Assembly: GCA_032718475.1 (NCBI GenBank)
Contig: JAUCBJ010004452.1
Span: forward strand, 33,155-97,154
DNA length: 64,000 nt
Reading direction: 5' to 3'
From: Nemertoderma westbladi
Taxonomy: Eukaryota; Animalia; Xenacoelomorpha
Shown: positions 1 to 64,000 of the stretch, in pieces
How the letters are laid out: every line of letters starts with the position of its first letter
How positions within the stretch are numbered: position 1 is the stretch's first letter
The notes under the pieces: model-generated
Told to the model about the DNA's origin: nothing
Databases searched by the model: none
Seen by the model: the letters and a program-made list of their open reading frames with translations, nothing else
Made by a program: the position numbers and the translations under genes

Positions 1-534
1 CAAGAGATCCCATTGTTAGAGGCAACATTGCCAAAGTTAATTCAATAAGCCCCAACTGTAACTCAACTGTATTCTGTAGTGAACTAATATATTTTAGATA
101 ACTAATTAGTTAGTTAGGATTGTAAGGGGCTTTACTAACTGGCAGCCAAACTTTTTGTTATAACAATGGGATAAAAAAAAGTCATTCATTCATGCAGAAA
201 ACAGGCCTGGGTCACGGTGGAAATCTGTTGGCAGCAACATTAAAATAGTTATTGTTGAATATTATTAGTGGACAGCTTAATTACTATACAACGCAACCTA
301 CATATCTCTCAAGTTATTATCGATGTGTGTAAGGTGGTTGTGTACGCAAGTATTATATACGAAGTAAATTAACAACCTTCACTCAATCGGGGGAAAGGAG
401 CAGGTTACAGACACGATAGGTTACAGAGACGAATTTTTCTAACCAAAACAATAAACGGGTTTGTTAACACTCATATTGAGGGCGAAGATTGCTCCGGGCG
501 AAGCGTTCTCGCGGGCAAAACTGCGCAGTCCCAG

Positions 535-1090
535 TGAAACCCGCAGCACAACGTTCACCTTACGGAAACCCTAGCAGCACAACGTTCACCTAGCAGCACA
601 ACGTTCACCTAGCAGCACAACGTTCACCTAGCAGCACAACGTTCACCTTACGGAAACCCTAGCAGCACAACGTTCACCTTACGGAGACCCTAGCAGCACA
701 ACGTTCACCTAGCAGCACAACGTTCACCTTACGGAAACCCTAGCAGCACAACGTTCACCTTACGGAAACCCTAGCAGCACAACGTTCACCTTACGGAAAC
801 CCTAGCAGCCCAACGTTCACCTTACGGAAACCCTAGCAGCACAACGTTCACCTTACGGAAACCCTAGCAGCACAACGTTCACCTTACGGAAACCCTAGCA
901 GCATAACGTTCACCTAGCAGCACAACGTTCACCTTACGGAAACCCTAGCAGCACAACGTTCACCTTACGGAAACCATAGCAGCATAACGTTCACCTTACG
1001 GAAACCCTAGCAGCCCAACGTTCACCTTACGGAAACCCTAGCAGCACAACGTTCACCTTACGGAAACCCTAGCAGCACAACGTTCACGTT
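535..1090. repeat. Minisatellite, 31-bp unit AGCAGCACAACGTTCACCTTACGGAAACCCT with interspersed 19-bp short units
   Basis: Directly visible near-identical tandem copies; short units lack TACGGAAACCCT; no unique spacers. Confidence 0.95.
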
Positions 1091-2479
1091 ACGTTTAGAA
1101 TAGTTCTAATAACGTGGAACGTGGATAACATCGATCAATCTTGTTCTGATAACGTTCCAGCTGCGTTCACTCTCACTGTACGTACACGTTCATCTAGGAA
1201 GGGATTTGTCCCGTTTAAACTCCAAAAACGTTCATTCGACGTCATCTTATAAACGTTAGATATTCGTTATAAAATTATCCGTTCAACTAATTATTTCCCG
1301 AACTCCATTTGAACGGCTTAATATGCGCCGTGTCAATGTAAAGAACTGTTGTTATGAACTTAAAGTTCAAATATATAATTTCGAATGGATATTTTACCAA
1401 TGCTGAAGAGCTGTCAATCATTCACTATTTAATGATAATATAAGTTCGTTTTTCGTTTAGGTACGGATATTATTTGAACTAGAAGCGCTGTGGCAAAATG
1501 ATCCCCCCCCCCCCCGGACCACTGCCACTGACCACCGCTGCTAGACCGCACCGCTCGCTGACCGCTGACCATAACAATAAACGAGAGTTGAGTTAGGAAT
1601 ATTGTAGAAACACCAATTGAATTGAGAATCACCTGTCAGTTGTATAGGCCTACCGTTTGTGGTACATGTTGGTGTAAGAGTAGGTATAAGCGTAGCGTTT
1701 ATCCCCCATCTGACAAGCTTGTCTTTGAAGTTGTTTATCATTCTCTTGTAAGTCTTGCAGGTTGTAAGGTGGAACATGTTCACACTTGTTCGAACGCGTT
1801 AGTCAAGACCAGGATGTGACGGTAAGTGAACAGGGCAACACTATCAACAACGGTAGGTGAATGACTAAGGCGAACATTTCAAAATTCACGGCTTTGAATT
1901 ATTTACATACAGATACGACTCGGCCCTTCATCAAGAAAACAAATAGAACCGCTATTGGTGCAAGTTTGTGGTGCTGCTTCCCAGTGCTTAGGTACTTAGC
2001 TACACATAAGTAATAAATTGTTATGCGGTGACCACCCCCCAGCCCCCGACCAACCTTGAATTGTGTTTGTAATTAAATAACGATAAATATTTAAAATATT
2101 TGTTTTTAAATATTTGTTAATAAATATTAAACATTTAATTGAAACATAACAAACTTTATAATGTTTGTTTTCTAAAGTAACAATGCCTCGCCATATAGTA
2201 ACAGTTTTAGACGATTCAAAGAAAGGGAAATTTGAAATATAGACTTGTTTAATATATTACGAGGATTTATTTTATAAACCTCAACAAGAATCAACAAGTC
2301 TGATATTGTTCCCATAAATCAGAAAATATTCTAGAAATATAACTACAAAATGTTCTAGAATTCTAATAGGTACTATTAATTAATATCATAATAATTGATG
2401 AAGATGAATATTCGTAAAATATTTATACAATAACAAAATGATTCTTACAACATTAAAATAGAATTACACATTTACACAT

Positions 2480-3490
2480 TTTACATTTGTCCTGGAGTCC
2501 TGGCTCCAGAAGTCGAGGAAATCCTGCCAAGTACCTAACTGTTCTAGACTTTGCTGATGACTTAGGAGTACTCTCAGAATCACTAGAGAGAGCCCAACGG
2601 TTCCTCACCTCATTAGAACAGGCTGCTTCTAGTGTTGGTCTATTTATTAACTCCAAAAAGAATTATTAAAAATTAAAATTATCCAATAAAATAAATATTA
2701 ATATTATTAATATTATAAAATTATTATAATTATTAAAAGAAAAAAATTATGACAGTTAACTCTGAAAGTCCTCAGCAAGTCTCTGACCGGATTAGCATAA
2801 GCTCAAAGGATAGTTTGCTTGAGCATGTGGATGACTTCTGTTACCTGGGATCATGGATCCGGAAGTCAGGTGAGGACCTTCGAATACGTAAGGGAAAGGC
2901 ATGGGCAGCCTTGAATAGGCTTTCCAGGATTTGGAAGTCACCGAGAATTAATCGGAAACTTAAGATCCGGTTATTTAGAGCAGCAGTAGTTCCAGTACTC
3001 CTCTATGGGAGTCCATGCTGGGCTTTAACTGCCGAGGACACCAAATCTCGGGATGGTACCTTCACAATAATGCTACGTCGGGTTCTTTGTGTCAAGTACA
3101 ATGCACACATATCCAATCAGACACTATATAACATTGGAGGTGTCTCATTGGTTCCCCCTAGCTTGACACTAGAACAAAGTCGCCTCCGCTTTGCAGGACA
3201 TTGCTTTCGCCGTGAGGACCAGTCAGTGCATAATCTTGTACTTTGGCAGCCTTATGGAGTGAATAAGCATGGTAGAATAAGCATGAAGAAGCATGGTGGC
3301 ATGGTGGTGATGACTTTCTTGAGACGCAATTTAAAGGACACTGGCCTTGAAGATGCGGATGATCTAGCAAATGTCATGGGTGATAGGGAGTTGTGGCGGC
3401 GCAATTTTGTCGACAAGACGACAAGCCGGCACAGCATTCTTAAAACGTACCGCTAAAACGTAAAGCATACCGATCCTAGTAGTAGTAGTA
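2480..3490 (+). mobile_element. 5'-truncated non-LTR retrotransposon fragment (RTE-like), C-terminal RT region, degraded
   Basis: LDFADDL (YADD-type RT motif), VGLFINSKK, VDDFCYLGS, KLKIRLFRAAVVPVLLYGS, SRLRFAGHCFR and DRELWR are typical of RTE-clade ORF ends. An AT-rich insert at ~2662-2748 breaks the frame. A (TAG)n tail lies at ~3477-3489. Confidence 0.85.
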
Positions 3491-4074
3491 TGTCCTGGAA
3501 TATAGTGTCGTCATTCAGGTACATGGACCCCCCCCCCCCCCCCCCCCTATATCTTAGATTAAGGTGGGGGGGGGGGGGGGGGGCGGTGGGGAACCCCCCG
3601 TCAGTATGTCTGTCCATCAATAAAAAGCATACTATCTGACTAAAAATTCGATTGTGTGATTTCTTTTCTGATGTCATTATTAAAATTTGGCCTTGTCTTT
3701 TCTGTCGTCTCTTCTGTCTGTGTGCCTGTCCTTTTCTGTCAATTTCAGTCAATTCAGACAATTTGTTAGTCATCAAATGTTAAAACTGACACTCGAAATG
3801 AATTCAGCGACCATGAAAACCCCTATAGCCAAACTTTTTGCTAGATATGGTGTGCCCTTTCAATATATTTGACGGACAGATTGTCGGATAGTAAGATAGA
3901 CCGACAGACAGACTAACAAGATTTCTTTAAAAGTGAAACCTGGCCTCAGAAATTCAGAAATGAAATCAGCGACAATGAAAACCCCCATGTCAAAAATCTT
4001 AGCATGGTTTTTGCTTTCTTGTTGATAGATATATATTGACACACATTCTTACATATTTATTAACTAAAATATAA

Positions 4075-5410
4075 ACTTACACCACACCAACTACAAAAAA
4101 TATATAGAATCAGGACATAGGGCATCAAATGACACAATCAAGACAAACAAAAAACAACAAACAAAAACATATATAATAACATGCTCAACATGTATCGCAA
4201 CACTCACAATAAACCTAACCGCCATACACTAAATGATAGGCCTACTGGTAGTAAACTGCACGAAAGCTAAGCCTATATTCGATAAGAAAATATATGGCAT
4301 TTTTTACGCCGCAAAATGGGTAGATTAGGGGAAAAAATAATTAATTTTTGTAAAAAATATGGTTGAATTTCGGTGTCACAGACCAGTAAGTTGCTAATCT
4401 CTGACACCTGCGACGGCCTTATGGACCGAGTACTATTTTTGGGTTAATGTCCTGATTCTATAAATTGTTTGTAGTTTGTGGGGTGTAAGACTCTTGTTAA
4501 TATTGAACACGCCCCCGTTAGTCAGTATGTCGTTAACTTTAATTATCATCTTATGAAGTAGAGCAGAATTCGCGACTGCAAGTTGTAAAATCCAATATTT
4601 TATGTGCTGTGTGTGTTTGTCCTAGCAACCTACCAGTTTGTCCTAGCAACCAACCAGTTTGTCCATTGATAAATAATCAATGAATTTGTATAAATAAATT
4701 TTCCATAAAATATAGTATTTGGTGCTGGAAGAATTGTTTTTTTTTGACAAGTAATTATTTTGGGGAGATTTAATAATGGTTTTGGGGATGTGAATAATTG
4801 TTTTTGGGGGAATGAATAATTGTTTTTGGGATGTGAATAATTGTTTTTGGGGGAATGAATAATTGTTTTTGGGATGTGAATAATTGTTTTTGGGGGATGA
4901 ATAATTGTTTTTGGGGGATGAATAATTGTTTTTTTTGGGGGATGAATAATTGTTTTTGGGGGATGAATAATTGTTTTTGGGGGATGAATAATTGTTTTTT
5001 TTGGGGGATGAATAATTGTTTTTTTTGGGGGAGGGGTGGGGGTTAATAATTGTTTTTGGGATGAATTATTGTATTTGGGGGATGAATAATTGTTTTTATT
5101 GGTGAGAGAAATATTCAAAATTCAGGGATGTAAATTGGTGCTACAAAAAAAATATCTGGTGACAAAAAAAGTTTTTTGGTGTGAAATTATCTAATTTGAG
5201 GTGGCATTCTAAAAAATGTCATATATTTTCTTATAGAATACAGGCTAGCTTTTGGGCAGTTTACTACCAGTAGGCCTATCATTTAGTGTATGGCGGTTAG
5301 GCTTAGGGTTGGGGTGCAATACATACCTGATTTTGAGCATGTTATTATATGTTTTTGTTTGTTGTTTTTTGTTCGTTTTGAATGTGTCCTTTGTTGGCCC
5401 TACGGGCTGA
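4075..5410. mobile_element. Foldback/MITE-like structure with long imperfect inverted repeats
   Basis: ~4130-4260 (…AACCGCCATACACTAAATGATAGGCCTACTGGTAGTAAACTGC) is the reverse complement of ~5256-5390. 4075-4117 is also inverted at ~4449-4490. No transposase and no clear TSD. Confidence 0.55.
4780..5097. repeat. Minisatellite, ~21-bp unit GGGGGATGAATAATTGTTTTT
   Basis: Directly visible tandem copies with variable T/G run length. Confidence 0.9.
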
Positions 5411-7389
5411 GTACTATTTTGTCCTACTGTATGTCCTATATACTATAATGTCCTGATTCGTTGTTAGTCAGTACATACCGTTGTAATGACGTTACCTTTA
5501 ATTCAATTTAATTCTTTCGTGTTTTTATATGTACAGTATATATTGACAGACATTCTCACATAAACAGATAGTTTTTGCGCGGGAAGGTTCAAACTTTAAG
5601 GGCAATTATCTCAGAATAACATTTTTAAATTTTAAAACACTACTGCTCCGCCACTATTCATCCAAATCTGATGATTTTAGGCTCATTCGAAAGGGTTTCG
5701 GCAGTTATTTGACATTTATCGTGTAGAATTTCGAAAAAATTTGATTTAAACTAAAATAATTAAAATTAATTAATTTAGGTAAATTTTGTAGAGTCAAACG
5801 TTCTGAATCCAAAAAAGTTGATTTCAAGAAATTTGGACCAATATTGGCCAAAAATTTTCAAATTTACGTTTGGAGACTATTTGATCTTCCAGACATTGGC
5901 TGGCGACAATAAAATTGTTATCTTAAACTAAAACCCAAAGTAGGTCATTAAAAAAAAGTGGTTAAGGGGGGGGGGGGGGGGGAGGGGGTCCCCACCCTCC
6001 CCCCCTTAATGTATGAATAGATACGTAATAGTATGATTAAAGAGGTATTGGACTGTTGCCCAGCAACGTATTGGATAAACAAAATGTTCCAGAATGTGAT
6101 GAATTTATTAAATAGAATAAAATAGCCTCGCACAGGTGCAAGACCATGCAACCTTTGATTGCTTATATTGTTCGCACTTTTAGACCTTTAACAGTTTAAA
6201 CTGCTAATTTACGTGTCTTATGTTGCCTGACAGCCCGCACAAAATATGACCACAGTAGAAGCCAGTCTAGCGCGGCGTATGACCCACCGCGTGTGGGAGA
6301 CTGAATTCTATAGGCTAGATTGAGGTAGGCTAATTTGTATTATTCGATTGATCTCTACTATATAATCTCCAAAAACTATGTTTACTTTCAGGGAAATATC
6401 AACAGGTCCTTTAGATGCTGCGCTTTAAATATCAGACAGAGTTCTGACTTATACTAATTACAACGATTGTTACAGGTTATCACTGTTTCACATTCTTTAG
6501 GAATGTAGAATTATTCACTCGCACTCATTTTATGGACAATAAAAATGAAACACACTAATTTGCCGACTACTACCAATTTTACTAATATATATGGATAAAT
6601 TTAGCTCGCTTACGTTGGGGTTATGAAATAGCATAAAATTCATAAGGTCCACTGTAGTTTGAGCCAAGGAATTGTTACTAATTGTTCCTTCTGCTTACCT
6701 CAATAATAAAGAAAGTTAGGGGGAATTATCGATTATTTGTATGTATTCTCCAAATATAAACATCCATTAAATATGTTACCAAACAACAATGAATAACAGT
6801 ATAAAACGGTATAAAATATACAGTGCAGGCAGTTAATCAACAGTCAGATGTTTGCTGCAAGTGCAGAGAGTGCAGAGACTGACTATAGTAAATGGGGATA
6901 GATTACCGAGAGATAATTAACTATAATCTGTAGCACTCCAGCCACTGATGGTCTTGGGCAGAATTCAGAATGAATGATTTTGTCGAACTGCGGCATATTC
7001 ATATATAAACAAGGCCTCAAGAAGATGTAAAGTGAAAATTGTGGTCATTGGCCGAAAAATAACATAGAGGATACGGGACAAAGATAAATTTTGGCATTAT
7101 AACTCTGTACCAAAATAAACGCTAGAGGGCGTAAGTTTTATATGTTCTCCAATCTCTCGAGATAATGCCAGTTTTAGAGTAGTTCGCGTATTGCACAAAA
7201 AAGATGCATTTTTGCCGCAAAAGCTTTAACACTGCTCCCAGAAAATGGGACTTAAATCTATAACATATACCTAGAGTCACAGTTTCTAATAAATTTACAA
7301 CTCTAAACAATCAATCCTTCTTTCCAGAATGACGTTTACGGAGTTTCTTAAACTTTTGAGTGGTTTTTTCTAGCCTGCGCGAGCCACTT

Positions 7390-7870
7390 TACTAGGAGGG
7401 CTATAACTCTTGGGGGAAGGGTGCAATACAATTGCATCAGAAGGATTTGGATTTCGGTGGTGTATCCGCCGGTCGAGGAGGAATATCGATAGAAGGTTCA
7501 CTTCTCTCCTTTGATTGGGCTGCAAAATCTATACATTTATCAGAGGACCCAAGGAATCAAGGGCGCACAACCTTTAAGGCCCGTCTCAGGACAGCAGCCT
7601 GTACTGGTCCTGTCTTAGTTGTTTGTACGAACGCCGTAGGTTGACCATGAGTAGTTAGGAATTTTCAGGGTTTAACAGTTCTTTCTAATTTCTTTTCTCC
7701 CGCTTTGTACTCATAAGGACATCGGTGGACTTCTTGTAACTCAAGGTGCTCATTTACAAACGTCTCACCGTATTCGGGATCTCTGCTAATATAGCTAATC
7801 AAATTATAAGATTCAATATTATTAGGGTTAATGTTTCTTAAATATTTCCGGATGTATTTGGCGGAAATAC
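7390..7870 (-). pseudogene. 3' part of a decayed ORF of unknown origin, split by insertion of element A
   Basis: The minus-strand frame ISAKYIRKYLRNINPNNIESYNLISYISRDPEYGETF… continues the frame …KLIKRVGEC from the far side of element A once one AATAC TSD copy is removed; scattered stops. Confidence 0.4.
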
Positions 7871-8519
7871 TGTGACGGGATCGTTGAGTTGTCAGTGAGA
7901 ACCCGACCGGTTAGATTGTATGCGTCACTTTATTGCTGGGCTGCTGGTATAATATCTTTGGCCGAAGGCCGATGGGAAAACAATGTAGTTTGTTTCTCAG
8001 TATTAATAACCTCAGCGATAATAGCACAGTCGGAATAATACAGATATTATGAGTTAATCATACAACAGTATAGTAACAGCAAATGATATATAAATGACGG
8101 TCAAAAACTATGCCTGTCTGTAACTGTGAGAAAATCAACTGACCGGTAAATCAGAAATTAGAGTAACTATATAATTGATACATATTGGTTTCAGTCCTAT
8201 ACTACTGTGTGGCCTTTGGTACCCAATGGATGCATTCCTATCCTCCCAATCCACTTAGTGGCAGCTATTGGCTTAACTATTAATTCTCGCCTCGCCACTC
8301 CCTGTTGGTGTTACCCCCTGCTGCTAGCCTCTCTAGCTGGTTTGTCCCTCTGAGGTGGTTTGACCTCTCACCTCTCTCTGTGGCTTAGGGCATGTATCCC
8401 TCCCCCGAGTTGGTTATGAGGTGAGATTATTATTGGTAATCTCACATCGCCAACTATATTGGTAAAACGCCACTGGTCCCATTTTGGGTGGGCAATGTAG
8501 GGAATTGAATCTGCTTACA
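7871..8519 (-). repeat. 3' LTR of element A
   Basis: TGTGACGG…GCTTACA; direct repeat of 25221-25878; followed on + by CTCCCCCC (PPT on minus). Confidence 0.95.
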
Positions 8520-9230
8520 CTCCCCCCATGCTATCTTCCCGGTGAGAAGATAGCATCAACCTTAAGTGCACTTCAATTCCGCTAGAATCCAATCTATCAT
8601 TGGATGTGGGGTGGAGTTTTCTTATCGGGGTCGGCTCTCCAGACCGGCCCCCATGGGTCTGTTATTACTACCCATCCTTGGTGCAATCGCGAGCTATGTT
8701 GCACCAAGGTATCTGGTGTCTCTGTTTGAGGTCATTGTCCTCACTCTCCACACAATTTTTCTCAAATTTTCCTCATGGACCTTTGTCCCTTCCTCTCTCA
8801 CCAGTCCCTTTGGGACTCATCCTCCTTCAATGCTCGCTCCCCACGCTTGAATTGCACTCCGTTCACTTCTTCACACCCCTACGCATCCTCCCCATTCTTC
8901 CCCCAATCCCCTATACTCAACCGATATTTTATTCCCATTCTTCGTGCCCACCTGTCAGGCTTCCACATTCTCATTAGTGTGGCCACACTTGAGAAATGGG
9001 ATCCATCTAATGTCTCATCCTCCTGTCGTAGTCAATTGGTCCCCAATCCCAGTAGCTAGTTGGAAAAGGTTGTATATGACTATAGTACTTACATTGATTA
9101 TATATTCGCTTATTAATTAATTATCTACATACGTACATACTAATTGCACTTGACTATTTGCACTTAGGAGTTTGTACTCTTTCCTACATGTGGTGCCTTC
9201 CAGGCACACCCACACCCCTGTTCCTGAGTT

Positions 9231-10805
9231 CTAGTTCGCTCCTCCCATCTTCGGAAACCATCTGAGTTCTTTGCTCCTATCGTCATCTTGTCTGAGCCGT
9301 TTCCTTCCCTCCAGCTTATCCTCCTTGAGACTCCTCATCCTTGCCGATACCGTCTTACTAAGCCCCGTCGTTGGATCTTTAGGAGCAGGTGTTATCAACT
9401 CCCGGTATCGCTTCGCAGTTGGTCCCTCTGAGTATCCCTCCTGTTTCCCTCTGGTAGCATCCCACAGGATCATTTTCATCGCCCGCGGCACGTGCTCCGC
9501 CTGAAAGTCCCTGAACTCGATTATATTTTCTGGCGACCATCTGTCTAGGTATCTCTGAGTGTTAATGACTCCTCCATACGATGCCGCTGTTGCTACCTCC
9601 TGATATGTGAATGGTAGTCTCCTCTTGGTAATCTCCTGGTGGGCTCCCGCGTTGATATTAAAGAAGCCCCACTGGAACTCCTGGGCCTTCATCCTTTGTC
9701 GTGTCATGACTCCGACGTTGGCCCACTCCTCGAAGATCCAGAACTTCTCCTCGTCGTCCATCCAATCGCACTGATACCCAAAGTGCCCTCGGAAGTTGCA
9801 CTTTGAGCATCGGTTGTGCAGCCTCGGACACGCACCCATCCTATGGGTCGACTCGCGGCAGTAGAGACAGGACGTCCCCTTCTGGAAACAATACAGGCTG
9901 CTCTTTTCCTGGTGGGTTAGTCTCCCACAGTGCCCCGCCCCAAGTCGTCCTTGGCTCCGTGTGGCCTCCTGGGTCTATGGAGCCGTTGGTAGGCAAACAT
10001 CTGGACGCTATGTTCCCTACCCATGTCGATGTCCTCCTCCACCCTTGGCATCGTTTTCCCAAACACTACCCATGGTGCCGTTCCCGGTTGCTCGCCCAAC
10101 CTGATCATACTCGCCGCGAAAACCATCGCCAGCTCCCATGCTCCCAGGCCCGCTTACTGGGTTTGTCCCAGAAGGCTCTCGTCCCGCTGGCCGTCACCAC
10201 CCTCCCGCCTACCCAGTCCGTATCCGAGTGGCCGATCCTCTCTATCAGCGGCATCGCCCCGAACATGTCCTCTTCTTCCTCTCTCACCGGGAGTGGACCC
10301 GAACCCAGTAGCCCAGTAGATCCACTATGTCCCTTTCCACCTTGGTTTCCGCCCATGACTTTCCACCCCTCCAGCTTCTTCCGTCTCTTCCTTCCAAAAT
10401 CGCCCTCTGAGCCCCCTGGCATGGGCATTGCTTGCAATCCCGATGTCGACTGTTTCGGTGATTCTTCCATCCATCCCAGTTTGTCCACCAGAAACTCACC
10501 TGAGGTCTCCAATCCCCACCTCAGTTCGTCCAGGTTCTGGGCTTCGAACTCGTATTCCTCTCCCCTTATGTCCGCTTCTCTCTCTGCTGCCTCCCTCCTT
10601 TCTCTCCTCGCTACCTCCTCCAGTCTCCTCTCCTCTCCTCGACTCTATCCGCTTCCAACTTCTTCCACCTCTTGTACGGTGTGTTCACCTCCCTGTCCAC
10701 TAGGTGTCGGCTATCGTAGTATACCGATTCGCCCTTCAGCCCCGGGTGGTCTACAAGACCTTCAAAGGCCACCTTAAGGGCTCTCCTGTGATTCAGAGGT
10801 GCTTC
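9231..10805 (-). pseudogene. C-terminal part of accessory ORF of element A (acidic linker + CCHC zinc knuckles), frameshifted
   Basis: CLYCRESTHRMGAC and CSKCNFRGHFGYQC (CX2CX4HX4C); collinear with 30790-32281 of element C. Confidence 0.85.
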
Positions 10806-11382
10806 TGTGACGGGATCAGAGGATCCCGACCGGTTAATTTATGTTACACGTGACCGCACGATCGCGAAAAGAGTTTGTTGTTGTTATTCTGATCTTGATA
10901 TAAACTGATGATAATATAATATATGTAATAGCACAGTTGAAATAATGCAGTAAAGAATGATGTACCGGTAGTGATTGATAATATAGGTGACGGACAGTGA
11001 CGGTACTAAAGTGTCACCGATCTGCTCTAAGTGACTGAGATAACTGAATGGTAATGCAAGTTGATTGATAATATATATTCACTCTTACACTACTGTGGCC
11101 TTAGTACCTAGCGGATGCTCTCTTCCCTGTCCCTGATTGGCTAGTGCGCTAATTCTCGGCTCCCACCTCTGTGGGAGTGCTTCCCCCCCACTGCTGTTAC
11201 TTTCCCTCACCAGGAGGTTTAACCTCTGACCTCCCTTTGTGTGGCTCTTTGGGGTTTGTTGTCCCCGTTATTGGTTGTGTGATACGAGGTTAATTGGGAT
11301 TAATCTCGTATCCCCAATATTGCTAAAAGGTGCCACTGCTCTAACTCTATGGGGGTAATGAGCGAAATTGAATCCGCTCACA
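10806..11382 (-). repeat. 3' LTR of element B
   Basis: TGTGACGGGATCAGAGG…GCTCACA; direct repeat of 18927-19505. Confidence 0.95.
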
Positions 11383-14004
11383 CTCCCCCCCATGCTATCT
11401 TTCCGGTGAGAAGATAGCATCAACCACTGAGTGCACTTCAATTCCGCTGGAACCCGATCTACTATCGGGTGTGGGGTGGAGTTCTCTTACTTGGAGTCGG
11501 CTTTCCAGGCTGCTCCCTCTGGGTATGATGTCACTACCCTCTCTTGGTGCAACCGCAACCTATGTTACACCAAGACATCTGGCATCTCGGTTTGAGACAA
11601 TTGTGGATTTCTCTCACACAATTTTAAAAGCTCTCTCACTCAAACTCTAACTTCTCACTCTACTCTACTTTGGCTCCACTCTAACTCCTCTCTACTCTCT
11701 CTTACTCTCTCCCCACACCTGAATCGCACTCGTCTGCACTCTCTCTCGCCAACAGCTCCTCTCCATACTCCTCTCATACTGCCCTCAAAGGCGCTAAGTC
11801 TCTTATGTTACCCCTGTGCTATCATTCTATCTACTTACTACTTACTTGCTACTTCACTCTACTAACTCTGCTAACTTTACTAACTATACCAACTATACTA
11901 ACTATACTAGCCTTCTTACTTTCTACTAACTCTCTACTAACTCTTCTAAGTCTACTAGCTCTCTACCTCTACTAACTCTCTACCTCTACTAACTCTACTG
12001 ACTACGTGGCGCTTTCGGTGCCCACAACCACTCTGCTACTACCTCTATCTACGTGGCGCTTCCGGTGCCCACAACCCCTCTATTCTCTTTCTACGTGGCG
12101 CTTCCGGTGCCCACAACCCCTCTGCTACTACTCGTGGCATGTCAATATACCACACTCCCTATACCCGCCGACTTCTAACCCTCCCGGTACTACGTACCCT
12201 CCTACTCCCGTGGTATGTCTATATACCACACTCCCTATACCCGCCGACTTCTAACTTAATGGTACTACGTACCCTCCTACTCCCATGGTATGTTAATACC
12301 ACACTCCCTATACCCGCCGACTTCTAACTTCTTACTAACTTTCTTACTAACTCCTACTTACTTACTATCTTCTAACTACTACTTACTATCTAACTTCTAA
12401 CCTTCTAACTTTCTTATTTAATTATTTTTATATTTTTACTTATTTTTAATTATTTATGTGTGGGAAGGCCGTCTCGCCCTCATTCCCACCCCCCCAGTCC
12501 AAAATATTGGACGACTAAACTTCAACTAACTTCATCTAAACTTTGAGGGCGATTCTTCCAACAGGCACTCTACCACTGCTCCCCTTGTAGGTCCTGTAGG
12601 ATTCGCCACACTCTCCTCACCAATTCCAACTCACCAGGAATTGGTTCTCCCTCTTCTACCACCCTAAAATCGGGTCACTCCGCCGCCTTGTCAATACCCT
12701 GATCTCCTGGCAGCAAAATGCCACCCTTCATCTGGTCGCCTCCCGGCAGCAGAATGGAAAGAAACTGAAAGAACAGACAAAACAGAACGAACAATAGTAA
12801 TCCTATCCCTTTCCATCTTGTCTTCTTACTCGACCTCCCCCTTGTTGGTATGCCTCTCAACCGGACCGGCGTCTCTTCCGGACACTCCTCTGGACACTCC
12901 TCCGGACACTCCTTCCGACACTCCTCCGGACTGTTGTCCTCCGGACATCTCGCCGTCCGCTCCTCCGGGTTGTCCTCCGGACATCTCGCTGTCCGCTCCT
13001 CTCCATCCCCATACCGATACTTGCTGGGACCCTTGTTCCATCCCATTGCCTCTAAGTCTTCCGCATCAAATCCATTCTCCTCCGCCCACTCCCCTACTGT
13101 TACTTCCCCATCTGGCTCATCTACCATCTCCGGTTTCTTCTCTTCGTCCTCTGCGTCTACGGTGCCTGGTAACATGCACCCTGATGTCTCCGTAACCCTG
13201 GATGGAATCTTGGTTTTAACTGGGCCACTAAGCGTCCATCCGAACAGCGTGAGGATCGCCGTCGGATCCCGCTGTCTGTCTTCGCTGAAGACCGTCTGCA
13301 TTCTCTCGTGGGCCGTCGGGCAGTCCATTCCTACTATAATGGATACCTTCCTAACGTCCACCTCTGGTATTGATAAATCGATACTGTCCAGGAATCTATA
13401 TTGTTCGACTTCAATGTTGGTTGGTCGCCTGGCATTGATATTTATCGATTCACCTGGATGGGGTCGATCATCGCCCCATAATCGCATCCCGGTGCTATTG
13501 CTGCTATCTTGCACCGCTCCGTCCTCATCTCCAGGACCTCATCCGTACTTGAGACGGTAGTTACCGCCATCCTATTCAGCCTCGTCTTTAGCCCTATCTC
13601 TTCTGCCACCCAATTCTCCACCAGCGTGAAGGCTGCTCCGCTGTCGACCAGCATTAATGTTGTGACTGATCGGCCACCTCGTCCTGTTATCTCACTGGTA
13701 CTACCCCGAGTAGTACTTTCCTCTTTCTCCTTACTCCTGTCGTGCTCGTAGCCATGGTTTGGCCTCCAGTCTCATCCTCTCCTATTGCTGTTTATCTACA
13801 CTCTCCGGATCTGTGTCCTTCTACCACACAATGATGACATAGTCTGTTTGCGTCTGTGTAGGCTACACGATCTTGTTTGGGCAACGCTTGCCAGTGCTTA
13901 CAACTCATGGTCTTATGGGTTCCATCCCTATGCAGTTGACATTCGAATCCTGGATTGTAGCGTTCCCTGTATAGTCCCTCACGTATCGCGCGTAGGTTTA
14001 TATC

Positions 14005-14553
14005 TGTTTCGCTCATGAGCGAAAGTTACTACTGTACTTAAAAAAGTATAATCCCGTTTAAGTTATTTTGAGAGACAGATATACTGGTTACCGCAGTACC
14101 GGTACGAGAATTTATTATTGTATTATTGTATTATTTTTGTTGCATTGAATGTAGGCCTACCTTTTCAGTGTATAGCTGTATTGCGTTTGGAGGTGGACAG
14201 ATGGGCCTACCGCTGTACGGCAGTAAGGCTTCTACCGGCTGTGTGGTGAATATTGTTTATACTTATGTCTTTGAGGAGTGGAGACAGAACTGGTTCGAAT
14301 CTATCTACTGTCAGACTGTTGCTGCATGTATTCGAATTCAACCAACCGTATAGTTTTTGAACCAACCCTGTATTTGGTATTGATTGAAGCTTACTATTTA
14401 CTGATTTATATATATGTATGTACGTGTTTCGATGGACCCCGTATGCCGTATTTATTATTAATATAAAAGCAACTAAGCTTTTACTGCAATGGCAGTTCTG
14501 GGTGTAGATCTTTTTTCATTATATTATTTCATCGATGGTGGCACGGTGAAACA
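14005..14553. mobile_element. Solo LTR (549 bp) of another family inserted in gag of element B
   Basis: Ends TGTTTC…GAAACA with 5-bp TSD ATATC (14000-14004 / 14554-14558). Removing it restores gag NSKQVDINLRAIRE, matching NTKPLDMNLRTICE in A. Confidence 0.85.
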
Positions 14554-17123
14554 ATATCTACCTGTTTACTGTTTTGGTTATCTGGACTCGGCCTACTGGG
14601 TGTGCTGGGATCTTGTTTATTTGTGTTGTTATTTTCTTTCTGTCCCTGCCACGGTGTGGCCTTACTCCCAGCTAACTGTGGACTAGCAGTCCCCTGTGTG
14701 GCCGCGTGTGGTAGCGATTGTCTTACTCTCGGGAATGGATCTGCAGGATTGTGTTCGGGTTTAGGCCTGTTGTATTCGGTCTTCGGTGCCTTCCCCAAAC
14801 TATCCTCACTATAGACTGGGTCTGTAATCAACTCGGCTTCGTAGTTGAAGAAGTTTGACATTTCCTCTAGCCCTGGCTCCGCACCTTTCTTCTCCCGAGT
14901 GGAGAAGGCGATCTTCCTCCACTTGCTCCATAACCAGATCGGCAGTGCCTGCGCTATCGTGGTGATGTTATTAGATGCGTTGAGTTCGTATGGCGCGTCT
15001 AGCATCTTCAACACGATTAGCGCCTTCTCAACTTTGTTCGCAAACGTCTTTATACTAACGGGGTTATCCTGTAGGCCACCCAATCTTGGCCGGGTGCCCG
15101 TACTCCCTGTCTAGCGCCCGCCATGCTGTCGTGAAGCCTCCCTCGATGCCCTGGTACTGCCTCACGATGTCGTATGCTGGGCCTCCTGTATACACCTGTA
15201 GATATTTTAGGCACTCTGCCTGTGTCAGGTTCTTTGTCAATATTTCATTGCTGTACATGCGCCGAAATTGCAGGTATTCTTCCGGCCTACTTCCATCGAA
15301 TTTAAATGGTTCTACAGGTGGTAACTCGATTCTGGTCTTCAATGCATCGATTAATGTAGCCATTCCCATCGCCTGTGCTTCCAATGGGTTCGATGGATGC
15401 TGTACAGATTCTCCCGTTGGGTGCGGTCCGCCTGTCCTGTCTGTTGCCCTCCTTTGCGTCGGATATATCATTGGGGGTAACGGCTCCCTCCATATTTCCG
15501 TGTCACAAGATTTGTTCTTGTCCAGGGGATTCGATGTTCTTATTCCTGTTTGAGTATATTGTTGATATTGTGATGGGGGAATGTCACCCTGCCCCCCCCC
15601 CCCTCCCCACCAGTATGTTTGGTACTGGGGTTGATGTTAATATATTGGGGCCCATACACCTATCCGCAATAACTCTCCCCTCCCCTGGATATATGTTATG
15701 TCCCTGCATATTATAGTCATGCTGCTGTGCTGGTACCGATATAGGCCTATCCACTTCTTGCCTACCTACTGGCATGTACTCCGCGACTTCCGGATCTAAT
15801 CCCGTCGTTCGCGCTACCCTATCGCCTACACTATCTCTCCCAGCATGGCCTATAGTATGTGCAGTAAGGCCTACAGTATGTTCTGCAGTCTGCATGTGCC
15901 CTTCCGAACCGAGGTTTAATCTTCTCGAATCTCGAACCTCCCCGCGACTACCATACTCTCGATCGGCAGCTATATCCCATCGGGAAGTTTCTCTTCGATC
16001 CCCTCTCCTGTTCTCGTCTTCGTATCGGTACGTCCTGTACCCCTCTCCTGGCGTGTGGTGCGTCTCTCCAGGGCGACGGCAATCTCCCGGAGTTCGACCC
16101 CACTGACTCCCTAACTCCATCTCTACTACCGACAGTTCGCTATCTGTCCTTACTCTTCGGTTGCTCGTAGCAACGATTCTTCTATTCTCTTCACTTCTTC
16201 TCTCTTCGACCTCCCGGTTACACTCTACTATTCTTCTTCTCTCTTCCGACTGACGTCTTCTCGCTCGCCCACTCTCGGCGCTAACATCTGACTCTACTCT
16301 GTCCGGCTGGACCCTCCTGGGGATACTCGCCATCCCCCTACTATTCTCCGTCGTCGGGTGCTGCGGTTCACCTATCTCGCCGACGCCTGTGGGACATTCT
16401 CTGCCCCCCCCCCCCTCTCGCTACTAATCTCTCGTGGTGGGGCGCCTGTAGCCCCCCCCCCCCCCCCCCACCTGCTGCTTCTTACTTCACTACCTCTTAC
16501 TTCACTTCTACGTCCTTCTTGTGGGGCACTCTCTGCCCCCCCCTCTCTCGCCACTAATCTTCCGTGGTGGGGTGCCCGTAGCCCCCCCCCCCCCCCCCCC
16601 CACTCGCCACTTCTTACTCCACTACCTCTTACTTCGCTTCTAAGCCCCTCTTGTGGGACATTCTCTGCCCCCCCTCTCTCGCCACTAATCTTCCGTGGTG
16701 GGGCGCCCGTAGCCTCCCTCCCCCCACTCGCCACTTCTTACTTCGCTACCTCTTACTTCGCTTCTACACCCCTCTCTAGTCGACGCACTGTCTCTACTGC
16801 AGCTGGGTCTACTCACCCCCGCCTCTCCCTGTGCAACTGCGTGGCCTGGCAGGCTCCCGTTGGGTTGACTCACCCCCGTTACTCCCTGCCTAACATACGT
16901 GGCCTTGCAAGCTCCCGTCGGGGTCACTCACCCCCGCTACTCCCTGCGTACTAACTACGTTGCCTTGCAGGCTTCGGTTGGCCGGACCACCTGTGTCTTC
17001 TATATTAGTATTAATAGCCCCGTTATCAATATTATTATTTTCTAAATTATTCAAATTATTTGAATTATTCTGTATATTTAAATTTAAATTATTATTATTT
17101 TGTGTATTTGAATTAGAATTATT

Positions 17124-17352
17124 TTTTTTTAATTATAATAATTATTTATTTTATTAATAATATCCAAATCCATTAAACCAAAATTAAATATAAAACTGCA
17201 CCAGCATCCCACCACCAATCAGAACAAAACAATTAAGACAATAAGATTTAACATACAATTAAAAATGGTGCACCGTGAGTTAATAATGGTCTGCGAGGTC
17301 ATTCCCCCGCAGACCCGCACCATCCCCAAAGCCCAGCGCCCTCCAGGGACGC
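17124..17352 (-). mobile_element. Short retroposed (LINE 3' end/SINE-like) fragment in gag of B
   Basis: GC-richer segment with adjacent T-run, flanked by ATTAGAATTATT (17112-17123 / 17353-17364). The host region is itself repetitive, so the TSD is weak evidence. Confidence 0.4.
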
Positions 17353-18926
17353 ATTAGAATTATTCAGATTATTTTGAATATTTGAATTAGAATTATTATT
17401 TTCTGTATTTAAATTAAAATTATTATTTTCTGTATTTAAATTAAAATTATTATTTTCTGTATTTAAATTAAAATTATTATTTGGATTATTTGTATTTAAA
17501 TTAGAATTACCGGATAAAACATTACTTCCTGCAATGAAAGTTTGGTTAGGGTTGTCTAATACGGTACTATTAATATTAATTTCTTCTAATGTATTTTTAT
17601 TACCCCCCCCCCCCCCCCGCCCGTACGGTTACACCAGTTCTGGTTCTGTCGTCCGGTGCCTGTAAGTGGGATATTAACAAACGTTTCCACTACTTCTGGC
17701 TCCTCGTAAATACTACCCGAGCCAGCCTCACTCTCCGATAGTCCCAACTGCGCCAGTTCTAGTCGGCGCTTCTGCTTGGCCTGATACTGCATAAGCCCCC
17801 TTAGCCGGGCATGCATATCATCCCGCATACACTTTCCCGCTCTCTCTCTCTCTCTATCCTCCCGTAAACTCTGCTCGGCCAACTCTGCCTCTCTCGCCTC
17901 CCGCTCTCTACAGTTTCTCGCCACCCTCTCAGCCCTCTCTTTATTCTCTCTCACTAACTCTCTCTCTTTCTCTAATAACGCAGTTCCCTCATCCAACTGC
18001 CTCTCTAATTCTTTCTGGTCTAGCGCCGCAATGTCTAGTTGACACGCCAGATCTATCTCTAACACCCTTCTTGCTTTGGCGGAGGATGTAGCGGACTTAT
18101 CGGTCACGACGGACTCCCGTCGCCTCTCTGTCCTACTAACTTTCCCCCACTTTCCAGGGTTCTCGCTAACCGACGAGACCGAATCCTCGGAGTTAACCTC
18201 GGGTTCGCCCTCGTGCGGGTCTGCCCAACCCACTAACTTAATCCCCCTAGCATCCACTAAATACGGCCCTATGTACACTACTTGGGGCTCCATTATCCCG
18301 GATCGCCACAGTTCAAATAGTTCAGTGGCGACCCCCCTCGCTCTCTCACTGGCTAGTTCTCCCTGTCCGAAGCGAACTAGGTATCTAAAATGTTTATTCG
18401 ACTCACCTAGTCGCTGGCTCAACTTCCCTTGGTCTATCTTTACTCCTTCTCTGGCTCTGGCCTCCTTGAGCTGTTTCTTTGTTGCGTTGTAGGCTCGTCG
18501 GAGCCAGTCACTGGTTCCGACGTCCTCGTCGCCGACCTCTCCTCCTCCCCTCCTGGTACGGCGTCGTACCGGCGGCCCCACCGTCGCCGTTCCGGTGGGC
18601 CATCCGTCGCCCTCAGCCTGTAGCTGGCCGGCGACATCGGTACTTCGACCGCCATCGTGCGTTGACTCGTCCTCTCGTCCTGGTAGATGGCCGCCCTCCG
18701 CTTGGGCTGCCGGATCGTCTCTCTCCGGCGAGTCCGGCATTGCGGGTCGATACTGTCGCGTCGCGGCCTCACGGATCGTTTCGTTGGTATCATCCAGGGT
18801 CCGCGGCGGTGTCGTCTCTCCCTCTAGATTTCAGGGTTCTCCGCTCATCTTTTAGCATCCTCCCTGGTGGCTGGCAGTCACAGTTCTAGCAGTACCTTAG
18901 ACTTTAGTACTAGGTGACTTTAGTAC

Positions 18927-19505
18927 TGTGACGAGATCAGAGGATCCCGACCGGTCAATTTATGTTACGCGTCACTGCACGATCGAGAAAAGAGTTTGTT
19001 GTTGTTATTCTGATCTTGATATAAACTGATGATAATATAATATATGTAATAGCGCAGTTGAAATAATGCAGTAAAGAATGATGTACCGGTAGTGATTGAT
19101 AATATAGGTGACGGACGGTGACAGTACTAAAGTGTCACCGATCTGCTCTACGTGACTGAGATAACTGAATGGTAATGCAAGTTGATTGATAATATATATT
19201 CACTCTTACACTACTGCGGCCTTAGTACCTAGTGGATGCTCTCTTCCCTGTCCCTGATTGGCTAGTGCGCTAATTCTCGGCTCCCACCTCTGTGGGAGTG
19301 CTTCCCCCCCCCGCTGCTGTTACTTTCCCTCTCCAGGAGGTTTAACCTCTGACCTCCCTTTGTGTGGCTCTTTGGGGTTTGTTGTCCCCGTTATTGGTTG
19401 TGTGATACGAGGTTAATTGGGATTAATCTCGTATCCCCAATATTGCTAAAAGGCGCCACTGCTCTAACTCTATGGGGGTAATGAGTGGAATTGAATCCGC
19501 TCACA
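18927..19505 (-). repeat. 5' LTR of element B
   Basis: Direct repeat of 10806-11382; minus-strand TATA-like run (~19190-19200) and TCAGTT Inr-like motif (19163-19168). Confidence 0.95.
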
Positions 19506-19921
19506 GCTTCTGATAGTAGAAACGCCATCGGCTCTCTTCCGATAATCACGGTAATGAATAGGTTTAATAAACCTATCATTATCCAGTCCTCCTGTAAGAT
19601 ATATCTCTTCTGATATATCTTTATCGCTCGCCTTCGGAACTGATATACCTCCTGCTTTCCTGGTCTCGCTCCCCATTTCAGCGAGTTCGCAAGTTCTGTT
19701 TGTTTTGGCAAGTTCCTGGAAGAATACGGAGCGGAACTTGCTCCAGTCCATCGGCTTGTGGCAGACGAGCCCCATTAGTTGGCCCATCGCCATGGCTCCG
19801 CAATGTCCCGTGTTCTCCACCAATCCCAACCCCTCTGGTCTCATCATAGCCATATAGACTACTTGCATGTCCAGGAGATAGTCTTCTCCGACTTTCTCCT
19901 CTTTACTAACTTCTCTGCCAT
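19506..19921 (-). pseudogene. N-terminal/exonuclease part of accessory ORF of element A (internally deleted)
   Basis: MAEKLVKRRKSEKT is joined directly to LLDMQVVYMAMMRPEGLGLV…IYQKRYILQEDW; homologous to 29796-30760 of C. Confidence 0.85.
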
Positions 19922-20306
19922 CACAAACTTTCCCGCTCTCACCTAACTGGTGGGGCCTTACAAAGGCTCAGTTTAAGTGAGGGTGGTTAAACAGGATGTT
20001 AAAAGTTTCATTCAGTGATAGCCTATGTCCTACGTTATGCTTTTCTTGGTTTTGCTATTATTTATATTCCCCCTTCCTGTGATATTAATAACTGTCACCG
20101 GATTAGTTACTTAAGTAACCCCTCTACTTGTATACAGAGAAGACTAGCTATAATTTTTTATTACTGCGCTAGCTTCCTACCAGACAGCTTTCTGGCTCTG
20201 TAACAATTGCCTATACTTACACTACGGGCTGTGCGGTACAGTAGTCTATTTCGTGAGGCCTACACAGTCTATCCTGCTGTACCCATGTGCCCCCCGCTTC
20301 CCTCCG

Positions 20307-20832
20307 TGGCGCCCTCAGTGCCCACAAGTTCTACGGTACTATGTACCCTACTACTCTGGTATGCGTACATACCCCCCAATTCCTCACGTGGCGCCCTCAG
20401 TGCCCACAGCTTCTACGGTACTGTGTACCCTACTACTACGGTATGCATACATACCCCCCAATTCCTCATGTGGCGCCCTCAGAGCCCACAGGCTCTACGG
20501 TACTATATACCCTACTACTATGGTATGCCTACATACCCCCCAATTCCTCACGTGGCACCCTCAGCGCCCACAAGTTCTACGGTACTATGTACCCTACTAC
20601 TACGGTATGCGTGCATACCCCCCAATTCCTCACGTGGTGCCCTCAGCGCCCACAAGTTCTATGGTACCATGTACCCTACTACTATGGTATGCGCACATAC
20701 CCCCCAATTCCTCATGTGGCGCCCTCAGCACCCACAACTTCTACGGTACTATGTACCCTACTACTACGGTATGCACACATACCCCCCAATTCCTGACATG
20801 GCGCCCTCAGTGCCCACAGGTTCTACGGTACT
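20307..20832. repeat. 82-bp tandem repeat (~6.5 copies) between pol remnant and accessory ORF in A
   Basis: GGCGCCCTCAG recurs every 82 bp; degenerate relatives lie at ~12005-12330 (B) and ~29095-29305 (C). Confidence 0.9.
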
Positions 20833-21019
20833 TAAATTAGGTACGTTGGTACATTATTGTACCCTTCCGACATACATAATTCTAACTACCTACTAATATC
20901 TACTATCTACATTACTAAGTACTTATTTTATTATTTTGCTTATTATTTTTGTTTTTATGTGTGGGAAGGGCGTCTCGCCCTCATTCCCACCCCCCTCAGT
21001 CCAATATATTGGACTACTA

Positions 21020-21145
21020 AACTCTAAGGCGACCCTTCCAATAGACAACACTTTCCTACCGCCCTTCTGTAGGTCTTCCTATCTTTGGCCCCTATCTTTC
21101 CTCCTATCCTCACTTCCACCAATCTAATCCTTCCATCTTCGCCCC
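21020..21145 (-). pseudogene. Extreme C-terminal remnant of BEL integrase in A
   Basis: GEDGRIRLVEVRIGGKIGAKDRKTYRRAVGKCCLLEG, matching 28681-28801 of C. Confidence 0.85.
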
Positions 21146-21170
21146 CCCTCAGTCCAACTTATTGGATGAC

Positions 21171-24100
21171 TCAACAACCTAAGGGCGATTCTTCCAACAG
21201 GCAACTCTCCCACTGCACCCCTGTAGGTCCTCTTAATCTTCGCCCCACTCTCCATGTCAATTCCAACTCTCTTGGAATTGACCTTCCCTTCTCCTCCACC
21301 CTTGAATTGGGTCTTTCCGTCACCTCACTGATCTCCTCATGGTCCCCTGGCAGCAAAATGCCACCCTTCATCTTGTCGTCGCTTGGCGGTAGAATGCCGC
21401 CCTTCATGTCATCCTCCACAGTCCCTTCATCGCCTAGAACCATATAACCACCCCTGCTCACGGATTCTACAAACCTCCTCCACTCCTTCCTTGGTGGTTC
21501 CCTCGGATGCTTCGGTATCCCGAACTTCGCCTCGTATCCCTTTACTACATAGCGAAAATGCTCGAGGATCGCATTGTCCAATGACGGCGTCCCATAGGTC
21601 CCAACCAGTCATCGATCGTGCATCTCCCTAAACGGGTCTTGTAGCGCATGCGCTTTGTGACCCTTTGGTAGCAGTTTGTAGTATCCTTTCGTCTTCTCCT
21701 CCGGATGCCTCTGTGTGAAGTCCACTAGTAACTCCTTCCCAGTCTTCTCCGCTCTTGGTCTAATCTTCCCACATCTTCTCCCCTCCCACCCTGTCCTCCT
21801 ACTTGACCTCCTCCCCATCGGTATGCTTCTCAACTGGACTGGCGTCTGTTCCGGACATCTCTCTGGATCTCTCGCCGTTCACTCTTCTCCATCCTCATAC
21901 CAATACTCGACAGGAACATCTATGTTCCATCCCATCGCCTCCAGGTCCTCCGCGTTGAACCCATTCTCCTCCGCCCACTCTATTGCTGTTGCTTCTCCTC
22001 CTGACTCATCTATCAGCGGTATTTCTATGGACTTATCCTCCACCCTTTCATCACGCCCCACTATGCATGATTCCAGATTCATACCCATCCCCAACTCCTA
22101 GTGTCCTTCCCCGGGCTGCTTCTTGTTTGGGTCCTCCCCATCACCCGTCATTGGTTTCTCCTCTATGTCCTCAATAGTACCGGACAGCATGCACCCTGAT
22201 GTCTCAGACACACCAAACGGTGTCCTCGTCTTAATTGGGCCAGTGAGCATCCATCCAAATGGCGTGAGAATGGCCATCGGGTCTCACTCTCTGTCATCAC
22301 CGAAAATGGTCTGTAGTCTCTCGTGGGCTGTCGGGCAATCCATGCCGATTATGAGAGATACTTTCGGGACAGCCAGTTCGGGCACGGAGAAATCGATGTT
22401 GTCCAGGTACAGGTATTGCTCGACCTCGATCTTTGTGGGTCGCCTGGCGGTAATATTAATCGATTCTATTATTCGGATGGGTTCGATGGTATCACCATAG
22501 CAGCACCCTGGTGTTATCGCTGATATCTCGCAACACCCCGTTCTCATCCTCAAGACCTCGTCCTTACTCGAGATAGTAGTTACCGCCATTTTGCTTGGCC
22601 TCGTCCACAACCCTATCTCTTCAGCCACCCAACTTTCCGCTAGTGTGAACGCTGCTCCGCTGTCGACCAACATTAACGTCGTGACCGACCGCCCGCTCTC
22701 TCCTATTATCCACACCGGTACCACCCCGAGTAGTACCGTTCCCCTTCTCTTCGCTCCCGTGGTGCTTGTCGCCATTGTTTGGCCTCCACTTCCATGTACC
22801 TCGTCGTATTTTACTGGTGTTTCTTTGCACTCTTCGAATCTGTGTCCTCCTACCATGCATCGATGGCATAGTCCATTTATACCAGTGTAGGCTACCCGAT
22901 CTTGTTTAAGCAACGCCTGCCAATGTCTGCAATTCATGGTCTTGTGGAATCCGTTTTTATGTAATTGGCATTTGTATTTTGGATTGTAGCATTCCTTGTA
23001 TAGCGCTTCACATATCGTGCGTAGATTCATATCTAGTGGTTTAGTGTTTTGGTTATTTGGACTCGGCCTACTGGGGGTGTTGGGATTATATTTGTTCGTG
23101 TTATTATTTTGTTTCTGTCCCTGCCACGGTGTGGCCCTACTCCCAGCTGTCTGTGGACTACAAGTCCCCTGAGTTTCCGCGTACAGTAGTGATTGTCTTA
23201 ATTTTGGTAGTGCATTCGCCGCACTGTGTTCGGGTTTAGGCCTGTTGTATTCAGCTTTCGGCACCTTCCCCAGACTGTCCTCGCTGTAGACTGGGTCTGT
23301 AATCAATTCCGCTTCATAGCTAAGGAAGTTCGACATCTCCTCCAGCCCTGGCTCCGCACCTTTCTTCTCCCGGGTGGAGAAGGCGCTCTTTCTCCACTTG
23401 TTCCTCAGCCAGATCGGTAGTGCCTGCGCTATCATAGTGATGTTATTCGATGCATTGAGTTCGTAAGGTGCATCTAGGGTCTTTAATACAATCAGTGCCT
23501 TTTCGACTTTATTTGCGAAGGTCTTAATGCTGACAGGGTTATCCTGGAGTCCGCCTGATGTTATTCCCCTTAAGGTTTGTCGGATAATCTTCGCAGGATG
23601 CCCGAATTCCCTGTCCAGGGCTCGCCATGCAGTCGTGAATCTTCCTTCAATATATTTTGATATATATTTATATATTATTTTGTACACCAATATTAGGGTT
23701 ACTACTACCGGGTAAAATATTATTTCCTGCAAGAAAGTTTTGATTAGGGTTATCTATTATGGTACTATTAATATTAACTTCACCGGATGTATTATTATGA
23801 CCCCCCCCCCCCCCCCCCCCCCGGCTCGTACGGTCACACCAGTCTTGGGTCTGTCGTCCGGTACCTGTAAGTGGGGTATTAACAAAGGTTTCCATCACTT
23901 CCGGTTCCTTGTAAATACTACCCAAACCAGCCTCGCTCTCCGAAAAACCAATTTCTGCCAGTTCTAACCGGCACTTTTGTTTTGCTTGATATTGTATTAA
24001 CCCCCTCAGCCGGGTATGCATATCATCCCTCAAGCGTTTGCCTGCCCTCTCTCTCTCTCTCTCTATCCTCCCTCATACTCTGGTTGGCTAATTCTGTCTT

Positions 24101-25153
24101 CCTCGCCTCCCGCTCTCTACACTCTTTCGTTTCCCTCTCTACCCTCGCTGCCTCTCTCGCTTCTTGCTCTTTGCGCTCGTTCACTTCTCTCGCCTCACCC
24201 TCTCTAAAGTTTCTCGCCACTCTCTCGGCCCTCTCCTCACACTCTCTCGCTAATTCTCTCTCCCTCTCTAGTAACGCAGTTCCCTCAACCAACTGCCTTT
24301 CTAGTTCCTTTTGATCTAGCGCAACAATGTCTAATTAACACGCCAGATCTATATCTAACACCCATCTTGCTTTCGCGGAGGAAGTAGCGGACTTATCGGT
24401 CGCGATGGACTCCCGTCGCCTCTCTGTCCTACTAATTTTCCCCCGTTTGCTGGGGTTCCTACTAACCGACGACACCGAATCCTTGGGGTTAACCTCGGAT
24501 TCGCCGTCGTGCGGGTCTGCCCATCCCACTAACTTAATCCCCCTCGCATCCACTAAGTAAGGCCCTACGTACACTACATCCGCCTCCATCACCTCGGATC
24601 GCCACAATTCTAATAGTTCTGTGGCTACCCCCCTCGCCCTCTCATTCGCCAGTTCCCCCTGTCCAAAACGGACTAAATTGCGAAAGTGTTTATTGGACTC
24701 ACCTAGCCTCTGATATAGTTTAGGCTGGTCTACCTTTCTCCCTTCCTTGGCATCCTTTAACATTCTCTTGGCAGTGTTGTACGCCCGTCGCAGGCGATCA
24801 CTCGTCCCGACGTCCTCCTTGTTGACTCTACCTCCCCTCCTCGTCCGGCGTCGTACCGTCGGCCCCACCGTCGCCGATTCCGGTGGGCTGTTCGCCGCCC
24901 TCGGCCTGTGGTTGGCCGGCGACTTCGGTACTTCGACCGCTGTCGTCACCTCGCGTCGACTCCTCGTTATCTTTCCCTCCTCGTTGTCAGCCACCCTCCG
25001 CTTGGGTATCCGGACCGTCTCTTGCTGGCGAATCCGGGGTGGCGGGCCGGTATCATCTCGTCGCGGCCTCTCGGATAATTTGGTCTGTGTTGTCCGGGGT
25101 CTGCGGCGGCGTTCTTTCTCCCTCCGAAATCTGGGGCGTGTTTCGTTGTCCAC
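21171..25153 (-). pseudogene. gag-protease and post-protease chimeric region of element A
   Basis: ORFs 24335-25153, 24023-24292, 23668-24033, 22284-23732 and 21879-22094 are collinear with B; protease LMLVDSGAAFTL; several stops and frameshifts, plus a deletion relative to B. Confidence 0.9.
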
Positions 25154-25220
25154 TCATGTTTTCTCTTCGGGTCGTAATCACAGTTAGTTTGTCTTAGCTG
25201 CCTGATGGAAAGTTTTTCAC

Positions 25221-25878
25221 TGTGATGGGATCGTTGAGTTGTCAGTGAGATCCCGACCGGTTGGATTGTACGCGTCACTTTATTGCTGGGCTGCTGGGCT
25301 GCTGGTATAATATCTTTGGCCGAAGGCCGATGGGAAAACAATGTAGTTCGTTTCTCAGTATTAATAACCTCAGCGATAATAGCACAGTCAGAATAATACA
25401 GATATTACGAGTTAATCATACAACAGTATAGTAACAGCAAATGATATATAAATGATGGTCAAAAACTATGCCGGTCTGCAACTGTGAGAAAATCAACTGA
25501 CCAGTAAATCAGTAATTAGAGTAACTATATAATTGATACATATTGGTTTCAGCCCTACACTACTATGTGGCCTTTGGTACCCAATGGATGCATTCCTATG
25601 CTCCCAATCTACTTAATTGCAAGCTATTGGCTTAACTATTAATTCTCGCCTTGCCACTCCCTGTTGGAGTTACCCCCTACTGCTAGCCTCTCTAGCTGGT
25701 TTGTCCCTCTGAGGTGGTTTGACCTCTCACCTCTCTCTGTGGCTTAGGGCGTGTATCGCCCCCCCGAGTTGGTTATGAGGCGAGATTATTATTGGTAATC
25801 TCGCATCACCAACTATATTGGTAAAACGCCACTGGTTCCATTTTGGGTGGGCAATGTAGGGAATTGAATCCGCTTACA
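25221..25878 (-). repeat. 5' LTR of element A
   Basis: Direct repeat of 7871-8519 with a small GCTGCTGG duplication; TCAGTT Inr-like motif on minus at 25495-25500. Confidence 0.95.
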
Positions 25879-25883
25879 AATAC

Positions 25884-27400
25884 ACTCACCAACGCGTTTT
25901 ATTAATTTGTAGCTGGGAATACGAGTTTTTTTCCTCAAATTGGGGAAAGAGATAGGGGTGAAATGCATACACTCCCTCATAAGCATGACCTAGATAATAC
26001 CGATGGTGCGATTTGCAGTGAAGATCTGCACTGGCTTCCCCAGCTTGTATGTATCGAAGTACAATTAACTCGTCTACACTTTCGATGTGTTGGCTAAAGA
26101 GGCAATCCCAACTAGCGTATCCTTTAAGTTGACATTAATGACATTGCATCATAAACTGACGACATACAGTGAAGATATGCTTATTATTGATGCAGCAATA
26201 AGCATTAAGGGTTGGTCTTTGAAATAAGAATAAAGTTCTTCTGATTCTGGTGAGTAGAATCTCGGCATGCTTCTCCACTAGCTGATTCATCTCATCACAT
26301 TGATGTCGCTTTTCTTCTAAGAAATCAGATAGGAAGTATACGTATCTCGAATCGATATCTTTCTCCAGGTTCATATTGGGTCACTACAGGAGGGAGGAAT
26401 GCGGGTTCTAGGTGCAAACATCTTTAAAGATAGCAAACCCAGCGCTAACCAGTTTCTCAGCGGCGGCGTCCCGGAGACTGAGTTTCATCAACGCGGGATC
26501 TTCAAACTGACTATCAACATTCCGAAACGGAGTCAGAAAGCACTTAAAACATTCAAACCGAATGAACTTATTAAGTCTTTATTACATTCATATTTGGAAA
26601 GTTTAGTTCCCAAGATGAGGGGATGGGAACGCATTGTTCGGCTTCACACATTGGTTAACCATCAGGAAAGTGTGGTGTTCTGAAATATGGCATAGATGGC
26701 CAAGGAAGTATGGAGGGGAACACTTGTGAAACTATAAAATGCGCAAATCGTGATATGCTTCTCCTCGAGCTGATTCCCCTCTTCTGTCGTCTGAGTTTTT
26801 CCCTAAAAACTCTGGGAAAGAATACACACGTTCATGATCATGATCGATGTCATGATGGATTCGTGGTTTATCGCGACATTGTCTTTGCGCATGGAATCGA
26901 AATAAAACCATCTCAGTTTCTGTGTCTAGATGGTCCGTATTGTGTAGATCAATAGGGTGGCATGTAGTTAGGAATCCATATACATACCATTTCGATGAGT
27001 GTAGCGTGCAGTGAATTTTCGATAATCGAATTCATGCTGGAGTTGTTCTTCAGTGATCGGTGGTTCGATATAACATCCATCATCAGCTGTCGTAGGTTTA
27101 CTAGCATCACCGCTTAATAAGTTATTATTTAGGCGCTTGTTGTCACTGTCAGCCAAATGAGTTATTATATTATCTTTAATCGTCTCGAAAGTATCACTGA
27201 GGTTGACTCCAGCATCCAATATTGTTTCTGTTGGCAAAGCGGCCAACAAATTGGATCTCATTGCTGCATTTGGGTGTCCTTCAAGCACGGCTTCCACTCG
27301 TTGGAACCATACTCTAGCGTCTTCCTCATAGAATTCTGGTAGTTTTACCTTCTGTGGATATGAATGTGGTGTTTACGGATGAGGTACCTTCTGGCTGTTG
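25884..27400 (-). pseudogene. 5' part of decayed unknown ORF interrupted by element A
   Basis: ORFs 26968-27297 and 26135-26374 plus intervening, mostly open minus frames with sporadic stops/frameshifts; no recognised domain. Confidence 0.4.
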
Positions 27401-28123
27401 AACCGATTGACTCTTCTGTATATGCGATGGAAGAATCTTAATTGCGTGTATTATAATTAATCAATATAATTAATCTGATTAAATTACATATTGGTTACTC
27501 TAACATCCTTCATTAGCCTCGTTGCGCTCATCCTGTTGTGTCTCAATTTTTATTCTTGACGCAGACTCACGATCATTATAACCATGCAAAGTCTTAGTGT
27601 GTCGGTGTAACTGCTGATTTATGGAAAGTGGATACTCGTATCCACTGTGAAACTTGTTGTGTTCGTTCTGTAGAATCTGGTCACCAAATATTTACCTTAC
27701 AACATTCAAATATCATTAAAATTATATTATAATTTTTTGGGAGAGTAGTCGTAACGCGACTTAGAAAGTCACGGTACAGCTACTCTAAAAGTCACATTAC
27801 GGCTACTTGTCGCGTTATGGCTAATCTATTGTCTTGGTTTTACATAGGGAATCATAATTAATATTATTATATTCTATTGTGTTTGTACAGATGAGGTCCG
27901 AAATGTAAGCAGATTCAATTCCCTGCACTACCCAGTGGAAAATGGGGAAAGTGGCTTTTTACCAATTATAGTAGGGAAGGTGACATTAGTAATATAATGT
28001 CACCTAATAACCAACATAGGCAATACACATTGCCAGCCATAAGCGGAGTTGAGAGGCCATAAACCATCTCAAGGGGACAAAGGGGCTAGCAAGAAAGGAT
28101 AATGGCAGCAGGGAGAGATTAAT

Positions 28124-28801
28124 ACAGAGAAACGCTACGGCATTATCTTTGTTTGCAATATTACGAGGGCCATGGGGATAGAACTAGCTCAGGACGCTAC
28201 GGAAAGGAGGACGCCATAAGCACCACATATGCTGGGCTGTGTAGAGTGCCTCGTCGGAAGCTCCAAGCAGCTCATGACCAAACTCATGAATAATCATATG
28301 GTCACTGAGGACGTACTAAGGACAGTTTTGGCGAAATGCGAGGGAGTTATCAACAGCTGCCCGCTGTATCCCGAGAACGACGATCCAGAATCGCTGGACG
28401 TCCTAACGCCAGCAAACCTGCTGATGGAGAGACCAGCAACGATCGACATGCGAAACATCAACGCAGACGATATACATTCGCGTCAGAGCTGGAAGGTGGC
28501 TAAGGCGATAAGTGCCGAGTATTGGACAAGGTAGATCCAAAAGTACCTTCCAACACTGCACAAGAGGAGCAAATGGAGGAATAACCAGAGGGAGCTTAGG
28601 AAGGGTGACTTGATAATAGTCACAGATGACACAATTATCAACAATCACTGGAGGTTGGCTAGGGTAGTTGATTGCTACCCCGGCGAAGACGGAAGGATTA
28701 GATCCGTGGAAGTGAGGATCGGAGGAAAGATAGGGGCCAAAGATAGGAAGTCCTACAGGATGGCGGTAGGGAAGTGTTGCATATTGGAGGGATTGCCCTA
28801 A
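28124..28801 (+). pseudogene. BEL/Pao integrase fragment (core remnant + DUF5641-type C-terminus)
   Basis: KRYGIIFVCNITRA, LAKCEGVINSCPL, LTPANLL, YWTR*IQKYLPTLHKRSKW, GDLIIV, WRLARVVDCYPGEDGRIRSVEVR. Confidence 0.9.
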
Positions 28802-29795
28802 TTAGTTGAGTCGTCCAATATATTGGACTGTGGGGGGTGGGAATGAGGGCGAGACGCCCTTCTCTCACACTAAACACAAAATTATAAAAATAAAAATAAG
28901 TAGTAAGTAGTACCAAGGTACACTTTAGGTAGACATTATGTACGTCTGATGGGTACGGATGTACCAATGTACATAATATATAGGTGTAGGTAGTTACAAT
29001 AACGTATGTCAGATGGGTACAAATGTGCCAACGTACCTAGTTTACATACGCACCACAAGCTGGGTCAATGGGAACAATATTAATACGTAATACGCACTAC
29101 TGTAGGCACTGAGGGCGCCACGCGAGTAGTTGAGGGGGGTATGTACACATACTGTAGTAGAAGGGTACATAGTACCACAGTGAGGATTAGAAGGGGTATA
29201 CATTATGTATGTCTGGTGGGCACAATGTGCCAATGTACGTAATAATATGTGCTACTGTGGGCACTGAGGGCGCCATGTGAGGAGTTGAGGGGGGTATGTA
29301 TGCGTAGTAGAATAGACCGTGTAGGCTGCATGAACTAGACTACTGCAGTGCATAGCCCATAGTACAGACTTAGGGTATTGTTACAGAGCCGGAAGACCGT
29401 CTGGTAGGAAGCTAGTACAACAATAGGAAAACTGTAGCTAGTCTTCTCTGTATACAAGTAGAAATGAATTACTTACGTAGTAATTGTGTAGCAGATAGAA
29501 TAATAGCACATAGGGGGGATAATATAAAATAATAATAAAATAATAATAAAATAAAAAAAATTATAGCAACTGAGAGGAAGGATTCCAGAATCATGATTAA
29601 AAGCAACGGACAAAATTGCAAATTAGGACCAAAATTGACACATAGGGAAATATTTTTACCAAAAACGAACGAAAAGAGCAGATAGGAGGTAGGCCATTGC
29701 TGATCGAAGCTAATTAAGATCTTATTTAGTAACCCTCTTACCTAACTGAGCCTTTTTAAGGCACCACCAGCTTGGTAAGAGAGAGTGGATTCGTG

Positions 29796-32281
29796 ATGGT
29801 GGAGAAACTGGTGAAGAAGAGGAAGTCGGAGAAGAGCGGGAAGGAATTACTAGTGGACTTCATGCTTAGGCATCCGGAGAACAAGATGAAGGAATACTAC
29901 AAATGACTCCCGAAGGGTCATAAATCGCATGCGCTACAGGATCAGTTTAGGGAGATGCACGAGTGACAACTGGTTGGGACCTACGGAACGCCATCATTGG
30001 ATAACGCGATCGACAAGCATTTTCGCTACATTGTAAAGAGGGACTAGGCTAGGTTTGGGATACCGAAGTATGTGAGGGAACCACCAAGGAAGGAGTGGAG
30101 GAGGTTTGTAGATTCCGTGGAGAGGGGCGGATACATGGTCCTAGACGGCGAGGGGACCGTGGAGGATGACAAAGGCTCAAGAAGGGGGTCGTGAGGATCG
30201 GGTAGAACTATATTGATGCACTTAGCGGCACCGAATGGAGATATCTTTCTATTCGACCTAGGGACCTATGGGAAGAGGAGCGGGCCGAAGTTAAACCGGT
30301 TACCGAATGCGGTGCGGGAACTAGTAAGGCTGAAGACTATGGTCAAGGTAGGATCGGAGATACGAGGCGACGCGGAGAGGATTATTGGACCAGGCACCCC
30401 AAATCTTCTGGACACGCAGGTAGTCTACATGGCTATGACAAAACCAGATGGACTGGGATTGGTGGACAACACGGGACAATACGGAGCCGTGACAATGGGC
30501 CAGCTGATGGGACTCGTCTGCCACAAGCCGATGGAGTGGAACAAGTTCCGAGAGGAATACAATGCAGAGCTTGCAAACTCACTCAAATGGGGAGCAAGAC
30601 CGGGGAAGGAGGAGCTATATCACTTCCGGAAGGGAGTGATAAAGATATATCAGAATAGATATATCTTACAGGAGGAGTGGATAATGATAGGTTTGCTAAA
30701 CCTATTTATCACAGTAACTATTGGCAGGGAGCCGATGGCGTTTCTACTGTCGGGATCAGCTCTGAGCCACAGGAGAGCCTTTAAGGTAGCCCTAGCAGGT
30801 CTTGTAGACCACCCGGGGCTGAAGGGCGAATCGGTGTATTACGATACCCGACACCTGGTGACAGAGAGGTAGACACACCGTACAAGCGATGGAAGAAACA
30901 GGAGGCGGATAGAGAAGAGGAGATGAGGATAGAGGAAGTTGCCAGGAGAGAGAGGAGGGAGGCAGCAGGCAGAGAGGCAGACATAATGGGAGGTGAGTAC
31001 GAGTTTGAGGCCCAAGATTTGGATGAGTTGAGGTGGGGATCGGAGACCTCGGGTGAGTTTCGGCTGGGGGATGAGGTGGATTGGATGGAAGGGACACCAA
31101 TACAGTCTACATCAGGGCTGCAGGGAATGGCGAAGCCTGTGGAATCTGAGGGCGACTTCGGGAGGAAGAGTCCGAGGACGATGGAAGGGTGGAGGGCCAC
31201 GGGCAAATACCAGGCCGGAAAGGGACATGGTGGATCAATTGGGATCCCAGGTCTCAAACCGCTCGTAGTGGAGGAAGTAGAGGAGGACGAGTTCGGGGCG
31301 ATGCCACCAATAAAGAGAATTGGCTGGTCGGACACGGACTGTGTGGATGGGAGAGTTGTGACAGCCAGCGGGGCGAGATCATGATCCGACTGGGCGAGCA
31401 ACCGGGGATGGAACCACGAGTGGTGTTTGGGGAAACAATGCCGAGGGAAGAGGCGGATGCTGACATGGGTAGGGAGGATAACATCGAAATGTTTACCTAC
31501 CAGCGGCTCCACAGACCCAGTAGGCTATGTGGAGCCAATTACGACTTGGGACAAGAGACAGTAATAGACGGTTGCGATTACTGTGGGAGACTAACCCATC
31601 AGCAAAAGAACTGTATGTATCGTTACCAGTAGGGGATGATGTGTCTTTACTGCCGCGAGTCTACGCACAGGTTGGGCACGTGCCCAAGGTTGCACCACAG
31701 GTGTTCGAAGTGCAAGTTTTGGGGGCACTTTGAGTGCCAGTGGGACTGGATGGAGGATGAGGAGAAATTCCGCATTTTCGAGGAATGGGCCGACGTCGGA
31801 GTCATGACAAGGCAAAGGATGAAGGCCCAAGAGTTCCGGTGAGGCTTTTTCAACATTAACATACAAGCCCACCAGGAGATTACAAAAGAGGAGACTACCA
31901 ATCACGTATCAGGAGGCAGCGACAGCGGCATCATATGGAGGGGTCATTAACACCCAAAGAAATCTGGATAGATGGTCACCAGAAAATAGGATAGAATTCA
32001 GGGATTTTCTGGAGGAACCCGTGCCGCGTGCGATGAAAATGATCTTGTGGGATGCTACCAGGGGGAAACAGGAGGGACACTCAGTGGGGCCACATGTGAA
32101 GCGATATCGTGAGTTAATAACACCCATACCCAAGGATCCAACAACGGGGCTCAGCAAGACGGTATCAGCGAGAATGAGTAGCCTCAAGAACAAACAGGAG
32201 GGGAGGAAGCGACCCAGGCAGGACGATGATAGAGGTAAAGAATTGAGATGGTTCGTGGAGGGTGCGGGAGGAGCACTATAG
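29796..32281 (+). pseudogene. Accessory ORF of element C: DEDD 3'-5' exonuclease-like domain + three CCHC zinc knuckles (~830 codons, several stops/frameshifts)
   Basis: ATG 29796 is in frame with ORF 30213-30872. Motifs: YMVLDGEG (ExoI DxE), LMHLAAPNGDIFLFDL, LPNAVRELVRLKTMVKVGSEIRGDA (ExoII), NLLDTQ, QNRYILQEE (ExoIII-like). Knuckles: CDYCGRLTHQQKNC, CLYCRESTHRLGTC, CSKCKFWGHFEC. Confidence 0.75.
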
Positions 32282-32962
32282 GACTGATTGCGGGCGATGT
32301 CAACGTGGCTGGAAGGCACCACATGGACACACAAGTACAAATAATTCCTAAGTGCAATTAATACAAGTGCAATTAGTATGTACGTAGGTAATCAATCAAT
32401 GCTAGAGAAATATAATATACGTACTATAGTCAGGTATAACCTTTTCCAATTAGCTACTGGGACTAGGGAGTAATTGACTAAAACAGGAGGACGAGACATT
32501 GGACGGACCTCAGTTCTTGAGTGCAACGGCACAAACGAGAATGTGAGGCCCAACAGAAGTGAGTGGGAAAGAAATGGGTTGAGTATGAGAGAAGCATGGG
32601 GGGAGGTGTTAGGGTATGAGAGAGTTGAAAGTGCGAGATCCAAGCGTGGGGAGCGAGCATAGAGGGGGATAAGTCCTATGGGACTAGTGAGAGAGGAACG
32701 GACAACAAAGTCCAAAACATAAAATTTTGAGAGGAGTGAGGGCGAACGTCTAAAACAGAGACGCCAGATGCCTTGGTACAGCTTAGCTCGCAGATGTACC
32801 AAGGATGGGTAGTGAAAACAGACCCAGGGGGGCCAGCCTTGAAAGCTGACCCCGAGAAGAAAATTCCACCCCGCATCCAATACTAGATTGGATTCCAGCG
32901 GAATTGAAGCGCACTTAAGGTTGATGCTATCCTCTCACCGGGAAGATAGCATGGGGGGGGAG

Positions 32963-33306
32963 TGTAAGTGGATTCAATTCCCTGCACTACCCAGCGGAAA
33001 ATGGGGAAAGTGGCTTTTTACCAATTATAGTTGGGAAGGTGACAGTAATATAATGTCACCTAATAACCAACATAGTCAATACACATTGCCAGCCACAAGC
33101 GGAGTTAAGAGGCCAAACCATCTCAAGGGGACAAAGGGGCTAGCAAAAAGGGATAATGGCAGCAGGGGAGAGATTAATAGGTTAGCCAAAGATGGGACAG
33201 GATACCACCTGATTGGAGTGCATCCATTGGCCAGGCCATGTAGAGCAATAGGAATATTCAATATGTGTTGATAATATAAGTAATATAACCATTGCATTTA
33301 TTAGTT
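32963..33306 (+). repeat. Truncated 3' LTR of element C
   Basis: Starts TGTAAGTGGATTCAATTCCC directly after the PPT; similarity to A/B LTRs fades near 33300. Confidence 0.75.
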
Positions 33307-34604
33307 AGGAATAATGCTTTATTATACATATCGTGATTTAATTTTCTTTCTAATCGTACTAGACCTACTTAGAAATGTAATTCAAAATGTATCTTACAAC
33401 CAATACACTTTATCTTTCCATCAGTAGAATCATTACATTACCGAACTAATATTATCAAATTTTAATACAATATTACAATATATTATTCATATTATTAATG
33501 CCTATTCGGTGGTTGATGTAATGGGCCTTCCCGATCAACCTCCGTCTTTACTATGCATCAAGTCAAATATATTCATAATATTTTTTCATTTACCGTAATT
33601 TACTAATTATTTGACTTATCGTACTCCAATTATTACATAGTTACAATTTATTTGTGTGCATGCAAGTTTAGAAAGTTTAGAAATGCTCAATGCATCATCA
33701 ACGAATCAAGATATTCAATACTAAATGAGTAATTGTTTGTTCTGCCCGGCTCATGTCTGCATGTGTCCAGTACAATCAAAACCCATTAGTCAAAACTATT
33801 ACTCATACTGATCTACAACCAGACAATTAACAGAAGAAGAAGTAGTGGATTGCTCGGCAATTTTGATTGGTCGAGGTTTTCTCCCCTCAGCCCTTTCACC
33901 TTTACAGCTTTTTATGTTAGTATAGTAGACTTAATTCTGTAATTATAACTATTTATCAGTTTATTTTATATCTTACCTCACCTCCTACTGTCCTACAGTC
34001 CTAGGCCTACTGACCTACCACTACCTCAGTACAGCAGTACCTGCCTACCACATCTGCACATGTACGGTACCAGCCAGCCAGCCTACAACATACAACACCG
34101 CCCCAGCGCCTGACCGCTACACCAGTACACGCTCACGCTACTATTGACTATCTGACTGGCTACTCACTGTACTGCACTACCTGACTACTGTCTGACTGTA
34201 CTACTGTACTGCATGGCTGCAGTACCGGTAGGTACCGGTAGCCTATACAATTTATACGGTCTCCCCTACTGCCTGACTGCCCTAGGCCTGTAGGCAGGCT
34301 GCTAGACAGCCAGACAGCTAGAGCCAGAGCTATCAGCTATCACCTGATCACTGTCTGACTGTATGCTGGTATGAGGCTATCAATTAATTGTTATTTATTG
34401 CTGTATTGTCATGTCACTGCAGCACTGTCATCGTCATCATTATTTAATGTGTGCGGTACTGCATGTACTGGTACCTGGGTACGCCTACCGGACCGGTCTG
34501 CCTGTCTGAAGGTCGCTAGGCCTATATCCTGACCCTGAAATAGAACAGACTGACAGATATAAATACTAAACTTATTCTTTGCACTTTGAGAGTCATAACT
34601 GATA

Positions 34605-34828
34605 ATGGATGATCAACCAAAGGATAACGATGAATGCAAACCCTGCAAGGTTGGTGGAGGTGAAGCTGACGCTAAAACCACTGCTGATGATAAACTAGTT
34701 GACAAAACTAAACCGCTCACAGATCAACCAGGACCGGCAGCAGCTGATCAAGATGATACTGTTGATGCGGGGGGAGATGATACTATTGATGCTGGGGGAA
34801 TTAAATTACCTTCGCTTAAAGAAATGTC
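34605..34828 (+). CDS. Effector-type caspase (caspase-3/7-like), putative coding exon 1 (short acidic prodomain)
   Basis: MDDQPK…DTVDAGGDDTIDAGG…EMS, with DxxD cleavage-like sites. GTTAGT donor at 34829 is phase 2, matching the acceptor phase at 50262. The link rests on phase and composition only. Confidence 0.6.
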
Positions 34829-34849
34829 GTTAGTAGCCAATTACATATT

Positions 34850-35200
34850 GCATCTACCACTGCAGCACTGGTAGAATTATATCATATCCATCTACCACTG
34901 CAGCACTGGTAGAATTATACTGTTGATGCTGGGGGAATTAAATTACCTTCGCTTAAAGAAATGTCGTTAGTAGCCAATTACATATTGCATCTACCACTGC
35001 AGCACTGGTAGAATTATATCATAGGCCTATCCATCTACCACTGCAGCACTGGTAGAATTATATCATATCCATCTCCCACTGCAACACTGGTAGATGCATA
35101 GGCCTATCATATCCCATCTAGCACTGCAGCACTGGTAGATCTGTAGATGGATATCATATCCCATCTACCACTGTCTGACTGTAGCACTAGTAGATGCATA
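34850..35200. repeat. ~35-40-bp hairpin-forming tandem repeats (TCTACCACTGCAGCACTGGTAGA) plus duplicated exon-1 end
   Basis: About 7 degenerate copies; 34918-35020 duplicates ~34782-34885. Confidence 0.85.
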
Positions 35201-35290
35201 TCATACCTATGGATCGACCGAATTTAAAATTTTGCTGAACCGAACCGTGAACCGAATTTGAAAAAAATTCGGCCAATTCGGTACCGAATA

Positions 35291-38200
35291 TGTGTGGCGT
35301 CACATAGAAAGGGTTCAAATACCAAAAAAATCTATTTTCACTTTTTTAACGATTCTGGTACGAAATTTAACGGAGAATCTGAAACTGAAAACCGCAACTC
35401 GCCATCTTTTGTCGTTTTCGAAATATTGGCAAAATAAATACAACTAGTACTTTTCGTCTGAGAAAACCAAAATTGTGTTTAAATTTTATAATTTTTTAAA
35501 ACGGCTAGTTTGATAACGCTTTTTTGTGTATGTGGGTTCTCGAAGCCGCTGAATCCGATGGTAATATTTTTGAACTGATGCAACCAATGCCTGACTTGTT
35601 TTTTTCACTACTAGCACTTTTCATCAAAGAACCAAATTTTTAAATTTTCTAAAACGGCTAGTTTGATAGCGATTTTTTGTGTATGTGGTTTTTCGAAGCC
35701 ACTGAATCCAATGGTGACATTTTTGAACAGATGCAACTATTCCATGGCTTGTTTTTTTTCACTACCAGGATGTCTCATATTTTTCAAATCAAAGTAAAAT
35801 AAACAATAAAACCAGGATACAATATAATTCCATGTTCAAATCAATTCAATGTTGGTAATCAATAACATACCGCAGGGCGGCAGGTAGAGAAGCAATAATG
35901 TTATGTCGATGTGAACACAGAGTAATCATATGAATTTTAGGCCCTTTGATTGGTTGATTACATAAGAATAAGGAAGGCTGTAAGTACCTGAGATTGATTG
36001 GCTGTATTGTTTAAAAAGGAGCCTGTAAGGGATTTTTATATCATACAAAGATTGTATACAGTACAGTAATTTTACTAGGCAGGAGAAGATATACCCCATG
36101 CGGCATTGGAGTGTATTTGAACTGATTAAAATCATTTACAAGGGATCCTCTTGGTGGGATGAAACATTTCGTAATAGTACAGCCCGTGGCCGGCGTGAGG
36201 GAGGTGAACCCGGCCACTCCGAAGTCGAAGAATCTATAGCATATTGCTGAGATTGGGTGTCTGTAGCGGTTCTCCTAAACTAACCACTATTTTTCCTTTA
36301 TTTTTTCACCAGAGACGCTTCGACCGATTCTAAGACATTTGATCCATCTGGATTCTCCGATCTATCGGTTTGACGGACATTACGGACGATTGTCCGTCGT
36401 CTCCGCGAGAATTTACCATTAGAGTCTATGTAAAAAAAAAAAAATATCGCCCCAACGGACTAGGCGTCGCCCGGAATCGAAAGAGGGTTTAAAAATTAGA
36501 TTTCACATATTTTTGTTTTAAAAATGAAGTCGATTGTTTTCCAGCAAATGTCCGTCAAACTCGAGAAAACGGACAAAATGACTTTGCGGAATCCGCTATA
36601 ACTCGGACAATGTTAATCGTACGGAGACGAAAGTAACGCGGTTGGATAGGGAAAGAGTAGTACTACAGTCGTATCGAATGGGGGTAAGATATATATTAAT
36701 ATTTCGGGTAGAAAAAGGGGCCGTAACTTTTCCGTTTTTGTCCGTCTTTTATATATAATTAATATTTCCGAAATTTTTAATTCGAAAACGCCAGTAGGAT
36801 ACTGCCAATTCTTTTTCGGAAGGCGTAAAAGACCACAGGGGCTACATTACTATCGAATGGGGGTACAAAATATATGTAGGCAAAGGGGTCCAAAAAGGGC
36901 CAGATAATGATAAAGGATTTATAACTAATAACTTTTTAAGTTTTGACTCTAGAAGGTTAAGGTACATTTTATACGGTTAATATTGATACGGGCAATCCAA
37001 ATATTCGATTGGTTTTGCAGCGCAAATGATATAAAAAAAATGAGGGCCAATATTAAAATTTAGCGATTCAAACTCGCTGCGCGGGAACACGTTTAGCTCG
37101 AAAACTACTCAACGTCTGGTAAACGTATTTAAACATTCTTATAGAGCGTTAAATTATCTATCTTTCAGCGTTAGTTACAACGCCATAGCTATCATACAAC
37201 TGGTGCGGCACACGATCGTGTGAAATAAAATATTTATAAAAAGGGGCGAAAAAATTTATTTTTTTAATAAATCGCTACTCCATTATAATTTAGTGTATTG
37301 CGCCAAAAGTACATTTAAAATGTAGAAAATTACCTTCGCTATATTTTTTCTTAACATTTATAATTAAAATAATGAATTTTAAGGGCCGAAAAATATCGCG
37401 TAATTTTGGCCCTTTTTTTCATTTTTTTTTGGGGCCAAAAATGACCCCCTCTCAAAAGATAGAAAAAAAAATTACGGCAAAGAATATACCAATTTTATTA
37501 AATTTGGACCACCAGAACCGAAGTTAGAGCGATTTTAGTGAAAAAATAAAAAAAAATTTTTTTACAAAAAATTAAGAATGGTCTATATTGGATTTCGTAC
37601 CCGCGAACTTAGGTTTCATTAACGTGATTGATAACCACTAGACTATGTGACAAAGTGATTTCGAAATTTTCGAGTGACTATTTTTAAACATCAATAACTT
37701 CGGTTCTACTGGGCCGTTTGATCTGAAACTTTTTTCATTGGATAGAGGATAGATTGTAGTGTGTGAAATAGGATACAACTTGGGAAAAGACGCATGTGCA
37801 CTTAGTGCAAAATGCACTTAAATAGTGCACATATTTTCGATATTTCAAACACTATTAATTCCAGTTCTATTCATCGTAGAATGTAATTTTTTGGATTAAA
37901 ATGTAGTTTGGAGTGATTTCTAACTATAATCTTAACATTTGTTTAACTTTTTATGTCTATAAAGTGATTTAAAATGCCCATGAATATGGTCCAAAATCGC
38001 CAATGTCGAGATTTATTAAATCTGATTTTTGACACTTTTAGCGACTGACAATTGATCATGCACCAATATAGATCGGTAGAGGATAGACATAAGTGTGTTA
38101 AATAGGAACCACCTTTAGGATCCGCTAAAGTGCACTTTTGAAAATATGTGTTCAAATGTGCAATTTTGTTTAATAAGGTCAAATGGTGTATTATTGGGTT

Positions 38201-41200
38201 CTTTTCGTTGCAGATAGTTTATTTTCATATGAATATGTTGTTTGGACCTTACTGAGCGCATTAGGAGTATGTGTACAAATAACCGGTCCTTATAAGGGTT
38301 CGATTTGTTAAATTAATAAAAAATAAGGTTGAAATATTCTAAAAAACCAGTGTGATCTTAAATGAACTTTAAACAATAAATAGAGATCAGATAACAAATT
38401 GACCACACAATTTATTAAAAAACTCGAACCTTTTCCGACTTAATATATCGCTTCAATTTTATTCAACAGTGGATATTTGGGGGAAGTTAGATGAACTGCA
38501 TTTATGCAGTGATTCTAACTTCCCCCTTCGTAATATAATATACCAAAGGCACATTCTTTGGAGGACCTGTTGTTTACTATGTAGACTTTGTTTAACCTAA
38601 ACAACTTAAGTCAGATTAACAATATTATCCTGTAAAATTGCTAAGCAATTAGTGGTATGAATATTGCTGATCTTCGAACTATGGTTCTGTAATTAAATTT
38701 TATTAATTCAACATCTATAGGGATTTACCAGTGAAGAAACCTTGAATCCATTATCACAATGTAACAGTATCAATAACCATATCTATTCTATGTAGATCGT
38801 AACAAAGACAGCCTTGATTCATATATTATAATTTCCGAGCTGAAATGTTTCTGTGACTATAACTTACAGACTTCGTATTATGTACAAACGACTGAGTAGT
38901 ATATATTAATATTAATGGGTTACCGGTATATAGAACAAGTGTACACTGGGAGCGAAAATATATTACATAAAATTTAGAGTAATATAAAATTAACGAGTCC
39001 AGCTTCGTCTCCCCTCTTGTCATGTCATTCGACCCATACCCCATATCTTTCCTCCTCCCTCCATCACTTTTCCCTTTACCTCGTGGTATTTCGTTAAGTA
39101 TAACTTCATTTTGGGTCCGCCTTGGTGGGATGAAACATTTCGTAATAGTACAGCCCGTGGCCGGCGTGAGGGAGGTGAACCCGGCCACTCCGAAGTCGAA
39201 GAATCTATAGCATATTGCTGAGATTGGGTGTCTGTAGCGGTTCTCCTAAACTAACCACTATTTTTCCTTTATTTTTTCACCAGAGACGCTTCGACCGATT
39301 CTAAGACATTTGATCCATCTGGATTCTCCGATCTATCGGTTTGACGGACATTACGGACGATTGTCCGTCGTCTCCGCGAGAATTTACCATTAGAGTCTAT
39401 GTAAAAAAAAAAAAATATCGCCCCAACGGACTAGGCGTCGCGCGGAATCGAAAGAGGGTCTAAAAATTAGATTTCACATATTTTTTTTTTGAAAATTAAG
39501 TCGATGGTTTTGTAGCTAATGTCCGTCAAAGTCGAGAAAACGGACAAAATGACTTTGCGGGATGCGCTATAACTCGGCTAGTATTAATTGTACGGGGACG
39601 AAAGTAAGGCGGGTGGAAAGGGAAAGAGTGGTACTACCGTCGTATCGAATGGGGGTAAGATATTTATTAATATTTCGGGTGGAAAAAGGGGCCGTAAATT
39701 TTCAGTTTTTGTCCGTCATTTTTATATAATTAATATTTCCGAAATTATTAATTCGAAAACGCGGGTAGGAATCTGCCAATTATTTTTCGGAACGCGTAAA
39801 GGATCACAGGGGCTACATTCCTATCGAATGGGGGTACAAAAAATATGTCGGCAAAAGGGTCCAAAAAGGGCCAGAAACTGATAAAGAATTTATAGCTAAT
39901 AACGTTTAAAGTTTTGACTCTAGAAGGTTAAGGTGCATTTTATACGGTTAATATTGATACGGGCAATCCAAATATTCGATTGCTTTGGCTGCGCAAATGA
40001 TGTAAAAAAAATGAGGGCCAATATTAAAATTTCTTGTTTCAAACTCGCTGCGCGGGAACACGTCTAGCTCGAAAACTACTCAACGTCTGGGAGACGTATT
40101 TAAACATTTTTATAGAGCGTTAAATTATCTATCTTTCAGCGTTAGTTACAACGCCGTAGCTATTATACAACTGGTGCGGCAGACGATCGTGTGAAATAAA
40201 ATATTTATAAAAAGGGACAAAAAAATTTTTTTTTAAATAAATTGCTACTCCATTATAATTTAGTGTATTGCACCAAAACTACATTTAAAATGTAGAAAAT
40301 TACCTCCGCTATCTTTTTTCTTAACATTTATAATTAAAATTACGAATTTTAAGGGTCGAAAAATATCGCGTAATTTTGGCCCTTTTTTTTCCATTTTTTT
40401 GGGGCCAAAAATGACCCCCTCTCAAAAGATAGAAAAAAAAATTACGGCAAAGAATATACCAATTTTATTGAATTTGGACCACCAGAACCGAAGTTAGAGC
40501 GATTTTAGTGAAAAAATAAAAATATTTTTTTTTGCAAAAAATTAAGAATGGCCAATATTGGATTTCGTACCCTCGAACTTAGGTTTCATTAACGTGATTG
40601 ATGACCACTAGACTATGTGACCAAGTGGTTTTGAAATTTTCGAGTGACTATATTTAAACATCAATAACTGCGGTTCTACTCGTCCGTTTGATCTGAAACT
40701 TTTTTCATTGGATAGAGGATAGGTTGTAGTGTGCGAAATAGGAAACAACTTGGGAAAAGACGCATGTGCACTTAGTGCAAAATGCACTTAAAAAGTGCAC
40801 ATTTTTTCGATATTTCAAACACTATTATTTTCAGTTCTATTCATCATAGAATGTTATTTTTTGGATTAAAATGTAGTTTAGTGTGATTTCTAACTATAAG
40901 CTTAACATTTGTTTACCTTTTTATGTCTATAAAGTGACTTAAAATGTCCATGAATATGGTCCAAAATCGCAAATGTCGCGATTTATTAAATTTCATTTTT
41001 GAAACTTTTAGCAACAGACACTTGATCATGCACCGTCGTAGATCGGTAGAGGATAAACATAAGTTTGTTAAATAAGATCCACCATTAGGATCTGCTAAAG
41101 TGCACTTGTGCAAATAAGTGTGCAAAAGTGCAAATTTTAAATGAGATCAAATTGTATAGTATTGGGTTCTTTTCGTTGGAGATACTTTATTTTCATATTA

Positions 41201-44200
41201 ATATGTTGTTTGAACCTTACTGAGCGCATTAGGGACATGTGTACAAATAACTGGTCCTTATAAGGGTTCGATTGGGTAAATTAATAAAATATAAGGTTAT
41301 AATATTCTAAAAAACCAGTATGATATTAAATCCACTTTAAACAATAAATAGAGATCAAAAAACAATTGGACCACACAATTAAAAACTCTCACAATTTTGG
41401 ACTTAATAATATCCCTTCAAATTTATTCAATAGTGGATATTTGGGGGAAGTTAGATGAACTGCATTTATGCAGTGAATCTAACTTCCCCCTTCAAGATAT
41501 AATTTACCAAAGGCACACGCTTTAGAGGACCTGTTGTTTACTACGCAGGGTTCGTTGAAACTATACGACTTCACTCAGATTGACAATACATTGTACAATT
41601 TCTAAGCTATGAGTGGTATAAAATGCAGACCTTCAAACTTTGGTTCTGGAATTAAATTTTATTACTTCAACATTTATAGGGATTTACCAGTGAAAGAATC
41701 CTATAATCCATCGTCACAATATAACGGTTTCAATAACCATATCTATTCTATGTAGATCGTAACAAATACAGCCTCGATTCATATATTATAATTTCAGAGC
41801 TGAAATGTTTCAGTAACTATAACTTACAGACTTCGTAGTATGTACAAACGATAATGTAGTATATATTAATATTCATGGGTAACCAGTATATAGACTATAG
41901 AGCAAGCATTCAGTCGAAGCAAAAATATATTACTTAAAATAACAAGTAATATAAAATTAACGAGATCAGCTTTTCTTCCCTCATCATGTCTTTCGACCCA
42001 TACCCCATATCTTTCCTCTTCCCTCCATCACTTTTCCCTTTACCTCGTGGTCTTTCGTAAAGTATATTTTCATTGAGGGGCCCGCCTTGGTGGGATGATA
42101 TATTTCGTTATAGTACAGCCAGTGGCCGGCGTGAGGGAGGTGAACCCGGCCACTACCCACACCGCAGGATCTATAACTTATTGCTAAAAACATATGTCTG
42201 TGCCTGATCTCGTAAACTAACCACTATTTTTCCTTCATTTTTTCACCAAAGACGCTTCGGCCGATTCTAAGACATTTGATCCATCTGGATTCTCCGATCT
42301 ATCGGTTTGACGGACATTACGGACGATTGTCCGTCGTCTCCGCGGGAATTCACCATTAGGGTCTATGTAAAAAAAAATAAATATCGCCCCAACGGACTAG
42401 GCGTCGCGCGGAATCGAAAGAGGGTCTAAAAATTAGATTTCACATATTTTTGTTTTGAAAATTAAGTCCATGGTTTTGTAGCTAATGTCCGTCAAAGTCG
42501 AGAAAACGGACAAAATGACTTTGCGGGATGCGCTATAACTCGGCTAGTATTAATTGTACGGGGACGAAAGTAAGGCGGGTGGAAAGGGAAAGAGTGGTAC
42601 TACCTTTGTATCGAATGGGGGTAAGATATTTATTAATATGTCGGGTCGTAAAAGGGGTCGTAATTTTTCCGTTTTTGTCCGTCTTTTTTAAATAATTAAT
42701 ATTTCCGAAATTTTTAATTCGAAAACGCTAGTAGGAATCTGCCAATTCTTTTTCGGAACGAGTAAAGGATCACAGGGGCTACATTCCTATCGAATGGGGG
42801 TACAGAAATTATGTCGGCAAAAGGGTCCAAATAGGGCCAGAATATGATAAATGATTTATAACTAATAACTTTTTAATTTTTAACTCTAGACGGTTAAGGT
42901 GCATTTTATACGGTTAATATTGATACGGGCAATCCAAATATTCGATTGGATTTGCTGCACAAATGATATAAAAAAAATGAGGGCCAATATTAAAATTTCG
43001 CGTTTCAAACTGGCTGCGCGGGAATACGTCTAGCTCGAAAACTACTCAACGTCTGGGAGACGCATTTAAACATTCTTATAGAGCGTTAAATTATCTATCT
43101 TTCAGCATTAGTTATAACGCCGTAGCTATTATACAACTGGTGCGGCAGACGATCGTGTGAAATAAAATATTTATAAAAAGGGACGAAAAATTTTTTTTCT
43201 AAATAAAGCGCTACTCCATTATAATTTAGCGTATTGCGCCAAAACTACATTTAAAATGAAGAAAATTACCTCTGCTATCTTTATTCTTAACATTTATAAT
43301 TAAAATTACGAATTTTAAGGGTCGAAAAATATCGCGTAATTTTGGCCCTTTTTTTTCATTTTTTTGGGGCCAAAAATGACCCCCTCTCAAAAGATAGAAA
43401 AAAAAATTACGGCAAAGAATATACCAATTTTATTGAATTTGGACCACCAGAACCGAAGTTAGAGCGATTTTAGTGAAAAAATAAAAAAAAATTTTTTTAC
43501 AAAAAATTAAGAATGGCCAATATTGGATTTCGCACCCGCGAGCTTAGGTTTCATTAACGTGATTGATAACCACTAGACTATGTGACCAAGTGAATTTGAA
43601 ATTTTCGGGTGACTATTTTTAAACATCAATAACTTCGGTTCTACTGGGCCGTTTGATCTGAAACTTTTTTCATTGGATAGAGGATAGATTGTAGTGTGTG
43701 AAATATGAAACAACTTGGGAAAAGACGCATGTGCACTTAGTGCAAAATGCACTTAAATAGTGGACATTTTTTCGATATTTCAAACACTATTATTTCCAGT
43801 TCTATTCATCGTAAAATGTTATTACTTGGGTTAAAATGTAGGTTGGAGTGATTTCTAACTATAATCTTAACATTTGTTTATCTTTTTATGTCTATAAAGT
43901 GACTTAAAATGTCCATGAATATGGTCCAAAATCGCAAATGTCGCGATTTATTAAATTGGATTTTTGACACTTTTAGCGACTGACACTTGATCATGGACCA
44001 TCGTAGATCGGTAGAGGATAGACATAATTGTATTAAATAGGAACCACCTTTAGGATCCGCTAAAGTGCACTTGTGCAAATATGTGTGCAAATGTGCAATT
44101 TTTTTAATAAGGTCAAATGGTGTATTATTGGGTTCTTTTCGTTGCAGATAGTTTATTTTCATATTAATATGTTGTTTGGACCTTACTGAGCGCATTAGGA

Positions 44201-47200
44201 GTATGTGTACAAATAACCGTTCCATATAATGGTTCGATTTGTTAAATTAATAAAAAATAAGGTTGAAATATTCTAAAAAACCAGTGTGATCTTAAATGAA
44301 CTTTAAACAATAAATAGAGATCAGATAACAAATGGACCACACAATTTATTAAAAAACTAGCACCTTTTCGGACTTAATATATCGCTTCAATTTTATTAAA
44401 CAGTGGATATTTGGGGGAAGTTAGATGAACTGCATTTATGCAGTGATTCTAACTTCCCCCTTCGTAATATGATTACCAAAGGCACATTCTTTGGAGGACC
44501 CGTTGTTTACTATGTAGACTTTGTTCAACCTAAACAACTTAAGTCAGATTAACAATATTGTCCTGTAAAATTGCTAAGCAATGAGTGGTATGAATAATGC
44601 TGATCTTCGAACTATGGTTCTGGAATTAAATTTTATTAATTCAACATCTATAGGGATTTACCAGTGAAAGAATCCTATAATCCATCGTCACAATATAACG
44701 GTTTCAATAACCATATCTATTCTATGTAGATCGTAACAAAGACAGCCTCGATTCATATATTATAATTTCCGAGCTGAAATGTTTCGGTGACTATAACTTA
44801 CAGACTTCGTAATATGTACAAACTATAATGTAGTATATATTAATATTCATGGGTAACCAGTATATAGACTATAGAGCAAGAATTCAGTCGGAGCAAAAAT
44901 ATATTACTTAAAATAACAAGTAATATAAAATTAACGAGATCAGCTTTTCTTCCCTTATCATGTCTTTCGACCCATACCCCATATATTTCCTCTTCAATCA
45001 CTTTTCCCTTTACCTCGTGGTCTTTCGTTAAGTATATTTTCATTGAGGGGCCCACCTTGGTGGGATAAATATTTCTCCATTTGACGCAACACCGCCGCGG
45101 CCGCTATGAGGGAGGTGAATACCGCGGCCGCTCCTAAAGCCGCAGGCCATCGCTAACTATATAGGTTAACTTGGGATTCTGGGGGACTTTTCGATGAAGG
45201 AACTGACCAATTTTTTTTATTTTCGCACCAGGGGAGCGGCTCGGAATTCTAAGATATTAGCAACTCTAACATTAGCAAATCTATCCCCTCGACGGACACG
45301 GCGGACAAAAAACCGTCATTTTTTCGACTTTTTTAAAAAAATTTTGAAAGGCGCTCTACAGTGGCTCGAAAAAACCATAGGTTATTGCTTAGCCGACGCC
45401 GGGATGCGATAGAAGGGATTAATTGGTGAATTCGTTTTTTTTTTCAAAAAAGATTACCACGCCTTTTTCCCGAAATTGTCCGTCAAAGTTGAAAAAACGG
45501 ACAAAATGACTTTGCAGGATCCGCTATAACTCGGCTAATATTAATCGTACGGGGACGAAAGTAACGCGGTTGGAAAGGGGAAGAGTGGTACTACCTTCGT
45601 ATCGAATGGGGGTAAGATATTTATTAAAATTTCGGGTGGAAAAAGGGGCCGTAAATTTGTACGTTTTTGTCCGTCTTTTTTGGAACACTTATTTCCGAAA
45701 TGTTTAATTCGACAACGCGGGTAGGAATCCACTAATTCTTTTATGAAACTCGTAGAAGACCATTGGGGCTACGTTCCTATCGAATGGGGGTACAAAAAAT
45801 ATGTCGGCAATAGGGGCCAAAAAGGGCCAGAATTTGTAAAGTAGTTTTTATCGAATAATTTTTTATTTTTAACTTTAGTTGGTTAAGGTACATTCTATGT
45901 GGTCAATATCGATACGGGGAATTCAAATATGCTATCGGTTTTGCTCCAAGGATGATATTAAAAAAATGAGGGCCAAAATTATAATTTCGCGCTTCAAACT
46001 CGCTTTGCGGGAAATCGTCTAGCTCGAAAACTACTTAACTTACGGGAGATTTGTTTACACAGACTTATAGTGCGTTAAATTATCTATCTAACAGCGTTAA
46101 TTAGAGCGCCGGAGGTATTATAAAACTGGAGCGGCAGACGATCGTGTGAAATATAATATTTATAAAAAGGGACGAAAATTTTTTTTTTTTAACAAATCGC
46201 TATTCCATTATAATTTAGCGTATTGCTCCAAAAGTACCTGTAAAAGGTATCAAATTAACTCCGCTAACATATATAATTAAAATTACGAATTTTAAGGGTC
46301 GAAAAATATCGCGTTATTTTTGCCCTTTATTTTAATTTTTTTGGGGCCAATAATAACCCCTTCTCAAAAGATTAAGAAAAAAATTACGGCAAAGAATATA
46401 CCAATTTTATCGAATTTGGACCACGAAGTTAGAGCGATTTTAGTGAAAAAATAAAAATAATTTTTTTTTGCAAAAAATTAAGAATGGTCAATATTGGATT
46501 TCGAACCCTCGAACTTAGGTTTCATTAACGTGATTGATAACCACTAGACTATCTGACCAAGAGAATTTGAAATTTTCGAGTGACTATTTTTAAACATCAA
46601 TAACTTCGGTTCTACAGGGCCGTTTAATCTGAAACTTTTTTCATTGGATAGAGGATAGATTGTAGTGTGTGAAATAGGATAAAACTTGGGAAAAGACTTA
46701 TGTGCACTTAGTGCAAAATGCACTTAAATAGTGAACATTTTTTCGATATTTCAAACACTATTATATCCAGTTCTATTCGTTGTAGAATGTTTGGATTAAA
46801 ATGTAGTTTTGAATGATTTCTAACTATAATCGTAACATTTGTTTAATTTTTTATATCTATAAAGTGACTTAAAATGTCCATGAATATGGTCCAAAATCGC
46901 AAATATCGAGATTTATTAAATTGGATTTTTGACACTTTTAGCGACTGACACTTGATCATACACCATCGTAGATCGGTAGAGGATAAACATAAGTTTGTTA
47001 AATAAGAGCCACCATTACGATCTGCTAAAGTGCATTTGTACGAATAAGTGTGCAAAAGTACAAATTTTTTAATAAGGTCAAATTATATAGTATTGGGTTC
47101 TTTTCTTTGCAAATACTTTATTTTCATATTAATACGTTGTTTGAACCTTACTGAGCGCATTAGGGGATATGCGTACAAATAACCGGCCCTTATGAGGCTT

Positions 47201-48402
47201 CGATTGGGTAAATTAATAAAACATAAGGTTGTATAGTATAATATTCTAAAAACCAGTGTGATATTAAATGCACTTTAAATAATAAATAGAAATCAAATAA
47301 CAATTGGACCACACAATTAAAAACTCGCACAATTTTGTACTTATTATATCGCTTCAAATTAATTCAACAGTGGATATTGGGGGAAGGGGGAAGTTACAGT
47401 GTGCATTCGGGGGAAGTTTGGTGAACTGCATTTATGCAGTGAATCCAAACTTCCCCCTTTTAGATATCATATACTTAAGACATGCTAGGGTGACGGGGAA
47501 ATATTAGTTACTGTCACACTTTGCTTCCATTTATCCTATCCTTTATTATTACCCCAGTCAGATAAGAGATAATAAATCAGTAAAAACTAAACTAAACTGT
47601 CTTTCATGCAAACAAATTTCTAACTAAAGACGGGTGATTGACCATGACCATGGAAATAATTTTAAATATAATTGTATATCAACTATTTGGGGAGGCTTCC
47701 AAGTTAAACCCGAAAACAATTATTTTGTTACATATGTAGTAAATAACGTTGTATGTTCTTCTTCCTCTCATAATAAAATATAAATGAAATATCTCAGATC
47801 GCTATGCCCTGTAACATTTCACAACCAAAATATTTAAGTGTGAAAAGTGTAGGCCTACCACACTCCGCCCAAACAACCGCAAACGCATAGCCAACAAATT
47901 TAACAAAAGGTTACATACATGTTGGGTTCATGACGAGATGAGTGAAAATTGATCGCGTAATATAAAGTAAAAAATTAAGAGACGGGCTGGCTCTCCTCCA
48001 CTTTCTTACCCAATGGATATGTTGTTGTAATAATCTAATATTGGGGCGGCTTTCTCTCGGTGGTGCTTGAGAGAAGTAGAAGTAGAAAAGAAGTAGTGAC
48101 GCTGTGATGGGTTACATGTCACATAATATTGCATGGTAGTTTTATACTTAAAATTATTTTATAAATGAAACTTCAATTTTGCATTAATATAGCTCGTCCT
48201 GATTAACACGTGCTGTTTTGATATGTCGTTTTTTGAATTCATCTCAAAAAGTAGAACATATTTAAAAAAAAAATTTTTAATTTCGACATCTTTTAAGTGT
48301 GTTTTTCTGAAAAAAGGAATTTTCGAAAAAAAAAATTTTTAAACACGTTTTCTGCAAAATCACTTTACTGAGGATTGAACCCTTTCTATGTGACGCCACA
48401 CA
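35291..48402. mobile_element. 13.1-kb non-autonomous TIR DNA element (TA-flanked) in caspase intron 1
   Basis: 28-bp perfect inverted repeat TGTGTGGCGTCACATAGAAAGGGTTCAA (35291-35318 / 48375-48402), TA on both sides; no transposase ORF seen. Confidence 0.75.
36150..47475. repeat. Tandem array of ~2.97-kb non-coding units (3.8 copies)
   Basis: The marker CTTGGTGGGAT recurs at 36150, 39121, 42086 and 45056; collinear throughout; only short repeated ORFs. Confidence 0.95.
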
Positions 48403-49204
48403 TATTGAAAGATTTGACACTAAATTGCCAAAGTTTTAATAGGTCAGTAGGTTATACCAGTATACTGTTGTAATAATAATAAAGTCAATTTTAATTTTAA
48501 TGTAAAAAAATTGGTCAAAATATTCAGTTTTTACTAAAAGAAAGGAGGAAACTCGGCTACGGTACAGCGGTACTACTGTAAGAACTGCGGTTTTTGTGGG
48601 TCCATCTATCATCTGACTGAAAGTAATAATTATTTTATTACATAGGAAAAAAGTAGAACTTTTTTTCGCTATCAGACTATTCTTGAGGCATTTTATCTAC
48701 ACTGTACAGACAGACAGACAGAGCGTCACCGAGGTTAATAAAGGGTCGAGAGAATATTGAAAAAAAAAACGTTCTACGTTTTTTCCCCATGTAATATGTG
48801 ATTTTATTCTTAAATTGTTACTTTTTGTTGCTCAATTCTTTAACCTTTTAATAAACTGATAAAAGATAGAGCGATATAGTGCTGTAGTATTACAAAATAA
48901 ATTGATCTGTAGTATTTTACTATATTGCTTCCATAGTTAGTGCGATTTCAATTATTGTACTCTTCAAATCCTGATGCTGCCTTATTCAATGTTAAATAGT
49001 TTAGTGTTCTCGAATATTTATTATGTAACTGAGAGCCGCTTAAAACCCTTTATTGCACCGAGCAGACGATTTTAGTGAAAAAAATTAAATTTTTGTTATT
49101 TGGTAATAAAATGGTGTCATTACTGTGAAATATAACAAAAAAAGCCAAAATTTTATGATTTTGTGTGTTTTCACAACACGTTTGTTCCACTTCTTTCAAC
49201 TGTT

Positions 49205-49575
49205 TGTATGTCTATCTACCTGCCTAACTGTCTGTTCGTCTGTCTGTCGTCTGTCTGTATATTTGTCTGCCTGTCTATCTGTAGTCTGTCTGTCTGTCTG
49301 CATGCCTGACTGTTTGTCGGGGTCTGTCTATCTGCCTGTATGTATGTCTGTCTGTCTGTCTGACTGACTGTCTGTCTGCATGCCTGACTGTTTGTCGGCG
49401 TCTTTCTATCTGCCTGTATGTATGTCTGTTTGACTGACTGTCTGTCTGCATGCCTGACTGTTTGTCGGGGTCTGTCTGTATGTATGTCTGTTTGTCTGCA
49501 TGCCTGACTGTTTGTCGGGTCTGTCTGTCTCTCTGTCAGTGTGTATCTCTGTCTGTCTGTCTGTATTTCTGTCTG
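49205..49575. repeat. Degenerate (TGTC)n microsatellite-like tract
   Basis: Directly visible. Confidence 0.85.
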
Positions 49576-50261
49576 GTTTCTAAAATGGAGTTCCTTGTGA
49601 TTTCAGTTCATATTTATTTCCAAATTATCCTAATAATTCCTAATATTTCCTAATAATATAATAGTTCCTAGTATTTCATAATAGTTCCTAAAGGTGGAAT
49701 CTGTGTACCACTATTAAGTAAATTAAATTCATATTTAAATAATTAGCATCAATGTAATTAATTAACCTAATTAACTAGTAATAACCAATAATTAGTCTCC
49801 CAATTAATTAACTAAAATCATTGAAAGACCAAAAAATCTCTACACTTAAAAATGTCCTACGAAACTGTAATTTTCTTAGTAATTTTATTACTTAATTAAT
49901 TAATTAGCCTAATCACTTATTAAATAATTAATCTAATTAAATCATTAATTAGCTCTAAATAACTCTTAAGTCTATAGAAAAAACAATGGTGTAAGGACTT
50001 TCAGCCACAACAAGTGTTATAGTGTATTGCAGACGTTTCAATAAACAATGTTTATCTTTATCAATGCAGTACTGATTAATGTTGTAGGTACACTACCGGT
50101 ACATATAGTGGACGACACGACATATCGAATTTACTTTACATTCTACAGCAATGTCCAATTTTGTCGTACATTGTACTACGTACTATACAATTTTACTAAA
50201 TTAAGACAACGTACTTGTTTATAACTCTCGCTCTACAGTGTGTTATTGATTATGTTTGTAG

Positions 50262-50395
50262 ACTTGATGCTCGTGAAGGAAGTCCCAGTAGATCTACGGC
50301 GTCGACTGTAGATTCATCCCACATTTACAACATGAGCCATCGGTCTCGAGGCCACGCTATTATTATTAACAATAAAATATTCGAACCCCGAACAC
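50262..50395 (+). CDS. Caspase exon 2
   Basis: TTGTAG acceptor; YNMSHRSRGHAIIINNKIF is the caspase p20 start motif; GTAAGT donor, phase 1. Confidence 0.9.
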
Positions 50396-53017
50396 GTAAG
50401 TATTGCTAATTATTGTGCGGAAAACTCAATCAACTGAGTTAATTTATAAATTTTATTTTAAAGGCATATGGGAATATAGGTCTGTATGTCTCCGTTCTTT
50501 TTCCATCTCGACAACTCAGTCAGTAAGTCAAAATTTAAAATTGTTATCTTCCGATGCCACATTTTTTGGAACCAGCATGTTAATTTTCATCTTATTTTTC
50601 AGCCATTTTTTTGTATATATTTTCTTTTTCTATTTCTGATAATCGGCTATTTTGTAAAAAAAAAAAAATATTAAAAAAATGAAAAAACCCAAATTTTTTG
50701 TAATTTTTCTTTGAAAAATGTGGAAATATTATGATGATATCAAGAAAACTGGGCGAAATTTAATACAGCTTATGAAATTAATTACCTTACATATAAATAA
50801 AAAATTGCAAAAAAACGGTTAAGAATGATGGCGGGTGAGAAGTCGCCTTCAAAGTGCCTTCATTGGTTGATTAATAGTGTCTGTGTCTGACAGGAAGGAA
50901 ACACACCACCGAGCTAAAATTATATTTATGGGGGTTTTCGGGGTCGCTGATTTCATTTATTTAGTACCTTTTATATTAAGTTATATTACAAGTAACTTAA
51001 CACGTTAGCTGCGGATTGAGCACCGGTGCTCAATTCGTGTTTTAACTTTACTGCGGCAGGTTTTACTCCCTGTCAACTTCTTACTGCGGATTGTGCACCG
51101 GTGAACATAACCTGTACAACCCTGTAGTGCGGAGCTATTTTGGCTTGGCTTGGCTATTTCAGCACCGGTGCTCAAATACATTAGCCATTGCCATATTCGG
51201 TGTCTGTGACCTTTATATCACCCATATATTTTTTTTGGGTTCGTGCACCGGTGCACAAGCCGCACTACACAAGTGCCAGTGCGGATTGAGCTCCGGGGCT
51301 CCGTTAATTGTTAGTTAAGCAATAACTATTTACTGTTTATTTTTCATGTTAATTTATATTGCACGAGCAAAATGTGCTGTAATAATAACAATGTTATTTT
51401 ATATTGTTTTACTTTCTAGATGTTTTTAGAACCCAAATGATTGATGGGTGGGGGGGGGGTGTTATCGTTAAACTGCAGACATTATTTACTACGCCCACAC
51501 ACAGGCACGGACCCAAGAGAGGGGAGGGAGGCTATGATGGGGCTACCCCCTGAAATTTTGGAAGTGGCCAAAAGTTATTTACTAATTCGATGGGATAATT
51601 ATTGGTACAGTTTTGAAAATTGTTAATCCTATAAGCGTAAAATCAAAAAAAAATTATAATATTTTGACTACAATCTCTGGCTGGACTGGCTATTGAGTTT
51701 ATCAATGGTGCTCCTCCATTGTTTTAGAAATTCAGTGATAGTGAATTTGACCCCGCGGTGCCCAAAGGCATTCCTACAAAATTGTAATTAACAAACTGTA
51801 AGTTGTTGAGCACCGGTGCACAATCCGTAGTTTCGCAATATCACTTTTCGTTTTCGAGTTATTGGGCTTTTTTCACGACTTGCACTTTTCGTACCATAGC
51901 ACAATTTCGAAATCCATTAGATTTGTCTAATTACTTCAAATTGAATTCTTTTGGCTAACTAAAAACATTTTGATTTTGTCATTTACTCCTATTTCATTTT
52001 TTGGTCACTTTTAGTCACAAAATGTATCTCCTCATTCAATCTTTACCCGATTTGGCTAATATTTTTTGTTTGAAAGCCCTGTCTTTCCTGAACATATTCT
52101 TTAGATTAAATTTTTTGATAAAGTTTCAAAAAAGTTAGATTGGCCGGGGGGGGGGGGGTAAACCGAAATATTATGAAATTATTTTTATGGTCTATTATAA
52201 TGTCCGATTAAATGGTGTTCCCAAATCTGAAAACCGCTATTTAATATCTCTTTTAGTTTTCAAATTATAACAATTTCCATCATGTGAAGAATAACAGACT
52301 TTCTGCCGTTATATTTCACTTTGCAGTTACCCCCATGCGAAGAATACCCGGTTTTCACCAAAACACAGGTTACAGAAGGGTTGAATCTAACCAAAACAAT
52401 AAACGAATTAGTATATGTACAGGTTATAAGACAGAAACCAGCGCTATAAAACACTTAATAAAGATCAATTTAAAAAAATAAAAATATTCATATATAAAAT
52501 TCCAATAAAAGGTCGACCTAAACTTAAAGCCTGTGTGGTCTATAAAAATATTTCATGACTTCGAGTCTCAAAAAGTGCAATAAAATCATTTAAAAAAAAA
52601 AAACGAAAAAATTCATCTGAGGATTCTATAAAGGTTTACTCAGTGCACCTACTCACCAATTTTTACGACCAAAATACCCAAAACTGAAGGAGATACATTT
52701 TAAGAACGGACCAATGAAAATTTCGTTCAATTGGCTGTTAGCCAATCAGAAGCTCGAGTATTTGATGTGTGTGACCACGGAGATGGAATGCCCGTCTAAT
52801 TACCTTTCAGAATATGTCCTAGTATCAAATCCAGTGCTTATGGTGCATTTTTAAGCATTTCCAAAAGATTGCCATGACAAAAGATGACCCTCCCCCCGTA
52901 GGAATAAATAAATTTGTGGCGTTAGCAGTTTTTTAATTGACTTAATTCATTTGGCTCTTTAGAAAATTTCATGACGAAATTTTCTTCAATTATTTGAATC
53001 TATTGTATTTTAATTAG

Positions 53018-53146
53018 ATATGAATCCGAGAGAGGGAACTGATCTAGATGCAGATCGGCTGTTCGTCGCCTTAGATAAACTTGGGTTCAGAGTAGAACAA
53101 TACGATAACTTAACGTGCAAGCAGATGCAGAACCTATGTCGCAAAG
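53018..53146 (+). CDS. Caspase exon 3
   Basis: AATTAG acceptor (phase 1); MNPREGTDLDADRLFVALDKLGFRVEQYDNLTCKQMQNLCRK (RxGTxxD motif); GTTAGT donor, phase 1. Confidence 0.92.
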
Positions 53147-53553
53147 GTTAGTGCGTTACGTGCAAGCAGATGCAGAACCTATGTCGCAAAGGTTAGTGCG
53201 TTACGTGCAAGCAGATGCAGAACCTATGTCGCAAAGGTTAGTGCGTTACGTGCAAGCAGATGCAGAACCTATGTCGCAAAGGTTAGTACGTTACGTGCAA
53301 GCTGATGCAGAACCTATGTCGCAAAGGTTAGTGCGTTACGTGCAAGCAGATGCAGAACCTATGTCGCAAAGGTTAGTGCGTTACGTGCAAGCAGATGCAG
53401 AACCTATGTCGCAAAGGTTAGTGCGTTACGTGCAAGCAGATGCAGAACCTATGTCGCAAAGGTTAGTGCGTTACGTGCAAGCAGATGCAGAACCTATGTC
53501 GCAAAGGTTAGTACGTTACGTGCAAGCTGATGCAGAACCTATGTCGCAAAGGT
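53113..53553. repeat. 45-bp tandem repeat (10 copies) spanning the caspase exon 3/intron junction
   Basis: Unit ACGTGCAAGCAGATGCAGAACCTATGTCGCAAAGGTTAGTGCGTT; the first copy is the exon end plus donor. Confidence 0.95.
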
Positions 53554-54492
53554 TTCCGTCCTTTTATGCTTATAATTGCACTTATGAACGAAATGAAATT
53601 GAAGGTTACAGAAGGAAAGAATATGATGATGGCTGATGGCTGGGTAAATTATATATTTTTAAATTGAGATTAAATCACAAATATTGTAAAGTAAGATAGG
53701 AAGGTTTAAAGAATTGCCTATAAAATTTTTAATACTTTTGTATTGGACCCTAACTTTTTGCATGCAAGCTCAGAATTAAATTTTCTTTCGAATGATATAT
53801 TACACTAAGGTGCCTGTCTCGCAGTTTTGGCTGGCCAGGGGGGGGGGGGGGGGGGGGAATCATTATGGAACACCCGGTACATTCCAGATCTGTGTACTCC
53901 AGATTTGAGGATTGAACTATATTATAATAACAGATAAATACAGAAGTTAGTTAGATAGGGATGCGGGTGCCGAATGAAGTAATCTATAATGGATGTTGAT
54001 ACGTATTAGTGGTATTAATACACTACTATTAATTGTGGTAGATACTGCAGTTACTAGCAGTAGTGTAATTTAGATTAGTGTAGGCCTAGAATTACAAAAT
54101 TAAGTTACTGTTTAGATATATATATAGTTTGAGATATTTTGAGAAAATAGTCTTTGTGTTTTTTATTTTTTATAATCACTGGGATTGCGTTGCATGTGGA
54201 TGGGCCCAAAAAGCTCATGGATTGTTGTGTGGAAGAAAGTCTAACAAGGGGAGTATAAAAATTTAGGTTAGTTGCAGCACGAGTAGCGTAGCCATGTAGT
54301 AAGTACTGTACTATAGTACTACTGGGAGTGACTGAAAGTAATACAACGTAGGAATTTATTGATTTTATTGCGTTGCGGTTTTATAATTGTATCTCCCCAT
54401 AGAAGAAGTCCATAGTGTACGTAAGGGTGGATTAGGCTTAAAGGCTTAAAGGCCTAAAGTATAGCTGGCGGCGGAGAATATGTGTATGAACA

Positions 54493-55323
54493 CCACAGGT
54501 TAGAGGTTGTAGGATGGGGGAAATAGTAGAACCCGGAGGGACGCCACAGGTTAGAGGTTGTAGGATGGGGGAAAGAGTAGAACCCGGAGGGACGCCACAG
54601 GTTAGAGGTTGTAGGATGGGGGAAAGAGTAGAACCCGGAGGGACGCCACAGGTTAGAGGTTGTAGGATGGGGGAAAGAGTAGAACCCGGAGGGACACCAC
54701 AGGTTAGAGGTTGTAGGATGGGGGAAAGAGTAGAACCCGGAGGGACGCCACAGGTTAGAGGTTGTAGGATGGGGGAAAGAGTAGAACCCGGAGGGACGCC
54801 ACAGGTTAGAGGTTGTAGGATGGGGGAAAGAGTAGAACCCGGAGGGACGCCACAGGTTAGAGGTTGTAGGATGGGGGAAAGAGTAGAACCCGGAGGGACG
54901 CCACAGGTTAGAGGTTGTAGGATGGGGGAAGAGTAGAACCCGGAGGGACGCCACAGGTTAGAGGTTGTAGGATGGGGGAAAGAGTAGAACCCGGAGGGAC
55001 GCCACAGGTTAGAGGTTGTAGGATGGGGGAAAGAGTAGAACCCGGAGGGACACCACAGGTTAGAGGTTGTAGGATGGGGGAAAGAGTAGAACCCGGAGGG
55101 ACACCACAGGTTAGAGGTTGTAGGATGGGGGAAAGAGTAGAACCCGGAGGGACGCCACAGGTTAGAGGTTGTAGGATGGGGGAAAGAGTAGAACCCGGAG
55201 GGACACCACAGGTTAGAGGTTGTAGGATGGGGGAAAGAGTAGAACCCGGAGGGACACCACAGGTTAGAGGTTGTAGGATGGGGGAAAGAGTAGAACCCGG
55301 AGGGACGCCACAGGTTAGAGGTT
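54493..55323. repeat. 51-bp G-rich minisatellite (~16 copies)
   Basis: Unit CCACAGGTTAGAGGTTGTAGGATGGGGGAAAGAGTAGAACCCGGAGGGACG; one copy carries a 2-bp deletion. Confidence 0.95.
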
Positions 55324-55493
55324 GAATTAAGGATTGGAGCAATCGATTGATACAAATTGGGATCGATATGAAAGGAAGCTATAAATTAGTTGATGTGGTA
55401 GACATCGAATTCCATTTGATGTTAGTTTAGATCGTAGTAAGTATTTTAGCGCTACACACACATAGAATATATTATGCTTGCTTATGTTCCTAG

Positions 55494-55669
55494 TTGCCCA
55501 TACTGATCACACAGACTGCGACTGCGTTTGCGTCAGTATTCTAAGTCATGGGGATAACGGAGTTATATATGGAATTGATGACAAAGTCGAAATAGAACAT
55601 TTAACGGGCATGTTTCGAGCTGATCTCAGCCCAACCTTAGCCGGAAAACCCAAACTATTCTTTATCCAG
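55494..55669 (+). CDS. Caspase exon 4 (catalytic His)
   Basis: CCTAG acceptor (phase 1); DCDCVCVSILSHGDNGVIYGID…LAGKPKLFFIQ; GTAAAT donor right after the Q of QACRG. The next exon was not found in the window. Confidence 0.95.
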
Positions 55670-55732
55670 GTAAATAATTGTTGGACAGAATTGTAGAATA
55701 ACAATTTATTTTAAAGATGAATCTGCAAGCTG

Positions 55733-58700
55733 CAAACCCACAGCAGCCTGTCCTCACCCCAAACAACAAGCAGCCTCTCCTCACCCAAAACAACAAGCAG
55801 CCTGTCCTCACCCAAAACAACAAGCAGCCTCTCCTCACCCAAAACAACAAGCAGCCTGTCCTCACCCAAAACAACAAGCAGCCTGTCCTCACCCAAAACA
55901 ACAAACAGCCTGCCCTCACCCAAAACAACAAGCAGCCTGTCCTCACCCAAAACAACAAGCAGCCTGTGCTCACCCAAAACAACAAGCAGCCTGTCCTCAC
56001 CCAAAACAACAAGCAGCCTTTCCTCACCCAAAATAACAAGCAGCCTGTCCTCACCCAAAACGACAAGCAGCCTGTCCTCACCCAAAACAACAAGCAGCCT
56101 GTCCTCACCCAAAACAACATGCAGCCTGTCCACACCCAAAACAACAAGCAGCCTGTCCTCACCCAAAAGAACTAGCAGCCTGCCCTCACCCAAAACAACA
56201 AGCAGCCTTTCCTCACCCAAAACAACAAGCAGCCTGTCCTCACCCAAAACAACAAGCAGCCTGTCCTCACCCAAAACAACAAGCAGCCTGTCCTCACCCA
56301 AAACAACAAGCAGCCTTTCCTCACCCAAAACAACAAGCAGCCTGTCCTCACCCATAACAACAAGCAGCCTGTCCTCACCCAAAACAACAAGCAGCCTGTC
56401 CTCACCCAAAACAACAAGCAGCCTGTCCTCACCCAAAACAACAAGCAGCCTGTCCAGTGTCCACACCCAAAACAACAAACAGCCTGTCCTCACCCAAAAC
56501 AACAAGCAGCCTGTCCTCACCCAAAACAACAAGCAGCCTGTCCTCACCCAAAACAACAAGCAGCCTGTCCTCACCCAAAACAACAAGCAGTCTGCCCTCA
56601 CTCAAAACAACAAGCAGCCTGTCCTCACCCAAAACAACAAGCAGCCTTTCCTCACCCAAAACAACAAGCAGCCTGTCCTCACCCATAACAACAAGCAGCC
56701 TGTCCTCACCCAAAACAACAAGCAGCCTGTCCTCACCCAAAACAACAAGCAGCCTGTCCTCACCCAAAACAACAAGCAGCCTGTCCAGTGTCCACACCCA
56801 AAACAACAAACAGCCTGTCCTCACCCAAAACAACAAACAGCCTGTCCTCACCCAAAACAACAAGCAGCCTGTCCTCACCCAAAACAACTAGCAGCCTGCC
56901 CTCACCCAAAACAACAAGCAGCCTTTCCTCACCCAAAACAACAAGCAGCCTGTCCTCACCCAAAACAACAAGCAGCATGTCCTCACCCAAAACAACAAGC
57001 AGCCTTTCCTCACCCAAAACAACAAGCAGCCTGTCCTCACCCATAACAACAAGCAGCCTGTCCTCACCCAAAACAACAAGCAGCCTGTCCTCACCCAAAA
57101 CAACAAGCAGCCTGTCCTCACCCAAAACAACAAGCAGCCTGTCCAGTGTCCACACCCAAAACAACAAACAGCCTGTCCTCACCCAAAACAACAAGCAGCC
57201 TGTCCTCACCCAAAACAACAAGCAGCCTGTCCTCACCCAAAACAACAAGCAGCCTGTCCTCACCCAAAACAACAAGCAGTCTGCCCTCACTCAAAACAAC
57301 AAGCAGCCTGTCCTCACCCGAAACAACAAGCAGCCTTTCCTCACCCAAACAACAAGCAGCCTGTCCTCACCCATAACAACAAGCAGCCTGTCCTCACCCA
57401 AAACAACAAGCAGCCTGTCCTCACCCAAAACAACAAGCAGCCTGTCCTCACCCAAAACAACAAGCAGCCTGTCCAGTGTCCACACCCAAAACAACAAACA
57501 GCCTGTCCTCACCCAAAACAACAAACAGCCTGTCCTCACCCAAAACAACAAGCAGCCTGTCCTCACCCAAAACAACAAGCAGCCTGTCCTCACCCAAAAC
57601 AACAAGCAGCCTGTCCTCACCCAAAACAACAAGCAGCCTGTCCAGTGTCCACACCCAAAACAACAAACAGCCTGTCCTCACCCAAAACAACAAACAGCCT
57701 GTCCTCACCCAAAACAACAAGCAGCCTGTCCTCACCCAAAACAACTAGCAGCCTGCCCTCACCCAAAACAACAAGCAGCCTTTCCTCACCCAAAACAACA
57801 AGCAGCCTGTCCTCACCCAAAACAACAAGCAGCATGTCCTCACCCAAAACAACAAGCAGCCTTTCCTCACCCAAAACAACAAGCAGCCTGTCCTCACCCA
57901 TAACAACAAGCAGCCTGTCCTCACCCAAAACAACAAGCAGCCTGTCCTCACCCAAAACAACAAGCAGCCTGTCCTCACCCAAAACAACAAGCAGCCTGTC
58001 CAGTGTCCACACCCAAAACAACAAACAGCCTGTCCTCACCCAAAACAACAAGCAGCCTGTCCTCACCCAAAACAACAAGCAGCCTGTCCTCACCCAAAAC
58101 AACAAGCAGCCTGTCCTCACCCAAAACAACAAGCAGTCTGCCCTCACTCAAAACAACAAGCAGCCTGTCCTCACCCGAAACAACAAGCAGCCTTTCCTCA
58201 CCCAAACAACAAGCAGCCTGTCCTCACCCATAACAACAAGCAGCCTGTCCTCACCCAAAACAACAAGCAGCCTGTCCTCACCCAAAACAACAAGCAGCCT
58301 GTCCTCACCCAAAACAACAAGCAGCCTGTCCAGTGTCCACACCCAAAACAACAAACAGCCTGTCCTCACCCAAAACAACAAACAGCCTGTCCTCACCCAA
58401 AACAACAAGCAGCCTGTCCTCACCCAAAACAACAAGCAGCCTGTCCTCACCCAAAACAACAAGCAGCCTGTCCTCACCCAAAACAACAAGCAGTCTGCCC
58501 TCACTCAAAACAACAAGCAGCCTGTCCTCACCCAAAACAACAAGCAGCCTTTCCTCACCCAAAACAACAAGCACCCTGTCCTCACCCAAAACAACAAGCA
58601 GCCTGTCCACACCCAAAACAACAAGCAGCCTGTCCTCACCCAAAACAACATGCAGCCTGTCCACACCCAAAACAACAAGCAGCCTGTCCTCACCCAAAAC

Positions 58701-59494
58701 AACAAGCAGCCTGTCCTCACCCAAAACAACAAGCAGCCTGTTTCTCACCCAAAACAACAAGCAGCCTGCCCTCACCCAAAACAACAAGCAGCCTGCCCTC
58801 ACCCAAAACAACAAGCAGCCTGTCCTCACCCAAAACAACAAGCAGCCTGTCCTCACCCAAAACAACAAGCAGCCTGTCCTCACCCAAAACAACAAGCAGC
58901 CTGTCCTCACCCAAAACAACAAGCAGCCTGTCCTCACCCAAAACAACAAGCAGCCTGTCCACACCCAAAACAACAAGCAGCCTGCCCTCACCCAAAACAA
59001 CAAGCAGCCTGCCCTCACCCAAAACAACAAGCAGCCTGTCCTCACCCAAAACAACAAGCAGCCTGTCCTCACCCAAAACAACAAGCAGCCTGTCCTCACC
59101 CAAAACAACAAGCAGCCTGTCCTCACCCAAAACAACAAGCAGCCTGCCCTCACCCAAAACAACAAGCAGCCTGCCCTCACCCAAAACAACAAGCAGCCTG
59201 CCCTCACCCAAAACAACAAGCAGCCTGCCCTCACCCAAAACAACAAGCAGCCTGCCCTCACCCAAAACAACAAACAGCCTGCCCTCACCCAAAACAACAA
59301 GCAGCCTGTCCTCACCCAAAACAACAAGCAGCCTGTCCTCACCCAAAACAACAAGCAGCCTGCCCTCACCCAAAACAACAAGCAGCCTGCCCTCACCCAA
59401 AACAACAAACAGCCTGCCCTCACCCAAAACAACAAGCAGCCTGTCCTCACCCAAAACAACAAGCAGCCTGCCCTCACCCAAAACAACAAGCAGC
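55733..59494. repeat. 27-bp minisatellite (~3.8 kb) CAGCCTGTCCTCACCCAAAACAACAAG with higher-order structure
   Basis: Directly visible; the variant pattern repeats at an 857-bp offset (ORF starts 56788 vs 57645). Confidence 0.97.
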
Positions 59495-60415
59495 TAGTTC
59501 TTTATTTAGAAAGTACCAACATAAAATATTCGCGGGTTGGAAAACCCGGAAATTAATTAAGTGTTATATTTATTCCAGTAAGAGGGTAATGTGGTCACGA
59601 AAATAACTTAATTTTAATTTTATTTTATAAATTGATATTTAAAAAATCTGCTAGATATATTTTGTAGATTCGAAGGTGCTGAGTCCAAAAAAATTGGTTT
59701 CAAAATAATTTGGATAATATCAAGGTATTTGTTGTGTTTTTAGTAAAATATTTTATTTCTTTGATTAGGAACAAAATACTGACTTATAGTTTTCAACCTG
59801 TGCGGTGCCACTGTCCCGCGAAAACCCGGACTAGCTAGTTATATTATATATTTACTTTTATACTGTTTATTAACAATATATGTGGAAGTTAAAGACGAAA
59901 CTACCCGAGTTTTTCCCAGATCCAGAACTACTAGAACCCATTTGTCCTGTAAACCTACGGGTTGGCAACACACACACCGTCTACCAACCAAGACCCCCCC
60001 CCCCCCCCCCCCCCCCTCCCCCACCGTCTACCAACCAAGACCCCCCCCCCACCGTCTACCAACCAAGATCCCCCCCCTGTCAACTACCTATTATGCATTT
60101 ATATAGAGAGTTACAATATCTTTATTATCTTTAACTAAGAATATTATATTGCCTTAGAGCTTTTCATAGTTTATGACTCGCCCCACATATATTTCTATTT
60201 GTGCATTTTATTACCAGCTGTCTCCTTGGCGGTCTTCTCCCTCCTATTCAAAACATAACTATAATATTGTTTATTTACTGTATAATATTTTGAAATGTCC
60301 ATTATCCATTTTATGCAGTTTAATTATGTTATGGAGAGCAAATACAATACAATACAATATAATAGAGACAGCGCACGCAACCTTATGTTTGTATTACCTT
60401 ATATGGTAGGATTAC

Positions 60416-63400
60416 TGTCCTGTTCCCTGATTGGCTTATCCATCCCAACCTCCGTAATATCAGGAATCTGTTCTGCCTAGCTGGCATCATTATTATTGAT
60501 CAGCAGTCAGAACATCATACTGGTACTGCAGTACTGACGTACTGCATGCATACATACAGTCAGACACCGGAAGCAGTCAATCAGGGGTAGGAAGCTCCAT
60601 GATCTTTCAATAGTATAGTAGTATAATATAGTATAGTATAGTACCGGTAGCATAGTTCTCATTATATTTCTTATTATAGTTGATAGTTCTTAGTTATAGT
60701 TGTTCTATAGTTTAGATTGGTTACTTTATATCTGTATATGCTGTTACAGTATTTGTAAAGTCCGATATATTATGTAACTGTAACATTCTGACATTCATGT
60801 ACCAGTTTCTATACATCAATATATCTATCTCAACATATCTTTCTGTCTTTGTACAAGCAATAATTTCAATACAATTATATCAGTTTATAGTATTCACAAT
60901 TTTTCAACTGTAACAATCAGACAATTGCAGGACATGGCGAACCTTCTGTGCTGTAAGATTTCACCCCTGTAAGTTGTGGCTTAGCACACCCACAATCTTG
61001 AAAGATCTTTTTTCCGTTTCATACTTTTGTACCGTACTAGGCACAGGCAGCTAGGCCTACCGTATGCCGTACCGGTCAGCCGGTACCTATGGTCTAATGT
61101 TGTAGCACAGTAGCTAATTACCAATTACAGAATTACTGTATTGAATTTTATATGTACCGATTCCTACTATATTTCTGTCAGTCCTACAGTCCGTTACGGT
61201 CAGACGGTAGGCTGGTAGGTCAACGAGTACCGGTACCAGTACAGTGCTGTGTTTTGGTTAGTTCACTTCACTCTATTGTTCTATCAATACGGTACTGTAA
61301 ATAGATAGGCTACCACTGTAAATCTTAATAGGCCTAACCGAACAGTCTTAGTACAGTAGTACAACAGTCTGACAGTAGGCTAAGCCTACATTATTATTTT
61401 TTGTTCTAAATTTTATCCGGTGTCTGCCTGACTGTATGTATGTATGTACTGATGTATCTATCTAATGCAGTAATGTTGTGTTAGTTAATTTTAACTGACA
61501 GACTGGTAGATAAGTTCTACCCATACCAGTATGCATTTGTAGACATTAGTTCTACCTTTTGTTTCGTTTATTTCCATGTGTAGATATTGGTTCTTCATCT
61601 ACCTACAGACCTACAACCTACCATATGTATTTGTAGACATTTGTTCTACATTTAGTACATTTTCTTGTAGATATTGGTTTTCATCTACCGTTTGAATTTG
61701 TAGACATTAGTTCTACCTTTTGTTACTCAGTAAGTAGGCCTATTTCTGTGGACAAGTTTTACAATTGGTATTAGGCCACTCATTAGTAAGTTACATTTTC
61801 TACAATATTATACTTACTGTAGTATTGACTTAGTCGTACAATTGTACGCATATTTGCACATATTGTTGTGCCATCAGCATTTAAAAAATCCTACATATTG
61901 CCTTGTATACATTCTGCCTGGTGATATATATTTTCTGCTACTTTATTATTGTACTGTTACCTACTAACAGGACGACTCTATCTACTTTACACCGACTGAC
62001 CGACTGCGACTGACTAACATTCACATTTGGATAATTTACATTTGTTTCCAGCATCGGTTGTTAGTGGGGCCTAGCTACCCCCATTCACATTTATTCCGGT
62101 ACTGTTAATAATTTGTGAATGTCCTACCTGACTGCCTGACTTGACATTGACCATTTCTTATCTTCTGATCTGTTTGACTCTAGTACAGTATAAAGCAGAA
62201 AATACAACATTTTTGATTATTTTTCTTTAAAATAGTCCATAACAATTTTGCGAAGCAACAGTCCATTAACTTGACTGTTCTAATCACTGACTCCGTCCAT
62301 TGTAACGATTTTTTTGCACAGAGTATATATACCTTAATTTATTAATTTCCATCCTTTCAGTTATTTTAGGCATATTTTGTATAATATAGGCCATGTAGGC
62401 TGATAGGCTAATACGAGTTAACAACTCTTATTTATGGTTTATTTGGCAATTAGTAAATCATCATATATTTCCTATGTTATATGCAACATATATATCTATA
62501 TACTGCTCTAAGTTAACAGCCTATTATTTAATATATTTATTACAGTTTATTCAATTTACTTAATTTATAAGGACATAGGCTGATAGGTCTGCTCAGGCAG
62601 TAAACTTATACAAAATTGAAATGGCATCTCCAAATTATGGAGACAACCCCACTGTGAGACAAAAGGGGTCTGAATCTGTCCATTTAAACAGACCAGACCA
62701 GCCCATTGAAGAACATTTACCCAAGGTAGACTCAACCAAGGATATTACCAGGAGTATAAATGGTTATTTGGGCTATGTTGCCAAAATTGAAAAGGAAGTT
62801 AATGACTTCCAAAGTAAATCCTTACCAATATCTGGGGAACTTCTTCAGAAAATTTGTTCAGCTTATTCAACAGTTGTTGAAAAGATCAGGGTACTGCAGC
62901 GCGCTTATGATCGCACAGGGGCAGATATGCCTGAACGTTTCATCAATTTGTTGGAACAATTTTCCAGTAAGGAATCCGAGTGGACTCCACTATCTGATGA
63001 CACTTATGAGAAACCACGAGAGAATCAAATGCTTGGTTTGGTTAACGATCAAGTAGAATGTGAAGTGCCGTGGATGAAAAATCCACATGTTCCTGTAACA
63101 AAACAATCCATACATGATCCAGAACCAAACCAATCCATTTATTCCAATTCTCATTATGTAGGCCTTCCTAATAATACTGACAAAGGTACAGTAAACAGAA
63201 CCTTTGATTGTTCTCCAAGCAGTATTCATCCCTCTCAATCGGCGAGCAATGCTGATCAAAATAAAAAATCAAAATCTACTCGTAGTAGTCATGCTAGTAA
63301 AAGTTTCAAAAGTGCTCTTTCGGGAGGTAGTAAGTCTACTTCCATCACGCAATTAGAAGCTATTGCTGGTGTTGCTGTTGAAGTTTCCAAACTTGCAACT

Positions 63401-64000
63401 AAACAGGGAGAACAGAACATTGAACGAAAATCCATCCTAGCAAAACGATCGCAGGAGCGAAAAATAGCTGATGCCCAAGCAAGAGCCCGCAGTGCACAAG
63501 CAGACGCAGAATTAGCATCTTCAATGGCATTTACTAAAGCAGCTCAAGTGGAGGCTGATGCACGAGCAAAGGCACGTCATGCCGTAACTGAGGCAACACG
63601 TATTGCCGAGCAGGCTTCCCGAGATGCAGAGCATGAGTCTGACCTTTTAGACGAACAGCAACAAATGGTATACAATGATCAACAGCAGAAAGAACTCCAT
63701 CATGTGTTGCTACAGAAAGAAATACAACGCTTGCAACAAGGTAACGAGCATAATGTATCACCTGAAACTCAAAATTTGACAAACAATATAAATCAAAATA
63801 ATGCAAATATCATAACACCCCATTCTTTACATATTAGTTCCAAAGACCCTTCTCTTGATCCCCCAAAAGAATCAGTTGGTTTTTCTTTGGAATCCAAAGT
63901 TAATAATCCACCATTTGTACCAAATATCAGGCCTATTGATAGACCTCAAAATGTTGTTCAAAATAACTCTAATTTGTAAAACCTCTCAGATCCTGTAGGT
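60416..64000 (+). mobile_element. LTR retrotransposon D (probably BEL/Pao), runs off the window
   Basis: Putative 5' LTR TGTCCTG…CAGGACA (60416-60934) is followed immediately by TGGCGAACC (tRNA-type PBS), a long leader and a gag-like ORF. The partner LTR and TSD are not in the window. Confidence 0.65.
62621..63979 (+). CDS. Gag-like N-terminal region of element D (stop at 63977 may be premature)
   Basis: 452-aa ORF with IHPSQSASN…SKSTRSS followed by an Ala/Gln coiled coil, the same layout as the SEDSVSS + coiled-coil gag N-termini of A/B. Confidence 0.55.
   Translation: MASPNYGDNPTVRQKGSESVHLNRPDQPIEEHLPKVDSTKDITRSINGYLGYVAKIEKEVNDFQSKSLPISGELLQKICSAYSTVVEKIRVLQRAYDRTGADMPERFINLLEQFSSKESEWTPLSDDTYEKPRENQMLGLVNDQVECEVPWMKNPHVPVTKQSIHDPEPNQSIYSNSHYVGLPNNTDKGTVNRTFDCSPSSIHPSQSASNADQNKKSKSTRSSHASKSFKSALSGGSKSTSITQLEAIAGVAVEVSKLATKQGEQNIERKSILAKRSQERKIADAQARARSAQADAELASSMAFTKAAQVEADARAKARHAVTEATRIAEQASRDAEHESDLLDEQQQMVYNDQQQKELHHVLLQKEIQRLQQGNEHNVSPETQNLTNNINQNNANIITPHSLHISSKDPSLDPPKESVGFSLESKVNNPPFVPNIRPIDRPQNVVQNNSNL

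Follow-up and report, generated by a model that had tools for sequence, protein, structure and literature searches.

Complementarity between the post-LTR site and R points to likely self-priming in a BEL/Pao-related element of Nemertoderma westbladi

The lineage of an LTR element in Nemertoderma westbladi, here called element B, probably uses its own RNA, not a tRNA, as the primer for minus-strand DNA synthesis. The element lies in the window analysed here, a 64,000-nt stretch of contig JAUCBJ010004452.1 (positions 33,155 to 97,154 of the forward strand; assembly GCA_032718475.1), and is nested inside a related element, A. Self-priming is supported by the lack of TGG in either leader, by pairing of 10/10 letters from the first post-LTR base in B, and by the retention of this pairing with changed letters in A, despite 4/10 altered positions.

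Two nested BEL/Pao derivatives

Element B (10806-19505, minus strand) was delimited by self-comparison of the window and a check for target-site duplications (TSDs), and is flanked by a TSD of 5 bp. Its two LTRs are 96.7% alike, and 9 of the 17 substitutions between them are CpG-type. As the TSDs fix the boundary, the LTR ends at 18927 and the post-LTR sequence therefore begins at 18926. The main parts of B are as follows.

18927-19505, minus strand: 5′ LTR, 579 nt, TG...CA, 96.7% identical to the 3′ LTR
10806-11382, minus strand: 3′ LTR, with the same 10-mer (see below) at 11012-11003
10801-10805 and 19506-19510, no strand: the two copies of the 5-bp TSD
11383-11391, minus strand: polypurine tract, abutting the 3′ LTR
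13209-15636, minus strand: broken gag (DUF1759, two Cys-His boxes) and DSG protease

The gag of B contains DUF1759 (E 5.5e-07), and B matches the BEL polyprotein P0002 in tblastn with E-values of 1.6e-15 and 3.4e-11. An earlier, sequence-only reading of this DNA had placed B in a BEL lineage, which the gag-protease homology bears out. The RT (YVDD), RNase H and integrase of BEL/Pao elements had no match anywhere in B.

Element A spans 7871-25878, with LTRs that are 94% alike and a 5-bp TSD.

25221-25878, minus strand: 5′ LTR of A (its 3′ LTR is 7871-8519)

The two elements share 75-80% identity over their gag-protease blocks and 406/552 aligned letters in their LTRs. The gag-protease ORF of A matches two of 4951 longer candidates (E 2.5e-19 and 6.2e-19), both of them full polyproteins with the Pao-type domains Peptidase_A17, RT and DUF1759; in the Atlas its first match was at 0.91, with DUF1759 at 74%. 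A DSG motif and weak Asp_protease_2 matches occur in both elements, and a pattern search found two Cys-His boxes in B and two in A, in broken reading frames, against the triple box used as a BEL/Pao criterion. Judged from this coding content, both are non-autonomous BEL/Pao derivatives: B is a deleted form with gag and protease retained, and A has lost RT, RNase H and most of the integrase. Since RT is absent from both, no clade can be assigned.

A post-LTR site complementary to the LTR of element B

The sequence of B that follows the LTR, read from 18926, is GTACTAAAGTCACC. The following features, all in B, bear on its pairing with the LTR.

18917-18926, minus strand: primer-site 10-mer, directly abutting the LTR, with no TGG
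19124-19133, minus strand: predicted 3′ end of the self-primer, +34..+43 of the predicted RNA, 10/10 complementary to the post-LTR 10-mer
19193-19198, minus strand: TATA-like box (TATATA), putative
19163-19168, minus strand: Inr-like TCAGTT, with a predicted transcription start at 19166
19116-19140, minus strand: hairpin around the LTR partner (arms 19140-19133 and 19123-19116), 8 bp with a 9-nt loop, perfect only in the 5′ LTR
18901-18910, minus strand: second copy of the 10-mer, identical to the first, absent from A

The sequence-only reading had claimed that no TGG follows the 5′ LTR, and this stands with the boundary set by the TSDs; TGG is also missing from the rest of the leader, up to the first ATG in the gag frame (18848). 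The 10-mer 18926-18917 pairs 10/10 with 19133-19124, and the identical word is found in the 3′ LTR. An exact 10-nt complement arose by chance in 5/5000 dinucleotide shuffles of the LTR, and in 15/5000 when any start 0-5 nt after the LTR was allowed. Pairing is extended by 18918-18913 across a 2-nt bulge, and the reverse complementarity of 18913-18929 to 19121-19139, previously described as 17 bp with one such bulge, was confirmed, with 3/17 bp falling within the LTR.

The same reading had described the LTR partner as an 8-bp hairpin with a 9-nt loop, which is indeed perfect in the 5′ LTR but is not shared: the equivalent in the 3′ LTR of B has just 6 Watson-Crick pairs, one GU pair and one mismatch, and that of A is weak (-1.8 and -4.9 kcal/mol, versus -13.5 and -10.3 in B). 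The 3′ arm of the hairpin has an alternative partner in U5 (18977-18970). Of six candidate sequencing runs, three contain the stretch, with two studies represented, and one of the three may be the source of the window. At position 19123, most contig depth differs from the 5′ LTR letter in runs X1 (886/1015), X2 (589/630), X3 (2072/2425) and X5 (112/122), and the letter also differs in the 3′ LTR of B; with the variant letter the innermost hairpin pair opens, and contiguous pairing therefore stops at the LTR edge. A second copy of the site, also noted earlier, does exist as an identical 10-mer at 18901-18910, but it is absent from A, and at least one contig in each of X1, X2 and X3 skips the region that holds it (18886-18911). 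Three features are thus copy-level and lie outside the shared core: the hairpin in its perfect 8-bp form, the run of pairs that reaches into the LTR end, and the duplicate of the site.

Over the U5 end (18916-18969), contig depth is ~10x the mid-LTR value, and 18925 is a joint to contigs that continue into other leaders; many families therefore have the U5 hairpin and the same two initial post-LTR letters.

The TATA/TCAGTT pair that had been reported upstream of the LTR partner is present, and a predicted +1 at 19166 puts the partner at +34..+43. Spacing between TATA and Inr is 32 nt in both LTRs of B and 33 nt in both LTRs of A, and this conservation predicts that the segment lies inside the RNA, at +34..+43 in B and +32..+41 in A. 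By eye, a loose end formed by five contigs of run X1 (19170-19200) has other letters between TATA and Inr and keeps a TATA-like word at the same distance, which hints that the spacing is retained in a further subfamily. In X5, one contig terminates at 25350 with 22 letters that, on the sense strand, read as poly(A), at ~+149 of an A-like LTR; with the run type of X5 guessed, this end weakly suggests that R continues beyond the primer segment.

Matched changes in element A

A covariation check between the site and R had been proposed, and element A allows it on a second family.

25458-25467, minus strand: predicted primer segment of A, +32..+41, at the same place as the segment of B
25211-25220, minus strand: post-LTR 10-mer of A, 9/10 complementary to its own R segment and 6/10 to that of B

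The leader of A contains no TGG. A pairwise global alignment of A and B, blind to the primer site, sets A 25467-25458 on B 19133-19124 without gaps and likewise matches the first 10 leader letters. Between the two elements, pair positions 3, 4, 5 and 9 (counted from the LTR edge) are altered on both strands. The changes at positions 4, 5 and 9 are compensatory (3/4), leaving 9/10 pairs in A, but position 3 is a G-G mismatch in both of its LTRs, and the check covers two families. Cross-pairing of the site of one element with the R of the other gives 6/10 either way, and 6/10 pairs are common to A and B by descent; identity between the elements is 33/57 over R +1..+60 and 39/63 over the leader. 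With four random changes per strand, at least 9/10 pairs were kept in 97/200000 permutations, and under independent drift at 30-40% divergence the probability of at least 9/10 pairs is 0.015-0.002, both being post hoc figures from two elements.

Among short contigs from four runs (23 rows), which do not join R to the site, no differences at a share of at least 20% were found in the R segment of A (25458-25467), and its neighbours (25456 and 25441-25446) do differ at that share. The G-G mismatch showed no variant at either side of the pair, the site side being covered by few copies, and it is therefore unexplained from the R side. The self-primer rule of PMC6317226 asks for at least 10 nt of complementarity, which B shows (1/2); A, at 9/10, lacks an exact 10-nt complement. 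In 3/4 LTRs the base after the segment is unpaired with the LTR end, as expected of a primer that ends at the LTR edge.

RNA folds and a possible structural switch

Further helices, numbered H0 and H2 to H5, surround the predicted primer duplex, and involve the following segments.

18970-18977, minus strand: U5 arm of helix H2 in B, pairing with the 8 nt immediately downstream of the predicted primer end
18932-18949, minus strand: U5 hairpin H3 in B, ending 5 nt before the primer site
18875-18884, minus strand: leader arm of B, pairing 8/8 as H4 or 7/7 as H0
25177-25185, minus strand: leader arm of A, pairing 8/8 with the LTR end as H4 or 8/8 with R +12..+19 as H0

Helix H2 has 6-7 Watson-Crick pairs and one GU pair in 4/4 LTRs of A and B, and the stem of H3 is common to both elements, with a loop of 4 nt in B and a longer one in A. 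The leader arm of B has two alternative partners: R +9..+15 (H0, 7/7), or the LTR end together with the two leading letters of the site (H4, 8/8). H5, in which R near +24 is paired with U5, is present in A and B. The primer duplex nests with H0, H2 and H3, and is crossed by H4 and H5.

Both the MFE and the centroid fold of B contain the primer duplex, with a mean pair probability of 0.64. The fold of B is modestly better than shuffles (z -1.90, 3/100), and that of A is no better than shuffled sequence (z -0.73, 24/100). The predicted fold of A is closed: the site is buried in H4, and the primer duplex forms only at a cost of 4.9 kcal/mol. Duplex energy over the whole fragment is unspecific, since R of A reaches -25.0 with the leader of B and -20.3 with its own leader.

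These folds lend themselves to another reading, to which we give a low though appreciable probability: the pairing may be a structural switch of the 5′ RNA, serving packaging, dimerisation, translation or 5′-3′ circularisation via the 3′ copy of R, with some other primer in use. Such a switch would suit the two near-equal folds of B (-74.0 with the primer duplex and -73.8 with H4) and the sharing of H2, H3, H4 and H5 by A and B, and it would tolerate the mismatch of A near the predicted 3′ end more easily than a primer would. It does not account for a duplex that begins, in A as in B, exactly at the first post-LTR base, where a primer must end, and the leader holds no alternative primer site (TGG).

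Host fragments, decay and splicing

A small probability attaches to the idea that the site binds a host RNA fragment, such as a tRNA half or other small RNA, of which the R segment is a copy or mimic. Half-tRNA priming free of TGG is described for Ty1/copia lineages in PMC6317226, and both sites begin with GT, the same two letters through which other families' contigs are joined to the LTR (18925; X2, X3). The sites of A and B differ at 4/10 letters, however, which would require two fragments, each mirrored at the same R position. Rfam at E<=1 found no tRNA or other family in 18700-26000 except one chance microRNA match, and ARAGORN found no tRNA in the 64-kb window.

There is a slight chance that these defective copies no longer have their true primer site, through loss or decay, and that the complementarity arose by chance or through template switching as a side effect. 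A and B are indeed decayed and non-autonomous, and the leader of B contains a local duplication. Against this stand the chance rates of 0.001-0.003 for B alone and the matched changes in A; moreover, A and B transposed with TSDs and near-identical LTRs, and therefore had a working primer site. A primer produced by splicing within the LTR is hardly credible. In A, one GC-AG junction yields a 9-nt match that begins 3 nt beyond the LTR, but it depends on a poor GC donor and leaves the mismatch in place; in B the best junction match, at 8 nt, falls below the contiguous 10, and 4/4 R-U5 stretches have no GTRAG donor.

A proposed route of self-priming

Under the self-priming reading, transcription would start at the Inr (19166), and R +34..+43 would anneal to the post-LTR site. 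The leader arm would take up the 5′ end of R (H0), and U5 would pair with the bases that follow the primer (H2), next to hairpin H3. A single cut between +43 and +44 would then free a 3′-OH on a capped fragment of ~42 nt, the nuclease probably being, by analogy with Tf1, RNase H supplied in trans by an autonomous partner element. The primer fragment could act in cis or come from the second RNA of a dimer, and RT would extend the freed 3′-OH into U5. In retroviral logic, plus-strand synthesis copies the primer and so rebuilds the primer site. Here it would copy the self-primer, and the site would be re-templated from R in every cycle, from which matched changes in the site and R are predicted. 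In the competing H4 fold, the leader arm would sit on the LTR end and conceal the site, which may control initiation. Priming by fold-back of the leader arm (H4) was rejected by reasoning, as a cut there would leave no overlap for the second strand transfer.

Several points count against self-priming. In both LTRs of A, the G-G mismatch is the third pair counted from the predicted 3′ end, the fold of A hides the site, the duplex energies are unspecific, the chance figures are post hoc and two families only are compared. Neither A nor B encodes the RT that priming requires.

More tentatively, and with somewhat less than even confidence, we suggest that a BEL/Pao lineage may have evolved self-priming independently of Tf1, with a capped primer of ~42 nt that is cut inside R and grips both site and leader, a conserved leader arm that toggles between a closed and an open fold, and a site and LTR that evolve in lockstep.

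Other repeats in the window

A third BEL-related element (27904-33179+, plus strand) has a first LTR that stops after ~220 nt and joins the integrase C-terminus directly (DUF5641, 28127-28800, E 1.7e-21); R, U5 and the primer site are therefore missing. No end of the second LTR was located. Downstream of the integrase remnant, A (8520-10804, minus strand) and the third element (29800-32960, plus strand) carry an additional 3′ coding region, which has several Cys-His boxes, gave no Pfam match and is absent from B. A hairpin-like inverted repeat lies directly upstream of the polypurine tract in all three related elements (11385-11425, 8520-8560 and 32919-32959).

Between A and the third element, 25880-27900 (minus strand) holds a gypsy-like gag remnant (DUF7041, E 3e-4) and a TGG-led site at 27686, where the self-complement control gave 4 nt over 217 nt examined. 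A stretch at 60330-64000 (plus strand) is LTR-like and AT-rich, with TGG at 60935 and a 466-aa ORF (62579-63979) that has no Pfam match; it is possibly the element D that the sequence-only reading contrasted with B as having a normal TGG primer site. TGG-led sites do exist at 27686 (minus strand) and 60935 (plus strand), but neither is verified by an LTR pair in the window. Elsewhere, four tandem copies of a ~2970-nt AT-rich unit with an internal palindrome occupy 36150-47480, with no Pfam match in six frames of one unit, and satellite arrays with units of 45, 51 and 27 nt lie at 53000-59600.

Significance and comparison with known systems

Self-priming is established only for Tf1 and predicted in some gypsy and copia groups, and BEL/Pao elements are described as tRNA-primed (PMC8742986). 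If the reading of B holds, a third superfamily would be added and self-priming would appear as a repeatedly evolved solution. It would also suggest that a BEL RNase H can cut RNA duplexes, would explain BEL copies annotated without a primer site, and may mean that such elements escape control by tRNA fragments directed against that site. The literature searched, which leaves out most subscription journals and Repbase reports, yielded no account of self-priming in BEL/Pao, and an earlier mention is possible. A scan of viral contigs for the U5 motif gave 0 matches, and protein scans of viral contigs for relatives confirmed 0/52 and 0/7 candidate stretches. The sole U5-motif match in metagenome contigs (L001) was GC-rich, bacterial-looking and without an LTR, and was set aside as chance.

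Cer7 of C. elegans, a BEL-family element, is said to carry its own tRNA-like primer sequence. If so, it too would provide its own primer, though one that would be tRNA-like and outside R, whereas A and B show no tRNA-like fold (ARAGORN, Rfam). The BEL/Pao elements Tas and Sinbad resemble A and B in their DUF1759 gag, Cys-His boxes, DSG protease, polypurine tract and 0.6-kb LTRs (PMC554778). For BEL/Pao (Belpaoviridae), the ICTV profile describes replication primed by a tRNA, with an 18-nt site for the 3′ end of tRNA-Arg or tRNA-Gly (PMC8742986); A and B are without such a site.

Tcn1 (gypsy) and TAR, Houba and Osr-1 (copia) of plants are predicted self-primers with at least 10 nt of complementarity starting 0-5 nt after the LTR (PMC6317226). 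By the rule as given there, B fits and A misses by one mismatch, in another superfamily and another kingdom.

The closest likeness in mechanism is to Tf1/Tf2 and Tj1, which also have no tRNA site, a post-LTR sequence complementary to their own R, and extra duplexes including a U5 stem adjacent to the site. The Tf1 primer is the first 11 bases (11 nt) of the RNA, cut by RNase H (PMC7175516), three duplexes form a 'pretzel' around the primer site (PMC10085805), and Tj1 self-primes similarly to Tf1 (PMC4600332). The sequence-only reading had suggested a mechanism analogous to that of Tf1. The analogy gains from the matched changes in A and the shared TATA-Inr spacing, but the predicted geometry is unlike that of Tf1. 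The partner in A and B lies within +32..+43 of the predicted RNA instead of the first 11 bases, which would give a primer of ~42 nt, and their leader duplex reaches R upstream of the primer or the LTR end, not the LTR downstream of the primer as described for the pretzel. Unlike Tf1/sushi elements, A and B have a BEL/Pao gag-protease, and are here known from sequence alone; their proteins gave no chromodomain or gypsy match and instead match BEL polyproteins. If B is self-primed, it works like Tf1, yet it is no member of the Tf1/sushi group.

Follow-up and report, generated by a model that had tools for sequence, protein, structure and literature searches.

Little is known of how animal retrotransposons counter silencing by piRNAs and siRNAs, and the role of the DEDDy exonuclease-like third reading frame (ORF3) carried by some retroelements has been a question since such genes were described in rotifers. 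The 64-kb stretch of DNA analysed here (the window) contains three related LTR elements, A, B and C, and raises that question for a further group: ORF3 lies at the same position in A and C, is absent from B, and was originally predicted to encode a DEDD-type 3'-5' exonuclease joined to three CCHC zinc knuckles. It was asked whether this is a real gene, whether its domain is an exonuclease and what such a protein might act upon.

A decayed third gene in a BEL/Pao setting

The BEL/Pao context of ORF3 is supported: the assignment follows from DUF1759 in Gag (Pfam E 5.5e-7 in element B and 0.0087 in element A) together with DUF5641 in the integrase tail of element C, to which the integrase tail of A is homologous (Table 1). 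Elements A and B have TG...CA LTR ends and 5-bp target duplications, and Pfam matches to aspartic protease were under the cut-offs (E 0.0002-0.0008). No reverse transcriptase (RT) motif or Pfam match was found in A, B or C; all three are internally deleted and the RT region has been lost. In C, a truncated 5' LTR is fused by deletion to the integrase tail, and the far end of its 3' LTR and a target-site duplication were looked for and not found. Element B is inserted in the ORF3 of element A.

Table 1. Coordinates of ORF3 and of the elements around it, numbered from the first base of the window.
Feature	Position	Strand	Remarks
Element A	7871..25878	-	Internally deleted BEL/Pao; gag and protease, without RT; target duplication of 5 bp; LTR pair 95% alike
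ORF3 copy A, C-terminal part (linker, knuckles, C-terminal region)	9231..10805	-	tblastn
Element B	10806..19505	-	Related BEL/Pao derivative; ORF3 and RT both absent; target duplication of 5 bp; LTR pair 97% alike
ORF3 copy A, start codon region	19511..19921	-	Fused by deletion to second half of exonuclease domain
Displaced ORF3 piece of A, residues ~10-125	21408..21755	-	Upstream of integrase tail, in frame with gag-protease
Element C, 5' LTR piece	27904..28124	+	First ~220 bp; 93% blastn identity to 32963-33179; starts TG
Element C, BEL/Pao integrase C-terminal part	28130..28804	+	Stops inside; Pfam DUF5641 E 9.4e-23, residues 120-201
Element C, non-coding spacer	28805..29795	+	Short repeats; codon-position bias absent in part compared with A
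Candidate splice acceptor	29743..29760	+	Branch-like sequence, pyrimidines, AG; 35 nt before ATG; nearly identical in C and A
ORF3 N-terminal region	29796..30128	+	Basic patch (KKRK), putative NLS; dN/dS 0.21 over 29827-30171
DEDDy-like exonuclease domain	30129..30700	+	D117 (30144), E119 (30150), D192 (30369), Y289 (30660), E293 (30672)
Acidic linker	30875..31420	+	Probably disordered; dN/dS 0.16
Three CCHC zinc knuckles	31573..31743	+	dN/dS 0.11; third without last Cys in copy C
ORF3 conserved C-terminal region	31890..32281	+	dN/dS 0.08; no Pfam match
Element C, polypurine tract	32951..32962	+	Identical G-run before 3' LTR in A, B and C
Element C, 3' LTR	32963..33290	+	75% identity to LTR of A over 321 aligned bases

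In element C the ATG at 29796, the last stop ending at 32281 and the distance of about 1 kb between the integrase stop and the start of ORF3 are all as originally predicted, and the motifs quoted for the exonuclease share one frame (30129-30680). The frame is not, as had been claimed, open for some 830 codons: copy C contains seven internal stops (four in the exonuclease frame, one in the linker and two in the knuckle frame) and three frameshifts, near 30860, 31400-31460 and 31885. ORF3 is a real but decayed third gene between the integrase tail and 3' LTR, at the env position. No membrane-spanning segment was found in ORF3 (highest 19-residue mean hydropathy 1.4, four segments). The linker is acidic as expected, with 23% D+E over 30875-31300. 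The C-terminal 130 residues (31890-32281; 9237-9668 in A) are the most constrained part of the protein and have no family match.

A second, diverged copy in element A had also been proposed, and its pieces are indeed homologous to copy C over the extents given (tblastn, 63-83% identity), but they are rearranged and do not represent a whole gene that was merely split. Copy A has no match to residues ~126-200, which hold the LMHLAAP, VRELV and VKVGSEIRGD motifs and the ExoII region, and has Gly at the position of D117. The three knuckles are present in C with CX2CX4HX4C spacing (31573-31614, 31642-31683 and 31702-31743), except that the third has lost its final Cys. That residue is retained in copy A, in which knuckle 1 begins out of frame, so that exact C-X2-C-X4-H-X4-C motifs are found for knuckles 1 and 2 in C and for 2 and 3 in A. 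Pfam matches were under the cut-off in both copies (zf-CCHC_4, E 0.013 in C; zf-CCHC_3, E 0.0014 in A). The ORF3 knuckles are separated by 9 and 6 residues, compared with a 20-residue spacer in the Gag Cys-His box of A, and therefore do not look copied from that box. A language-model search for look-alikes, using the knuckle and C-terminal frame of A, scored at best 0.89, with fungal DUF8363/CCHC clusters, and recognition was under threshold.

Comparison of C with A indicates that purifying selection has acted along the whole ORF3 frame. The dN/dS ratios of six consecutive ORF3 segments are 0.21, 0.18, 0.36, 0.16, 0.11 and 0.08 (for the linker, the frame that continues the protein was chosen from the three), compared with 0.16 for the integrase tail, 0.54-1.28 for the non-coding spacer and 3' UTR, and 1.08-2.38 off frame. 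Third codon positions hold 204 of the 348 differences between the two copies (p 2e-22; non-coding sequence, p 0.41).

The stretch is present in three of the six public DNA runs listed (two studies), one of which may be the source of the window itself. Contigs falling on element C number 4727, 4579 and 6623 in these runs, with 30/30 bins covered, and a fourth run contributes 60 contigs covering 22/30. For the 591-bp exonuclease domain, two runs, from two studies, yielded 614 and 750 contigs, the majority less than 95% alike; with hundreds of diverged contigs, ORF3 belongs to a multi-copy family. No contig piece in the public runs reaches from integrase to ORF3, and the linkage of ORF3 to a BEL integrase rests on the two copies in the window. 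In the D-G-E motif of the original prediction the middle residue is peculiar to copy C, and another is found in nearly all other covering contigs (49 and 48 in two runs). The catalytic codons D117, E119, D192, Y289 and E293 are untouched by the 40 listed of 48 majority differences among contigs.

Several features of the surrounding DNA were recorded. After the protease, A (21150-22280) and B (12420-13540), both on the minus strand, run into a common acidic stretch that is not pol; within 12420-13540, a hydrophobic run and short repeats in B take the place of the displaced ORF3 piece of A. Likeness of this acidic stretch to the ORF3 linker was not significant (109/1000 shuffles), and A and B may belong to a non-autonomous subfamily that has a Gag-protease extension of its own. 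In B, the bases immediately following the 5' LTR are complementary over 13 nt to a site inside the LTR (18914-18930 and ~19125-19140, minus strand), giving a duplex of -23.6 kcal/mol that none of 500 shuffles equalled; the LTR site lies ~60 nt after a TATA-like stretch. This arrangement resembles self-priming of the Tf1 type, which to our knowledge has not been described for BEL/Pao. Compensatory changes between the self-pairing sites of A and B were considered and dropped, since the sites do not align in register. An 82-bp tandem array of seven copies occupies 20193-20930 in the spacer of A, and related shorter repeats are found in the spacer of C. Elsewhere in the window a unit of about 2970 bp occurs in four tandem copies, which are mostly 87-96% alike (36900-47100). 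Satellite arrays built from units of 45, 51 and 27 bp produce long stop-free frames (53000-59600), and a MITE-like structure has an inverted repeat (about 200 bp, the arms 84% alike) flanking around 900 bp (4110-5410). Two open frames on the plus strand encode 239 aa (2737-3456; with a DUF6451 match under the cut-off, E 6e-6) and 466 aa (62579-63979; no Pfam match).

The exonuclease-like domain

The proposed DnaQ-like DEDDy fold is supported by targeted motif tests, but neither by library searches nor by an independent fold prediction. Searches of Pfam, NCBIfam, PHROGs and PDB sequences, with E values as high as 10 admitted, found no exonuclease match; whole and partial ORF3 queries did not reach the PF01612 cut-off and gave no match to that family at the same limit. 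Matches of ORF3 to Flu_M2, to a phrog and to ribosomal L19 were discarded as chance. Relatives were likewise absent at E 0.001 from a phmmer search of 1.84 billion representatives and two word searches, and none were found in metagenome contigs, viral contigs or phages; a single plasmid match (E 7) was attributed to chance. The collections searched are poor in animal transposon proteins, so the absence of relatives is weak evidence.

Comparisons were then restricted to a reference set of PF01612 proteins (RNase D, NrnC, Pol I and EXD2-like). Plain HMMs trained on DEDDy proteins gave p 0.016-0.08 or no match and did not single out the stretch among window tiles, a profile of Pol I exonuclease domains gave no match, and hhalign gave p 0.02. 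When seven blocks of the DEDDy family were scored in order with free spacers, the domain scored 13.7 and 29.8 with two profiles (z 6.9 and 7.6; Gumbel p 3e-4 and 1e-4). It exceeded every one of 1500 shuffles and ranked first among 846 window tiles with both, and each block falls on the motifs noted earlier. A Gumbel p of 1e-4 would fail correction for all protein families, and the score of 13.7, obtained with the EXD2-like profile, is lower than the medians of true DEDDy proteins from other subfamilies (26-48).

Unsupervised MAFFT alignment with 45 references placed ExoI, ExoII and ExoIII in register and matched 9 of 12 invariant reference columns, compared with a mean of 3.8 and a maximum of 8 in 220 shuffles; the column of the fourth catalytic Asp is one of those missed. 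D117 and E119 of the ExoI D-x-E motif fall on invariant columns, as do the Lys and D192 of ExoII, where the Asp follows K-V/I-G. ExoIII had been described as only a loose match, and correctly so: Y289 is present, but the fourth acid of Y-x3-D is Glu in both copies, giving a D-E-D-E tetrad and not D-E-D-D. The motif reads Y-I-L-Q-E compared with Y-A-A-x-D in the references, and a 12-residue insertion is needed to align it; with a larger reference set (25+25+15) MAFFT chose another ExoIII register, without an acid. An alignment with EXD2-like references only put ExoI out of register and was not used for folding.

An unguided single-sequence AlphaFold model had a pLDDT of 32.7, and fold searches with it gave no exonuclease match (best E 0.12, best Z 5.4), although it predicts a strand-strand-helix-helix arrangement at residues 137-197 like that of the alignment-guided model. 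The guided model reached pLDDT 71.7 (core 80-92) and is circular as a test of fold. Its Foldseek ranking is led by trypanosome RNase D, followed by Egalitarian; with the guiding alignment as the query these proteins rank only 37-40 of 48, and the model's best matches are therefore informative despite the circularity. T. brucei RNase D also has the highest identity to the guided model, 20% across 163 residues, with a Z of 12.4 and an rmsd of 3.0. Taken on the targeted tests, a DEDDy fold for the ORF3 domain is probable and, given that fold, the domain is more likely than not to be catalytically active with Glu as its fourth acid.

Possible roles of ORF3

The favoured reading, to which a probability of roughly 30% is given, is that ORF3 encodes a knuckle-guided nuclease that would trim the 3' ends of host small RNAs or their precursors and so weaken silencing. 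The protein would be expressed from a spliced subgenomic mRNA, as for env, as suggested by the conserved acceptor-like site, and its basic N-terminal patch points to a perhaps nuclear location. The knuckles would grip single-stranded RNA while the exonuclease site trims its 3' end, RNA being the likely substrate by analogy with trypanosome RNase D; trimming of host small RNAs or precursors would then leave the element less well silenced. Host small RNAs are favoured as the target because this would repay a selfish element and because related host enzymes act there, and they would account for about half of the case in which the domain is active.

That ORF3 is a real accessory protein whose motif series resembles the DEDD family by chance is rather unlikely. 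Every library search was negative, the unguided model found no exonuclease, and the family was picked following the suggestion of an earlier reader; yet chance would have to supply seven blocks in order, the matches at invariant columns, and the secondary structure shared by the two models. Not far behind the favoured reading, though still doubtful, is that the fold is real and catalysis lost, the DEDDy domain and knuckles serving to bind and escort element RNA in nuclear export or localisation, much as Egalitarian or EXD1 would in the host, or CERV in the element Cer1. The Glu at the fourth acid and the bulky residues of the ExoIII helix would suit such a protein, as would the basic patch and acceptor-like site, and there are precedents: Egalitarian, second among the guided-model matches, is described as functional without its catalytic residues (10.1101/2025.08.03.668247), and CERV is described as a spliced, env-position nuclear protein required for genomic RNA export (PMC10309623). 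Against it, ORF3 keeps four acids and a Tyr at the catalytic positions even though it is otherwise at most ~20% like any reference; Egalitarian keeps them too.

An active nuclease could instead serve the element's own replication by trimming an RNA 3' end, a primer or a cDNA intermediate, as proposed for the rotifer DEDDy ORF3s (PMC5408684), and this is somewhat less likely again. Neither A nor B follows its 5' LTR with a tRNA primer site of the TGG type, B has the 13-base complement noted above, as in self-priming elements, and A carries part of ORF3 in the gag-protease frame. However, A, which is the ORF3-bearing element, has no significant complement (447/500 shuffles as good), most BEL/Pao elements replicate without such a gene, and a separately made protein would have to find its way into the particle. 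The least likely role, and a very improbable one, is that of an RT proofreader that would excise mispaired 3' bases from cDNA: family A DNA polymerases do proofread with this fold, and such chains are among the guided-model matches, but ORF3 is a separate gene with no RT fusion, its nearest matches by identity are RNA-acting proteins, and the Pol I exonuclease profile found nothing in it.

The wider form of the small-RNA trimming proposal, which is tentative, is that a BEL/Pao-encoded exoribonuclease trims or destroys host piRNA or siRNA precursors as an enzymatic suppressor of silencing, and that DEDDy nucleases have been recruited separately by gypsy-like, Penelope-like and BEL/Pao elements, in this case with a knuckle array like that of trypanosome RNase D and an unusual D-E-D-E site. 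That a third group of retroelements holds such a gene under strong constraint, joined to RNA-binding knuckles, speaks for a selected tool and not for cargo. Both copies in the window are dead and the fold rests on targeted tests; nevertheless, ORF3 gives a concrete class of substrates to test.

Comparison with known systems

An RNase D-like domain is said to occur in a nematode BEL element. A BEL/Pao exonuclease ORF was not found in the open-access literature searched, and the word 'exonuclease' is absent from the main text of PMC3118150, PMC554778 and PMC2774666. The closest setting is that of the env-bearing Belpaoviridae Tas and Cer7, which are described as sharing the Gag DUF1759, protease, DUF5641, TG...CA LTRs and an extra gene 3' of integrase (PMC554778, PMC3118150), whereas ORF3 lacks the membrane-spanning stretch of env and is nuclease-like. 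CERV of the C. elegans element Cer1 is likewise described as an accessory protein that fills the env slot without being env, is translated from a spliced mRNA and carries a basic NLS candidate, but Cer1 is a Gypsy element and the protein has no exonuclease domain (the main text of PMC10309623 nowhere uses the word 'exonuclease').

Among host proteins, Egalitarian, EXD1, MUT-7/Nibbler, EXD2 and WRN have the DEDDy fold and are among the guided-model matches, and several of them act on small RNAs or transport RNA; in contrast to ORF3 they are host genes, and identity is only 12-19%. We know of no knuckle array in these exonucleases. The combination of exonuclease and CCHC knuckles had been put forward as unrecognised, but T. 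brucei RNase D (TbRND) has a DEDD exonuclease followed by an array of four CCHC fingers, which are described as binding RNA upstream of the active site of an enzyme that trims small guide RNAs (PMC7797062; PDB 7c42-7c4c). TbRND differs in being a cellular, mitochondrial protein with an intact DEDD tetrad, it has no significant sequence similarity to ORF3, and its four fingers follow a 28-residue linker while the three of ORF3 come after about 290 residues.

The novelty originally claimed is also lowered by the DEDDy ORF3s published for the bdelloid rotifer LTR retrotransposons Juno and Vesta, which are reported to have a DEED tetrad and putative activity (PMC5408684). This gene is common to Juno/Vesta and the Athena/Terminon retroelements (PMC5408684, PMC6431247), and a 2019 paper speaks of the DEDDy domain as an accessory already well known in LTR elements (PMC6338049). 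Similar nuclease genes of other retrotransposon groups are thus known from rotifers, while the literature searched contained no BEL/Pao version bearing three knuckles. By its published description, the Juno/Vesta ORF3 resembles the present one in being a stand-alone third frame in the env position, DEDDy-like and with an altered tetrad. The gene described here differs in that its host element is BEL/Pao, its tetrad is D-E-D-E and not DEED, and it encodes a long protein with an acidic linker, three CCHC knuckles and a conserved C-terminal region, where only a Cys-His-Cys motif is described for Vesta2/5; furthermore, the substitution pattern here points to clear purifying selection between subfamilies.
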